NCBI GenBank assembly: GCA_904063045.1
Contig: CAJFCJ010000013.1
Location: 602,156-666,155 of the forward strand
From: Dimorphilus gyrociliatus
Lineage: Eukaryota > Animalia > Annelida
Reading direction: 5' to 3'
DNA length: 64,000 bases
In this document: piece after piece, positions 1-64,000 of the stretch
Numbering within the stretch: the first letter of the stretch is position 1
Layout: each line of letters begins with the position of its first letter
Program-made: the position numbers and the translations under genes
The notes under the pieces: model-generated
What the model saw: the letters and a program-made list of their open reading frames with translations, nothing else
Told to the model about the DNA's origin: nothing
Databases searched by the model: none

Positions 1-204
1 TTACACCTCAATAAAAGTATTTGTTGAAAGCAATAGGAATGTTGTATGAATTGCATTCTTACTTTTTTTTTTTAAATTACGATCAAATAGTTTTAATAGA
101 AAAATATCACTGGTTACCTACGCCTACCTGGAACTAACGAAACTGTTGTTTTCAATATGGCGGATTGTATACAAAAAAGATCTAACGTCTTCCGTTACAT
201 TTAA
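1..204 (+). CDS. Possible 3' end of an upstream gene (partial, unknown product)
   Basis: Open frame YTSIKVFVESNRNV, then a gtatga donor and ttttaatag acceptor at 99, then exon 100-204 KNITGYLRLPGTNETVVFNMADCIQKRSNVFRYI*. No recognisable motif. Confidence 0.3.
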
Positions 205-709
205 AGCGTCGGTCGTAGTGATTAAATGAAGTTTTAAGTATATCGAATAGTCTATTGATAAAGCTTATCTGAAATAAGCGCTGTTTTATTCAGTGCATAT
301 TCTCTTCTCATTCTCAACTTGTTCGTTTACACTGCGTAATCGTACTTGGCTGTCTTTACAAAAGCAATTCAACAGTAATAGATATAATACTTTTATTGGA
401 AACTTATCAATAGTACTGTTTGCCTTATCGATGATTGATAAGAGTAATTTTCAACGCGTCAGGTTTATGAATCATTGTTAATAAAGTAAGAAATTCTACC
501 TGATACCTGTACATCTGGAACCACTGTAAAACTATGTGATTAAAATAAGACATAACAATTTCGAAATCCTTTCTTACCTTTCCGTGACTTGTCTTACAAT
601 TGTTAAAACCTGTTGTTGAATTTTCCTTTTTTAACAGGCCTACAGATATAGTACAGAAGAATTTGAAAGGATTAAAAAATAATAACAACAAATTTTCATA
701 TATAACGAG

Positions 710-2095
710 ATGCCTGGCGTTTATGACGCCCCTTCTACAGAATACATATCTCAAGACGCCAATCAAAACGACGAGACACAGAAAATTTTACGTTCGGTAA
801 AAGAACAGGTAAGTTTCTTTTTAAGCATTCCATTCTTTCTAACAAAAATAACTAAATAGGCTTAATTAAGGTTAGGAAAAAGGTTTTTTTTTGTTAAATT
901 GTACGGCTTTCAAACTTTTTCCTCCTCCCATTTCCCGTTCTACCTCTAACCTTATACCGCTACCCCCTCTCCTTCCTCCCCGCTGATATTTTACTTTTCT
1001 AACGCTGGGCACCCACGCGTGAATTAAGTAAATAGGGTTGGACTGACGTAGCGCGTAAAAAATATAATATAATTTGTTTATGTAGCATTGATCGCATTCA
1101 CTGCCTTCTCTTAAAAAACGTTATAGTTAAAGGTGCCGCATCGCCTCGTTTACTTTCCTTCTTTAAACTCCTAAGAACATACAATTCTATCTCTTCTTCT
1201 ATTTATTTAATATTTAAAAGAATAGTGTAAATATTAATATTGTAATTATCTATTTACGTAGCTAACTTCCCAGTTTTTGTATTAAATCAGCTAAATTGCA
1301 AACTATATTGTATAATTAAAAAACAAAACAAAAAACAAAAAAGATTTTCTATTTGAGTGAGCTTTTGTGTGAATGATGCATGGTGCAGGAAGAGCAATTT
1401 GAACAACTGACGAGAGAACTAGAAGCGGAAAGACAAAGCGTCGCTCAACAGATCGAAAAATGCAAATTGGGATCGGAAACAGCCAGTATGAACAGCATTT
1501 CGGAAACGGATGAGAGTTATCCATGGAGAGCGCCTACACATACATCTCATACATCGACATCCGGTCATATAACGAATCAACTTCCACCTCCTATTGCTGA
1601 AGAGGAGAGCGACGCTGACAGTAAATTAAGCGGAACACAGCTAGTTGATTCTTATTTGTACGTCTTTTATCTAAATAGTATTTCTTCTCTCTACCATCTA
1701 TCACTCTTAGTCTTTTCCGTAAATTATCTCTTTTTTGCGTGTGCAGAGACGCAACAAGAGTCTATGAGCACAAAATTCCTCGTGCATGATGATTGTAGTG
1801 GCCTAAAGCTTAGAGTTTTATTTTTAAAAGAAAAAAAAAAGCGTGATTTTTAAAGAAGCAGATCTTCAATTCCTTAATTTTTTTCTTTATCATACCAAAG
1901 GGTATTATAATTTATAAACACTATCTCATGTTTTTTTTTCTTTTCCTACTAATAGATTTCGCTCACACTTTTCCATGATCCCTTTTAAAACTTTTTGAAT
2001 TTTAACATGCCTTCGCTCATTTAAACAGAAATTTTATGGAAATTTTTATTTTTTTATAAAAGCTATCATTTTTCATTTCCTTTATTATATGTATC

Positions 2096-2131
<36 letters not shown>

Positions 2132-5100
2132 CATATACAGTAAAAAGTAAATGTCAATCTCCTTTAGTCTATAAAAAAACCGTAAATTCTCTTTAAAGAG
2201 AAAGATTAGTACCACATTTTAACGCTATTTCGTTTTTACTTTAGGAGAGTATTGCATGAGAAAGGCTTATTGAACGAATAGTAAGTAAAAGTTTTGTCCT
2301 GTTTTTTATGAAAATATGAAAATATATAGGTTTGTTTGCAATGTATTATTTTACAGTACTCGTAATCGTCAGCCACCTGTGATGAATGACGGATCGAATC
2401 CTTATCATGGCCTAGATCAGAAGTGAGTTCTGTTCGCTTTAAGGTTAATGTTAATGACTTATGGTATACTTTAAGGGCATCAAGAGACTACGATCAGTCG
2501 GGGCAGTTGTCTAGTCATTATTCAGCTGGCGAAGACGATTCGTACTTGGGCTCCCCTTACGGTCAACCTGATCATCAACGACTTGCCGCTGCGTATAACG
2601 ATAATGGCAGAGAACACATTGCTGAAGATAGTAGACGTTACGACCCTGAAGACAGCAGGCGCTACGAATCTGAAGATAATAGACGTTACGCAGGTGACGA
2701 TAGTAGGCGCTATGAAGTTGACGATGGTCGACGTTACGAAACTGATGATGGCAGACGTTTCGAAGTTGACGATGGTAGACGTTACGAAACTGATGATGGC
2801 AGACGTTACGAGGCTAATGATAGTGTACGATATGAAGTTGACGAAGGTAGACGTTACGACGACGAGGAAGGTAGACGATTTGAGAGCGAAGAAAGTAGAA
2901 GATATGACGTGGATGATCGGCGATATAATACCGATGACAGGCGATATGATGCCGAAAATGCTAGGAGATACAATACTGAAGATAATGCTTATGGAAGGAA
3001 TAATAAGTACTATTCCCAGGACGTTGATGACAAATATGGGCAATATACTATGCAAGACAGACAGCAAGTATATCCGGAAGAAGACGAGAGACTACGACAC
3101 GAAGCTTATCGTGGTGGCTTAGAGAATCAATCAAAGAATATGCATTATAATGAAGACGCTCGAAACGGATCGTATGACGAACGGTTACCTGCCTACGGAT
3201 ACGATTCATCCATTGACAGGGCTCAAGCGGTTGCGGTTAGCAATTATTATAAGTCGGAATATGAAGGCGAGGAAAGTCCTTATGGAACCAGAGGGGTAAA
3301 TGGCCATGATCGTTACGAAGTTGAAGACGAATATCCCACTGGAGCTAAATTAAGCGAAACGTATCCAGAAGAAAATAACTACAGCCTCTCGGCTCGTGAT
3401 GCCCATCTTAAGAGAGTTCAGCCAGAACGTGACGTATATTTAGCGTCGGGTGGAAGTGGTGGTGGTGGTGAACCACTACCAAACAATTGGGCGGAACCCG
3501 AATATAATTCACAGAACTCTCATTGGTCATCAAACACGCCAAATCGATCTGCTCCTAATTTTCCTGGTTTGTATTTCATTATCATTTTACTATACTGACA
3601 TTGTAATTTTACAAGTACCAGCATGTGGTTGTTATTTGTATATTAGTTGGCATGTTTTTATTTTGGTTTTGTTTTTCTTTCTATTGAATTATAGCTGGAG
3701 AAGATAGCCGACTAGATAGATCTGAAGAAGAGACGCCACCGAAAGAAGGTGTTTAAAAATATTAATCTGTTTAGTTTTCCTTTGTCCATAATTCTCTACT
3801 AATCTATTCAAGTTTATGTGCAAAAAATCAGTTTCATATTACTGAATTAATGCTTTTATTAGATTTAGATTATTTTAAGTAATTCTTTAAACTCTAAACT
3901 AAATTTGTTAAAGACTTCCATATTTAATTATACTTGTTAATCAGTTGCTTTTAATTGTTATTATAAAATAGGCTACCCAAATGAATCGTGGAGGAATCCA
4001 GATTTATCTGAAGTTATAAACTTTCTTCGATATCCTTCTGATGTAATAAAAGCTAACGCGGCAGCCTATTTACAACATTTAACATTCAATGACGACGATA
4101 TGAAAGGAAAGACAAGAAGTTTAGGTGGAATTAAGGCTCTTGTTGAATTAGCTAATAGCAATACAAACGATTTGGTAAGAGCTGCGTGCGGAGCTTTGAG
4201 AAATTTATGCTATGGAAGGAAACATGATGAAAATAAACGAGAGATAAAAAAATACGGCGGCCTATCCGTAATGGATAAAATACTACAGAGGTCTGTTTTA
4301 TTAACTACTTTTAATTTATTTTTTTGCATTATTTTTACAGATAAAAATCCGTAAATAGTCATTTTATTAATTAGATTTTTTCATTTTATTCTATTTATAG
4401 GATTGATGATGTTGACATAAGGGAAATGGTCACTGGTATTTTATGGAATATGAGCTCTTGCGATGAAATAAAAAGACCCATCATTGACGAAGTTTTACAA
4501 ACTTTGGTCGATGAGATAATCGTCCCTCATTCCCCGGATAATAATAATGGTCATTACTCACAAGTCTCTTGGACAACAGTTTTTAGAAATGCATCGGGAA
4601 CACTGAGGAATATATCGTCTGATGGTATATACGCAAGGACAAGATTAAGAGAATGTGACAATTTGATAATTAGCCTAATAAATATACTGGGAGCAGCCGT
4701 AGGCCTGAATGACATAGATAATAAGAACGTTGAGAATTGCGTCTGCATCCTTCGAAATTTATCGTTTGCTTGCCAAGAAGTTGTTGATCCCGAGTATAAT
4801 AGGAGAAAGAAACAAGCGCCACAAGCACCATCATCGCCTACAGCAACTGGTTGTTTTGGTTCGAAAAAGAAGACGAACAATAATAATTCTAATAATCGAC
4901 CCCCACCGAACATACCAGTAACAGGTGTTAAAGGAAGCGTTCAATTGTTGTGGCATCCAACAACACTCAGGACACTTTTAAATATGATAAAAGAGTGTAC
5001 TAATCCAGCTACTCTCGAAGCTGGTGTTGGTGTAATACAAAATTTGGCTGCTTGCCAATGGAGTATAAGCGTTGAGTACAGGACATTAGTAAGATATGAA

Positions 5101-6023
5101 AGAGGTATGTCAGATATCTATGAGTTATTTGATGTCCAATCGGATGAAGTTATAAGAACGGCGGCATCAGCTTTAAGGAATTTATCTTTCGATACTAAAA
5201 ACAGAGATTTAGTGGCTATTCATGCTATGTTGAGGCTCATAATGAAATTACCGCCTTGGCAAACTTCTCAATCTATGCCTATCTCTAGCGATACAATAGC
5301 AACTATTCTAGCGACCTTGTACGAGATAACTAAAGATCATTCGGCGTTCTCTAGGTTAGTTAATAGATTCATACTTTTACGTCTTTTAGAATGACTTGTA
5401 CTATAATTATATTATTTTCACTTTCAGACAATTTTTAGAGAAGGGAGGAATGTCTAAGGTGGAACATTTGGCTAAATCACCAAAATATTCCGCTAAGGTT
5501 AACAAGTATGCCCTCTGTCTTTGGAATCAGTTATGGAAATTAAAGGAATTACACATGGACTATAAAATGGCTGGTTTTAAAGAAAATTCGGTTAATCAAT
5601 CAGGTGGTTCCAAGTAAGCGAAATATATAGATTATATATTTTTTATGGAATTCTTAAACACTTCTGTTTTTGTTTATTAGAACTAGTAATCGTTCTGCGC
5701 CCGAAATGTCTACTAAGAGTCTACAACGTCCCATAATGGATCAGAGCAGTCACGGAACGACAAATACAATGCCTTTAGTTCAAAGGGGCCCACCACCTAC
5801 AACCATCACTCAGCAGGAACGTTTTCACGCTCAAGATATGCGATCGCCGTCACCCTACGACACTGTGGATCGAAATTATAGGCCCATGGGAGCGGTACCA
5901 ATGTTCCCTGGGCTTGACGAACCTGATTCCGTCGTTTCCAGGGAACCTGTTTATGCTCAGGTTCGATCGCAATCCCAATACCCAAATGGGGCACCCTCTA
6001 ATAATGCTGATTCCTGGGTGTAA
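710..6023 (+). CDS. CTNND2: Delta-catenin / p120-catenin family armadillo protein (CTNND2/ARVCF/PKP4-like)
   Basis: Exons 710-808, 1389-1657, 2245-2280, 2357-2422, 2476-3566, 3695-3748, 3972-4290, 4401-5354, 5428-5613, 5681-6023, all GT-AG; phases checked through the 5' exons. N-terminal coiled coil [39 protein letters not shown]; ARM repeats ([41 protein letters not shown]); C-terminal PDZ-binding DSWV. Confidence 0.93.
2624..2995 (+). repeat. Coding tandem repeat of about 24 nt (8 aa, [DE][DE]xRRY[ED]x), about 15 copies, within delta-catenin
   Basis: [118 protein letters not shown] in ORF 2423..3598. Confidence 0.95.
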
Positions 6024-6852
6024 AAAGTTTTTCCCCCTATATATAGATATATATATATATACACTGTATATCGTATTGAATATTTTTTTTGTATTCTACA
6101 CACATCTCTATCTCTGTCATTTCTTTTTTTAGCAACATATCATACGGGCTGCTGTGATGAGATTAGCGAAAATATCTTTTTCAATTAACGTCTGTGATGA
6201 AGTTTTCAGCAATAATTTCGCATGTTTAGCATAATAACTATTACAAAAGAAAAGTTTATCTATATACACATATATAGGTGTACTGTATATATTAACGTAC
6301 ACATACGCTAATATAGAGGTATATACAGTATCAACTATAATATAGTATGTAAGCTGAAAAAATGTAGTTTTTCCACAATTTTTAGAAAAAAAAAATCAGA
6401 AAAAAATTTTTTATACACAATTATGTAAGAAAAATTTTTGTACACCTTATCAACCTTTTCATTTATTGGATGGGTAATAACAAAACCATGTATGCTCTTT
6501 AAAAACTGCTGACTTGTTTTCTTGTGTACAAAGTGTATATATATATAAAATATAATAAATTTATATATATTATATATACATATATATCTATATATAATAT
6601 ATGCAAATATATGAAATTTGTATTGATATACAGTATATATTTTTTATGTTTATTTATATATGCTGTATTGATCAACATAACGGATATATTTTATTTTCTA
6701 TTTTTCTAAAAAATTTTTGCAATCATTCTCATATTCGTTTGTTCCTGCAATCTCTGCTTTTTATTAAGTACCATACTCGAAAATTTTGTAAAAGCAAATT
6801 TAATACCATGTTTTGTTTTTTTTTAAATACACATTATTTACATGGTAAAATA

Positions 6853-9296
6853 TCAATCGACTTCTTCCTGCAATTCACTTGATTTCTTAAGGCCTTCATT
6901 ATTCATAAAATGTATTATTTTTTCGACACATGCATCTTGATAGTCGTGAATCCATCTAACATGAAAAATTTATAATTAGATATTGAAAGAGAATAAATTG
7001 AATGTATGAATATAATTAAACTAATTAAGGAAGAAGAGATTTATAGCAATTACCGTATACTATTAAATGAACAAATTGCCTTCATGTCGGAAGGCAGGCA
7101 TTCCGGTTGTGGCCATTTGAAATTCTCTTCGATTGGTATGATGTTTCGGCCAGCATCTATGGCAGCCGTAATTTCACGGTGAATCCAATCTTGATTACAG
7201 TCGTCTCCTATGCAACGTTCTAAAGCCTCGGGCGTCAGTATAAGTAAAAAGTGTCGAGTACCTCGGACGCTATCCAATAGCTTTTCGTCAAATTTGCCAG
7301 CCTGCAATTTTTCAATATCTAAGAAAACTCTATAACCGCGAACTTGTAGGTGAACCTTTAGTAGGCTGTATGAAGAGAAAATAAGTGATAAGTATAATGC
7401 AGTTGTAATAATAATAAAATACCTAGCGAGTAGAGAACCTCCCTTCCTTCGATAGCTGATAAACACGTCGTATTTATTCTCTGAATCTTGATTATCGATA
7501 GAGAGCATTGAAAATGAGGATCTACGCTTCAAAGAGTCCATTATCTTTAATCGGTCTATACCATTTGTTATATGGCAATCTCGATAAAGGTGCTCGTCAG
7601 TTAACATGCATAAAGTCTGCTTATCAACGCCACTTTGGTCCATTTGATAAGCGTAGACAGCTAAATCTTCTGATATACTTTTTAACCATTCTTCTAATAA
7701 TAAGGCGTTTCCTTCTAATTCATTTCGGATTTTTAAATCTTTGAGAGCTTTTAGAAATTTAATACGAGCGAAACAGCTGTTCATCCCCAGGCCATCTCGC
7801 AACATATCGTCGTCTAATCTCAATAATAAATCACCGTCGATCTTTTCCTTCTCGAACAACTCAATAAATTCAGAAAATCCAGTTAATTGTAGCCATTGTA
7901 CCACGTTGCAAGTACTCCAATAGGCTACCTTATTTGGTAGGAGATTTGGAACATCCCGTACTCCAACCGCTTCGAGGGCTTGGAGAGCAAACTTAGCAGC
8001 TAATTTATTACAGCTACCAGCTACTTTTTTTAAGGCAGGTATAGCTCCAATTTTTTCGATAACCTTTATGTCATCACTTTTGCGGACAAGTATAGCTGCT
8101 TCTACAGCGAAGTGGAAGGCAGCTAAACTTTGAGCTTCCGGTCGTTGGCAGGTTAATAAGGGAACTAGCTTTCTCATCCATTCATCTGTGTGACCGTGTA
8201 TGTGAGCAGTATCAGAAAAAGCGAAGCCGGACGGATCGTGCGTCTCTATAAATCCCTGTACGAGTTCTAGCGTACCGGACTCTTTCATAACGGGGGAAAA
8301 GGGATGGGATGCAGCTAGGGTTTCAATGGCCAAAAAGGCATAATAGCGGATCGAGTCATCATCGTTAAAAGCCAATGGAAACAACCAGTTGGGTACCCGT
8401 AGTTCTATCATCCGATTTTTTATCGAATTATCACCATACATTGCCAGATTAGCGAAGGCTTTAGCGCAATGACGTAGGGTCATTGTATTTGACGTCTTAC
8501 AAGCGTTTAAAAGTGTGTTTAGACCGCCGCATTGAACCAGTTTTGCGCAGGTTAGCTCTGAATGCTTGAATAAATGCTCCAATATTCCTGTACATGGTGT
8601 TTGTAGCAGTGTATCAGTATTTGATGCTGCAGTTAATTCAACAACTGCATTGAGGCCCTCGTCAACTATGACGTCACAGTTTTTAAGAGTCATACTCTGT
8701 TCAAGTAGTTTAGCAGCGTGCAAGCGGCTACCGGCCGATTGAGAACAGAGTTTTAATAAAATATGCACTCCGCCTGAAGTCCGAAGGGCATCGCACAGAC
8801 CGTGGGCAAATTCTTTTCCTACGATTGGTAGTGACCAGGCCTCAACTAGAATATCGTGCATCTCTTCTAAGCACCCTACCCTTTCTGTATCTGACCTAGC
8901 ATCTCTAACTAGAAGAACATTCTTTTTCCAAATTGGTAATGTATTTCTTAAAACAACTTGTACGTTTGGAGAGGCAGGATTATAATTTGCAAACATGCTG
9001 GCTGTTCTTCGAGAAATACAGCCAGATATTTCTTCTTTTTGTTTAATAGTCTGCAAACTGACCTTGAACTTTGGCGGTCCCTCTTCCTCTGACCTCGAAA
9101 GGTCCCAGTACACTCTAGAGTGCTGTGAAACATTATCAGTTGACTTAATGTTTTTATTATCCAAATGCAGTTCCGATTGAGATCTTTGCCAAGAATAAGA
9201 CGTAGTCGATTCTTTTTCTGTGTTCTTCCTTCCCATTTTATTCTCAGAATTTGTTCGGTGAAGCGAAGTCGGCGGTTCGTTCGATTCGTCGTCCAT
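6853..9296 (-). CDS. SARM1: SARM1 (ARM-SAM-SAM-TIR NAD+ hydrolase)
   Basis: Exons 9296-7423, 7365-7054, 6955-6853. ARM region (LRHCAKAFANLAMYG, WLFPLAFNDDDSIRYYA); two SAM domains (WSTCNVVQWL...IDGDLLLRL); TIR DVFISYRR...DIEKLQAGKFDEKL...DWIHREI with the catalytic Glu; last exon WIHDYQDACVEKIIHFM. Confidence 0.96.
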
Positions 9297-9454
9297 TTCT
9301 GCCGCTTCGTCTGCTCACATGCGATCGCAGCGACATCTGTGTTTTGAAACAAATACGTAGATAATAGTAACGCGAAGCCTTTAATACCAGTAAATCGATA
9401 ATTTATTGGTGTTTACGAGACTTCATTTTTTGTAATAATTTATTCACATATAAT

Positions 9455-11578
9455 CTATTTTATTGACGTTTTTTCAAATTTATCAATAATATTTTTAATT
9501 ATTACATCATGTCTCCGTTTTGAACTTCTCAACACCGGAGTGCTTCCGGAAGAGTTTGAACTTTGGCTTTCGGTTTCCGCTTCAGACGAAGTGGTTGTTT
9601 CTGGAGTATCAGGTGGAGGTTTAGGAAGTCTACGTATACTTCTAGGCGGACGCGGACGAACTGCAATACGTTTCATAAATCCGTACTGCTGTAATCGGTC
9701 CTATTAATTGAAATGTTAGTATGATTTTTTTAAAATAATTCCATTAATTATTATATCCTAATCTATTTACTTCAAATTCACTTTCCCACTGGATCGTATT
9801 TCGGCTTAGTTCGTCTGTCCAATCAAGTTTCGCAGCCAACTGCGCAACCGTATCAATTAAGTCACCTTTTTTAGTTCAAAAGCCAAATTTTAAGTATAAG
9901 AAAATTAGAAAAAAAAAGATTCCTACCACCAACAAATACATCATTCAAGCGTCCTTTTTTAGCAAATGGTCCAACAGCTTTCTTATTAAAAAGACATCTA
10001 GGCACGAAAAACTTGGCACGATCAATAATATTCGAGAATGGTTCAACCTGAAAGTTTTCGTAATAAAGAAAATGATATTAGAGAGAAATAGACAAATTAT
10101 ATATATATATATATATATTCGTGCCTGGAGCGAAGTTCCCATGATAAGAACCAAATCTGCGAATTTCATATCCGACACATACGAATAGAATTTGCTTGTT
10201 AGGTCCTCTCCAAAAAACACTACATCCGGCTTTACTAATCCCTTTTGAAAACAAATAACATCACTTTAGAAATGAATAAAAATGAAAAAAAGAAATAAAC
10301 TCATAAATATTTACGTTGCATCGGCGATTGGAACATCTGGGAATCTTATTGCTAAATATACTGTCCTATATAGGAGAAATATTTTAGTTTGAAATTTCAT
10401 TAATAAAAACTTAAAATAATCGGAAAGAAGTCCTACTTTACCTTGACATCTCCGGGAGATTGGGGAGATCTACAACGAGTACAGCTAGCTGTCTCAAATG
10501 TACCGTGAGCTTCGACGAGTTTACTATTTGGTATTCCACTTACTGCAATAGATTAGTTGTAATTATTATGGTAAAATTTTGCATATTTAGTAAGTTGATA
10601 TTACATTTTTCTAAGCCATCGATATTTTGTGTATAAACACGATGCAATAAATGTTTCTCATGCAGCAAACGAATAAAATAATGAACACTATTTGGTTTAT
10701 GCTTAACAGACGGATAAAGATCTTTAGCTAATGTGTAGAAAGGTCTAGGATTTGTACGAAAATAGTCCATGTCGAATATAGCTTCCGGATAGGGGATGTT
10801 GAATTTTTGCAAATTATAATAAAGTCCTGTCTTAGGTGATCTGTAAAAACAAAAAAAAGGCAAACGATTAAATGACAGGTACTGTAAGCAAATTGATGTA
10901 AAAGAAACTCTAGTGAATGTAAAAGGAGCTAATTACCTAAAATCAGGAATTCCAGAAGCCGTACTGACGCCCGCTCCAATAACCACGACGATATTTGTAG
11001 CTTGACCACGTGCAATTAGATTGGCAATATCTTCAAAAGTGTTACACTTTACGGTTCTCGGTTTGGAACTACTAAATAAAAAAAAATATCGATTGTATTA
11101 GAAGATTCAAAATAAAAAAAAAACAAATCCATATAGAATTGGAAAGAAGAAAAAAAATCAATTTCATTTTACCCAACATCTAAACGGCCAAAGCCGTCTA
11201 AAGCGGCACTCTTTCCTTTAGAGGCGGATCTTAAAGTTGCCCATCTATCATTTTGGAGGGTTTCGGAAGACTTAGCACGAATTTTTGCTATATACAGGAA
11301 AAACATAAAATTATAACTGGAAATGTGGTGAAAAAATAATAAATTAAACAAAAATTATTTAAATATACTTGTTATTCTAGGCATAACTTTGTGGTCAAAA
11401 ATACTGTTGGAGTGATGTGAACAAACTGTGTAGATAGTAATATTAATAAATATTAGTGACAGAATCCATTTTTACCAATTAAGGTTTGAATAAATGCTAA
11501 AGTTTTTGAACGTTGATTAATTTTGCGAGTTATCAACCCTCCTCCATATTTGTTACGCTTAGCAGCGAAAACTTGCAT
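9455..11578 (-). CDS. SIRT3: Class I sirtuin, SIRT3-like NAD+-dependent deacetylase
   Basis: Spliced motifs [75 protein letters not shown]. Basic N-terminus ([25 protein letters not shown]) is compatible with mitochondrial targeting. Start codon is inferred. Confidence 0.88.
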
Positions 11579-14500
11579 TTTCACAGAGGTCAGCACCTTA
11601 TTGGAAATATCGATATCGATATCGATATCGGGTTGTACTAATAAGCGGTTAGAGATAGGTTTTTGCAAACTTTATAATTAGTTGAAAAAGATTAATATTT
11701 GTTAATATTTTATTAGTAGGTGTATATTGTTAGTGGTGTTTGGGAGCCTAGAGCATGGGATATGAGAGGAAATTAGCGAATGTAATTGCGAGGTATAATC
11801 TGCCATTCCTCGACAAAGTATGAATTAAATACTTTTTTTATACACTAAGTGCATATAATAGCTCGCTTATATATTAATAATACTTACTGAGTTGGTTTTT
11901 GACAAAAATGCGGATATTTCTCGACGAAAAGAAGCAATTTTTCTCTGCAAAGTGTTCAATAATTTCACCCGACCATGTGATTTTTCGAAAAGGCCTTATT
12001 AGCGATACCCGGCCGGCTTCTTAGCCAATGAACGATGCTTTAACAACGGTCAGGCCTGACCAATCAATTATTGGTTTTATAAAATTATTTCTTCGCAGAT
12101 AATTTTGAAAATAATACAAATACTAATTTATCAAAAAATGAAACATATTTACATTTTTTTCGATGTAAACATATTATTAAAAAATTGCAAATAATTTAAA
12201 GAAACTGTTTACATCAACTTTAGTAAATGTAAGTGAAAAAAAAAATAAACAATAAAAAGTCATAAAAATATTAATGATAAAAATTTCAGAAGATGGATAC
12301 ATAGATTTACAAAAAATAAAACAAAACAAGGAAGATAAATTGAAAGATTATCGTATAGAAAATATACTTAAATCAATCTTTTGAAGTAATAACTGGTAAC
12401 AAACAGCTAATTATATAGCGCAATTATAACAAGGATAAAACAACAGATGGGGTTGGTTGTTCATATCAAATACCTACTGAAAAAGGACAAATGACGACTG
12501 AAACTTCCCTTTAAGTTTCTTATGAAGTATAAATCACTAAATTAATCTAAGTCTTGTATACTGAATAGATTGATAAGAATTTGTTTCTATTCTTTTAAAA
12601 TTGGATGATCCAATTAAACTCTTACTAGTTCTGTTATATTATTCTCTGATATCCAATTTTCTTCCATCCCTCTCCTTAATCCTACTTACTTTATTTATAT
12701 GAGTCTAGACAGTTTTACATGAGAAGTTTGAGAGGAAATGTGACAATTATCGGCGGTTTTTTTTTATTATTAATATAAATGCACCATTTTTTTAAAATGC
12801 TAACTAAAGGATTTAATAGAAAGAAAGAAAGACTAAGAATTCTTGTTAAGTAAGCGTATGGAGAAATAAAGAACGCTTTATGTAACATTTTTATTATTAT
12901 TATAAATAAATCTCTTTTTCTCCTTCTCCTACTCCCTTTCTTTCTCTCCCACTCTCTCAGTCAATTCTAATATATCTTTCTTTTTTTTCTTTTTTAAATA
13001 TAGAGTTTTCTCGTAACTATTCCTTAATAATGATAGAAAAACATATTTTACCTACTAAATTAATACGTTGACATTAGCATTTTAGAATGATACAACAAGA
13101 TTAAGGAAAAGGTAATTTAAAATGTATGATTAAAAAAAGACTAGATTTTGGACTGAAAACAAAAATATATAAGTGTGAAAAGAAGGAAAAAATCAGTTTT
13201 TTTTATTTAATAAAAAAAATAACACCCAACTTTTACTATTAAAACATCTTCTACTGTTCCTCTAGGCAATTCGTATAAGGTAAATGTATAGTTGTATAAG
13301 GTAATCCTAGAATAGATGTCGTTATATATATACGAATATATATATACCAACGGGTTACGTGATAAACCTCTCTACATTACTTCACTAACGCTTAACGTTT
13401 AATTCAATGTGCAATAATTTCTACCTAAGGGAGAATATAGAATAGACGAAAAAGAGTCTCTTCAAATGAGCGTTTAGGCCTATGGGAACAAAGCATCTTA
13501 TCAATACAATTAATTATTTCTTTCATCTAACTGGATGTATTTATGACTCAACATCAAAATTTATTCCATATAATTATTATCTTATTTAATAGGCTTTAGG
13601 AATCGACTGTTAAATCCAAATTTGCATATAAAGTATAAAACGTATACGTGTATTATTATAAACTAACAAAAAACATATGATATAGACTTAATATTTATTA
13701 CATTCAAAATGGAAAAGAGAAACAGCTATTGATAAGAATCAATAAGAAACTGAAATAGTAAGTAATTTTTACCGGAAAAGAGCATTTTATACAAGTTCAT
13801 TACATATTGTTGCTTTATTTAGAATTGTTGCAAGTTATGGTCTATTAAACGTCTATTTATATAACAATAAAAATTTGTATATATTATGGTAAATGCAGTT
13901 GTTTATTACAGCTTTTTGTGTACTTTATTTTCAATTCCTAGGGTCGTAGGTTTTCGTATCTTGTTTTTTTTTGTTTTTTAAAAACCAATAGATAACCTCT
14001 ATCTTGTTTTTATAGAGATAGATTATTTTATTATCATATTCTCTTTTGCATATTCTTTTCTTCTTCTTCTTCTTCTCTTCTTATTCCTTCTCTTTCCTTT
14101 CGCTATATATTCTTAATATATTCAATGACGTTTTAGAATGTATTATACATTTATAATAGGGTTTTTATTGCTTTAATATTTTAATAGTTTTAATAGAAAC
14201 AATTAATAACAGTTACATATTTTTGTCGTTGTCCTTTAATTATGATCAACTTTTTTTATTGACTCGAGTTCTATTAGTATATTACTCGAGAAAAGAATTA
14301 AAAAAATACAAACTTTCAACCAATCAGCACTTAGCTCCGGAAAATGGATAAATAGCGCGTCAACTGCAAGTCAGGATTATTTGCTTTGTTAGAACGTCAC
14401 CGACAAAGGTATCAGCTCGACTATAGTCTTTTTTTCTAAAAGAAAACTTCTACAAAATCTTTTCAATTTGAAGAAATATCGCATCTTTTCAACTCGAATG

Positions 14501-14937
14501 TAAGTTTTTTAACTATATTTTCATATCCCTATCATATTTTACTATCAATTTAAATAGTTATTTAAAATAGACGCTTTTATTCTATTTCTCCGCTAAATCG
14601 TTTTACTCACTCGTCTATTGTATGGCTGAAAATTAATATTTTTTTTTTACCCTGGACCAGAATTATTCTCTTGTTAAAACAAAATTTATTTTTTGTTTTT
14701 TTTTTTAAAAAAACAAAAAATAAATTAAATAAAAAAATCATTTTTTATTATCTAAGCGAAAACAATTTTAGAGAAAGATTGTTAATGCAAAAGAGTATTA
14801 AACAATATCCAGGCAAGTGTAGACACTTTTCCAAGTTTGTCATATAAAGCTTTTGAAAAGAGAAGATATTTCTTTTTTTTTTTTTTTTGTTTCAAATATC
14901 TACTGTTGTATTATATCCCTGGCTGTTTTGTGATAAT

Positions 14938-14978
<41 letters not shown>
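14938..14978. repeat. (CT)n microsatellite
   Basis: About 20 uninterrupted CT units. Further (CT)n/(GA)n runs near 15296-15345, 28835-28870, 40518-40541 and 44569-44601. Confidence 0.95.
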
Positions 14979-14983
<5 letters not shown>

Positions 14984-15111
14984 ATCTATCTGCCTGTCTG
15001 TCCATTTATCTCCTTTATAACTTTACATTTGTTCACTATGTATCTCTTACTTATTTTCTTATAAATTGTTTTAATTCTTATCTTTTCTTTCTCTTCTCAT
15101 CTACAGAAATC

Positions 15112-16426
15112 ATGGAAGGAAACAATGAAAAAGTAAATTCAACTGTGAATATGGTAAATTATAAATAAAATAAAAGAATATTGACGTTTATTATAAGTAT
15201 ATATATATTTTAAAATCAACAGTCTCCATTCCAATTACCCGACGCAAGCTATCCAAACACTCCTAGAGAATTTGCTACATTTATGGTAATAAACCTTTTC
15301 TCTCTCTCTCTCTCTCTCTCTTCCTCTCTCTCTCTCTCTCTCTCTTTTCTCTATCAATTCTATTCATTAATAGATGGTAAGAAACATTCATCACTAATCA
15401 TGAATGTTACAAAAAAAATGATCTAAGCAGAAATGTCATACATCTATTTATAGCCTATATAATACATTATACATAGTTTTGTCAGTATATGTATGCATTA
15501 ATGTTTTTATAATATTGTGGACTTAGAACTCGGGTAATGACGAAATTATTGCTGGACGAAGCATATCTGAATTGGGATTGCACGACGAGAACGAAATAAT
15601 CAAGGAAGATGATACGGATGTTGAAAGTACGGATAAAGAGTGGCCGGAAGAAAATCATAATGATAGCGACGAAACGAAAGTAAAAAAAAAATATTAATCA
15701 TTTTTTATACATTTTATATTGATCATTTTCCTTTTTTCCTATGATACTAGGCTAATTCGAGACGCCGTTCCTCATTCATAAATAGAGTAGTATTACTATT
15801 CCAATAATATTTCCCTATCCGATAAATATCATGTTTACTATTATTCAATTTCAGATGCCCAGATTCTTTAGGAATATATTCCCCTGCTTAGCCGGAGAGG
15901 ATTCGGTAAGTTTTTATATATCACTTCCTTTTCTTTCTTATGAACTTGATGAATAGGTCACTTTTTTAATTCTCTCTTTTCTATTTTTTCTTTTTTTATG
16001 TCCATCTTCTGTCGAGAATAGAAGGAATCGAAATTTGATTCTGAATCGAAAAATTTTAAATCTACGCAACAATCGAATAGTACTTCAAAACTTTATGATG
16101 ATGGTGAATCTCAGCTTTGTCCAGATTTAAGACAAAAGGTTATTTTCTTACCGGAGGATGGAAATCAATCGGGAACGGAAAGTGTTCAATCAAATTTTGC
16201 AAAGCCGTCCGCTTCCGGCGAGAACGTTCATGATAAATCGGCTGCTGCTGAAGAAAGTTTTATTTGGGATACGAATGAACATAACGATCAGGACACTGAT
16301 TTGGAAAGTGAGGGGGAAAGTTATAAATGTTAGGGAAATTGCAACTTAAGTTTATAAAATTATATAATAAAATATATTTATTTATTACCAACAGCTGAGG
16401 ACATGACAATTTCTGATGCTGATTGA
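15112..16426 (+). CDS. Orphan acidic low-complexity protein, multi-exon
   Basis: Chain of small in-frame exons with consensus splice sites: MEGNNEKVNSTVNM / SPFQLPDASYPNTPREFATFM / NSGNDEIIAG...DETK / ANSRRRSSFINR / MPRFFRNIFPCLAGEDS / KESKF...RQKVIFLPEDG...SYK / last exon ending EDMTISDAD*. No known domain recognised. Confidence 0.65.
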
Positions 16427-16638
16427 GATTGTCTGTCGCCCGGATATGAATGAATCATCAGATAATTGAAAAAAAAAAACAAAAGGTGGGATGGGAAAAT
16501 TAGGGGTATCAGAAATAGTTGAAGATAAGCAAATATATTAGGAGTGAATGTATATGAGTTAAAGAAGAATGTATTCTAGCTCTCTCTCTCTCTCTTTATA
16601 TTTCGTTTGTTTTAGCATGTATACGTTAATATTCAAGA

Positions 16639-16669
<31 letters not shown>

Positions 16670-19409
16670 GTATATGTAATCGTTAATGATAATATGTAAT
16701 AATTATTGATGTTATTGTATTTATTTGTATTTATATACGTATTAGTATATATATTTATAAGTGCAGGATAATAAGAGTTTGTTACAATTTAAAATGTTTC
16801 TTTTTGACGTTTATATGAATGTTAAAGAAAGGAGATTTTTATTATCTAAAAAACGAATAAATTACATTCTATCCCACTGATAAGCTTGTCCTAAACTTTT
16901 AATGCTAAATTAATACCTAATTAATTTATTTCTTATATATTTTTCATCTATTTCCATATTCTTCTCTTTTTGTTTCGTTAGGTGAATTTTTTCTATTCGG
17001 CTTAATTGTTGTTACATTCTTCAATCTAATTAATCTCATCTATAGGAAGAGGGGATTTATAATGAAACAATAGTTTTAATCAAAAATTAAAAGAAATACC
17101 ATAGTATTTTGATGGAAGAGATAGAGATGTAGAGAATATTATCATTATTATATAATAACAAATGTTTATTACTAATATTTTATTTATTAATGTAGGTTAG
17201 TTAAATTCGATAATTAGCCTAATAGATTGAATGTTATTTTCTTAAAGCTTTGAATAAGGAAAACTATATAAATTAAAGAGCTCAACAGCAGTTGTTAATA
17301 TTTATTAAGATAGAACAATCTCCCTCCCTTTCCGCTAACTTTTAACAATAAATAGAACAGAATATTTATTTTAAATTGTAAAGGAACAAACAAACCCAAA
17401 TATCGCTATACAAATCAAAACAAACGCTTTCCTAAGAAGTACATCAAAACGTACTTACACGTTAGAATTGATTAAACGCCGTTATAATATGTAATATACA
17501 AAAAAAAAGGAACTTTCTGTAAGTTTATTTATAGATTATTACGAGTTCAATGACTGATAATTGGAAAAAAATAGTACTGTATATTAGATATGTTTAATTA
17601 GTATTCATTAAATTTCTGTTGTAATGTAGTTTCTCTTCTTTCTTTCTTGCCGGTCAGTTTGTAGCACATAATGTATGTACAGTTTATAATGTAATACTAT
17701 ATAATAACTGTATATACGCGCCCATCCTTCCTTATAACCGTTTAAAGGGATGTTTTTTTTTTCTTTTTACTCCTGTATAGGATCATATGTCGACTTATCG
17801 TCGTCAAGATTGAAAAGTACCTCTCCGTAGATTTTTTCTATGTAACTGTCCATTAAATTTTTCAAGATTTTATTTGCATATCCTTACGGTAACCTTTTCA
17901 GGCAGTAGGATAACTCAATATTGAGACTTTCAAACACCGTCAATCTTGTTATTATGTGTAATTTTAAAAAATTATTACAGAAAATGCCCAAAATCACTCT
18001 TAAACGCCGGAAAATATTGTGTTTCCAGTTGAAAATGCCATTCCAAAGATCTGGAATAGGAAGACAAGAGTACATAGTTTATGAGAACGGGATAACTTTT
18101 CTAGTTATTGAACTTCAAGTTGACTGCAGACACAAAAACGAACTATAAGAGCATAAATCCAGTAAAAAGAACCAATTTAAACTGACAAGGAAAAAAGTTC
18201 TCTTCCTTCCTCCACATTTCATATGCAATCAAACTAGTTTGTAATAGATGTCGTATTGCGGAAGATTTAAAATAGTGAACCATCTCTTTTTTGAACAAAC
18301 TGTATAACTTACCATTGTAAAGTGTGCAGTTGTTAAGACTTATTTGCAGCTTCAACTTAGTTTATACAGTATAATGTTTATAGTATTGTACTCTTTACAG
18401 CTGACTTAAAGGAAGAATGCGTGCTAATTTCTCGTTTAACGCTTCTGACACACTATACCACTTTCGAAATCTATCATAATTTTTTTTTAATTCGCGCTAT
18501 GAACATTTTGTAGAATTATTTAACGTAGAGATGCCTATAAAAATGAATGCTGAATTCTATCTCGTCAAACTTCACTAGGAATCTATGTAAATATGATAAT
18601 TTCAATCTAATTTAATCAAATCAAAACACTTTTCCGAGTTTTTCCTTTTTTTATTGAACGCAAAAAAACAAAGCTTGCAAAAAAACGAAGATCTAAACAA
18701 AATTTTAAATCCCAACACCAAAAAAAATATACCAAGGTTTTTACGATTAAAGTGATTTCTTAAGTCTCATATACGATAAATGTTTAAGCCTCTTGGGCTA
18801 ACAAAAAAAATATGTCAATGTTAGATTTTTTCAGCGAAAAGAGAGTATGCTCAATAGTTGGTTCGTTTATATTCTTACAGTAGAAGAAATTGGTTTTAAA
18901 TGCCCATTATCGCGTTTCGCGTCTTTCCAAATAATATTACATAATATTACCATTTGTGAAACAATACAATTTTACCCTGCACCATAGCAAATAAATCCGT
19001 CAAAGGTATAAGATAACATATTACAAGATTTTTTTCAAGAAATGATCTAATAGCAGCGAAAAAGATCACAAAAATATTAATGAGCCGCAAAAAAAATAGG
19101 AAAAAAAAATACAACTGAGAAAATAAGCCTTTTTTAACGTTGAAAGTTATTCGGTTTCGTTGTTGTACCTTTTGTTGAATAGTTTCCTTAAAAAATTTTT
19201 AAAATGAAGATAAAATCTGCACTATTTTTTTTCCAATGTCCGAAAGGGCCAGACGCACCAATCGTATTTCGATATTTAGAAAAAAAACTCATCCCAATCT
19301 CGTTTCATGATCATATACATTTGCATTTGATCATACACAAAATGTTAAGTTAACATTTCGTCATACGCAAAGCTGCTATTTAACAATAGCCTTTGCCTTA
19401 CTCCTCCTA

Positions 19410-19518
19410 GGTTCCGTTAGCCGTCCTGTCAGGCTCCACCGGGGTCGCCAACCCCCGTTCGTCATTCAGCCAAGACGTTCCCACCCCTGCACCACGATGA
19501 GGTGGAACCATGCAGGGG
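19410..19518 (-). ncRNA. HDV-like (nested double pseudoknot) self-cleaving ribozyme, copy B
   Basis: Minus strand: P1 CCCCUGC/GCAGGGG; J1/2 AU; P2 GGUUCC/GGAACC; P3 ACC/GGU; L3 UCAUCGU; P1.1 CA/UG; P4 CGUCUUG/CAGGACG with inner hairpin; J4/2 GCUAAC with predicted catalytic C at 19420. Predicted cleavage 5' of 19518. Confidence 0.85.
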
Positions 19519-20300
19519 AACTTGCTGTTGCGTATCATTCTCTGGTATTTCTACAGACTAATACTGGGGAAGTTTCAATATCTTCAGATGTTGTTTCCTT
19601 CTTCATCGTTTGATATAGGATTTAAGTTTAATGGCTTTTCAAATATCACTAAAAAATTGAAAGATTTAGTTTTAAAAGCCCTTATAAATTATACTACTCT
19701 ACTTTCAAAGAAAATTCTGACGAGCTCAGTTTTCAAAAAATATATTGGTGTTTTATTTTAATAGTTCCTAGGACTTATATAACTTTGACGGCTTACTACT
19801 GTGTTAACCTTAATACTCAATATTGAAAATGAAACTCACCCTTTATTTCACCCAAAATTCAAAATGGCCGAAAGCCTTTCCTCAAACCACGTGGTCCAAC
19901 CACTTCTGAAATAAAGACAATCGCTACAATAAGTTTTCCACTCTCACCTGAAAGAAGAGAAAGTATACATATAAGTCCATATGAATAATTAAAGATACCT
20001 AAAATTTTTGTTTATATATAAGTTTCTGAACTTACCACTTATAACTTCGAAAATATGGCGCTGGGCGTGCGAAAAACACGTGCTTGGCGTATTCTTGGCT
20101 GACAAGTTTCTGGCGCTTAAATTGAAATTTCTGCAAAAAGAACGTCAGTGTTTACTTAAAATAACCATGAATTACACTTAGAATCAAGGGGGCAGATTCA
20201 AATATGTAGTTAAAAAAAAATTAGTACTTACTTCCAAAAACGTTTCGTAAACTGCTTTGCAGTGTTTCAACACAACCAAATAGAACAACTTTAAGTGCCT
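19410..20300 (-). ncRNA. Candidate spliced long non-coding transcript hosting ribozyme B
   Basis: Minus-strand donors GTAAGT (20231), GTAAGT (20035) and GTGAGT (19839), with acceptors at 20131, 19948 and 19551. No long spliced ORF. CCAAT-like and TTTGGCGC-like promoter motifs near 20430-20460. Confidence 0.45.
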
Positions 20301-21989
20301 CAGTTAAAAAACCTCACTCATTTTCTCTACTCTTTTCTCTTCTCAAGTCACTTTTTCGTTGGTTCCACGTTGACCTCGTTCCAAATGACAGAACCGGGCG
20401 TGGAAATTAATAATTTCGCACTTAATACCACCACGATCATTGGATAAGTTTTGGCGCAAATTTTTAAAAATTTGAACTTAATTACCCCCTATTATCACCA
20501 GTGTTTTCCGTTTTTTTTTCTAAAAACATTTCTTAGAAATGACTACGTTTTGTTTATTTTCACTTTCCACTAATATATACCACTTCAAATAACAGGCTCT
20601 AGTGTTCTATCCACCATTCTTCACACTACTGCTCTGTTTCTCTCCTTGAGCTTCTTGTTATATTATGAACTATCCAAACGGTAAATACAATAATTTACGT
20701 TCAGTATATAGCTTCATTTGCAAATTGTTTTAATGACGAAAAGACATGTAAAGCGATAAGATAATATCTAATCAAACAAAAAAGTACGAAGAGAAGGAAA
20801 GACAGAAAGACATTAAAGATGAACATTAGTGTTGTGTTCTTTCAATTGTTGTCTTAAGAATAGTAGAGAATTTGTGACTGGAAACGATTACCTTACTAGT
20901 TTCGTCCTTCTTTTCATAAAATACTCTATTATTTTGCAGTACAATACATCGTATCGTCTTTTTATTCTTATTAAAAGCTTTATTTAGTATTAGTTGTTTT
21001 GTTGGATTAAATACAGAAAACTGACGGTTGGTCTTTATATTTAATAATTTTATAGAAAAATCGCTTTCTCTCTTCGACTACATTCAGTATATCGTCTCAT
21101 TAAGTTTTCTACTAACCTACTAAAAACAGCACTAATGCTACAATAGCAAATACTATTAATATTACGGCGTCTCTTTTAAGATTCAACGCTTTTATTTTCC
21201 TGCTATTGTACATGTCTAGACGTTATAGAATGAGTAAACGAAAAGGCGAATGAACTCGTAAATAGAAGAGTTAGTTGAAAAAAAAAAGAGACGTCTTCGT
21301 CCTTCTATACACTCTTTTTGTAGATTTTCAGTGAATTTATCTCTCATAAACCAAACGATGATGTTGAACGTCCTTCGTAAAATTCGTCATTGTACATATT
21401 GTAGTATAATTTCTATTCAGGAAAAAAGAGAAACAAACGATAAACGTCGATTTTTTTTTATCAATTAATATTAGATATTTTTAAAGATCTAATTTTATTC
21501 TCCTAATCTCCTTCTTTCTTATTCGTTTTACTTAATATGCACTTTGTTTTTAGATTACTTATTAATTCGCTATCAGTTTACATACATTTTTACTTGAATT
21601 TCCTCTGAGATACTTTACAAAGTTGTCTTTTCACTGTCTATATCTAGTGAATAGTTGAAAACAAAAAAAGACGGCCGAATACAGGATATCAACCTTTGAA
21701 CAGGAAATAACTGAAACAATGACACATATGAAGGTATGCCTGTGGAGTAAGGCCGTTTTACGAGCTGATAGGATTTGCGCACATTTGATTTAACTCTAAC
21801 TAAGCTCTATTCTTAATTGTTAGTGATAGAAAGAAGAATATATAGGAGATATCAGGGAAAGGATCACGAAAACGAATCAGTAAGTTTGTGAGGAAATTCA
21901 GTGCTTAAATGTGAGAACCTGGTGAATGTTTATACCATCCTATTTGATTATTAAAAGGAGTAAGATCACTTTCATAGACACATATTTTG

Positions 21990-22564
21990 TTACAATCGAT
22001 AAATGATGAACGACCTCGTTTGTATTGTTTATAAATTTTTCTCATTACACCAAGTCTTTGTTACATTTGCAACATTAGTGATATTAGCATTTTGTCGCCT
22101 TGCATCTTCGTTTGCTCTTACTCCACAGTCATCCTCTATCTCACTCCAATTGCTTACCTACTTGTTTATGTAGCCTTCGCACATGCAAATATACCGCTAG
22201 TGTTACACTTTGAGTGAGCTATCAATATTACACATGACGTATATTTTCTCTATATCTCTTTTACTTAACGGATACCCGCTGCGCAGTTCCTTCTCTGTAA
22301 CAATTACGTCCATACTTTCTATAATTCTCTATTAATTCTCGTCTAGCACAAACCCTACTGACTCAGCCAACTCAGCTTCCATTTATTGTTATGTATTCAT
22401 GCATACTTCCATCCTCTTTATTTACTATTAACTATGCACGTAGTTTTCATTAAATTCTATTAATTATAACAAAGAGAGCGGAGAGTTTACATTTACAAAT
22501 ATTCTACTATCTCGATACTCCTCTCCCAAAGGAGAGGGGTCGTCAACGATACGGTCCCTACGTC
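21990..22564. other. 575-bp segment present only in the left arm, flanked by direct TTTTG repeats
   Basis: Reverse complement of the right arm reads CATATTTTG-ACTTG. The left arm reads CATATTTTG (21981-21989), then 575 nt, then TTTTG (22565-22569) ACTTG. Confidence 0.75.
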
Positions 22565-23016
22565 TTTTGACTTGAAAAAAAAGCAATGATAGAGAGAGAA
22601 AGAGAACTGATATAGTTAAAAGCAAGAGTTGAAGGCGAGAAATATTGTTTTTCGGCAGTTTCTCTACTCAATTGATGGTCTATGGCGGGATTTTGAGAGG
22701 AAACAAACGTTGTTCTTACCCCTATCGTTAAAGAAAGTCTTGTATGAAGTTCATGTCCCAAATAGTTAAAGGCGTCGACTACTTTCCTTACAAAGTGAAA
22801 GATCCTATCTTGTTCGTGTCCTTTTTGGCATCTATCGATATCGAAGAGAGCTTTATCGATAAGTTTGTCGGATTGTTTCATATGTCTAGTAATTTTACAA
22901 AAGAGAAAGAATGACATCCTTTCCGTTGATTCAAGTTCTTTTCTTAGATTATCAAATGTATTCCAGTCGTAGTATCTATCTCCTAATTCCATTTTCATAC
23001 TCCAATCGTGTTGCAT
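22558..23016 (-). CDS. Uncharacterised ORF, copy 1 (may be a pseudogene exon)
   Basis: 152-aa ORF identical for 150 aa to 32734..33198. Internal G|GTAAGA donor after ...LSLTIG; an in-frame TAA lies 17 codons upstream of the ATG. Confidence 0.4.
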   Translation of the reverse strand: MQHDWSMKMELGDRYYDWNTFDNLRKELESTERMSFFLFCKITRHMKQSDKLIDKALFDIDRCQKGHEQDRIFHFVRKVVDAFNYLGHELHTRLSLTIGVRTTFVSSQNPAIDHQLSRETAEKQYFSPSTLAFNYISSLSLSIIAFFSSQKT

Positions 23017-24042
23017 GATGCTGATAAGTCGATTAGTTTCCTTGTTGTGTTCTTGATTTTTCGATTATACAATATATTCTAATCCGTCTAATGAATATTT
23101 GAATATTGTATGAAAACTCCTTAAAAAGAAGATAGGAAGAGAGATAGATCGATTGAGAAAGGCTTCGACAGAGCAGCAGTTGATATTAACAACTTTGAAA
23201 CTTTTCCGAATATAAAAGGGGAAACTTAAGTTATGAGGTTTTTATAGTTTTAGATACACGAGGGGTCAATATTTGGAGACAATGTTAACCATAGAAAAAA
23301 AGGAAAGTAAAATAAGGTGACTTTTTTATTATTTTGGCCGTTGCCCTCTAATTGTGTCATTAACCTTGAAGACGTTTTTGCTAAGAAAATTTCTTTTTAA
23401 GATTAATGACTATAAGTTTGGTTTTGTGAAAAGTTTTTTTCTTACTTTTTCCATTTAAAAGAGATTCTATTTTTTTTTATCTTTTATTAGACCTTTACAA
23501 TTACATATAAATAGATATCTTTGTAGACTTTCTGCCGCTTCTTTCTTTTATCTTTTTTTAGCTTATTTAGTCTTTTAAATTAAATATTTATATATCATAT
23601 TATAGTTAAACGTCTATTTTTATACTGTTATATGGTAATTATTTCTCAGCCTTTATACTCTGAAAAGAGTAATTGTTTTTTGTAAGTATTTAATATTGAT
23701 ATTCGTTTCCTTCCGTTTGGTGTTTGAAAGTAAAGAATAAAAACATGGCTTTTTTGAACGATCTCATTCAAAATAGCTCTTCATATTTTTTTCAATGATA
23801 GATGGCGATAGTAGTCTATAATAATATAATTATAAAGGAATGTTTCAGTTGCCTAAGTAATTATTTAGGACTTTTGTCTATTTGTCTCTCGATTTCTAAA
23901 TAAGAAAAGTATTTTACATAATTTACGATTATGCACCACTCCATGTACCATAAAAGTAGTCGATACATGTAATAGTAAGGATGATAGATGGCAGCACATT
24001 GGATTATATGATACGACCTTCGCATTGGGTGTTTTGATATTT

Positions 24043-27000
24043 ATGACCATGGAGGAAGATTGCCTTGAAAATGATGTTTTAGTCAGTTTTTCTCGTTATT
24101 TAACAATTATTTAATTATAAATATTAGATATAAACGACATTTTAGTTAAGATTCGCTGTACAACATTGATAAATGCAATGATATATGAAAGATTTGTTAG
24201 TTTATAGGATAATTATATATTCCAATTGGTGATAAACTTTATAGTTTGATTGTAAATTTTAAAAAATTTACAGTATAAGGAGTACGAATGGATTTTGAAG
24301 GAAGAAGTAAAGAATGTTCTCTCCGAAGTGGAAGGTCTACTAAATGTGAGTTTTATTAGTTTTAGCCTAAATCAATAGCTTGCTTTAAAAATTTACTTAC
24401 TTTTTCCTTATTTGTTTTTTTTTATATGCTTATTTGCTATAACCAGGAATGCTGCCGAAGATTTCCTATACATTTATCAGATGTTGCAGGTGAATATCAA
24501 TATTTATATTTACAATATATAGAATATAATCAATACGATTTATCGTAATAGAATATTTTCAAGTAATAATTTAAAAATAAAAGAAAACACAATAAATCAG
24601 TATAGAAAATATATTATGAGTATAAAAGAACACTAAAGATAGGCTTAAACCTAGATTTAATAACGTTGAGATACATATGCTAGTTTATTCTTTTGTTAGG
24701 ATGTTATCTATTCGTGATAACCGTGAAACATCATAGGCACTAAGGTAGGCGTTGGGCTAGTGTTGACTAGAGTTAATGTTGTAGCATTAAAGACTGCTAA
24801 ATAGGAACGTAACCTGATACCATCACTTATAACTGAAAAGAGGAGTCCATCGTCCTCCGCTCTCCTATTCGGATGATGGACAAACCAGGGTTCGGATGGT
24901 ATATGGCCATTTAATTCCCATATTCTATCTCTTCCTTTTCCGCATATATCGACCTTTATTAATGTTACATTGCTAAATTGAATATTATCCGATTTAAAAG
25001 AGATGCCATAAATGAAGCAATAGCTTTTAAATCTGTATAACTCGTTGATTACTGGCATTTCAAGCCCCTGATAAGGTCGTCGATTCGAGAGTAGCTTGTG
25101 TTTTACTATACCACTTTTCAGATCAATAGTATAGCGTTTGAGTGACGGCAAATCGGTAATTTTGTTTCGTACAGTAGAATTGCGGAGTGTATCGAGTTGA
25201 TAATCATGGATTAGGGTAAAACTTTTGTAGGTTGTCGTATCAAATATTATGGCATCGTTGTATTCAAAGGCGTTTACGTGGTGTAGCATAAATTTACCTT
25301 CCGTTCTATATTTTCTGTACTGTAGTGTTCGCAAATCGACAACGTAAACGTCACTTTCTCCATTCTCCCGCCATATAATACTTTTACTAGGATTTAGCGT
25401 TTCAAACAATTTACTTATGCTAATACTAACTGGATTAGCAACGATTATTGCATAGTTAGACGTCAATGAGAAACTGTGAATGTACGGTGCTTCATCAACC
25501 GGAATACTTAGCAAGTTTACGACCTCCCTGGCCGATTTAATTTGTACTAAATGAACGTAATTCAATCCGAAAGGGTTTATTTCCGTGACGATATTGACGC
25601 CTTGTATAGGATGCGAGCTGGATAGGAGTGGAATGCGTCTACTTATTATCGATCTATGTAGAAAATCTGGTGACGTTCTGAAAAGCGTTTCGCCTCGATC
25701 AATATCGATCACATATTTCGACCAAAAGTCACTTATTGCTAAATAATCATCTCCAAATTTCACAATATTAACATTTACATTGTCTGGACCATTGAATAAA
25801 CTTCTTAGTCGATCAATAAGCGATTGACGAGGTACTGTATCGTCGAATAACGTATATAGCGGCGATACTGTATTCCTCTTCTCCGAATCAACAAACGTCC
25901 TCGTCCTTACGAACTTTGCACTGAATGTTGTCCTGTTCGGTTTTAAATTCCATATATGCATTTTACCGAAACCGTCAAATACATGATGAAATTTCCTATC
26001 TCCCATTCCAAAACATCCAGCGCCAATTCTAATCAGTTTTTTATTTAATAACCATGTTGGTAAGGGCTTTTGGAAATGAACGGTAATTTCATCGAATTCT
26101 TTAACATTACTTGTAAAAAGTAGGTCAAAAGCTTTATCATATTCTTTAGCCCAAGCTGTAAGGAGTAATAAATAAATAATTTTCACTAACATCTTCATTC
26201 CTCAATTCCTAACCTTCGAATAAGCCGTTGATCTTTATATTTCACTTTTTATTTAAAAGTAAAGATTTGAAAGATTGCATCATTCGATCGCACGACTTTT
26301 GTCACGTGGTGCACTCATCGATGAACTTGGGCCTAGTTTTTTTTTATTGGATAAATATACAGTATATCTATATAAGTATATTAAATCTAGATATTAAGTG
26401 TTTGTTTTTTTTTTTTTTTTGGCTTTTCATTCGATCCCTTATCAATATATTTATTTAAGAGAAATCATAATTGCAGCTGAAGACAATCTAGTCAAACCTG
26501 AGAAGTATTTGATGTCAACTAACAAGTAAGACAATACGATTGATTTTATTAATTATTTATAAATAAAAACATATATATATATATATATATATATATAGTA
26601 TATTTATACTTTAATTTAAAAAATAGCGGATCTGCACAAATTAAATGCGTTGTAACCCTAATGGGCGATCGACTACTAGAAGCTGATCTGGCTTTGAGAA
26701 TGAATAAACATCAGGCCGTACCACATAAATTTTGTATATATCCAGACGCCCCTTGGTTTCTGCAACAAATCCAAGACGCTGCTAATCATCTCTTGAACGC
26801 TAGGTAAAGATTTGTGCTAGAGAGTTTTTGCTTAGATTTTTAATGATTTTATGATTATATTACTTCTTCTTTATGTTTATTTTTTTCACATTATAAAAGG
26901 GCCACAGCGCAACGATTCGAACCGGATCACGCATTCAGGGATGCCAAACAGGTTTTGCATGTAAGTAGCCAACCTTGTTTTTTCTTTCTCGCCACTTTTT

Positions 27001-27609
27001 GATCGTATATCTATTTTCTTTAATGTATTTTTCTATTAAATATTTCATACTAATAGAACTGCATATATTAACTAGATTTTATTGTTTTCAAATGCAAATA
27101 CAGCTTTTGGACGAGATTATGACGTCAATAAAGAGAGGTAGGACTAGCCTAGCTTTACCTAGGAAGAGAACCCTCGAGGAATTGGTTAATAATCCCACAT
27201 TGGAAGTTTTCAAGCCGGCTTTGCCCCAAGATGTGGCACTAGTCTTTTATATACAAGCTCAGAAGTTGGTGCTAGCCCTTTATCAACTCTACATAAACGA
27301 AGCTCAAAAGATCGATATAAGCGCTAGACATCAAATAGATTGTACTGTACCGTGGTTGAATGATACTCTTGTTTTATTCACATTAGCCCTCCAACAATGT
27401 CAAGCACTCAAGGATAAGGTAATAGTTTATTTAATTTGATAAAAAACCCATCATATTTATCATTGGTTACGCCATTTATCATTGTAATTTTTTCTCTTCT
27501 CCTCTCTGCCCCCTCCCTCCCTTACAACACCAACGCATAGATTACTGTATTGGAACAATACAAACAACTCGACAAATATTCAACGACTAAGAAGTCTACC
27601 GTCGCTTAG
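24043..27609 (+). CDS. ROGDI: Protein rogdi homolog
   Basis: Exons 24043-24081, 24274-24345, 24447-24489, 26477-26525, 26627-26803, 26900-26960, 27104-27418, 27541-27609, phase-consistent. Motifs YKEYEWILKEEVKNVL, KCVVTLMGDRLLEADL, WFLQQIQDAANHL and C-terminal [27 protein letters not shown] match rogdi. Confidence 0.92.
24708..26198 (-). CDS. Carotenoid cleavage oxygenase (BCO/RPE65 superfamily), intronless, with N-terminal signal peptide; nested in rogdi intron 3
   Basis: 496-aa ORF. Motifs HVFDGFG and NVNIV; four iron-ligand His (SSHP, YIHSF, LHHVNAFE, MFHGY); Glu motifs LEMPVIN and PSEPWFV; EDDGLL. N-terminus MKMLVKIIYLLLLTAWA. Confidence 0.93.
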   Translation of the reverse strand: MKMLVKIIYLLLLTAWAKEYDKAFDLLFTSNVKEFDEITVHFQKPLPTWLLNKKLIRIGAGCFGMGDRKFHHVFDGFGKMHIWNLKPNRTTFSAKFVRTRTFVDSEKRNTVSPLYTLFDDTVPRQSLIDRLRSLFNGPDNVNVNIVKFGDDYLAISDFWSKYVIDIDRGETLFRTSPDFLHRSIISRRIPLLSSSHPIQGVNIVTEINPFGLNYVHLVQIKSAREVVNLLSIPVDEAPYIHSFSLTSNYAIIVANPVSISISKLFETLNPSKSIIWRENGESDVYVVDLRTLQYRKYRTEGKFMLHHVNAFEYNDAIIFDTTTYKSFTLIHDYQLDTLRNSTVRNKITDLPSLKRYTIDLKSGIVKHKLLSNRRPYQGLEMPVINELYRFKSYCFIYGISFKSDNIQFSNVTLIKVDICGKGRDRIWELNGHIPSEPWFVHHPNRRAEDDGLLFSVISDGIRLRSYLAVFNATTLTLVNTSPTPTLVPMMFHGYHE

Positions 27610-28487
27610 CGACTTGGAACAGGGGGCGGCAAAAAGAAAAAAAAGTAATGCACCAGAATAGAAGAATAGAAAGAGAATTTTCAACATGAACAGCCAAGTC
27701 AACGTTAAATAGAGTCACTCAAAACAAAACAAAAAAAAAGGATAAAAAAATTATGGAAAATGTGTGTTTTAGTGCCAAAGTTAAGAATAAAATGGAAATT
27801 TGTTTCTTTAAAAAAAAAAAAAAATAAAGCAATGGCATCATCAAAATTAATTATTTATGAAATAATTCAGCAATAATCAGTAGCTATCTCTTTTTATTAT
27901 AAAAAGTTAATGAATACACAATTTTTTCACGTGTTAAAGAATTTTTATTTGTTTTGTTATGTTTTACATTCATAAATATCTATATATATAAATATATATG
28001 TTTTTTTTTTCTTTTACAAAATATAATCATTTAAACTATTATTATTAAATCTAAACGAATTATAGGCAGAAAAAAAAAGAAAGTAAACTGGCCAATAATG
28101 TGCAGAGAGATTAACTTGAAAAAAGACATAAACAACACTCTCTTTCTTTCACTGTCAAAGCTGATCGAAGAGAGAGGTAGCAAATGATAATAAAAAGTAC
28201 AACTCTCAGACAAGAAAAAACAGACAAAAAAAAACAAATTTTTTTTTTATTTAGTTTGTTCTCCTCTTCATTTTTTTTCTTTCCTTTAACAAACTTCTTC
28301 CCCGAAAACTTATTTTTAATTTTTTTGGACAAGTTTGCCTTTTTTTTTCATAATAAAACGAAAACAAACCCCGTATTTCATAAATTATTTTTTTCCCATG
28401 TGCATATAATCTCCTTATACTAAGCATAATAAAGAATATAACAACATACGCAAAAGAATATAAGTTTTTCTTATATTATACATATAT

Positions 28488-28532
<45 letters not shown>

Positions 28533-28873
28533 TATTAGAAAACAATATATAGAATTTTATTCTGGTATCGAAAGCAAGACAAAAAAGAAAAGAGAGGCGA
28601 CAGCAGCAACGAAAAAAAATAGTGTGATCAATTTTTAAAAATGAAAAAAAGAAAAAAAAAAGAGAAAAAACAAGAACAAACAAACAACAACCCAGTTAAA
28701 AAATCTAGATATGTTGTTTCTTCTATTCTTCTCTTTTTCTCTCTTTTTTTTCTTTTTATTTTTTTAAATATTTTATCACCTTTTTTTTTTCATACTCACT
28801 TTTTTTCCCTTTCTATTCCCTCTTTCACTCGCTCTCTCTCTCTCTCTCTCTCTCTCGCTCGCTCACTCTCCAT

Positions 28874-30013
28874 TTAACACGTGTAGACATAGACACGCTT
28901 TCCTTTCGTTGCAAATAGAATTTTTGACTTTTTCACATAAAATATTCGATCCATTTCTAAGCCAATATCCATACTTGTTAGAAAATCGCCATTTTCATCG
29001 TACATATGTAAGTAATGACTTTCAGCCATTAGAATATTATTGTTCATAAAACAAATACAATTCGGCGACATGGAACGTAAGTGAAAGCCAGCTTGTATCC
29101 TCTTTTCAATCTTTGTTGTTCTTTCGGTTGACATTATAAACGATTCTGTACTACAGGCAAAAACTGTTTCGTCTCTTATCAATAGACTGACGTAAGTATT
29201 GTCAAATTTTGGAAAATCGACAAACGTCTGATCGGGATCATCTTCTAACGAGATTCTAATACAACTTTTTTCATCTTCCAACAATGCTTCAGGGATAACG
29301 TATAGCATATCGTTATTCAGTGCAACTTGTTCAATGCATCGGTCTCTTCGGCAGGTAAGCATTTTCGTCAAACTAAACGTCGACGTCAACTTCCAATTAT
29401 TGTCAATATGCTTCAGAACCTTTACATATCCACGTTCACAGCCAACGGCCAAAGTCGAGCCATTTAATGCAATGCAAGTTGCTTCTCTCAATGTATATAG
29501 TGTTCCGATATTTCTACCCTCAAAGTCGTATTCTACAATCGCCGATTGACCATCCATCAAGCGCTCTAAAGTTACAATTCTGTTATCAGCGGCGAAAATT
29601 TGTATAATGTTATAACAAGTTTCGAAATAGCCATTATTACAGAAACACAGTGATTCGTACAAAGCTTTTCGAGACGTTTGAGTTGAGGAGGTTGATGCAG
29701 AAGTAGACACTGAGGTACAGGTAGAAGATTGTCTTCGTTGGGGGGCTTTCTTCTCAAAATGTGAAACTCGTTTCGTATTATCGAAATAGTAATTCTTCTG
29801 AAAACCACCTGCACCTTCCGCTGGCCAAAAAGTTGCTCGTCTGCAAACGGGACAGCAAAATATTTGACCGCGCAGTAAATTTTTTCCACATTCTTCCAAG
29901 CACTTAAAACAAAAAGTATGAAAGCAATTCAGAATTCTGGGGTCCCTCTCCAAAAAAGGTTCCAAACAAACGGCACAATTGCAATTTTCCAAAGGGAGTA
30001 CGACACACTGCAT
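28874..30013 (-). CDS. Intronless RING-finger protein (TRIM-type RING with a degenerate beta-propeller-like C-terminus)
   Basis: CAVCLEPFLERDPRILNCFHTFCFKCL...CPVCR followed by the TRIM-like GGFQKNYYF. No B-box or coiled coil seen. The C-terminal half is made of short beta-strand-like repeats. Confidence 0.8.
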   Translation of the reverse strand: MQCVVLPLENCNCAVCLEPFLERDPRILNCFHTFCFKCLEECGKNLLRGQIFCCPVCRRATFWPAEGAGGFQKNYYFDNTKRVSHFEKKAPQRRQSSTCTSVSTSASTSSTQTSRKALYESLCFCNNGYFETCYNIIQIFAADNRIVTLERLMDGQSAIVEYDFEGRNIGTLYTLREATCIALNGSTLAVGCERGYVKVLKHIDNNWKLTSTFSLTKMLTCRRDRCIEQVALNNDMLYVIPEALLEDEKSCIRISLEDDPDQTFVDFPKFDNTYVSLLIRDETVFACSTESFIMSTERTTKIEKRIQAGFHLRSMSPNCICFMNNNILMAESHYLHMYDENGDFLTSMDIGLEMDRIFYVKKSKILFATKGKRVYVYTC

Positions 30014-30224
30014 TTCTTCGCCGATTTCTTTTGAAAATAAGAAAAATACTTAAATTCTAAAACAAAACAGATTTGTTTTGTAACTAAAAGTATAATAACT
30101 CTCTAGCGCAAGAGGATAGGTAAGTCTATGGTCTGTGGGTGAAAAATCGACGCCTTTTATACGGAACGAGAGTACAAAACAAAACTCATCTCAACTTGTT
30201 TAAAACTCAATTTTATTTTTTTAC

Positions 30225-31628
30225 TCAAAAAGCGTTCATATGCATGTCTGCCGATTGAAAAAAACTGTCTATTGAGACAGTGCTTATGTAAATTGAGTCA
30301 TTCGATGCAGCCAAATCTGCCACCAATTTTTGACAATGATTCAAAATCTCTTCGCCTTGATATTCCAGACCAATGATTATTCCTTTACTTATAAGCTCTT
30401 CGTATCTATTATCATCACCAAATACTGCTCTGCATTCCGCCGGTTTCAGACCAATTTCTTTACTCCTTAACAATCGGCAACTAGGCTAAGGGAACAAAAA
30501 GAACGGTTAGAATTCTATAAGGAGGAATAAGACAACATTATTGACAAGCAATTATATTATTAAGGGAGGAAGTTGAAGATAGATGGTCTATGCAAAGAGA
30601 TTCGAATTACTTACGTGTTCGTCATTCATTTTTTTTGTGAAATTAGCGCATATTTCTTTCTGAGTTGGCTGGTGAAAAAAGATGACCAGACAACTATCTT
30701 CTTCGCCTTTACATTTTATACCATAGCTTAATGGAATGACACTTTGATTCTTTTCGAAGGATATCTTTCCGTGGACTGTTGAAAACTCTTCTGTATCAGG
30801 CGGAAGTGGAATGTATGAGCTGAGATCGTTCGTGTCTTTCGTTGATAGTAGGGTGTAATTGTCTTCTCCAGGAACTGGAGTAAAGTCGTGTATTGAACTC
30901 CACTTGTTATTGTAGATACTGAGTCCAGCCTCATCCATTTGTGATTGGAATTCTGGATAGTAGACTTGCATACAGCCGAATCTTACGTTAATGGTTGACT
31001 CGATTATTGGTTGTGATGTACAGCACAAAAAGCAATCCATTTTGCTGCAATCCCTTGTTCGGAATTGTTGACAAGCAGCCATTAATTTCATATTCTTACA
31101 ATCTCGTACAAAAATGCTATAGGTATTTATTTTAAAAAGGAACACTCTTATAAAGATATTTGCACGGCGAGTGCTTAAATTTCTAATTACCTTGTCTTAA
31201 TCGGACCGATAAAAATTTTACAATCTTCGCAATCATCAACAGTAACCGTATTCATGTGATCAAGAAGATAAACAGTGCAATTCTGTAAGTTAGTTTGCAT
31301 GATTAGTGTATGCATGAAAAAGAATTGTTGTTAACTTCAACAAACTTTCAGGTTCTTTATAATGAATTGAGAGCCCTTGAGGGAATTTGGTAATTTAACA
31401 AGTGTTTCATTTTCGCGATCTTTAAAACTAATATCATCAACGTTTACTTTTGGCCTCTTATCCCTAGGATAAAAATTGAAAAATTACATTGAAACAGATG
31501 GAATCAAGACGAATATAAAAATTTGCACGAAACAGGGACAAATGGATAATTTACCAAGAAAATTGCTTTTTTGGCTCGGGTGACAATTCTTCCGGTTTGC
31601 CAGATCCACTGCTAAATAAACAACCCAT
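30225..31628 (-). CDS. RP2: XRP2 / retinitis pigmentosa 2 homolog (ARL3 GAP, TBCC domain)
   Basis: MGCLFS dual-acylation N-terminus; KQFSWDKRPKV; TBCC domain NCTVYLLDHMNTVTVDDCEDCKIFIGPIKTSIFVRDCKNMKLMAACQQFRTRDC...QPIIES...WSSIHDFTP; NDK-like C-terminal exon. Five exons with GT-AG sites. Confidence 0.95.
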
Positions 31629-32406
31629 CATTTAGCAAAGATATTTACGTAATTATGGTTGCCGATTTGTATATGATAAGTTTTTTCAATCTCCAAGAAT
31701 TTCCGAACAAAAATGCAGCCGAAGATGGCGCTGTTTTTCATGTGAAAAGGGCTTCCTGTTCTTTTCGGGAAATTGCAAATGTGTTCTTACAAGTAAATAT
31801 ATTATATCAATACAAATTTTCTATGGAATAATATTTCTATCAAAACAATATGTCACAAACACAAAACAATTATTGATAAAGCTCACTGAAATACTGCAAC
31901 GCTTTTATTATTAATAAATAATAATTACCTAGTAGAAAGCAGCAGTGAAAAAAGCGTTACAAGAAATAGCCTTTGAGCGTTACATTGCATTCGCACAGAT
32001 TCTAAGTGCGTATTCCACGACACATACGTTCTTACCAGAAAAGATATCCAATCAATTCGAGAAGCACTTCAAAAAAATATCCTGCAACCGTCTCTGAACC
32101 ACTGCAATCAAAGACATCTGTCAGAACATGAGAGAAATGATTAGTATATTAGGTTGAATATATATTCTGATCATTACGAAATTTTTGTTTGAGATAAGTT
32201 CTCTTCATTTTCCAGATTGCGCCTTTTGACAAACTATAAACATTGCAATAAAAGAGCTAATAAACCGAAAAAAATTATTGTGTCACGACTTCTAGCTCAT
32301 TTATAATTATCTTTATACAAAAAAGAAGAGGAAAATGTATATTTAAATAAAAACTAGACGCTTATATCTAAAAATAAAAATATTACGGAAGGCACGTAAA
32401 GTAGAC

Positions 32407-34100
32407 TGAGGGCAATGACCAAATAAAAAAAATCATCCTATTTTACTTTCATTCTTTCTATAGTTAACATTGTCTCCAAACGTTGACCCTTTGTATAATT
32501 TTAACTATAAAAACCAAACAATTAAGGTTTGGTTTTAAATACCAAAAAGTATCACAGTTGCTCCCGTCAACTGCTGCTCTGTCGAAGCCTTTCTCAATCG
32601 ATCTATCTCTCTTCCTATCTTCTTTTTAAGGAGTTTTCATACAATATTCAAATATTCATTAGACGGATTAGAATATATTGTATAATCGAAAAATCAAGAA
32701 CACAACAAGGAAACTAATCGACTTATCAGCATCATGCAACACGATTGGAGTATGAAAATGGAATTAGGAGATAGATACTACGACTGGAATACATTTGATA
32801 ATCTAAGAAAAGAACTTGAATCAACGGAAAGGATGTCATTCTTTCTCTTTTGTAAAATTACTAGACATATGAAACAATCCGACAAACTTATCGATAAAGC
32901 TCTCTTCGATATCGATAGATGCCAAAAAGGACACGAACAAGATAGGATCTTTCACTTTGTAAGGAAAGTAGTCGACGCCTTTAACTATTTGGGACATGAA
33001 CTTCATACAAGACTTTCTTTAACGATAGGGGTAAGAACAACGTTTGTTTCCTCTCAAAATCCCGCCATAGACCATCAATTGAGTAGAGAAACTGCCGAAA
33101 AACAATATTTCTCGCCTTCAACTCTTGCTTTTAACTATATCAGTTCTCTTTCTCTCTCTATCATTGCTTTTTTTTCAAGTCAAAATATGTCTCTATGAAA
33201 GTGATGTATATCTCTTTATTTAAAAATTAAACAGGATAATATTCTCCATCTTCTCGTCTATAAGCGCAGACTTTTCTCACTAAATTTTTGATCGGCTTTC
33301 GTGATTCTTCCCTGGAATTTTCCTATCCTTCTTTCTATTCGTAACAATTAAGAGTAGAGCTTAGAGTTAAATCGAATGTTTAAAAATCCTATAGTGGATT
33401 AATAAACATTGTAATAAAAATGTATATTAAATACCGGACACAATAAGAATAAGAAAAAAGATTAGAATTTTAATAATATCTAATGTTAATTGATAAAAAA
33501 GGTAAAATACTAATAATCGACGATTACGTTTGTTTTTCTTTTTTCCTGAATAGAAATTATACTACAATATGTACAATGACGAATTTTACGAAGGACGTTC
33601 AACATCATCGTTTGGTTTATGAGAGATAAATTCACTGAAAATCTACAAGAAGAGTGTATAGAAGGACGAAGACGTCTCTTTTTTTTTCAACTAACTCTTC
33701 TATTTACGAGTTCATTCGCCTTTTCGTTTACTCATTCTATAATGTCTAGACATCTAAAATAGCGGGGGAAAAAATAAAAGCGTTGAATCTTTAAAAAGCA
33801 GACGCCGTAACATTAATAGTATTTGCTATTGTAGCATTAGTGCTGTTTTTAGTAGGTTAGTAGAAAACTTAATGAGACGATATACTGAATGTAGTCGAAG
33901 AGAGAAAGCGATTTTTCTATAAAATTATTAAATATAAAGACCAACCGTCAGTTTTCTGTATTTAATCCAACAAAACAACTAATACTAAATAAAGCTTTTA
34001 ATAAGAACAAAGAGACGATACGATGTTGTGTACTGCAAAATAATAGAGTATTTTATGAAAAGAAGGACGAAACTGGTAAGGTAATCGTTTCCAGTCACAA
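32407..34100 (+). repeat. Right arm of inverted duplication (partner 20872-23348)
   Basis: Reverse-complement matches as listed for the left arm. The 619-bp core is 32567-33185. Confidence 0.95.
32734..33198 (+). CDS. Uncharacterised ORF, copy 2
   Basis: 154-aa ORF MQHDWSMKMELGDRYYDW..., identical to 22558..23016 up to the arm junction. Confidence 0.4.
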   Translation: MQHDWSMKMELGDRYYDWNTFDNLRKELESTERMSFFLFCKITRHMKQSDKLIDKALFDIDRCQKGHEQDRIFHFVRKVVDAFNYLGHELHTRLSLTIGVRTTFVSSQNPAIDHQLSRETAEKQYFSPSTLAFNYISSLSLSIIAFFSSQNMSL

Positions 34101-37100
34101 TTAAAACTTTACAACTGATATCTTCGCCTATATTACTTACTTCCACAGTTTATCTGTCTACGACGATATCCTATAACTCCCCTCCTATAAAAATAATTAT
34201 ACTCACATTCTGAAGACTACATGTACAATAGGGTTGAAGTTTGAATGAGATAAATATGACAGGCGATGAACCATTCGTCGTCAAAAGTATGTCTGCCGAG
34301 ACGATAGGGGTGCTAGCTGAAAGTGAAACGTTCAAAATGAGGTATTTCTGAGAAATCTTTAAAAAAAACAAAATATGGAAAGTTTTGGCAGTGTTTTTCA
34401 CAAACTTTTTGGAATGAATTCAAGCATATAAAGGGAATATACGAACTATCTATCATTCATCCAGAAAATGGTACAATAAATCGCCAAAAAGATGTAAACT
34501 ATTGACAATACATGATATTCATCGTGTACTCATTATTACTCTACAACATTTACATATAGTAAGTAACAATTTTTTTCTGGATGACGTAATTTAACGTTGA
34601 TAATAGTAATAATAATAATAATAATAATCATCATCATATGAAGATCGTTTAAACATGGATAACAATAGATGAAAACGTATATTTAGTTTTGCAAGTAGAT
34701 CATATTTTATTTTTATCTTATTGACATAAACAAGTAATAGAAAAAAATAGAGTAGCTTATTTGAGGGACAACAAAATAAAAAACTTGAATCAATATACTC
34801 GGATATTATTTGGAACAAAAACATGTTTTTGAGCGAATGACAAGACAATTTGAGCAATTGCAGTTTTTTTTTTCGTAATTTTTTATTAAGGTTAAAAAAC
34901 AGAGATGCTAAAAACGTTGTTCCGATTTTAGGGTTAAAGACAAAAGTCCTAGATCTGAAGGATTTCTAGTTGAACTCTCACAAAAGAAAGAGTCATAGAT
35001 AGATAAGAAAAAGAATACAAGATGTTGGTAAATTATAAAGAGAAGGAAAAACTGTTTCTTACAGATTGCTAATTATGAAGAAAACAGATTTTTTTTTATG
35101 CCACTTGCTCGCTTCCTGTTTTCCACTCCCTCTCACAATCTATTTAAAGAGATGCGCTATCTTGGGTAATATGTCAATTGTCTACCTATCAGCATTACAA
35201 ATTTGTAGTAACAGAAGCTTAACTTTTCTTCTATAAAGACTATTGAACTCTTGACGCTTTTAATTCGTGTATTATAGCTTTAATATTAAAAAAATCTTAT
35301 TATGTGAAACTATGATAAAATTTAACGTTAATTATTAATGAACTGTTTGTTTTTTAGTTAAATTTTGTGTTTTTCTTTAAAGAATCTTAAAAGAATCACT
35401 TATGATATACATATATATATATATAAATTATATATATATCAATCGTTATTTTATTATCATCTCTACTCATACTAGCTGTACAATATGAGTAGCGTCAATT
35501 AAAACTACTCTCCATTTGCCACAGACGTCATTCTTCTGGCAGGAGCTGAAACGCGAACACCACTTTATCTGAAGGAAAAAAAAGGTTCTTCCTCTCCCGA
35601 AGTGTACAATGTTCTTTGAAAAAAAAAACAGGTATGTAAAACATTTAAAAAAAAAATAAAGAACGTTTTATGGTATGTAAAATTTAAATTTTTTGTTAGG
35701 CACTTGTTTGAAGAAAGCCATTTGTAGAATGGATGAGAGGACAAGCGAAAGAATTACAAGAGCACAAATGACCAATTTTTTTCAACGTTTAAGAACGGTG
35801 TCGAGACAAAATAAAAGTTTTTCACCTTGAAGTAAGAAGTAACATACTATCTCTCGTATAGAAAATCAAATAGGTTATGTATGTATTATAAGCAATACTT
35901 TACCAAAACGAGCAATGACAATTGATTAATGGCTCTTCCTTTACATTTTAGGTTTAGCATTAGCAGATTTTAACTAGAAGTGATTTGGTAAAGATAATTG
36001 CTCGTTTCCAATTTCACATAAAGTATACTGGGTGGACAAAGGAAGAAATAAGAGTTTTAAAATTGTCGCCTTGAACATAAAAGCCTATAAGCCACCTTTG
36101 AGTTTGTTACATTCTTAGAAAAGCAATTGTAAGACTTTTGTCATAACTGAAAATTGAAAAGTACATGATGGAAATTTTGACATTTTACGGCACTCTTGTT
36201 ACTTTATGGCAGAAGAAATTTACCTTTGAGAAAAGTATTATTGCTTTAAAAGTAAATCGCTGCTTATAATTATTCTTTAGGATACAAGGAATTGATATAA
36301 TAGGTAACTGAATGTGTTTCAGGTGAACATTCTGTATATAGAAAGAGAATTTAAGCAAAACTATTTTCTGAGGAATTGAACTCTGGAAGGGTGAATGAAA
36401 GTTGATTTCTATACAGGGTATCGCTTATTAAATTAATGGCGAACTTAAATTACTTGAATAGTATCAAATTCGACTGCTTTAAAAACTCAAAAAAAAAGTT
36501 GACAACTAAGAAATTCCACGCGTGATTTAAAATTGTCAGTATTTTGAATTGAAGCTCTAATCTATGTAAAATAGCCAATATAAACGAGATTGACTTTTTG
36601 TTTTTACTCCCAAGGCAGGCAAAGAAAGAAATACCCTCGAATCAAATTCAATTAGGAGTTTATTGTTTGCTGATTTTGTAGAAGTAATTTACTATTGAAA
36701 AGGTTCTTACAACCTTGAAGAATTTGAGAAAAATTTTTAATTGTTTCATTGGATGTGGTTTCTATTGGTGATTTGATACTTTTCTAAACCGCAAACTCAT
36801 TTGAAACTGGTTTGTCGGTTATCCTTTAATATCATTTCTTAAAAAATCTATTTCATAAACTAGAAAAATTGAATGGAAATTTATTACATAGCCATACCGA
36901 TAGCATGGTGTATTTGTACATCTACAGGTCGTCTATAGGCTTGGTGTGAACTTTAAACCGACGATTCATTGTTACAAACAAGTTGTCAGTTGGCTAGGCA
37001 CAGCGAACTTGTCAGAAATTCAATAGAACAAATGATTAAAAGTTTTGTTATCTACAATTGTCATTAGACGAATTCAAATTTACGAATGAATACATATGAT

Positions 37101-37194
37101 GAATATCTGCAATTGGCTATTGGGTGCTGGATTTTTTTGTTCCATATAAATTGCCTATTTGCTTTCGGAAAAAGAATCAAAATTGAGTGCAAGT

Positions 37195-37292
37195 CCCTTG
37201 CATGGTCCCACCTCAACGTGGTGCAGGGGTGATAACGTCCTAATAAAGATCTGACTGGCAACTCTGGCAAGATTAGGACGGCTAACGGGACC
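37195..37292 (+). ncRNA. HDV-like self-cleaving ribozyme, copy A
   Basis: P1 CCCUUGC (37195-37201)/GCAGGGG (37223-37229); P2 GGUCCC (37204-37209)/GGGACC (37287-37292); P3 ACC/GGU; L3 UCAACGU; P1.1 CA/UG; P4 CGUCCUAAU (37236-37244)/AUUAGGACG (37272-37280); J4/2 GCUAAC with predicted catalytic C at 37282. Confidence 0.88.
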
Positions 37293-37459
37293 AAGGAGTA
37301 GTTTGAAGGTAGATGGAGGCCATTCAATAAACTCCTAAAGGATACTAAATAAGAATATAATGATGGAAAGTGTTGATGGTGATGAAATGATAGTCTGTAA
37401 ACGTAGAGGACATAAAGAAGTAGATATAAGAAATTGATGGAAAGAAGAGGAAAAAAAGA

Positions 37460-37650
37460 GGCAGTTGACGATAAAGGAGGAGAATAATGATGATGATAAA
37501 AGGAGGAGAATAGTGATGATAAAAGGAGGAGGATGTTGATGATATAGGAGGAGAATAATGATCATAAAAAGAGGATGATTTTGATGGTAAAGGAGGAGAA
37601 TAATGATGATAAAAGAAGAGGAGGATGGTGATGATGCTAAAAAGATGATG
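37460..37650 (+). repeat. Degenerate purine-rich minisatellite (about 21-24 nt unit, GATAAAAGGAGGAGAATAATGAT-like)
   Basis: About 7-8 imperfect tandem units. The minus-strand ORFs 37335..37565 and 37345..37722 are by-products of this repeat. Confidence 0.8.
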
Positions 37651-39538
37651 AATAGATGTTGAAGAAGTAGATAATATAGAAGTCGAAGAAAAATTGAAGA
37701 GAAATTGAGCCATTGTTTCCAATGATGGAAATAATAAATTAAATGTATTTGAAATGTATATGATAATAGTATAAGTTTACATATTGAAAATTGATAGATA
37801 CAAAACTGAAAATTTTTCAGTGCATTGAAAGGAAATGTGTATGTGGTTTTATATTTGTCGAAAGAGTTTTAAAAAATGGAAAATTGGACAACCCTATCAG
37901 AATGATAGATTTTTTTCCTTGATTCGTATAATTTTGCATCCAGTTGATATGGGTCCTTGGAAAAAAAAACAGTGCAGATTTTAATTTTTTTTTAAATTTA
38001 AAAACGCGAATAAGCAAAAAAGTTTTATGATAATTTTTGAAAGTGTTTTTTTGCATTTGCGTTGTCTTGAAAAAGGCATTTAGCTTTATTATCATTTGAA
38101 AGTATACTAAATTTATAACTCGTATCAGAGAGAAAAAGAGTATCTTGCTTTGTAGAGACTCTTAGTTTAATTATACCTGAAAATCTTTTGTAATGTGTTT
38201 TATTTTCTGACGGATGAATTTTGGTGTTGGGCTAATGTTGTTGAACAAATGGTAATTATAAGTTTTATTTTTTTGAAAGACACTTGTAGTGAGAATAAAT
38301 AGGTTAGTGCTTGACTGCTGGAGAATGATACGGAAATCAACTTTTGACCATTATTATTCCTTAGAGACTTATAATTTTGACTTATTATGCTTTAATTTTT
38401 TTTTTGCTACAAAGGGGCTTTTTTCATATTTTGATGCTGAAGAATACCGAAGAAGGAACTCAGTTTTATATATTTTGATCGGTGTTGGGATGCAATGTTC
38501 TGCAAACAGCATAGTGTTTTGAATAAAAGAAAAGGAACAAATGTACTGTTTTGCTCTTTTTGTATTTGCTCGCAGCTGTAATATTTTAATCTCTAGCAAA
38601 TAAGAGATTGTAGGCCTCTGATATCCTCCCTCTCGTAATCTGACATGAACGGGAATCGTATTGCAAAAGTTAGATATTTAAGAATTGGCACACACTTGTA
38701 GGGTAAATTTAGGCTATGTTCTTGATAGAATCTATGAAATGAAATATTCCTTGTTCGTTTCATAATGAGGTCCAGAAAGTGGAACAACGATAATTGTATT
38801 TTTCCCATGCAGAAATTTTTCGCTAACGATTCTAGGCGACACAAATTTTTTGTTTTATAGATTACACTGCTTTAAACAAACACGGAAAAAGTAATCTATT
38901 GGCATATAGCGTATTTTATTTCGTTTTCTGCTATCAGCATCCTTCTAAATTATCGAATAAATACTGTATATTAATGTTTTAATGGTCCTGGTTTCCCTAC
39001 CTCCCTTACCAAATGGAATCGCTTTCTCATAAGTCATTAATTCCTATTGCTTTTTCCTTTGCTATAATTAACTATTTATTTTGTTGTTGTTTCTGTTGTT
39101 ATTTCACGATTAACTTCATCTTTTTCTTCTCTCTCTCTCTCTTAATCTGTCAAAAATAATGAGAGATATTCTTACTCTTTTGGGTACGAAATTTAAAGGA
39201 GTATACTGAATAGAACAAACACACTATTCGTATAGAAAATAAATGAAGCATTGTTCTATCTTCTCTCTTTTTTAATTTCCATGAACTTGCTAGAATAAAA
39301 TCATCATACGATATCTTGGTGAAAATTTTTTATAACACTATTGATTTAAGATCTTTATAGGCTATTTGTGAATAAATTGTCATAATCGAATTTTTATGTT
39401 AGTATTTACCGTAAGTTGTAAAAGTGCAAAGGTTAAATTCTCGCTTTCTTTAATAGTTGACGTACTCGTTTTTTTTTGATTATTGTGGTGCTTTTCGTCG
39501 TTGAATATCATTAAGAGGGAGTACCTACAATGCGAACA

Positions 39539-39574
<36 letters not shown>

Positions 39575-40957
39575 TATTGTAGTTCTTCTGATAAACATAT
39601 TAGTATATTGAGAAATGCTACCTTTAATCGACTTAACGTGTTTCGAAGAAATATCTTATAATCATAGACTTTGTGCATGAAACGTAATATGAAGATATAA
39701 TACATTTCGTATCCGTCTTAAGAGGATAATAAAATTGAAAAAACATGAGTAATTGCTATTAATAATATAATCCAGGGTTGGATCCGGTACCGGTTGCGGA
39801 GGCCTTTTGAAAATAAAGGAACATAAATGTTCGTATAGAAAACGAAGACAAAGAGGAATAGAGAGAAAGATCAATCGTAAAATATACTGTCTAATTATAA
39901 CAGCCAATACGCAGGAAGAAACGAATATTCTTTCTTATTATGTTTCTTTTTGTCATTCTAATTGGGCAGCTTATGAGACAGTAAACCTTTGGCGGATTTT
40001 AGATACCGGATAACTTAGCTGTTATCCGATAATTTAATCACTCTGGCTACAAAGATGATATATATTGACGAAAACCTTGGACAGTTTAGGATGATCCGTC
40101 GATTGTTACAAATAATAGCTACCCGTATTAAATGTTAATGATTTTCCTATTGTCTATTTTATATTTTAATGGTGGTAATCGTCTTTTTATTGTTGGATAA
40201 ATGTCTTTATTTTACGGGAATACAATTTGTTTAATTATTACCCGCATCATTTTTGTCGCCCGTTCTTCTCTTCGCTTCGTTCTCCTTATACCTATAGTTC
40301 TAATTAAACGTACAAGCCTATGTAATAAAACTATATTTTTTATTCAAATTGCTCTAATCTAAGAGTTGATTATCAATCTTAAACTTTAAAATAGGCTAAA
40401 TTACGCAAGATAGTTATCAAACGATTGTGTATAGACGTAAATAATACAATTATTCATAATTATATCCTATAGTTGCTCTCTAGAAAATGTCCTTTTCTTT
40501 CCCCCCCTACCCCCTTCCTCTCTCTCTCTCTCTCTCTCTCTGTCTAAATGTGCTTAGTATGGGCATTCTGGTCCGTTAATTTAAACTGAATGAAAATAAG
40601 TGTATAAAAAGGAAAATAGAAGAGCAAGCGATGATCGTGGGAAAGATTATATATATATATATATAAAGATAGAAGAGTAGAGACTTCTGTTGTTTGTAAT
40701 AGCTGCTTTTTCAATTGTTTGAACACGTTTTTGCATTAGATTAATAGTTTTTAGGCTATATAATATAAACCAGGTTTTGTTGTTCTATATTAAATAAGCC
40801 CCACCTAACGTATAAATCTATTATTTTAAAGAGATACTAATTATTCAAGATTTTCCTAAATTAAACGGAAAAGTCCATTAATTTATTCGGTTTCGTATAA
40901 TTAATTATTCCTTTGACTAGAAGGTATTCTCTACTTTTGCTTCAATTCGTTACCTCT

Positions 40958-40996
40958 CCCCGCCTCCTTCCCCTCCCTGCCCCCCGTCCCCCGCCC
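40958..40996 (-). promoter_or_regulatory. GC-box / G-quadruplex-capable tract upstream of the tetraspanin gene
   Basis: Minus strand GGGCGGGGGACGGGGGGCAGGGAGGGGAAGGAGGCGGGG in AT-rich surroundings, about 1.3 kb upstream of the tetraspanin ATG. Putative 5'UTR splice sites lie at ~41831 and ~42130. Confidence 0.4.
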
Positions 40997-42340
40997 TATT
41001 AAAAACTCGTGTCAGAACAAAAAGAGAGAGCGAGCGAGAGAGCGAATGCGTGTGTGTATGTATTGGGAGGAGAAGAAAGCGAAAACATTCATCCATTGTC
41101 AATTGTATTCTTTTTTCCCTGAATTGTTAGATTGTTTGAACAGACCTTTCACATGGGGATTAGATGCGCTATAAAACAATCATCGTTTGCGTATTAATAA
41201 CATAAAAAACAAACAGTTTTTAAGCAAAAAAAAGCTTTTTATTTTAGAAATATGGCTGATTTTAAAAATTATTCGAAAAAAGGTCAGAAAGACCGTCAAG
41301 ATGTTGCCTAAATTTATGTTCGGTTGCGTGCACTTTACTGTATATGCAAAACACCTGTTGATGTTTTTATAATCGAAGGAATACGGTATTATGAAACTAT
41401 CTTTTTGTTTAATAAATGCCATTTTATATTTGCTGAATTTTAATATATTTTCCGCTTGGATATAAAATTGGATCTTGCTTTTAATTTATAGAATTAAAAT
41501 CTTTTGTTCTATCAAGGTTTTATCATATTGAATAGTAATAGTTTTTGTATGTAATGGAAAAATATGGTATACGGAATCTCTTGAAAGTCTTTGGAAATTT
41601 GCTGAATAGGTTTTAGTTTTTTTAGAAGGCTTTTACCGTGTTTACTAAGGTTAAACGAAGAAACTACAGTTGTTCTCAGAAGAATAACACCTAATTGAAT
41701 TTTGTGGCGCGTAGCAGACGAGAATGAAATTTTGGACACTGCTTTGAATAAATAGAACATAGTTCGATTGCATGCATCGGCAATGAGAGAATGGAGTTTT
41801 GATGAAGATTAATTTTCGCCTGGAAGAGAGGTAATATTTAATTTACGCTGTGATCTTTTATATATTCATTTATTACTCATTCATAACTAACATACCATTA
41901 GAAAATATTCAAAAGAGATTTTCACCAAACAAGAATTTTGGCTCTTTTCACCCGGGTTCATTGTTATTCACACTAGTCTTATTTCAATATCGCGTATCCG
42001 CAGCAACAAAGAGACTTCTATATAAATAAGGAAATACCTAGCTCGCTTAATATAATGTATTTTAATACGATTGTAAACTTTTATATTTGTTATTAGAAGA
42101 AATTCATAAGAAATGTATTCTTTTTTCTCAGCAGCAGCCGTGGATAAATCCGAAATTAATTTATGTAGGAGGAAAACGCTACCCTCAATTGAGAGCTAAA
42201 TCCTTGTAATTCCCCAAATATTTTACGCCTTATCGGAAAGTGAGTTATTAGAGATCATTCTCTTGACTGGATTACAATTAATAATAAAGTGTCTAATTAA
42301 TAGTTAACATAATCTACAGCAATACAGTTATTTCGCCGAG

Positions 42341-43387
42341 ATGATGCAGTCACAGCAACATTTTCGAACAGTGGTTCCAAGAGTGAGAGGAAGGGATGAC
42401 GGATGTTGCGGTATATCTTTCCTAAAGGCGGCTTTATACGTTTTTAATTGCTTCTTTTGGGTAAGAATTTACCACTTAATTCGTCTTATTCTGATTCTTT
42501 TTCGCCCTCTTCTGAAAGGATAAGAGAAAAGAAGATAAATCCATATATAAATAGTTTTTATATTTTTTAAATCCATTTTTGTTTCTTTTAGTGCTCTGGT
42601 TTGACTGTGGGAGCTTTAGGAGTATATACTCTTATAATGAAGTATGATTTCGCCTATATTCTTCCAAACTATTTCTACCACATAATCACTTACTCATTAA
42701 TCGGGATCTGCGCAGTTATTATGTTAGTTGGTATATTTGGTTGTTGGGCAGCCATGACAGAGCGTCGAAAGTGTCTGTTATTTTATTGTGTATGCCTAGC
42801 AATAGTCTTATTCTTGGAGGTAGCTTGTGGCGCTGTCGCCTACTATTACGATACATCAATAGAGAAACAACTAGCGTCTTTCGTAAAGGAGACTATGCAA
42901 AAACATTATTTTGACGACGAAAAAGCGAATTCTGCTATAAACAAGATGCAACAGCAGTTTCGTTGCTGTGGTGCTACTGGCTATAAAGACTGGACTGTTT
43001 TGTTTAACCAGAAGAAGAATGAGAATCCTAATTTTCATAATTTGGTACCTGACTCGTGTTGCATAACAGTTAGCGACAGTTGTGGCTCTACTCAACATCC
43101 ATCCAATATTTATCACTTGGTAATAATAATAATAATATTTCATTATTAAAAATAGTCACTTTATTAATTCCATACTTTTATCTTTATTATAGGGTTGTGT
43201 CACAGAATTGGGTAGATATGTTAGAGATCATCTATTAATTATAATTGGTATTGGATTAGGAGTAAGTCTCCTCCAACTGGTTGGACTTGTGGTAGCTAGC
43301 CTACTAGCTAAAAAACTCAAAAAGCTCCAAGTTAACGGACATACAAACAGCTTTAAAAATCAACCCAACGAATGGATGATGCATTAA
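42341..43387 (+). CDS. Tetraspanin, CD151/TSPAN11-like
   Basis: Exons 42341-42460, 42592-43119, ~43193-43387. Motifs CCGISFLKAALYVFNCFFW, GIFGCWAA, EC2 CCG...PDSCC...C...GC; four TM segments. Confidence 0.92.
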
Positions 43388-44571
43388 CGGATGTAGTTCA
43401 AATTATATTTTTGTATCTTCTTTATTATTCTTATCATTATTACTATTACTATCATCATTATTATTATTATTATCATATTTCTAATAACTCTCTTTTTTTC
43501 CCCTGTCCTCTTATTTTTAAATTTACCTAAAGAGAGATAAAAAAGAAAAAACTCTCGACAAACAGAGCGTGTAAACAAAAAATTATCGAAACATAAGCAG
43601 TTTTTCTATTTAAATTTATGTTAATTTAATGAAGAAAAAAAAGAAAAGATATAGAAAAAAAATGTTAACTGGCTAAGTATTATCATTCCTGTTTAGTCGT
43701 GAAAATCGTTGTCAAATTTAGTAGTTTGTTAAGATAAGGAAGAGATGAGATTTTTTCGTACGGGTTTTTCGTTTGTCTAACATTTTTCATAACTATTCTT
43801 TCTTTGATATATTGTTTCATGTTTTCTTCTTCTTTTTCTTCTTTGTTGTTGTTTTTTTTAATTCTTAACGATTCTATCCTAACGAAGATAGAGAAGGAGA
43901 AAAAGAAATTTGGAAGAGTTTATTTTTTTGTTTACTACTACAATTTCTTCGTCTTCTTCCATTGTTCTCTCTTCTTATCAGCTATTTGTTTATACTTTAA
44001 TTAATTGGAATATTCAATATTTTCTTTATATGTATACATTATAACTTTTTTATATCTAAATACAAAAATCTTTTGATAAAACAACAAAGATGGCGGTGAG
44101 AGAACCCCTCGAATTCTAGATAGGTTTATAGACGTAGCTGGCGGTATATGCACGCGCGTAGAAGGTCGAGAATGCAGTCAAATGAGTAATGGTACGAGAA
44201 TGCTATTGCAGATTTTACAGTAGGCGCGGTGCATAAAGCATAGCATTCAGTTTGGACCAGTCCGCTTTGGTGTGAGGAACACTTGAAAGCCGTAAAAAGT
44301 TTGTATAATTTTTCCAATATCATTATTATTCCTAGTTATTTTAAAAATAGACTTTAATATTTATATTAGATTGCAGTAATAGTTTTAACAAAGAACCAAA
44401 GGGCGTCATTTTTTTTATTCAATAAAGATTAAGGCCTAGTAATAGAAAATGGAAATAAATTACTTTTATCAAATTGTTAGACACATATGAACAGGTAAGA
44501 GATTCACTTGTAATTTATTGCAGTTTTCCAGGAAAAAAACGGGTTTTATTTAAGAAATAAAAGTGAGAGAT

Positions 44572-44602
<31 letters not shown>

Positions 44603-44801
44603 ATCGTATAGGCTGAGATTAGAACTGATTCTATTTATAGCCGTCCCTCATCAGCTTTGTAAATGTACGTTTTTTTTCTCGCTCGTGCGCCCGAAAAAAG
44701 AATTAGGAGCCGGTTAATTTTATTTTCGTAATCGGAAACTAAAGTTAATTATTTTTTTTTTAAAAAACAAAAAATAACAAAAATCAGCAGTTTATTGGTG
44801 A

Positions 44802-46177
44802 ATGGACGCAAAAGCAGAAAGCAAAAAGGTATTTGTACTTATTTATTGAAATTCTCAATTCTATCTTCCATCTTTGTTCGTACTCACTTGTAGACTGAGA
44901 AGAAAAAAGCAGTAGTAGACGACGTAAAAGAGAAATACGAGTCGGGAGAAGAGAAGAAGAGAGAGAAGATAATGAGAGAACCGAAAAAGCTAGATAACAA
45001 TTGGGAAGAGAAAAATGCCGAACCGTCATCTCCTCTTAAAGATATGAATTTACCAGATGCCGAATTGGTTTTATTGGAGGCCGCTAGTAAGCATAAAGAT
45101 AAAACTATCTATCAGAATGGAAAATCTGCGAATAAAACTGCTCAGGAACCGGTGAATAGACGTGTAGTTGAAAAGGTGGCTCCACCAGCAATTGCCCAAA
45201 ACGTACGTAAGATGTTTGAAACGGGAGAGATACCTGACGTTCACGAAGTTCGTAAGACAAAGATTGACCTCAGAGCTAAAGACGGTGGTGTTTTTGAAAA
45301 CGAACCTTGCGTCCGAAATGACGTAATTAGGGGTAACGATACCAGTATGGATGAACTTAAATCGTTAGAAAAAGGTACAGCCAAGACGTTAAAGAATAAA
45401 TGGATGAACATTTCCACCGAAGAGAAAGAGTCCAAAGAAAAGAAGAAAAAGGATCCAATAAAGTTATTCAATGAATCTGAGTGTACTCCTATCGTGGCTG
45501 AGAATCAACCAGTCGTCAGAGATGATGTGACTAAATCGGATTACGTGCCAGATAATCTGGATTTCGAGAGAGGCAAAATAAAGAACCTCGGAAATTATTT
45601 TAAAGAAGCAGCTCAAGAACAAAATACAACTAAAACTGCTGTCAAAAATGGTCCGATTAGAATAGAAAAGTCTCATGAGCCAACCGTTCATGAAAATCAA
45701 CCGGTTAAACGAGAGGATGTCTTCAGGGAAGACTATTCGCAAGATGATAGAGAAGTTCTCGAGAAAGGTAAAGCTAAGACCTTAGCAAAAACCTTTTTAG
45801 AGAGTCAGAAAGACAATAAAGGAGAAAGAAAACAACCTATTGTTATCGATAAAGCGGCGGGTCCAACTGTTTTGGAAAATCAACCCGAGTTTCGGGATGA
45901 TGTTGTCCGCGAGGACTGTAGCGATTTAGAGGAATTAAGGAAAATCTCCAGTGAGAAGGGCAAGATAAAGAATATGGCGTCGAGTTTCATTTCGAGGAAG
46001 GATCAAGAAAAACCGCAGCTTACAAGACCTACCCCACGCTTGAGAGATCATTGGCTTGAAAGTGACGGACAACAAACGACGGATGGACCTCCAACACAGG
46101 TTCGTAATTATTGGTTAGTAACTGTGGCAGTCTTGGTCTGTTCAATTGCAGTTGGTGCGCTTTACGCCTCCACGTGA
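44802..46177 (+). CDS. Charged protein with four internal ENxP...DV repeats and a C-terminal TM anchor
   Basis: Exon 44802-44828 (MDAKAESKK) splices in frame to 44894-46177. Repeats FENEPCVRNDVIR, AENQPVVRDDVTK, HENQPVKREDVFR, LENQPEFRDDVVR are each followed by (L/S)E(K/R)GxxK. The protein ends in a hydrophobic WLVTVAVLVCSIAVGALYAST*. Confidence 0.8.
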
Positions 46178-48664
46178 GTTGACTCCCCCGCCCTTGAGAA
46201 ACGAAGCAGTTCTACAGTCGTACGGACAAATAACGCTCTCATCTAAAGCGTCTTCGCCACCAGTTGCAGACGTCGCTCCAACGATAACTTCTTCCAATCA
46301 TCTATCGATGAACAACGTTTAGACGCTTAGATCGCATTCATTTGCAGTGACTTTTTCTATCTGTATTTGGAATAAACGCTAGATTTATTCATTCATTCTT
46401 TCATTCTTTCATTCTATCATATATTTCTTTTTTATTTTGTTTCTCATCTATCATTCATTAATCCATTCGCTCATCCCGCCACTCTTATCTAAAATAGGGA
46501 ACGAATGTCCGCTATATTTTGTTTAAATGAGACGCTTTTTTTATTTGTCGAGTACAATTGAAAGAATTGAAAGTGAGGAAGAAATCGAGTTAGCCGGTGA
46601 CACCCTTCAAATAAATTTGTATGCTAGCGCCATCTGGTCATCTTTAAGGAACTTCCAGCTGGTCTTTGTGGAAAAACACTTGAGAGCTTTATGAAAGCAA
46701 ATGAGAATATCTTTTGAATGACTCTATCACACCAATCGTCACCTTTATTTTCTATACTGTCAATAGATTCAGAGATGGCACATTGAAAAACCTCTGCATT
46801 AAAGATTCCTCTCATTCCTCTTGGGTTTGTATCTTTCTCATATCATTTGATAAAATATCTACCATCTACAATCACCGTTATATTTTATCCTCAAATCGTC
46901 ACCTATTTATGATAATTTTCTTTTCTCTCGCTCCTTATACCCTGTATCCCTCGTTCCTACACTTATCTCATCAGTCACCTACTCTCCCTTACTTTCTCCC
47001 ACCACCCACCTCACTCCCCTCCTCCTCCCTGTCTTATCTCCCTTCTCTATATTTCATATTATAAAATGTTGCTGCTTTTGCTTTATCTTGTGGTTTGTCA
47101 CAGATTTTTTTTGTATCTCTATTCTATTGCGGCCTTATATAAATAGAGAAAAACTAGTTAAGAATTTGAAAGCTTTTCGAAATACAGTAATACTGAAAAG
47201 AGTTTGTCATTGTGTGGAAGATGATAATAATCTCTTCATTGATTCTCGTAGTATTTTGATTAAATCGAGATTAATCTAAAAGGGACGAGAGTAAAATTAA
47301 CCAATTATCATATAAAACAATATAAGGCCTTTATCACTATCACTATACTAATATATATAGCAAGCTTCTCAAACTATCCATTCGCACAGATTTGGAATAG
47401 ATGATATTTCATGTAGACGTTTAATCCAGTCTCCAATGTCTAATCCGTGTGAAAATATCATAAAGACTTAGCAGTTTATAAATTTATGTATTATCGCTTA
47501 TTACAAATATAAATATCACTGTCGATATTCTCCGAATGAGTAGTTATTATCTTACTTTATGTTCTTTCACTGTTGATTAACTACTCCAAGATGTTGTTGA
47601 CAATAATAGATAGGAATTTAATGCGCGCCAATCCGACATTTTTATTGACTTTCACTAGTCATTTGAGAATAGTTAAAAAATCATCTAAATTTCCTAGAAT
47701 ATCAATTCAAACGATTTGGATGTTTCACTATAATATTATAAATTGTCTGAATAAACACTTTTTACCAGTTTCAGTCGTAAAACGTGGAAAGTTTTTCAAC
47801 ACTGTCACGTGTGTTCAACGGACGTTGATGATTGAATTTAAAAAATAAATCGTTTATCAAAATCTTATTATATGTTTTGTTATAATCTATGCTGAATTGT
47901 CTATATAGTTCACTAGCTCTGGTGATGTATAGTTGATGCGCTTGAAAGGAAAGAGCTGAAATTTTATCAGCTGAAGGGGAAGACAAATTTTCCACGTCCT
48001 TTAGCGTTTCTTTAAATTTGTTTTTGGAAATTAGAAATAATTATTATCTTCTCTTTGCTTTAAGAATTTAAAGAAACTATATTGAAAGATTAAAAAGATG
48101 AAAAAAAAAGGAAAAAATTATAAAGACTGGCTTGGTGTTACTTGCACATAATGTTACTAACATTTTTGAAGATAAACTGGAACCAGGTTTTTTTGAAACT
48201 ATGGCGGCAAAAGTAAAATTGATGGGTCCCCGGAAAACATTAATTATGCACTGGCGCTTTGGACGGAGAACACTATCCCACACTCTGACCAAACCAATCA
48301 AATCCATTCGCGCCAGTTGGGCTATTGGTTGTGAACCTTGTGTACCCTTACTCGTCCCAAGTATTTTTTATACTTCATTTGACGGTGTGAAGTTTTTATT
48401 TCCTAGGTAAGCAGTCTTTGATCTTATTTTTGGTCATTTTAACTTTATAAATTATCTTCCAAAATTGGGAGTTGTAAGGTTTTTACCCTAAAAAAGCGCC
48501 ATGTCGTAATGTACAAGCGCCATATTTTTTTGCATAAAAACTTTTTGAATAAATTATCTACTTTCTATTCATTTTGAATTCAAACTAAATCTTTTCCTTA
48601 TTTCATCAGCTTACGAATTTTGCCTCACTGCAGCCTTTATATATCTAATATATATATATAAATT

Positions 48665-49563
48665 ATGAAGTTTCCATTTGACTCGAAGACACCGGCAGAG
48701 GTCAATGACTCTGACTCTGAAAATGAATATGATCAGGAGAATGACCCCGACAGACTTTTATTTCGTCAAGATGACGAATATAATCATAGTAACAGAGGAA
48801 ATATACCTCAATTCAACGTTCAGCCCAATGTAGGAGATTTCAGCTATCCGCTGCTCCAACCGATATTGAATTTGAATTTCGCCGCCAACGGAATTAGTGA
48901 ATCCGTTCTTGGCAGAGTTAATGTTCTTGATATTCATTCACCGGCTCCTTTCTTTCCGTATAACGAGAGCGGTGATAGCGATAAGGAAAATTCTGGAGAT
49001 TCACCAGGGCACCGTACACCATCTACTCCGCGAAGTCCTCTAACGCCAATGCAAGTTGAGGTCACCGAATCGACTGACTCTGAGGATGGTAACAATTTCG
49101 TTGTATATCATAAGTGGTTCAGACCAGGTCGTATAACTGTCGATACGGACGATGAATCTGATTATTCAAGTGATGAAGATGACGACGAACCGGAAAGAAT
49201 GACTCCTATTAGAAGTGATGTAAGTTCATAGATATTACTTTATTACAATTATCTCTACATATTAACAATATTTCTATATTTTCAGCTTATTTATCTCAAG
49301 AGAGCCAATTGGTGGAATAGACTAAATCACAATGTTGACGAGGTACCAATCAACAATCAGTATTAATGATGAAGTAATACTTTAATGCAATTAATATACA
49401 TCTTTCACAGGCAACCAAGTTCCCAGTAATTGCTACGAAGAATCTAGTCTCTTTCCTTAGTAGATATGTTCTTACTTCGATGAAACCAGATGTTCCTCAA
49501 CATCGCGATTACGACGAATTCGAGGCTCTGTGCAAAGCTCAATCAAAAGCAAAGAAGAAGTAA
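48665..49563 (+). CDS. Orphan acidic/Ser-Pro-rich protein
   Basis: A 188-aa ORF with a GTAAGT donor near 49220, then in-frame exons LIYLKRANWWNRLNHNVDE and ATKFPVIATKNLVSFLSRYVL...KAQSKAKKK*. No domain recognised. Confidence 0.7.
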
Positions 49564-50123
49564 GAAGCAAATATTTTTAAAGTTACATTTAGAATTAAAA
49601 ATAATGATGATATGATAACATTCTTATATGTAAAATGAAAAAAACGGTTAATTTTCTCTTATCGTTTCTTATCCGAAAAAAGTCTATTTTGTATTTTTAT
49701 TACTTAAAAAGAGGTGGGTTTTTTTGATTTTTAGTATTTATTTTTTAATGTCAAAGTCAAAAAAGTTTGTCAAGTTTGCAAAAAAAACCTCCCCTCAATC
49801 TAACACGTAAAACTTTATATTATACGATTTTCTATTTTATTGTTTTTTCTATATTTTGTCATTCATGTACGTTTTTCTATCGAAAAAGCAATACATATTT
49901 AAAGTTTAGTGATGCGCTGTGCTTTTATATGTAAAAGTACGCTGTTATGGCTTCTATTTTTATTTTGTATTGTACAAAAAGCAAACAATTAGCGATTAAA
50001 AAAAAAATCAAATAATAACAAAATCCTTTTTAAATGATGTTTGAAAATGGTTTAAAGAGTGAGGATCTATTGAAGAGGTGGTAGTTTTTCAGGATAGACT
50101 TTTGCCTAACAATCGTTTCGCCT

Positions 50124-53100
50124 TTAAACATTAATAATACCAAGAATCCATTTCAAGTAAGTGTTGACTTTTACAAACACGCTTGGACTTCCAGGCTGGG
50201 AACATTTCAAGGAAGACGAGAAGCTAGTCACCCCAGCCAATTCCCACGTGTTGTGCTTACTGGGACACATCAATGGTGAACCGCTATCGCCCTAAATTTA
50301 AATGTAAATATATAATATTGTCGTTAAAAGAAAGTTAAACTTACTAAGCAGGAAGAGATTTTTCCAGATTCGTAGCCACCGCAATAGTATAAAGATGAGT
50401 TGATAAATCCGTTTTTAGTATAAAATAATTCACACTTTTCATTCATCCAAACGTGCATATGAGCTTCTCTCAGCCTAATAGGTTTACTCGATTTCTCTTC
50501 TGCAATTGTCCGACCCCAACCGGCTATAAAGCAATTCTTTCTCCCTTGAAAAACACTATCAATTTTTGGTAAGCAAATTGGCGTAACATTAAGTGGTTTT
50601 TCGGATTCTAATAAGGCTAAATCATTAATAGGAAATTTGTTTCTCTCGTAATTCGGATGAACAATAATACGCTTAACACCTGACTTAAAACTATCAGTCC
50701 TAAATAATGCTGAATTTCCCAATCGTATTTGTATTTGTTTTGGATCGTTGTTACTAACACAATGGGCGGCCGTTAAAACCCAACGATCTTTAACAACGGT
50801 AGCACCACATTTTCTAGTTTTTATTTGCAAATGGGCAGACCAGGGCCAAGCGTTAGTTTCGCTTTCAAAACTTCCAATGATATAGGAGGCAATTTGGTTT
50901 TCCTTTGTCGATTTCCTTCCACACGAAGATTGTAAATCTCGTCTGCAGTCTAACGTAATAACTTTATTGTAGGGGCAATATGGCGTTTCTATGAGTATTC
51001 CTTGCATATATTTAGTAGATATAGCTGAAAAGTTTTGTACATTGGTACCAGCTAAATACTGTTGAAGCATAAGGAAACGTTTTATTTCTCCTTTATATTC
51101 CATAAACTTCATTGATCGATATATTCTAATTGAATAGAGAGATATTATTAAATGAAACTCGCTTAAATTATAGAAATATGTATGATTATTACCCTCCAAC
51201 TTGAGCGCAGGCAACTTCGCCAAAAGCTGCCGACCATCCTTCCGAGCAAACTGGTAGTGGCTCAGGTTTTTCGTACATTAGTGTATTGTTCCTATCTAAT
51301 AACGCGCATTCGGATTCGTCCGAACTGTCGTCGCAATCGTCAGTTCCGTCGCATCGTTGCGATATAGCTATACAAAATCCAGTTGAGCATTTCCATTGAT
51401 ATTTATCGCATTCCTTTATTGTACAATTCCTTTCATCGTCTAAGCAATCGTAAAAACCATCGCATCTCTGTTCCAAAGGTATACACTTTCCGTCGGAACA
51501 AGTAAATTCATCTTCTCCGCAAGCTATAATATAACAAAAGAATAATTTCATATATTCCAGTCTATTTATTCATCTCCAACTACTTACGACACTTTTCCTC
51601 GTCGCTTAAGTCTTTATATCCACAATCGTAATCTCCGTTACAGACAAGTCGCTTATCAATACATTTCATACTATTTTCACATTGATATTCGTTTGGTTGG
51701 CAATCTGTAAAAATTAAATTTTTTATGTTTGTTTGTCCAACAAATAAGAAATAATACTAATACAAACAATGGCAAATAGTTCTATTTAGAGATCTTCTTT
51801 TGCATTCAATAATTTTATCGTTTAAACTCCAACAAGCCGTTCCATTCTTATAAAATTCATATTTGAAAAGAGAACTAGTAGCCGACTGATAAACGACTAA
51901 TTCACCAATAATTTTATGCAATTTAAATAAACCCTCAATTGTAACTGGTTCTTTAATTCGTATTGCACTGCAAGCTTTATGAATAGAAAATTAAAATAAA
52001 AGTTAATAAAATTTAATGGAATAGAGGTTTAATTATTTTTATTATTACTTACGTGTTTTACAATGATACTCATCACTTTTATCATAACAATTGATAATGG
52101 AATCGCATATTTGTTTCCTAGGTATGCATTCGTGAAAATGAGTACATTGCCAGTAGTTGTCAGGACAGGCTTTTTTAACATTTTTACAACTTTTACCAGT
52201 ATAGACAAAGGTTTCAATTAATTCAATTCTCTTAATTATTCCGAATGAGCCAGCTTCTAATTCGAATCTGTTCTTTTTATCATTTATTTCTATATAGGCG
52301 TGATTAATAGCGTTTCCTTTATCTCCTTTAACGCTCCATAGGGTCTTCTTCTCGAAATTGTTTAATTTCAAATAAGCACTTCCGTCTAATAAATAAGTTA
52401 TTCTTAAACAAGAATTTTTCGATTTAAAATTAAAATAGGGTGACAGCAGATAAGCTTTTTGACCAGAAATTGACCATGCCAACTTTGAATTGACTAATAA
52501 TTTCTCTAAACCAGTCTCAGGATCAAATTGGGAATTCCATGTAAGAAGACCGGGCTTAGGTACATAACCGCATAAATCTTTATCCGTAAAATCGCACGCT
52601 AACGATTCCATTTGCTTTATTGGACAATATCCAGGTAGTAATGAAATTTCATCAATACTAATATCTCCTCTTATTCCATGACCTCTTAGGACGACAAATA
52701 ATATTCTACATTGATCATTTACTTGGTGAGTAACATTATCCATAAACAATTTCCATTCATTTCCAAAATTACCCGTAATTCTCAATAAAATATTTGTTTT
52801 TTTATGGCAATCCAATTTAACTAATAATTTACCAATATGATCACCATAAACGTGATAATTAAATCTTAAACAATAATTCTCTTGTATTGGTTTATAAAAA
52901 GAGGATACGAGTTTAGTCTCGTCGTTAAATGAGCCGAGAGACGCTTCTGTATAGACAAAAGGGTCTGGACATTTTAAACTAGATCCAGTAGGAGCACCAG
53001 TATGCGATGAGGGAGTACCCACATTCGACCACTTCCAAGTGAATTTATCATTCGATATAATGGTATAACCACAAATGGAAGGTTGATTGAATGAACAGTT

Positions 53101-54095
53101 AACAGCTGTTGAATATATAGTGAAAGCAATCATAAATGAGAAATACAGTATTATAAAGTTTATAAAATATTCAACACTAACAACTAAATTCTTCAGGAAG
53201 AGGTTTACGTTTAGTATAAATATCTTTAACTATTTGAATATCTATAAAGAATAAATGATTATTAAATAATATTATATTGTTATATAAAATAAGGATAATA
53301 TTACCTTCGCAAACAACTTCGAGATTAATAGTATTCCTCCATTGCTTTTTTATCGAATTATATATAGACCAATTACCCATAACGAGATGAGGATATTTGG
53401 CGGAATGTTTTATAACTACACTAGATCTCCTTACTCCTATCTAAAAAAAATAATAATAATATAGACGCCTTAATTCTTAGAATATTCTATAAACAACAAA
53501 CCTTTTGACCAACGACCCATTTGTTTGGAGATAGATGATAAATAAACCAAGTAGCATTGTGATGTTTATAAGCCGGTCTATGATGAGATGATATAAACGG
53601 TATTTTAATATAGAGTCCTTCTCTCTCATTTATTTCATTTTCATTAAATTTTAATGATATTCTTGTACACGGCTGCTCTTCCGCATTTATCGACACATTC
53701 TTACCATTTTGAAAAGATATTGTACAGCCTTCAATTTGGAAGTCATGTAGAGTTTTGAAAAATCTCGGTGCTAAAACAATCAACAATAAGATTTATATAA
53801 ATGAAATCGTTGTCATCAATGATTATCGATATACTTACGATGAAGACGTAGGAGGTAGAAAAAGCTGAGCAGAAAACCAAAACAAATCAATGTGAAAAAT
53901 GTTTTTAGTAAGCACAAGAGACGGTTTTTTCCTTTTAATAGTATCATAGCATGAGCTTAAAAATCTCTTCCTCCCATCCCAGTTTAATACACTTGATTTA
54001 CAGGTCTCGATCTCTGTACCACTAAAATCAGCCTTGCTTTTTCTAGCAAAAATAAAAATACCAATATAATAAACAGGTAGGAATGCAATATTCAT
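50124..54095 (-). CDS. Secreted mosaic serine protease (2 MAM domains, LDLa repeats, SRCR-like segment, S1 protease domain)
   Basis: Signal-like N-terminus [25 protein letters not shown] motifs ([11 protein letters not shown]...[16 protein letters not shown]; [11 protein letters not shown]); several LDLa repeats ([38 protein letters not shown]). Triad LTAAHC / NDLALL / GDSGSP, the last in an exon at ~50124-50291. Confidence 0.9.
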
Positions 54096-54702
54096 TTAAC
54101 CTTGTTAGGAGTGATAAGAAAATTGACAAAGCTAGATTATTTTAGTCGGTTGATAACACGAACCTTTAATTTAAACAATCTGGCTATGCTTTTTTTACCA
54201 TTTTTTCTCGTAACAGATCTGTAATTTTCAATGATACTATTTTAAATCGAAATTTTACAAGCTATAAATTTTTTATTACTGGAGAGGAGTAAAAACGGGC
54301 GGGTTATACCATTGAATGTCAAGGTTTAATTAATAATGTCGGATTTTATACTATCCGCTAACGGTGTCCACGAATGGCGCTATTCCTAAAAGCGTTCGAA
54401 ATTATTAAAAAAATTATTACTCTTTTTGAGCATTTATTAAACAAATAAAGAAATGTAGAATTCCATTATATGAATATTATTATCATTACAGCAAAAAAAG
54501 AGATAAAAAATTAGTTGATAATAAATTATTAAGACTGGAATGTTTATCAACTAATAAATACATATATGTAGATGGTATAGCGTGATCGCTCCTATTGCAG
54601 GAGTCTTTCATATACTAATTTCTAATATTTTTGGTTGAAAAATCAAATTTAAGATTTCAAATTCCAATATAATCGATTGATAAAATATAACTGAATCTTA
54701 AT

Positions 54703-57482
54703 ATGTTTAAATTATCAAGTGTTACTGTTTTAGCTGGCTGGTCGGTCCTACAATGCATAAATTGTGGTGAGTAGAACGGTTTCTTTTTACGTTTCCTGTA
54801 CAGTTTATTAATTAATCCCTTCAACAGAATATATTAGTATTGTACGCTCAGTAAATATTCCATCTTTCCAAAGGCTAAATAATGCCGAAAAATTATTTCT
54901 CAAAATACTAGAAGGATGCGAGAATAGTTCTCTCTTTCTTCGAGTTGTTAGATCGTCTGAAAAATGTCCAGCGGATGATGTCAAATTGTAATCTCTTTTA
55001 ACGATTATAAGATATCTTAAATTAAACGTTAAAATTTTAATATTATTATCCTACAGTTATTTAAAATGGCGATCTTTTCCTGTAATCAACCCCAAGAATG
55101 ATAGTACACTCTACCCACCGGAAGTGATTGGTATTAATGAGAATACAGTACAAATAAATTTAAAACCTGGAGGAAATGTAGTACAATATAATTTCCGTCC
55201 ATCTTCAGGCGACTATTTTGGAATGGTGATGCTTATGAATAAAAGAAACGTGATAAAAAAGGTAAATAACAATATGGACGTTACGATAACGACATCATTT
55301 TAACTTTTACATTAAAAACACACAGATAACGAGCATTAAATGCACTTATACACTTTATTTAATGCTTAATATTCATTTAATACCGTCTATTAATCAAATT
55401 GGTACAAATACAAAACAATCAATAACGTTAGCACCGAAGACCGATACCATATTTTACAAGTAATATTATTTATTATTGGTTTTTATTTTTACCTTTTATT
55501 GCCTTGACCTAAATAGTTATCAATTTATTTTTTCATAGGTTTCACACCGATATAGCAATAGTACAATATACGATTAGTCTATGGAATTGTAAAGTTAATG
55601 GTACCCTTGTTAAAAATTGCCCAATTATAATATCAGCAGCGGCAAATCGTATACCATCTCGTTTAGAGGGTAAAAACTGCACAAACTACGACAAATGTAC
55701 ATCAACTATTTATTCACCGTTTGCTAATAGTTGGCATTATGTTGCTTTATCAAAATCTATTACAAACAATTCAACTGTAATAGAAGCTAATGTTCGGATT
55801 GAACCTCTAGGTAGTATAATTACATAGAGAATAAAGTATGTTGTCTTTATCGGGTTGTTTTTCTAAATGAGGAAGATTGCTTCGAACCATTACCAAAACC
55901 ATCGCCAAGCAGTAATTTCCCAATAGATGTTCGTCTTAACGCAACTACTAGTGAAGATGCTCTAGTTTCTAACGAAGCGTTATCAACTTCGAATAGGTCT
56001 ATTATTAATTATTGTCCGAAATTTGGTAGGAGTTGGAAAAAAAGGAATCACTTCTATATCACTGACGGTCCTATATTAACATTTCTATTGAGTGTAAAAC
56101 GATATCTACAAGATGGAGGTTATTTATACTTTCGTACAAAATTGATTGAAACAAAGGTAAACAATATAAAAGTTAAAATTTGTAAATAAATATTCATTGG
56201 AACGTTTACTCTATACAGCTGATAAATGGAACTGAATCCGTTAATGTTATTCTTTGCGTTCAACCAAACGAGATGCCTATTAAGAATAAAGAAATAAACT
56301 GCAAAAAATATAGCTACAATGTAAACGAAACTGAAATCTTTCAAGTTTTGCCCTATCCGCAATACGGTATATGGTATTTTTCCATTTCTATACAATGCTT
56401 CGATTCTAACGGCTATAGGTAAGAATTGATATTCTTTATTTATCACTGTCTTGTGTATATTATATATGAATATGAATGACTTATTTGCATATTCATTTTC
56501 TTTTTACACAGAGGTGAATGTAACGGAAGTTATGCTGTCCTCGAATTGTCTAAAAAAGCCGAGTATAAGGAATGCTATCAAAATTGTAATAACCATGGAA
56601 AATGCCTAAACTTTATTAACGATATACAACAAACAACTCAATGCCAATGCGATTCTGGACGGTTTGGTTATGTTTGTCAAAATGGTCTAAAAACTAAAGA
56701 TTCTGTTCAAATACTTTATACTTTACTACTTGTATTGACGAATCTTTTCTTTATACCATCTATAATACTAGCCTTAAAATTCCGCTTATTTCCTGCGGCT
56801 ATTATCTATTTTCTCAACATGTTCTTCTCGGCTTTCTATCATGCGTGCGATATGGATCACTGGTCAAAATATAAATTTTGTTTAATGCAGTACTCTGTAT
56901 TAAGTTTTGGAGATTTTTATTGTTCTATTTGGTCGTTTTGGATAACTTTAATGAGTGTATCCGAACTGAAGAATAGTATAATATTACCAATTAATTCGGC
57001 TGCAGCTATTCTTCTAGCTGTGGGTGTTCAATGGAATATGCACGGTTTCCTAACATACATTATACCAATCTCTCTGGGAGGTATTATTGTTCTTTTAGCA
57101 TGGGTAAGTTTTTTTTTTTAGACGCCTTCAATTTTCCTAAACCATTGTTGTCTTTTAGATTATCGCCGGATATAGGCAGAAGAAATGCTATCCCGGATGT
57201 AAGAGAGGGCTATTTATGCTACCTGGTATAATTCTAGCTGGAGTTGGGTTATGTGTTTATGCATTTGTAGAAACAGACGACAACTATCCGTTTACGCATA
57301 GCTCATGGCATGTTTGTATGGCTCTGTCAATTATTTTCCTACTCCCAAGACGTCCTAGGGAAAATACTAATCGGCAAATCGATTGTCTAGATCTGTTTAA
57401 ATTCCCAAATAAAAGCCACAATTACACCTTCCCTCAAATGGACAATCTAAGTAACGACGTTCCACTGGTAGTCGACACTTAA
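54703..57482 (+). CDS. TMEM8: TMEM8 / PGAP6 family (EGF-like domain plus 7-TM CREST/DUF3522 domain)
   Basis: Signal-like first exon MFKLSSVTVLAGWSVLQCINC; YLKWRSFPVINP; EGF-like CYQNCNNHGKC...CQCDSGRFGYVC; TM region with SAFYHACD, LSFGDFY and HSSWHVC. Paralog identity is not resolved. Confidence 0.85.
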
Positions 57483-59543
57483 AAGGATTTCATGTTGAAC
57501 AATAACAATAGAAACATTGAGAATCAATCAAAGTTTGTGCCATATTAAAGGAGTTTACATAATTTTCTTTATTAATTTCCTATATTACTATTACCGATTG
57601 TTCATTTTAAGAAAGTTTATGTCTCAATTATACAATTTTCCTTTAGCTGAGCAGTTATTTATTAGTTGTTACAAGAAGAAGAAAAAAAAGGATGCTTACC
57701 TTTATATTTAATAACAGAAATTAATTACGCTTTTGCGACTTCTCTTTCCAATTTTCTAATGAATCCTGATGGATTTTATATTAGATTAAAGTTTCTGTGT
57801 TTTGTTGTTCTTTGTTGATTTTTTTTCAAGTTTATATTTGTAGATTTGTTTTAAAATACAAAGAGCACTTAACTTAATGAATCAATAGACATATATCTTT
57901 ACATCTATTACGATAGATTAAATCAAACTTGTAGTAATTTATTACAATATTTAAATTAGATAGTCAAAATATATACTGTACATTTAATATTATTTATACA
58001 ATAAAGTTTATATAGATAAAATTGCAAGTAACCTTTATCTAGACGGTCTGTTTTCCAATCTCTCTCTCTCTCTCTGTCTTTTTTTCCATAAAGTATGAAA
58101 GAAAGCAACTTACAATTGAAAAGCACAGCGACCACTATCGGACCATGACTTCTTTGTATAAATTAACATGTCTAATTCTTAGTAAAAATGCTCATTTTAT
58201 CTAATAATTCTGTTTAATTCTTCATTCTTATTGCATAAATACTATACAGAACACGAATAATGTTATTATTAAAATTTTTTCTTAAATGTTTCCTTTCAAT
58301 TCGAATATAAAAAATATCTTTTATATAAACGTAAATTGATATAGATAACTTATTTTTTTTAAGTGAAAGTCCAAATTTATTGATTAATACATCTTTTTTA
58401 ATGGATATATTTGATTAGACGGAAAGATAAATGCTATTTTCCATGTTTTTTATGATCTTTAACGTTTACTGAAATTCTTTTTTTTATGGGTGGTTTCCCC
58501 CTCCCCTCTCCATTATTGAGTAGTAATCAATTTAATATTGTATTTAAGGAACTAATATCAATACTTCTCTTTGTTTTTTAATGATATTTAGCCTATTGAT
58601 AGAATCCACTAGATGGCGCTTACTTAAGAATTAAAGTTTTTTGTTTAAATAATGATAGTTTAGTTATCAACGGTCGTAAAACGTTATTTGACTCTAATAA
58701 GACATTTTATTACCATAAAGTGGTCATTGTCTAACCTTATTTATAACTAATTCTGCCATTTATACCCATATTCGTTGTCTTTTAAAAATCATTCCACCCT
58801 TCTAAATAGCATCTTTAATAGGACATTACAGTTAAAGACATTAAGATATATACGAAAACAAAAAGAACAAAAAACTACCAACTCTCCTATTCCCAATTAA
58901 ACTTTTAATTCTACAAAATAAACATCATTCTTAAAATTAAATATATAAAAGAAACTATTCGAAATAGAGAGAAAGAGTAGAAAGTATTATTTTAATAAAT
59001 AACAATAGTCTTGTTATTGTTTATAATCTTTTTCATTAATAGAACAACCTATTAATTATTTTCGATTGGATTATAAAGTTTACATTTTTTTGATTGTTTT
59101 TGTTATTCTGTCTTTTAAATATTTACAATAATAAGTTTTTTTTTACATATTTATAAATATAACGTACAAGGCGATAGTATTTAAAAGATTTGAATATTTT
59201 GAAAATGATCTTTTGTATTTAACTTTAATGATCTCTATTGTTTTATGGGGTTTTTTCTAGCATTTAATAAGGTCGAATATGTACAATTCAATAACGGTGA
59301 ATTTGTACACTTTAAATTAGAACGTTTTACACATGTAATTCAGATGGCGCTGTTGTTCCTTATGTATAAAATCTTATCATTATAAGTATTGAATAAAAAT
59401 GAATAATCAATTTGTTTTATTTTATTAGACTATAGTAATTTTGAACTTATTTATAAAAAGTTGCAATAATTTAAAAAGAGTATTTTCAATATATGCACTC
59501 ACTGCAGCAGAACTTATGAAGTACTTACTCACCTGCTTGTGAG

Positions 59544-59552
59544 CGCCATTTT
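59544..59552 (-). promoter_or_regulatory. YY1/Pho-type AA(A/G)ATGGCG motif in a bidirectional promoter region
   Basis: The same core recurs near likely 5' ends at 23800 (rogdi), 31722 (RP2), 44087, 58611, 59342 and 63851. Confidence 0.35.
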
Positions 59553-59662
59553 GCCGATGATATATAAAGCGTGACGAGTGCGAACTCTAGTTGTATTTTT
59601 AAAAGCCGTTGTTAGTAATCTAAAATCGCTCGGCTTGCACCTGGGTTGTTACGTTTTAATTA

Positions 59663-62283
59663 ATGTCGCAACAAACAACTTCTAGTGCTGGTAAATATGT
59701 TTTAATTTTTCCAATTATGTTTAAATGCAATGTATATAATAGGTATTTTGAATTTTTCTTTAAATCGTATAGTCTATGAAGTTAAATCCTTATTTTTTAT
59801 TAGCATTGGCAGTCAGCTGCCCAGTAATATTTCCTGATTGCAGTGATTTTGCATTTCCTATGCTATTTCGTGCTACCTTTAAAGCTTTATATTGTGTGTT
59901 TTTTTCAACAGATTTACAATATCTTCATCAACTTATTGTTGAAGATGAACTGGAAAAGTTATCGGAATTTCTGGAAACCTTGTCGAGCCTTAATATTATG
60001 TTCGACGAGGGATGCGAAACGGCTGCACACGTTGGCATGTCACCCCTGGGACTAGCGGCTGCTCTAAATAAAATCCAGATTGTTCAAATTTTACTTGATT
60101 ACGGGGCTGAGTACGATTTCCCATTCGCTCAACTCAAGACTACCGCCTTAATGACAGCAGCCTATCATGGTTACACCGACATAGTGAGAACTTTTTTAAG
60201 AGCTGGTAGTAATATTCACGCAGTTGATTTACAAGATAGCTCGGCTTTGGGGTATGCCTTGGGTGGATCTAGAAATTTCGAAGTTATACAAATGCTAATT
60301 AGAGAGGGTATTGATATTAATCAAAAAAATATGTTAGGGATGAACGCTCTATTACTAGTTTCTGGCTATGGAGATCCAACTCTCGTACAAATTTTACTCG
60401 ACTCTGGAGCAACTCCTGACGTAACCAACGACTTTGGACATTCCGCCTTACATCTTGCAGTAGCCGGTAAAAGAGATCAACTAAAGAAAGCGATGGTCTC
60501 TCATGGTGCGGATCACGTACAATTGGACGCCGCCTTTACGAAACGTAATCTAGATACCCTAATGGTTCAATGGGCTCGTTCAAATACTGAAAATCTAATA
60601 CGCGAAGAGAGCATTCACGGAAATGTCGATTTAATTGTGGAAGCGGCGAAATTGATTAGTGCTATTGGTGAACATGTCGATGATAATACACCGGCGGAAA
60701 ATGATCAACTAATGCTTCAGCGTCGTTTAGCGGCCGCCTGGAAATATAGGCAACAATTGTTAGAGGAAGCCAGGGAGAATTCAAAGTCGACGTCTATTGG
60801 AGCAATTTTAGCTTGTGGGGTCAGCAGAAATAAGAATAGTAATAAATCGTCCAAGTCAGCTCCGTTGGAACCTCCCGGTAACGCTGTACCTTTTGAAATG
60901 GAAAGTGAGGTTGTCGTTCATATAAATGATGCTTACGCCTCAATAGTTCGTCTATTGTTGGACGCCGGATGCCCGATAGACGGTATGGAAGAGACATTTG
61001 GCATGACTGCTCTAGATATGGCTGTTCTGCACGGCGATATACAAAGCGCAACACAGCTTACTGCTTCGGGAGCACAGCCATTGCATTTGGTTAGATCGTT
61101 AGCTTTAAATGATTTGTACTGTGTTCTCCAATCGCCATCGCCAAAGAAAGATGTAAAGCATTTACTATGTCATGACACTCATTTAGATATTAATATGCTC
61201 TTGACCAAGTTAAATGTTTCGTCGAAAACTGATAAACTAGATACGAGCTTTGCTTCCAGCATTCCTCCTGATAATACTGAAGCTGATGATGAAGGATTGA
61301 CAATTATCGCCGTGGCGGCGAGAAAAGGCTTTTTGGATGTGGTTCGCCTCTTTGTAAAATATGGCGCACGACTAGATATAGGTGCTAGAACGCCACTAGT
61401 TGAAGCTGTAATCGGAGGTCAGAAAAAGGTAGTCGAATACCTTTTGGATATTGGTGCCAATGTGGAACAAAGGACGGTCGCCTTAGAAGATGCTACTCCG
61501 TTGGCAGTAGCCGTTATGTATTTAAGACCGGTCATTGCTCAAACTTTAGTGAAGCATGGTGCAAAAGTAGACGCCGTTTTTGCGCAAGGAATGACACCGT
61601 TGTTGAAGGCATTTTCACTTAAAAATTCGAATGTTCTGGCCGTTCTAATGAAAGCTGATTTGAACAAATGTTTTCTGGATAAAAATGGCTGGGATGCGAG
61701 AATTGCGCAAATGTATCAGTCTAAGTATCGTGATACCGCTAACATAATGAGCATGGGGGCACAAGCTGTGGCTGATTTTGAGGCCAGAGCTGGTATATCT
61801 TGTTCACCGCCTCGAGGCCCATATGTTCAAATGGGCGACCAACTCTCAACATTCAGTCCAGAACGCGAGACACCAATTGGGGTAACTAGCCCAGCTAATC
61901 AGGAAAGTTCATTCGTTGCTAGTGTTATGCACGAGGTGAATTCCATCGATCGAATGAACATCTCCGAACGAATAAAGAGAGTAAATGGATCTGGAGAACA
62001 ACAAGACAAAAGCAGTACGGGTAAAGAGGACACAACACCCACCAACTCTTCTCCACCAAGAAACTCGCAAACTTCTCAGAGTAATGAATCAACACCGACA
62101 AGACCGGTTCCAAGACCAAGGCCAAGACCAACTCCAGTTCCAGCTCCGAGATCTACCCCATCGTCGAGTTCGTCGGAATTGAACAAGAGTGACGAAACAA
62201 AGAATAGGCCACCGTCGATTGACAAGAACAAGAATTTTCTAGCGGAAAAAAAGCTAAACAAAAGTCATGAAACTACTTTATAA
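59663..62283 (+). CDS. Ankyrin-repeat protein with Pro/Ser-rich C-terminal tail
   Basis: Probable exon 1 at 59663-59690 (MSQQTTSSA) splices to 59912-62283. Many ANK repeats (GMSPLGLAA, TTALMTAAYHG, GHSALHLAV, GMTALDMAV, ARTPLVEAV, GMTPLLKAF); tail RPVPRPRPRPTPVPAPR. Confidence 0.9.
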
Positions 62284-62591
62284 TAATAATATTGATAATT
62301 AAAAAAAAAAAACAGAAAAAGAATAGAAAAAAAAATTATAAAATAAAGTACGTTTCTCTTTTTTTTATTTTTTATTTCCTTTCTTTTGTCGCATGCTATT
62401 TCATTGTTGCTTTTTACTGTTTTTTTTTGTGAATATTTCGCGTCTTAAGTGTATATACACTATGTATATATATATTTCCTATTTTTCTCTCAAATAATGT
62501 TTCTTTACGACTATAAAAGATGCGAATTAAATCAAAAAAAACATAAAAACAAAAAATTATAATAACGTTTATTTGAGGTATTTATTTGTCC

Positions 62592-63857
62592 TTATCTTCC
62601 TCGAAACGACCTTTTACGAGGTAGTCTTTTCCAATTCTCATCATAATTAACAGCCAATAAACCTGCATATTATAAAAAAAAGACTCTTTTATAGATTCTA
62701 TATATATTTGTATTTGTTTGTTTGTTTGTTTGTTTGTTTGTTTTTTTTTGTAGAGTTTTATTTAAAAAATAATTACCTGAAAAAGGAGTAGTGATATACA
62801 ACCAAAGTTGCATATGTAGGGTATTTTTCGAACGGTTTCGTATAATGTAAAACCGGCATAGTTTGCGTAACGATGATAAATATAGAAGAATATTCCAACT
62901 CGAAATATTGCAAAGTTTGCAATTGTAAGTATACTAATGATCAAATACAGTTTAGTGTCTTTCTTACGAAGCTGTTAGGAGGTAGAAAAAAAAATATAGA
63001 CATATAAGGATTTCATTATATAAAATTATTAAAAGAGAAATTATTTTTAGAACCTTTTGTAAAATAGAGCGAAAGGCTATGAAAATCACCGGAACTTCAA
63101 ATAAGTAGAGACAGCCTACAAAGAAATCTCCTTTTCCATTTCTATACCACTACAAGTTTTACATCAATAATTTATAAGTCATGCTAAGAATAACTAGGGA
63201 AACGTATGTAAACAAATTGATTATGATAGGTATTACCAAAATAAATGGAAGGTATATTAGGGGGCAGATTAAATGATGTAGAGCCATCATTTTGTTCTTG
63301 AATAAGAATTTCTTTATTGCTTTTGATCGACTCAGAGTTTCATTTGATGGATCGGCGTACCAAAATGTTGAGTACATAGCGTAGATATCGTAATAGAAAT
63401 AGGGAAAGCAGAAAACTGCCCAGGACTGAGGTAGCCAATACCTGAGAAAGTGTATGATAACTCATGTATATACATCATTAAGAGTTATATAATTGTTAAT
63501 ACATGTTGTGATAAAATGGGTTAGTTACCTACGTGTCATTTATAATGTCTTGACTGATATTTTTCATAGTTAACAAACCAACGCAACAACTCATCAAAGC
63601 TTGCCAGGCGCCAACAAGCCTATAATAGAAAATCAGTTTACAAACTATTATGCTCTTACAATCTTCATTATCGCTCATTACCTTTCTGAAATTGAGCTGA
63701 CTTGAGCCTTGTTTAGACTTGAATACTTGGACAATGTTTGCGTAGAAAGAATATAGCAGGAGGAGAAAAAAAAAGCTCCACAAATCGGTTTTAAAAACTT
63801 ACTATACCATTCTAGTGATTCTTCATTGTTTATATTTTGCAAGCCGGACTGCGCCAT
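62592..63857 (-). CDS. TLCD3: TLC-domain protein, TLCD3/FAM57-like (not in the ORF track as a whole gene)
   Basis: Six spliced exons give MAQSG...RLVGAWQALMSCCVG...YWLPQSWAVFCFPYFYYDIYAMY...MMALHHL...WYRNGKGDFFVGCLYLFEVP...IFRVG...LLFQVYWLLIM...GR*. PYFYYD, LHH and GKGDFF are FAM57-type TLC motifs. Confidence 0.85.
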
Positions 63858-64000
63858 TTTACCATAGTAATTATGGCGACGCCAGGCGGAACAAGTTTTT
63901 CATCATTAACTTACAAGAAAATATTATCATCTATGCAAAACAATAGATTTTTACCAATATTCTAACAACTTTGCAGGGTATGGTAATAAAGATACTTGTC

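Follow-up and report, generated by a model that had tools for sequence, protein, structure and literature searches.

The roles of HDV-like ribozymes outside viruses and retrotransposons are still largely open, and the locus described here poses the question in an annelid: what would a well-formed ribozyme of this type be doing in the very compact genome of Dimorphilus gyrociliatus? The motif type is well known but its setting here is unusual, and no literature linking HDV-like ribozymes with annelids was found. The whole stretch of DNA that we analysed, hereafter the window, spans 64 kb of the published assembly of this species, GCA_904063045.1 (PMC10735302); positions in the record CAJFCJ010000013.1 equal the window position plus 602,155.

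Judged by its predicted fold, copy B is an HDV-like ribozyme with no part missing; it is of the C(+1) type, as in L1Tc, and the sequence bears out the position and strand given to it by a first-pass annotation made from the letters alone. Its elements, and its paralogue, are listed below, with index 1 of copy B set at base 19518 on the minus strand.

19410 to 19518, minus strand: HDV-like ribozyme copy B, 109 nt (sequence; full-length RF00094 alignment; all pairs standard)
19518 to 19519, minus strand: predicted self-cleavage site between U19519 (−1) and C19518 (+1), placed from the 5′ edge of P1
19512 to 19518 with 19484 to 19490, minus strand: P1, CCCCUGC/GCAGGGG, index 1–7/29–35, 7/7 pairs
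Index 8–9, minus strand: J1/2, AU
19504 to 19509 with 19410 to 19415, minus strand: P2, GGUUCC/GGAACC, index 10–15/104–109, duplex energy −8.0 kcal/mol
19491 to 19503, minus strand: P3, ACC/GGU, index 16–18/26–28, enclosing L3
19494 to 19500, minus strand: L3, UCAUCGU, index 19–25
19498 to 19499 with 19482 to 19483, minus strand: P1.1, C20–G37 and A21–U36, index 20–21/36–37
19422 to 19477, minus strand: P4, CGUC...GACG, index 42–97, 56 nt, a long three-part helix forming a peripheral domain (constrained fold)
19416 to 19421, minus strand: J4/2, GCUAAC, index 98–103, with the equivalent of the catalytic cytosine (C75) at 19420 (RF00094 consensus alignment)
37195 to 37292, plus strand: HDV-like ribozyme copy A, 98 nt, paralogue of B (pattern search; RF00094 alignment; pairs standard)

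The order of P1, P2, P3, P1.1 and P4 in copy B is that of the canonical nested double pseudoknot, with a P1 of 7 bp and a P3 of 3 bp. The L3 pattern U C.. C G. lies under the 3-bp P3 in both copies (UCAUCGU in B, UCAACGU in A), and nucleotides 2 and 3 of this loop form P1.1 with the two bases that follow P1. A different P1.1 register, pairing U19 with base 38, was dropped for the canonical one given by the covariance-model alignment. The catalytic cytosine falls in J4/2, just 5′ of the 3′ strand of P2, at 37282 in A and 19420 in B, where it had also been placed by the first-pass annotation; here GGCUAAC of copy B aligns with GGCuAAu of the RF00094 consensus. Where the classical fold has a G.U wobble next to the cut, at the foot of P1, both copies carry C1–G35, which departs from the canonical pattern. 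The wobble is not universal: L1TcRz, which is active in vitro, also has a P1 that starts with C (PMC3185411; PMC4035085). Energetically, the nested HDV fold with P2 comes to about −44.6 kcal/mol against a minimum free energy (MFE) of −43.1 for B, and to −35.6 against −29.7 for A. Unconstrained MFE folding finds P1, P3 and P4 for A and not for B, whose MFE structure is a different fold with a z-score of only −0.6, a test that is uninformative for a pseudoknot.

Comparison of the two copies indicates how this fold has been kept. In A and B alike, each of the 23 pairs that make up P1, P2, P3, P1.1 and the P4 base is standard, against only 36–48% of cells in control registers slid by 1 to 3 columns. 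At P2 column 13/106, C–G in A (GGUCCC/GGGACC) is matched by U–A in B (GGUUCC/GGAACC), a true compensatory double change, while one-sided changes between U.G and C–G occur at P1 column 4/32 (a wobble in A, C–G in B) and at P4 column 46/93. L3 differs at a single column, one that is weakly conserved in the Rfam consensus, and both pairs of P1.1 are invariant. The shared topology, the compensatory P2 pair, the step from U.G to C–G in P1, the lone L3 difference and the unchanged P1.1 had all been noted in the first-pass annotation, and each is upheld by the alignment. With two sequences only, 240 of 500 shuffles reach the observed values, so that the comparison shows kept pairing and is not a covariation statistic.

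The constraint on this core can nonetheless be set against the rest of the unit. Between A and B, 7 of 63 columns of the catalytic core differ, none of them breaking a pair or a conserved core base, whereas the downstream body differs at 324 of 723 positions (Fisher p = 3.8e-8); in distal P4, where indels also occur, 21 of 35 aligned columns differ. Three ribozyme positions (19441, 19432 and 19431), all in distal P4, are not the same in the strain sampled in RNA run X6 as in the window; at 19441 and 19432 a C to U change opposite G keeps the pair as G.U, and the third variant is unpaired. A core far better kept than the body, with no change that disrupts the fold, supports selection on the predicted ribozyme fold, and we infer that purifying selection may have kept both cores intact. 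The earlier suggestion of selection on catalysis is supported indirectly, and RNA contigs fit cleavage in vivo.

Beyond the ribozymes, the two units share a further stretch, whose features are as follows.

18640 to 19409, minus strand: AU-rich non-coding body of the predicted 3′ cleavage product, homologous to the A body (RNA contigs 18639–19435 and 18720–19508; homology)
18650 to 18655, minus strand: AATAAA poly(A) signal of B, with the tail after 18639/18640 (sequence; in run X2, a loose run of 8 T on the plus strand before 18639)
37293 to 38545, plus strand: body of copy A, a GA-rich tandem-repeat expansion (about 37300–37950) followed by a stretch homologous to the B body
38522 to 38527, plus strand: AATAAA of the copy A unit

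About 600 nt downstream are colinear between the copies (A 37952–38520, B 19241–18680), with a local score of 51 against maxima of 22–24 in 100 shuffles and 142 real control segments, an identity of about 55%, and exact blocks of 13, 12 and 11 nt. The homology runs from the cleavage site to the common AATAAA. Upstream of the cut sites none is seen, local alignment scores lying within those of shuffles at 40, 100 and 300 nt, and there is none past the poly(A) signal. The description of the flanks as unalignable in the first-pass annotation is therefore right for the upstream side and wrong for the downstream side. Because the homology spans cleavage site to poly(A) signal, the duplicated unit is the ribozyme together with its body and not the ribozyme alone, and the ribozyme stands at the exact 5′ end of this repeated unit. 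A six-frame tblastn comparison of A with B, made as a coding test of the shared body, matched only the ribozyme itself; none of the small ORFs of the two bodies is conserved, and Rfam returned nothing credible on either, a mir-1323 match being rejected at 26.8 against 98.

Two local peculiarities of these units deserve mention. Between ribozyme A and the conserved body lie GA-rich tandem repeats of about 45–71 nt (37444–37623, more widely about 37300–37950) that are absent from B. Directly 5′ of both predicted cut sites stands the hexamer GCAAGU (19519–19525; 37189–37194), the sole common element upstream, which may be left over from homology at the DNA level, may reflect a context favoured at −1, or may allow alternative pairing with the 5′ strand of P1; in copy A, GCAAG is complementary to CUUGC of that strand.

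How the ribozyme is embedded in RNA was followed in Logan contigs, which carry one depth each and show where RNA lies but not exact ends or levels; four runs from three studies were placed on 16700–20870. They delineate the following parts upstream of the predicted cut.

20232 to 20431, minus strand: leader exon 1, with the transcript start at or upstream of 20431 (contigs to 20380 in run X3 and to 20431 in run X2)
20034 to 20130, minus strand: leader exon 2 (joints in X2 and X3)
19840 to 19945, minus strand: leader exon 3 (joints 19648/19840 and 19945/20034, GT..AG)
19519 to 19648, minus strand: part of the terminal exon 5′ of the cleavage site, the last of the leader that would be discarded (X3 spliced contig; X2 contig 19490–19649)

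Ribozyme B belongs to the last exon of a minus-strand transcript that is spliced, polyadenylated and non-coding. One spliced contig of X3 joins 20380–20232, 20130–20034, 19945–19840 and 19648–18654, and the stretches left out of it have GT..AG borders when read on the minus strand; in X2 an oligo-A tail follows 18639. No ORF longer than 43 aa is present in the spliced RNA of the copy B locus, and in the deposited annotation the intervals 22558–16426 and 33198–42341 are free of protein genes. The second of these, about 9 kb long, contains ribozyme unit A, and non-coding genes missing from the annotation are likely there. The last-intron junction lies at 19645/19836 in X6 and at 19648/19840 in X3, reflecting either alternative splicing or a strain difference. 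Run X9, from a different organism, holds 8% of the sampled words of 18600–20400 and may contain a conserved part of an orthologue.

Contig depth changes steeply along this transcript. In X2 the contig 18639–19435 has a depth of 1348 and three upstream contigs have depths of 9–13, one of them (19490–19649) bridging the cut site; in X5 depths of 6,700–19,000 extend as far as 19499, and the depth over 19500–20479 is zero; and in X6, a metatranscriptome, the contig 18720–19508 has a depth of 22 against 3.8 for the upstream spliced contig. In three studies, then, contigs 3′ of the ribozyme are about 6 to more than 100 times deeper than those upstream, and the steps fall within the ribozyme or at its 5′ edge, the contig breaks lying at 19435, at or before 19499, and at 19508 and not exactly at 19518. 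The deep contigs contain most of ribozyme B. This fits cleavage of the HDV type, since the ribozyme stays on the 3′ product and a leader without a tail would be lost, especially under poly(A) selection, while the single X3 contig across the cut site indicates that uncleaved precursor exists. As a whole, the depth pattern agrees with efficient self-cleavage in vivo, after which an abundant RNA headed by the ribozyme would remain.

These observations lead us to propose that copy B is probably a functional ribozyme which, within an ORF-less spliced transcript of Pol II type, makes an abundant 3′ RNA, with copy A as its paralogue. Minus-strand transcription would begin at about 20431 or upstream of that point, and the precursor would lose three short GT..AG introns by splicing. 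Once the last exon had been made, the ribozyme would fold into its double pseudoknot and cut between U19519 and C19518. The leader of about 530 nt, having no poly(A) tail, would be lost, whereas the 3′ product of about 880 nt would carry the ribozyme fold first and then the AU-rich non-coding body, polyadenylated after 18640. By the chemistry of the family, in which cutting leaves a 2′,3′-cyclic phosphate and a 5′-OH, this product would bear the 5′-OH, and it would build up to very high levels. Copy A would be a diverged paralogue of the whole unit, comprising ribozyme, body and poly(A) signal.

That two GC-richer stretches merely look like HDV ribozymes is a thought prompted by the database scores. 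Rfam at its gathering threshold gives no match anywhere in the window; in permissive mode RF00094 (HDV_ribozyme) aligns both copies end to end at 33.9 bits (B) and 35.1 bits (A), with local E-values of 0.0035 and 0.0019, short of the gathering score of 50, and RF02682 gives 20.9 and 23.1 bits for the two copies against a gathering score of 44. Scaled to the window and 4227 families, the E-values become about 0.2 to 0.4 each. Chance would nevertheless have to produce two full-length matches with every defining element and all pairs in common, to place in both a 13-mer, GGCTAACGGRACC, that occurs twice against 0.01 expected, and to make the motif coincide with a step in RNA depth, which we consider scarcely credible. 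More plausible, though still unlikely, is that the abundant 0.9-kb RNA has its own transcription start near the ribozyme, from an internal promoter such as that proposed for Pr77 of L1Tc; the fold would then be a relic or would cut only a minor read-through fraction, a corollary that we hold to be just as improbable. A transcription start and a cleavage end look alike in contigs, so the same depth pattern would be expected, and in L1Tc the same 77 nt act as promoter and ribozyme (PMC3383444, PMC3185411). A relic sits poorly, however, with a fold that neither paralogue has lost and that has changed far less than the body; the precursor crossing the site is spliced and lies co-linear with the product, and a dedicated three-intron leader would be purposeless.

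The origin of the units is a separate matter, on which the preferred explanation overlaps in mechanism with a further reading and differs from it in origin and purpose. According to this further reading, which we rate as possible but rather doubtful, A and B descend as old copies from a non-autonomous non-LTR retroelement without an ORF, comparable to NARTc, SIDE or SIDER; equally doubtful is its corollary that the 5′ ribozyme frees the element RNA from a host transcript to which the leader exons, otherwise unrelated, belong. The limits of A/B homology are indeed those of a processed RNA, from cleavage site to poly(A) signal, the upstream sequence is co-transcribed, and such ribozymes are known most often from the 5′ ends of non-LTR elements or of derivatives that lack an ORF (PMC3185411, PMC4035085, PMC3774820). 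Yet the window offers no ORF for reverse transcriptase (RT) or EN and no partner element: downstream of B there is no ORF of at least 80 aa, and Pfam found no RT in the longer ORFs tested. Pattern search and covariance model alike recover only two copies in the window, a model built from A and B finding no third; neither target-site duplication nor encoded A-tail is seen; and no run, whether of RNA or of DNA, holds variant contigs of at least 90% likeness, which speaks against a young family. The genome is moreover poor in transposable elements (4.87%; PMC7854359), the hexamer GCAAGU is common to the sequence just 5′ of both cut sites, and the two copies flank an inverted duplication, just beyond its arms, in mirrored and colinear order. 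The first-pass alternative of independent insertions of an active element family may still hold but finds no RT ORF, target-site duplication or third copy in the window to sustain it, and the mirrored, colinear copies favour duplication at the DNA level.

That inverted duplication pairs 32408–34100 with 23348–20872 at a patchy 73–99% identity, carries paralogous ORFs of 152 and 154 aa without a Pfam family, and brackets single-copy genes of RPE65, Rogdi and TBCC/RING type. The ribozyme units point outward from it in mirrored, colinear order, separated from its arms by unalignable DNA of about 1.3 kb on the B side and 3.1 kb on the A side. The simplest account of the mirrored order would be that both units were carried along in an old inverted duplication at the DNA level; the inner arms would later have been homogenised, and of the remainder nothing but ribozyme and body could still be recognised. 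Another reading, which we hold to be possible though somewhat less likely than not, is that the units form a host (domesticated) lncRNA gene family, in which the ribozyme serves as a dedicated device for forming and protecting the 5′ end, the spliced leader is disposable, and two paralogues have preserved the arrangement since an ancient inverted duplication. With the same reserve, the leader would supply Pol II transcription, and the product of self-cleavage, cap-less, ribozyme-headed and polyadenylated, would rank among the most abundant transcripts of the animal.

Relatives were also sought beyond the window. A scan of viral contigs gave 0 matches. Three metagenome contigs hold HDV-like candidates in which the core formed by L3 and J4/2 is the same (L001:603–690, minus strand; L002:533–641, minus strand; L003:3218–3326, plus strand), L002 and L003 being near-identical contigs and L001 having P1 GAAUCAC/GUGAUUC and P2 AUACUUG/CAAGUAU. 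They were rejected as relatives of A and B: helices and bodies are unrelated, the A+B model gives them only 18 bits or no match, and they have no Rfam context. For the same reasons they are of no use for covariation within the A/B family. Elsewhere in the window, a single 748-aa ORF (7050–9296, minus strand) combines Armadillo, two SAM and TIR domains in a SARM1-like architecture, and a 24-nt period repeats ten times at 2598–2933 (plus strand) inside a 391-aa ORF (2423–3598) without a Pfam family.

Copy B thus provides a well-formed annelid example of an HDV-like ribozyme. The transcript evidence indicates that a non-coding RNA of very high abundance owes its 5′ end to this ribozyme, in an animal that is small and culturable and has a compact genome. 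Were the units decayed retroelements, they would be an ordinary addition to a known class. If the host lncRNA reading is true, they would represent a ribozyme-based route to stable, cap-less poly(A) RNA and a tractable system for asking what such RNAs do. The logic of such a route would be comparable to that of the snoRNA-capped SPA lncRNAs.

Among known systems, L1TcRz/Pr77 of L1Tc and the ORF-less NARTc of Trypanosoma cruzi come close in several respects, as judged from primer sequences and text published in PMC3185411. As in copy B, the first residues of P1 are C, including that at +1, where L1TcRz cleaves in vitro (PMC3185411; PMC4035085); the 3′ strand of P1 is G-rich, follows a GGU strand of P3 and is followed by U; P1.1 is short; and J4/2 contains GCUAA. 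In L1Tc and NARTc, as proposed for copy B, the ribozyme forms the 5′ terminus of a polyadenylated RNA and the sequence upstream of it is discarded, and an ORF-less version exists. Copy B differs in its host, an annelid and not a kinetoplastid, in a much longer P4 (56 nt), in a precursor with a spliced three-intron leader, and in that neither an autonomous partner nor a dispersed family is seen. Similarly, in the R2 ribozymes and R2 SIDE elements of insects the unit opens at its 5′ end with an HDV-like fold, which is transcribed together with host sequence lying upstream and is then freed from it by cutting itself (PMC3774820); in contrast to R2, copy B lies outside rDNA (the window has no rRNA matches), has no R2 ORF and is present in two diverged copies only.

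The genomic HDV ribozyme (RF00094) shares with copy B the double pseudoknot, a 7-bp P1, a 3-bp P3 and a 2-bp P1.1 in the same register, together with a J4/2 of GGCUAA type and an AUGGU lead into P2. Copy B departs from it in having C–G and not G.U at the base of P1, an L3 one nucleotide shorter and a far longer P4, and it is encoded in the DNA of an animal genome and scores under the RF00094 gathering cut-off. The mammalian CPEB3 ribozyme is HDV-like and, as is proposed for copy B, located inside a host Pol II transcript and kept by selection. But whereas CPEB3 resides in an intron of a protein-coding gene, copy B belongs to the final exon of a non-coding transcript and would stay on the abundant product.

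Follow-up and report, generated by a model that had tools for sequence, protein, structure and literature searches.

Genomic setting and copy number

We analysed a window of 64,000 nucleotides (nt) from the annelid Dimorphilus gyrociliatus, which corresponds to positions 602156-666155 of contig C13 in an AT-rich assembly of 77.9 Mb and 349 contigs. The published assembly comprises about 350 scaffolds, with a median intron of 66 bp (PMC7854359). The window contains animal genes (tetraspanin, RPE65-type oxygenase, TBCC and RING) and two predicted HDV-like self-cleaving ribozymes. Copy A is located on the plus strand at 37195-37292, with its predicted cut between 37194 and 37195. Its paralogue, copy B, is 109 nt long and occupies 19518-19410 on the minus strand, with the catalytic cytosine predicted at 19420. 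The two ribozymes point outward and are 17.7 kb apart.

An inverted segmental duplication (20872-23348 versus 32408-34100) brackets a 9-kb gene island, and both ribozymes lie outside it. Identity between its blocks is mostly 90-98%, dropping to 73% in one of them. Divergence between the two ribozyme-bearing units greatly exceeds that between the duplication arms, suggesting that these units are older than the arms or that the arms were homogenised later. Each arm contains an open reading frame (ORF) of 152-154 amino acids without a Pfam match (22558-23016, minus strand; 32734-33198, plus strand), and RNA contigs of the right arm show CT..AC joints, indicating splicing on the strand opposite the arm ORF. 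The island between the arms carries an intronless 496-amino-acid RPE65/carotenoid oxygenase ORF (24708-26198, minus strand; Pfam E-value 4.7e-69).

Transposable elements are few in the D. gyrociliatus genome and are mostly Ty3/gypsy (PMC7854359). At least 150 RVT_1 matches were detected in the genome and none in the window, the nearest on the contig being about 300 kb away. We found no reverse transcriptase or endonuclease in the window and no ATG-initiated plus-strand ORF of more than 49 amino acids behind copy A, in agreement with the first-pass annotation, which had recognised no retroelement ORF downstream of the ribozyme.

The 17-mer CCACCTCAACGTGGTGC from P3/L3 of copy A has two sites in the window, versus 0.01 expected by chance; the second is a one-mismatch twin on the minus strand and belongs to copy B. 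BLAST, a degenerate pattern and a covariance model built from copies A and B (R1) each identified exactly two ribozymes of this A/B subtype in the genome. This count refers to the A/B subtype only; R1 gave no score to the repeated canonical HDV-like ribozymes that a loose pattern search located on three other contigs (C137:26840-27042, C184:21818-27627 and C222:7698-7738; loci L043-L047). The latter have a G1.U start, a P2 of CACUGU/ACAGUG and a J4/2 of GGCUAA, and are followed by conserved sequence. A search of the whole genome with the Rfam model RF00094 returned no match at E-values up to 10. The genome-wide absence of other HDV-like types from such results says little, because the RF00094 scan found none of them and the loose pattern did.

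The 1.36 kb behind copy A has no other match in the genome, and the best conserved 24-mer of the RNA behind the ribozyme is found only in A and B. The genome-wide BLAST search that had been recommended for copy number found two copies, and no reverse transcriptase or endonuclease ORF follows copy A.

Fold, conservation and distribution of the ribozyme core

Copy A forms a complete HDV-like nested double pseudoknot in which every helix pairs fully, as read directly and as checked by script. On the plus strand, P1 (37195-37201/37223-37229; CCCUUGC/GCAGGGG) has seven of seven pairs, one of them U.G, and P2 (37204-37209/37287-37292; GGUCCC/GGGACC) has six of six. P3 (37210-37212/37220-37222; ACC/GGU), P1.1 (37214-37215/37230-37231; CA/UG) and the base of P4 (37236-37244/37272-37280; CGUCCUAAU/AUUAGGACG) are likewise fully paired, with three, two and nine pairs, respectively. 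L3 (37213-37219) reads UCAACGU, with U and G at the expected places, J4/2 (37281-37286) reads GCUAAC, and the -1 nucleotide is U. The predicted catalytic cytosine within J4/2, at 37282, is the putative equivalent of HDV C75, a role assigned by alignment with the HDV model. In both copies the L3 U and G (metal site) and the J4/2 cytosine align with conserved columns of that model, the canonical order P1, P1.1, P2, P3, P4 is present, and the predicted cut site falls at the first base of P1. Every element of the HDV fold that had been written out in the first-pass annotation, including the helices, L3, J4/2 and C37282, was correct in our script check.

The covariance-model search that had been suggested gave an end-to-end match of RF00094 (HDV_ribozyme; model positions 1-89) to 37193-37294, at a score below the gathering threshold (35.1 bits versus 50; E-value 0.0011 in a local scan of 301 nt against all 4227 Rfam families). 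The match of RF02682 to copy A reached 23.1 bits, and copy B scored 33.9 bits with RF00094 and 20.9 bits with RF02682, whose gathering score is 44. A default Rfam scan of the window, which applies gathering thresholds, accordingly listed nothing. The HDV models leave P2 unscored as base pairs and penalise a long P4, and P4 is long in both copies (45 and 56 nt). Folding the ribozyme alone with ViennaRNA was no better than folding shuffled sequences (z-scores of -1.19 and -0.60), values that are uninformative because the ribozyme is a pseudoknot.

The G1.U37 wobble at the cut-site end of P1 is absent, and both copies have C:G there. This may slow cleavage of copy A. The wobble is typical of HDV-like ribozymes and not strictly defining, as the experimentally active L1TcRz also lacks it. 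A hairpin (GUGCAAG-UCC-CUUGCAU) can be drawn across the cut site at 37187-37203; it could tie up part of P1 before cleavage and thereby act as a possible brake.

In the A/B alignment, the 24 pairs of P1, P2, P3, P1.1 and the P4 base are standard in both copies (48 of 48 cells), versus 39-50% standard pairs in controls in which the partners were slid by one to three columns. Fifty-eight of the 65 core columns are identical. All four helix substitutions preserve pairing: P2 has a compensatory change from C:G to U:A, and there are two C-to-U changes opposite G, one in P4 and one in P1, whose 5' strand is CCCCUGC in copy B and CCCUUGC in copy A. Three of the seven differing columns are outside the helices, at L3 position 4 (UCAUCGU in copy B, UCAACGU in copy A) and J1/4 positions 3-4. 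In contrast, distal P4, which varies in sequence as well as in length, cannot be aligned, no similarity was found 5' of the two cut sites, and the best-aligned stretch downstream of the ribozymes is only 57-59% identical. Because the pairs were kept while distal P4, the flanks and the downstream module diverged, the core appears to be under purifying selection for its fold, an argument drawn from the slid controls and from two paralogues of a single genome. Shuffle statistics on this alignment were uninformative for so small a sample.

Copy A had also been likened to the Pr77 promoter-ribozyme of trypanosomatid L1Tc/ingi retroposons. The R77 oligonucleotide (PMC1874656) indeed contains the exact 17-mer, starts with CCCTGGC and later contains GCTAAG, and a C+1 start paired to G is common to the annelid copies and L1Tc. 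Compared by eye, the first ~35 nt are very alike, 17-mer included, and the rest is unrelated. On these features, 'L1Tc-like subtype' would be a fair description of copies A and B.

The same core is found well beyond trypanosomatids. A descriptor scan of loci fetched by pattern showed that several sources contain complete HDV-like folds whose P3/L3 is the same ACCUCNNCGUGGU. One is phage-like (IMGVR_UViG_3300006736_002004, ~1059-1160; locus L021, with the same sequence in L029 and L031) and carries GCUAAG. Its 17-mer is exact, the following 13 nt differ by one base from copy A, and the locus nearly matches copy A in P3/L3, the P1 3' strand and J1/4; the fold is assigned from our own descriptor and a partial R1 match, and an Rfam scan gave it no score at E-values up to 1. 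Metagenome-assembled genomes (MAGs) of Ignavibacteria (three scaffolds), Poribacteria, Dehalococcoidales and Dehalococcoidia provide further folds, with GCUAAC, GCUAAG or GCGAAG. These are compact candidates with full P1/P2 and a short P4 (L053, L059 and L095 in one Ignavibacteria MAG; L067; L088; L099). The thrice-repeated Ignavibacteria candidate may head a mobile element. Apart from these folds, viral and bacterial matches to the 17-mer or the pattern were mostly attributed to chance in GC-rich DNA. The Rfam consensus of the F. prausnitzii type is close to the core of copy A, and the canonical repeats on C137, C184 and C222 have a near-identical core (CCUCCACGUGG and GGCUAA).

The phage-like, MAG and C137/C184/C222 ribozymes all start with G1.U; among the sequences compared, the C1:G start is found only in the annelid copies and L1Tc. 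The authors of the trypanosomatid work stress this difference between C1:G and G1.U (PMC4035085). An origin in the ingi clade, as proposed in the first-pass annotation, is nevertheless not demonstrated, because the P3/L3 core together with a GCUAAC J4/2 is also found in phage-like and bacterial MAG folds, and the same core occurs in other HDV-like ribozymes. The shared core would thus reflect constraint on the catalytic core and not ancestry. Neither copy was found at the 5' end of an L1Tc/ingi LINE, SINE, SIDER or DIRE, as the window has no reverse transcriptase or endonuclease and the subtype has two copies. The alternative suggestion of a SINE/SIDER-like remnant also fits poorly with two copies, unique downstream sequence and the absence of a genomic A-tail. 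More generally, identity within the ~30-nt catalytic core is unusable for inferring the retrotransposon clade of a ribozyme.

Host transcript and the RNAs behind the ribozymes

Two public runs, X2 and X1, include the locus, both as assembled contigs. X2 was obtained from the same organism with the library type unrecorded, and is RNA-derived, since its contigs skip GT..AG introns; X1 is a metatranscriptome. Spliced contigs of both runs reveal a host transcript on the plus strand 5' of the cut (35548-37194), with exons at 35548-35631 (at least), 35700-35878, 35952-36251, 36323-36534 and 36619-37194 and GT..AG introns of 68-84 nt. A 1268-nt X2 contig with a depth of 75 joins 35700-35878, 35952-36251, 36323-36534 and 36619-37182. 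The 11 loose letters that open this contig match the exon end at 35631, which is followed by GT, and X1 shows the same 35631/35700 junction. Read exon by exon, the host exons from 35700 on contain at least two stops in every frame, and in the short first exon a single frame is free of stops. The host transcript is spliced, non-coding and on the plus strand. Copy A had been described as intergenic; this holds with respect to protein-coding genes, but the RNA contigs place the site within a transcribed, spliced non-coding exon.

The upstream X2 contig is unbroken from the acceptor at 36619 to 37182, so transcription reaches the ribozyme. No X2 contig covers 37183-37199 (the bin 37000-37199 has a depth of 68.5, which equals 74.9 x 183/200). 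Depth is 4200-17700 across 37200-38599 and 169 after 38600. The step at the cut site is thus ~60-fold or more, downstream over upstream. The uncovered stretch is the only one between the 75-deep and the >4000-deep transcript, and it brackets the predicted cut, to within 12 nt upstream and 5 nt downstream; these data are contigs and not reads, in which RNA ends are not base-exact, a tail is not provable and a coverage hole by itself proves nothing. Given this depth step and a core that appears to have been selected in two old paralogues, copy A is very probably an active HDV-like self-cleaving ribozyme, as had been claimed, of a subtype in which a C:G pair starts P1.

The abundant RNA, hereafter RNA A, is non-coding, presumably starts with the ribozyme and extends for ~1.37 kb on the plus strand (37195-38570; 3' end approximate). 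Its AATAAA signal (38522-38527) is just before the fall in depth, and no genomic A-tail was found at its 3' end. RNA A is presumably polyadenylated, with no poly(A) tail seen in the contigs. A further AAUAAA hexamer (37242-37247) lies inside P4 of copy A, partly within the stem, and is evidently unused as the main poly(A) signal, because depth stays high 1.3 kb beyond it. X1 contains pieces of the abundant RNA that are 95-99% alike (37250-37403, 37974-38291 and 38298-38504). RNA A includes a purine-rich 23-nt tandem repeat of 7.3 copies with GGAGGAG (37466-37635), which is absent from the RNA behind copy B. The peak of X2 depth falls over this repeat and is probably owed to the repeated words. 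Rfam hits to mir-1323 (26.8 of 98 bits) and sR52 in RNA A were far below threshold and were taken as chance.

Behind copy B, a corresponding RNA B is predicted on the minus strand (18630-19409), ending ~0.89 kb from the cut site at 19518, with an AATAAA (18655-18650) at a place homologous to that of RNA A. In both RNAs, AGGAG-rich sequence directly follows P2. A module of RNA A (37952-38520, plus strand) is homologous to 18680-19241 (minus strand) of RNA B, with ~57-59% identity and short near-identical islands. A six-frame comparison of the two RNAs detected no shared peptide outside the ribozyme.

Proposed function and comparison with known systems

Given the analyses presented above, we consider it likely that the ribozyme cuts the non-coding host transcript and thereby forms the 5' end of the abundant ~1.37-kb RNA. 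Copy A, located in the terminal exon of the spliced plus-strand transcript, would fold during transcription into its nested double pseudoknot. The J4/2 cytosine at 37282 and a bound Mg2+ would then cut the backbone between 37194 and 37195, a chemistry that we infer from the ribozyme family. For L1TcRz, which has the C+1 start and the same P3/L3, in vitro cleavage in the presence of Mg2+ yields a 5'-OH end (PMC3185411). The upstream piece, ending in a 2',3'-cyclic phosphate and lacking a poly(A) tail, would stay rare. The downstream piece would begin with a 5'-hydroxyl on the compact ribozyme fold, run ~1.37 kb to the AATAAA at 38522 and accumulate to ~60 times the level of the host exons or more. 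The abundant non-coding RNA would in this way receive its 5' end from the ribozyme, which would probably also protect it, the 5'-OH and the fold together providing the stabilisation. The paralogue B, in opposite orientation ~18 kb away, may do likewise for RNA B. Among the options raised in the first-pass annotation, that of a domesticated RNA-processing element fits the two copies, the unique downstream RNA and the depth step at the site.

The depth step would also follow simply if RNA A had its own promoter at the ribozyme or immediately 5' of it. This could be the TATAAA at 37145, which precedes the cut by ~45 nt, or an internal, Pr77-like promoter. The ribozyme would then trim a short leader, and the upstream transcript would be weak read-through. 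In L1Tc the same 77 nt are both promoter and ribozyme (PMC3185411, PMC3383444). We regard this explanation as unlikely, as no TATA is present at the corresponding position of copy B, the upstream flanks of A and B are unrelated and the unbroken contig from 36619 to 37182 indicates that transcription reaches the ribozyme; loss of an untailed 5' fragment accounts for the ratio equally well. A more speculative combination, to which we assign little probability, is that the module is an animal dual promoter-ribozyme that derives from an ancient ingi/Vingi-type head and was domesticated, and that it both drives and 5'-processes the abundant RNA. If so, the RNA could function without a cap, its GGAGGAG repeats making it, for example, a scaffold that binds proteins.

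The likeness of the first 35 nt to L1Tc Pr77, C+1 start included, raises the question of whether the locus is instead a 5'-terminal relic of a non-LTR retrotransposon or of a SINE/SIDER-like element, possibly ingi/Vingi-related, whose RNA has no host function. Most eukaryotic HDV-like ribozymes head non-LTR elements (PMC4035085, PMC3774820), and the assembly does contain ribozyme-headed repeats on other contigs. The core sequence is however generic to the HDV-like family, only two copies are present, and the unique downstream RNA leaves no parent element with the same tail. There is also no genomic A-tail at the 3' end and no reverse transcriptase nearer than ~300 kb. The paralogues are old, the core is intact in both and copy A is very highly expressed, which makes a relic of this kind quite improbable. 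It is more doubtful still that the fold is an inactive relic or look-alike, with the RNA 5' end produced by ordinary initiation and matching the predicted cut by coincidence. The Rfam scores under gathering, the missing G1.U37 wobble and the inability of contigs to fix RNA ends would agree with this. Against it, both copies preserve every position of the catalytic core although they have otherwise diverged too far to be aligned, pairing is kept in all four helix substitutions and the coverage hole brackets the predicted site (12 nt and 5 nt).

The ribozyme itself would be an additional member of the known HDV-like family, and its C+1 form indicates that an L1Tc-type version of the HDV fold exists in animals. 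A search of the literature on HDV-like ribozymes in annelids or Dimorphilus, or at the head of polyadenylated long non-coding RNAs, yielded nothing relevant, and no case was found in the searched literature of such a ribozyme heading a non-coding RNA that is abundant, non-mobile and conserved between paralogues. HDV-like ribozymes are widespread, but a known cellular job is lacking for almost all of those found outside retrotransposons and the virus itself. In this worm, one such ribozyme seems to set the 5' end of a non-mobile RNA that is both abundant and conserved, and it does so twice, in old paralogues. This small, tractable animal genome offers a testable case of a ribozyme as cap substitute or end-maker for a host RNA.

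The closest comparison is with L1TcRz/Pr77, which shares with copy A the HDV-like fold (PMC3185411, PMC4035085, PMC1874656), the identical 17-nt P3/L3 and a J4/2 containing GCUAA. Both L1TcRz and the annelid copies have a C-rich P1 strand on the 5' side and a C:G start to P1 (CCCUGGC there versus CCCUUGC/CCCCUGC here). An abundant RNA acquires its 5' end through the L1TcRz cut, as we infer for the cut of copy A. In contrast, the two ribozymes differ in P2, in P4 and throughout the sequence beyond about nt 37, P1.1 comprises two pairs in copy A versus one as described for L1Tc, and the trypanosomatid ribozyme heads retroelements, whereas the annelid one is in an animal, has two copies only and does not. 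The HDV genomic ribozyme and the families RF00094 and RF02682 (F. prausnitzii type) share the double pseudoknot, L3 and J4/2 core; copies A and B differ from them in the replacement of G1.U37 by C1:G, in the long P4 and in scores below gathering.

The 5' ribozymes of animal R2, RTE and other non-LTR elements release an RNA co-transcriptionally with the ribozyme at the new 5' end, as we propose for copy A. Unlike those of R2 and RTE, the RNA released here would lack an ORF and be non-mobile and single-copy per paralogue. The mammalian CPEB3 ribozyme is likewise HDV-like and fixed in a host gene outside transposons. That ribozyme is intronic, belongs to a coding gene and yields no accumulating product, whereas copy A is in an exon of a non-coding gene and its putative 3' product is the major RNA. 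SPA-lncRNAs and sno-lncRNAs are polyadenylated non-coding RNAs whose 5' end is made by processing and is guarded by a structured module instead of a cap. Exonuclease trimming leaves a snoRNP in that position, whereas the corresponding module here would be a self-cleaving ribozyme.
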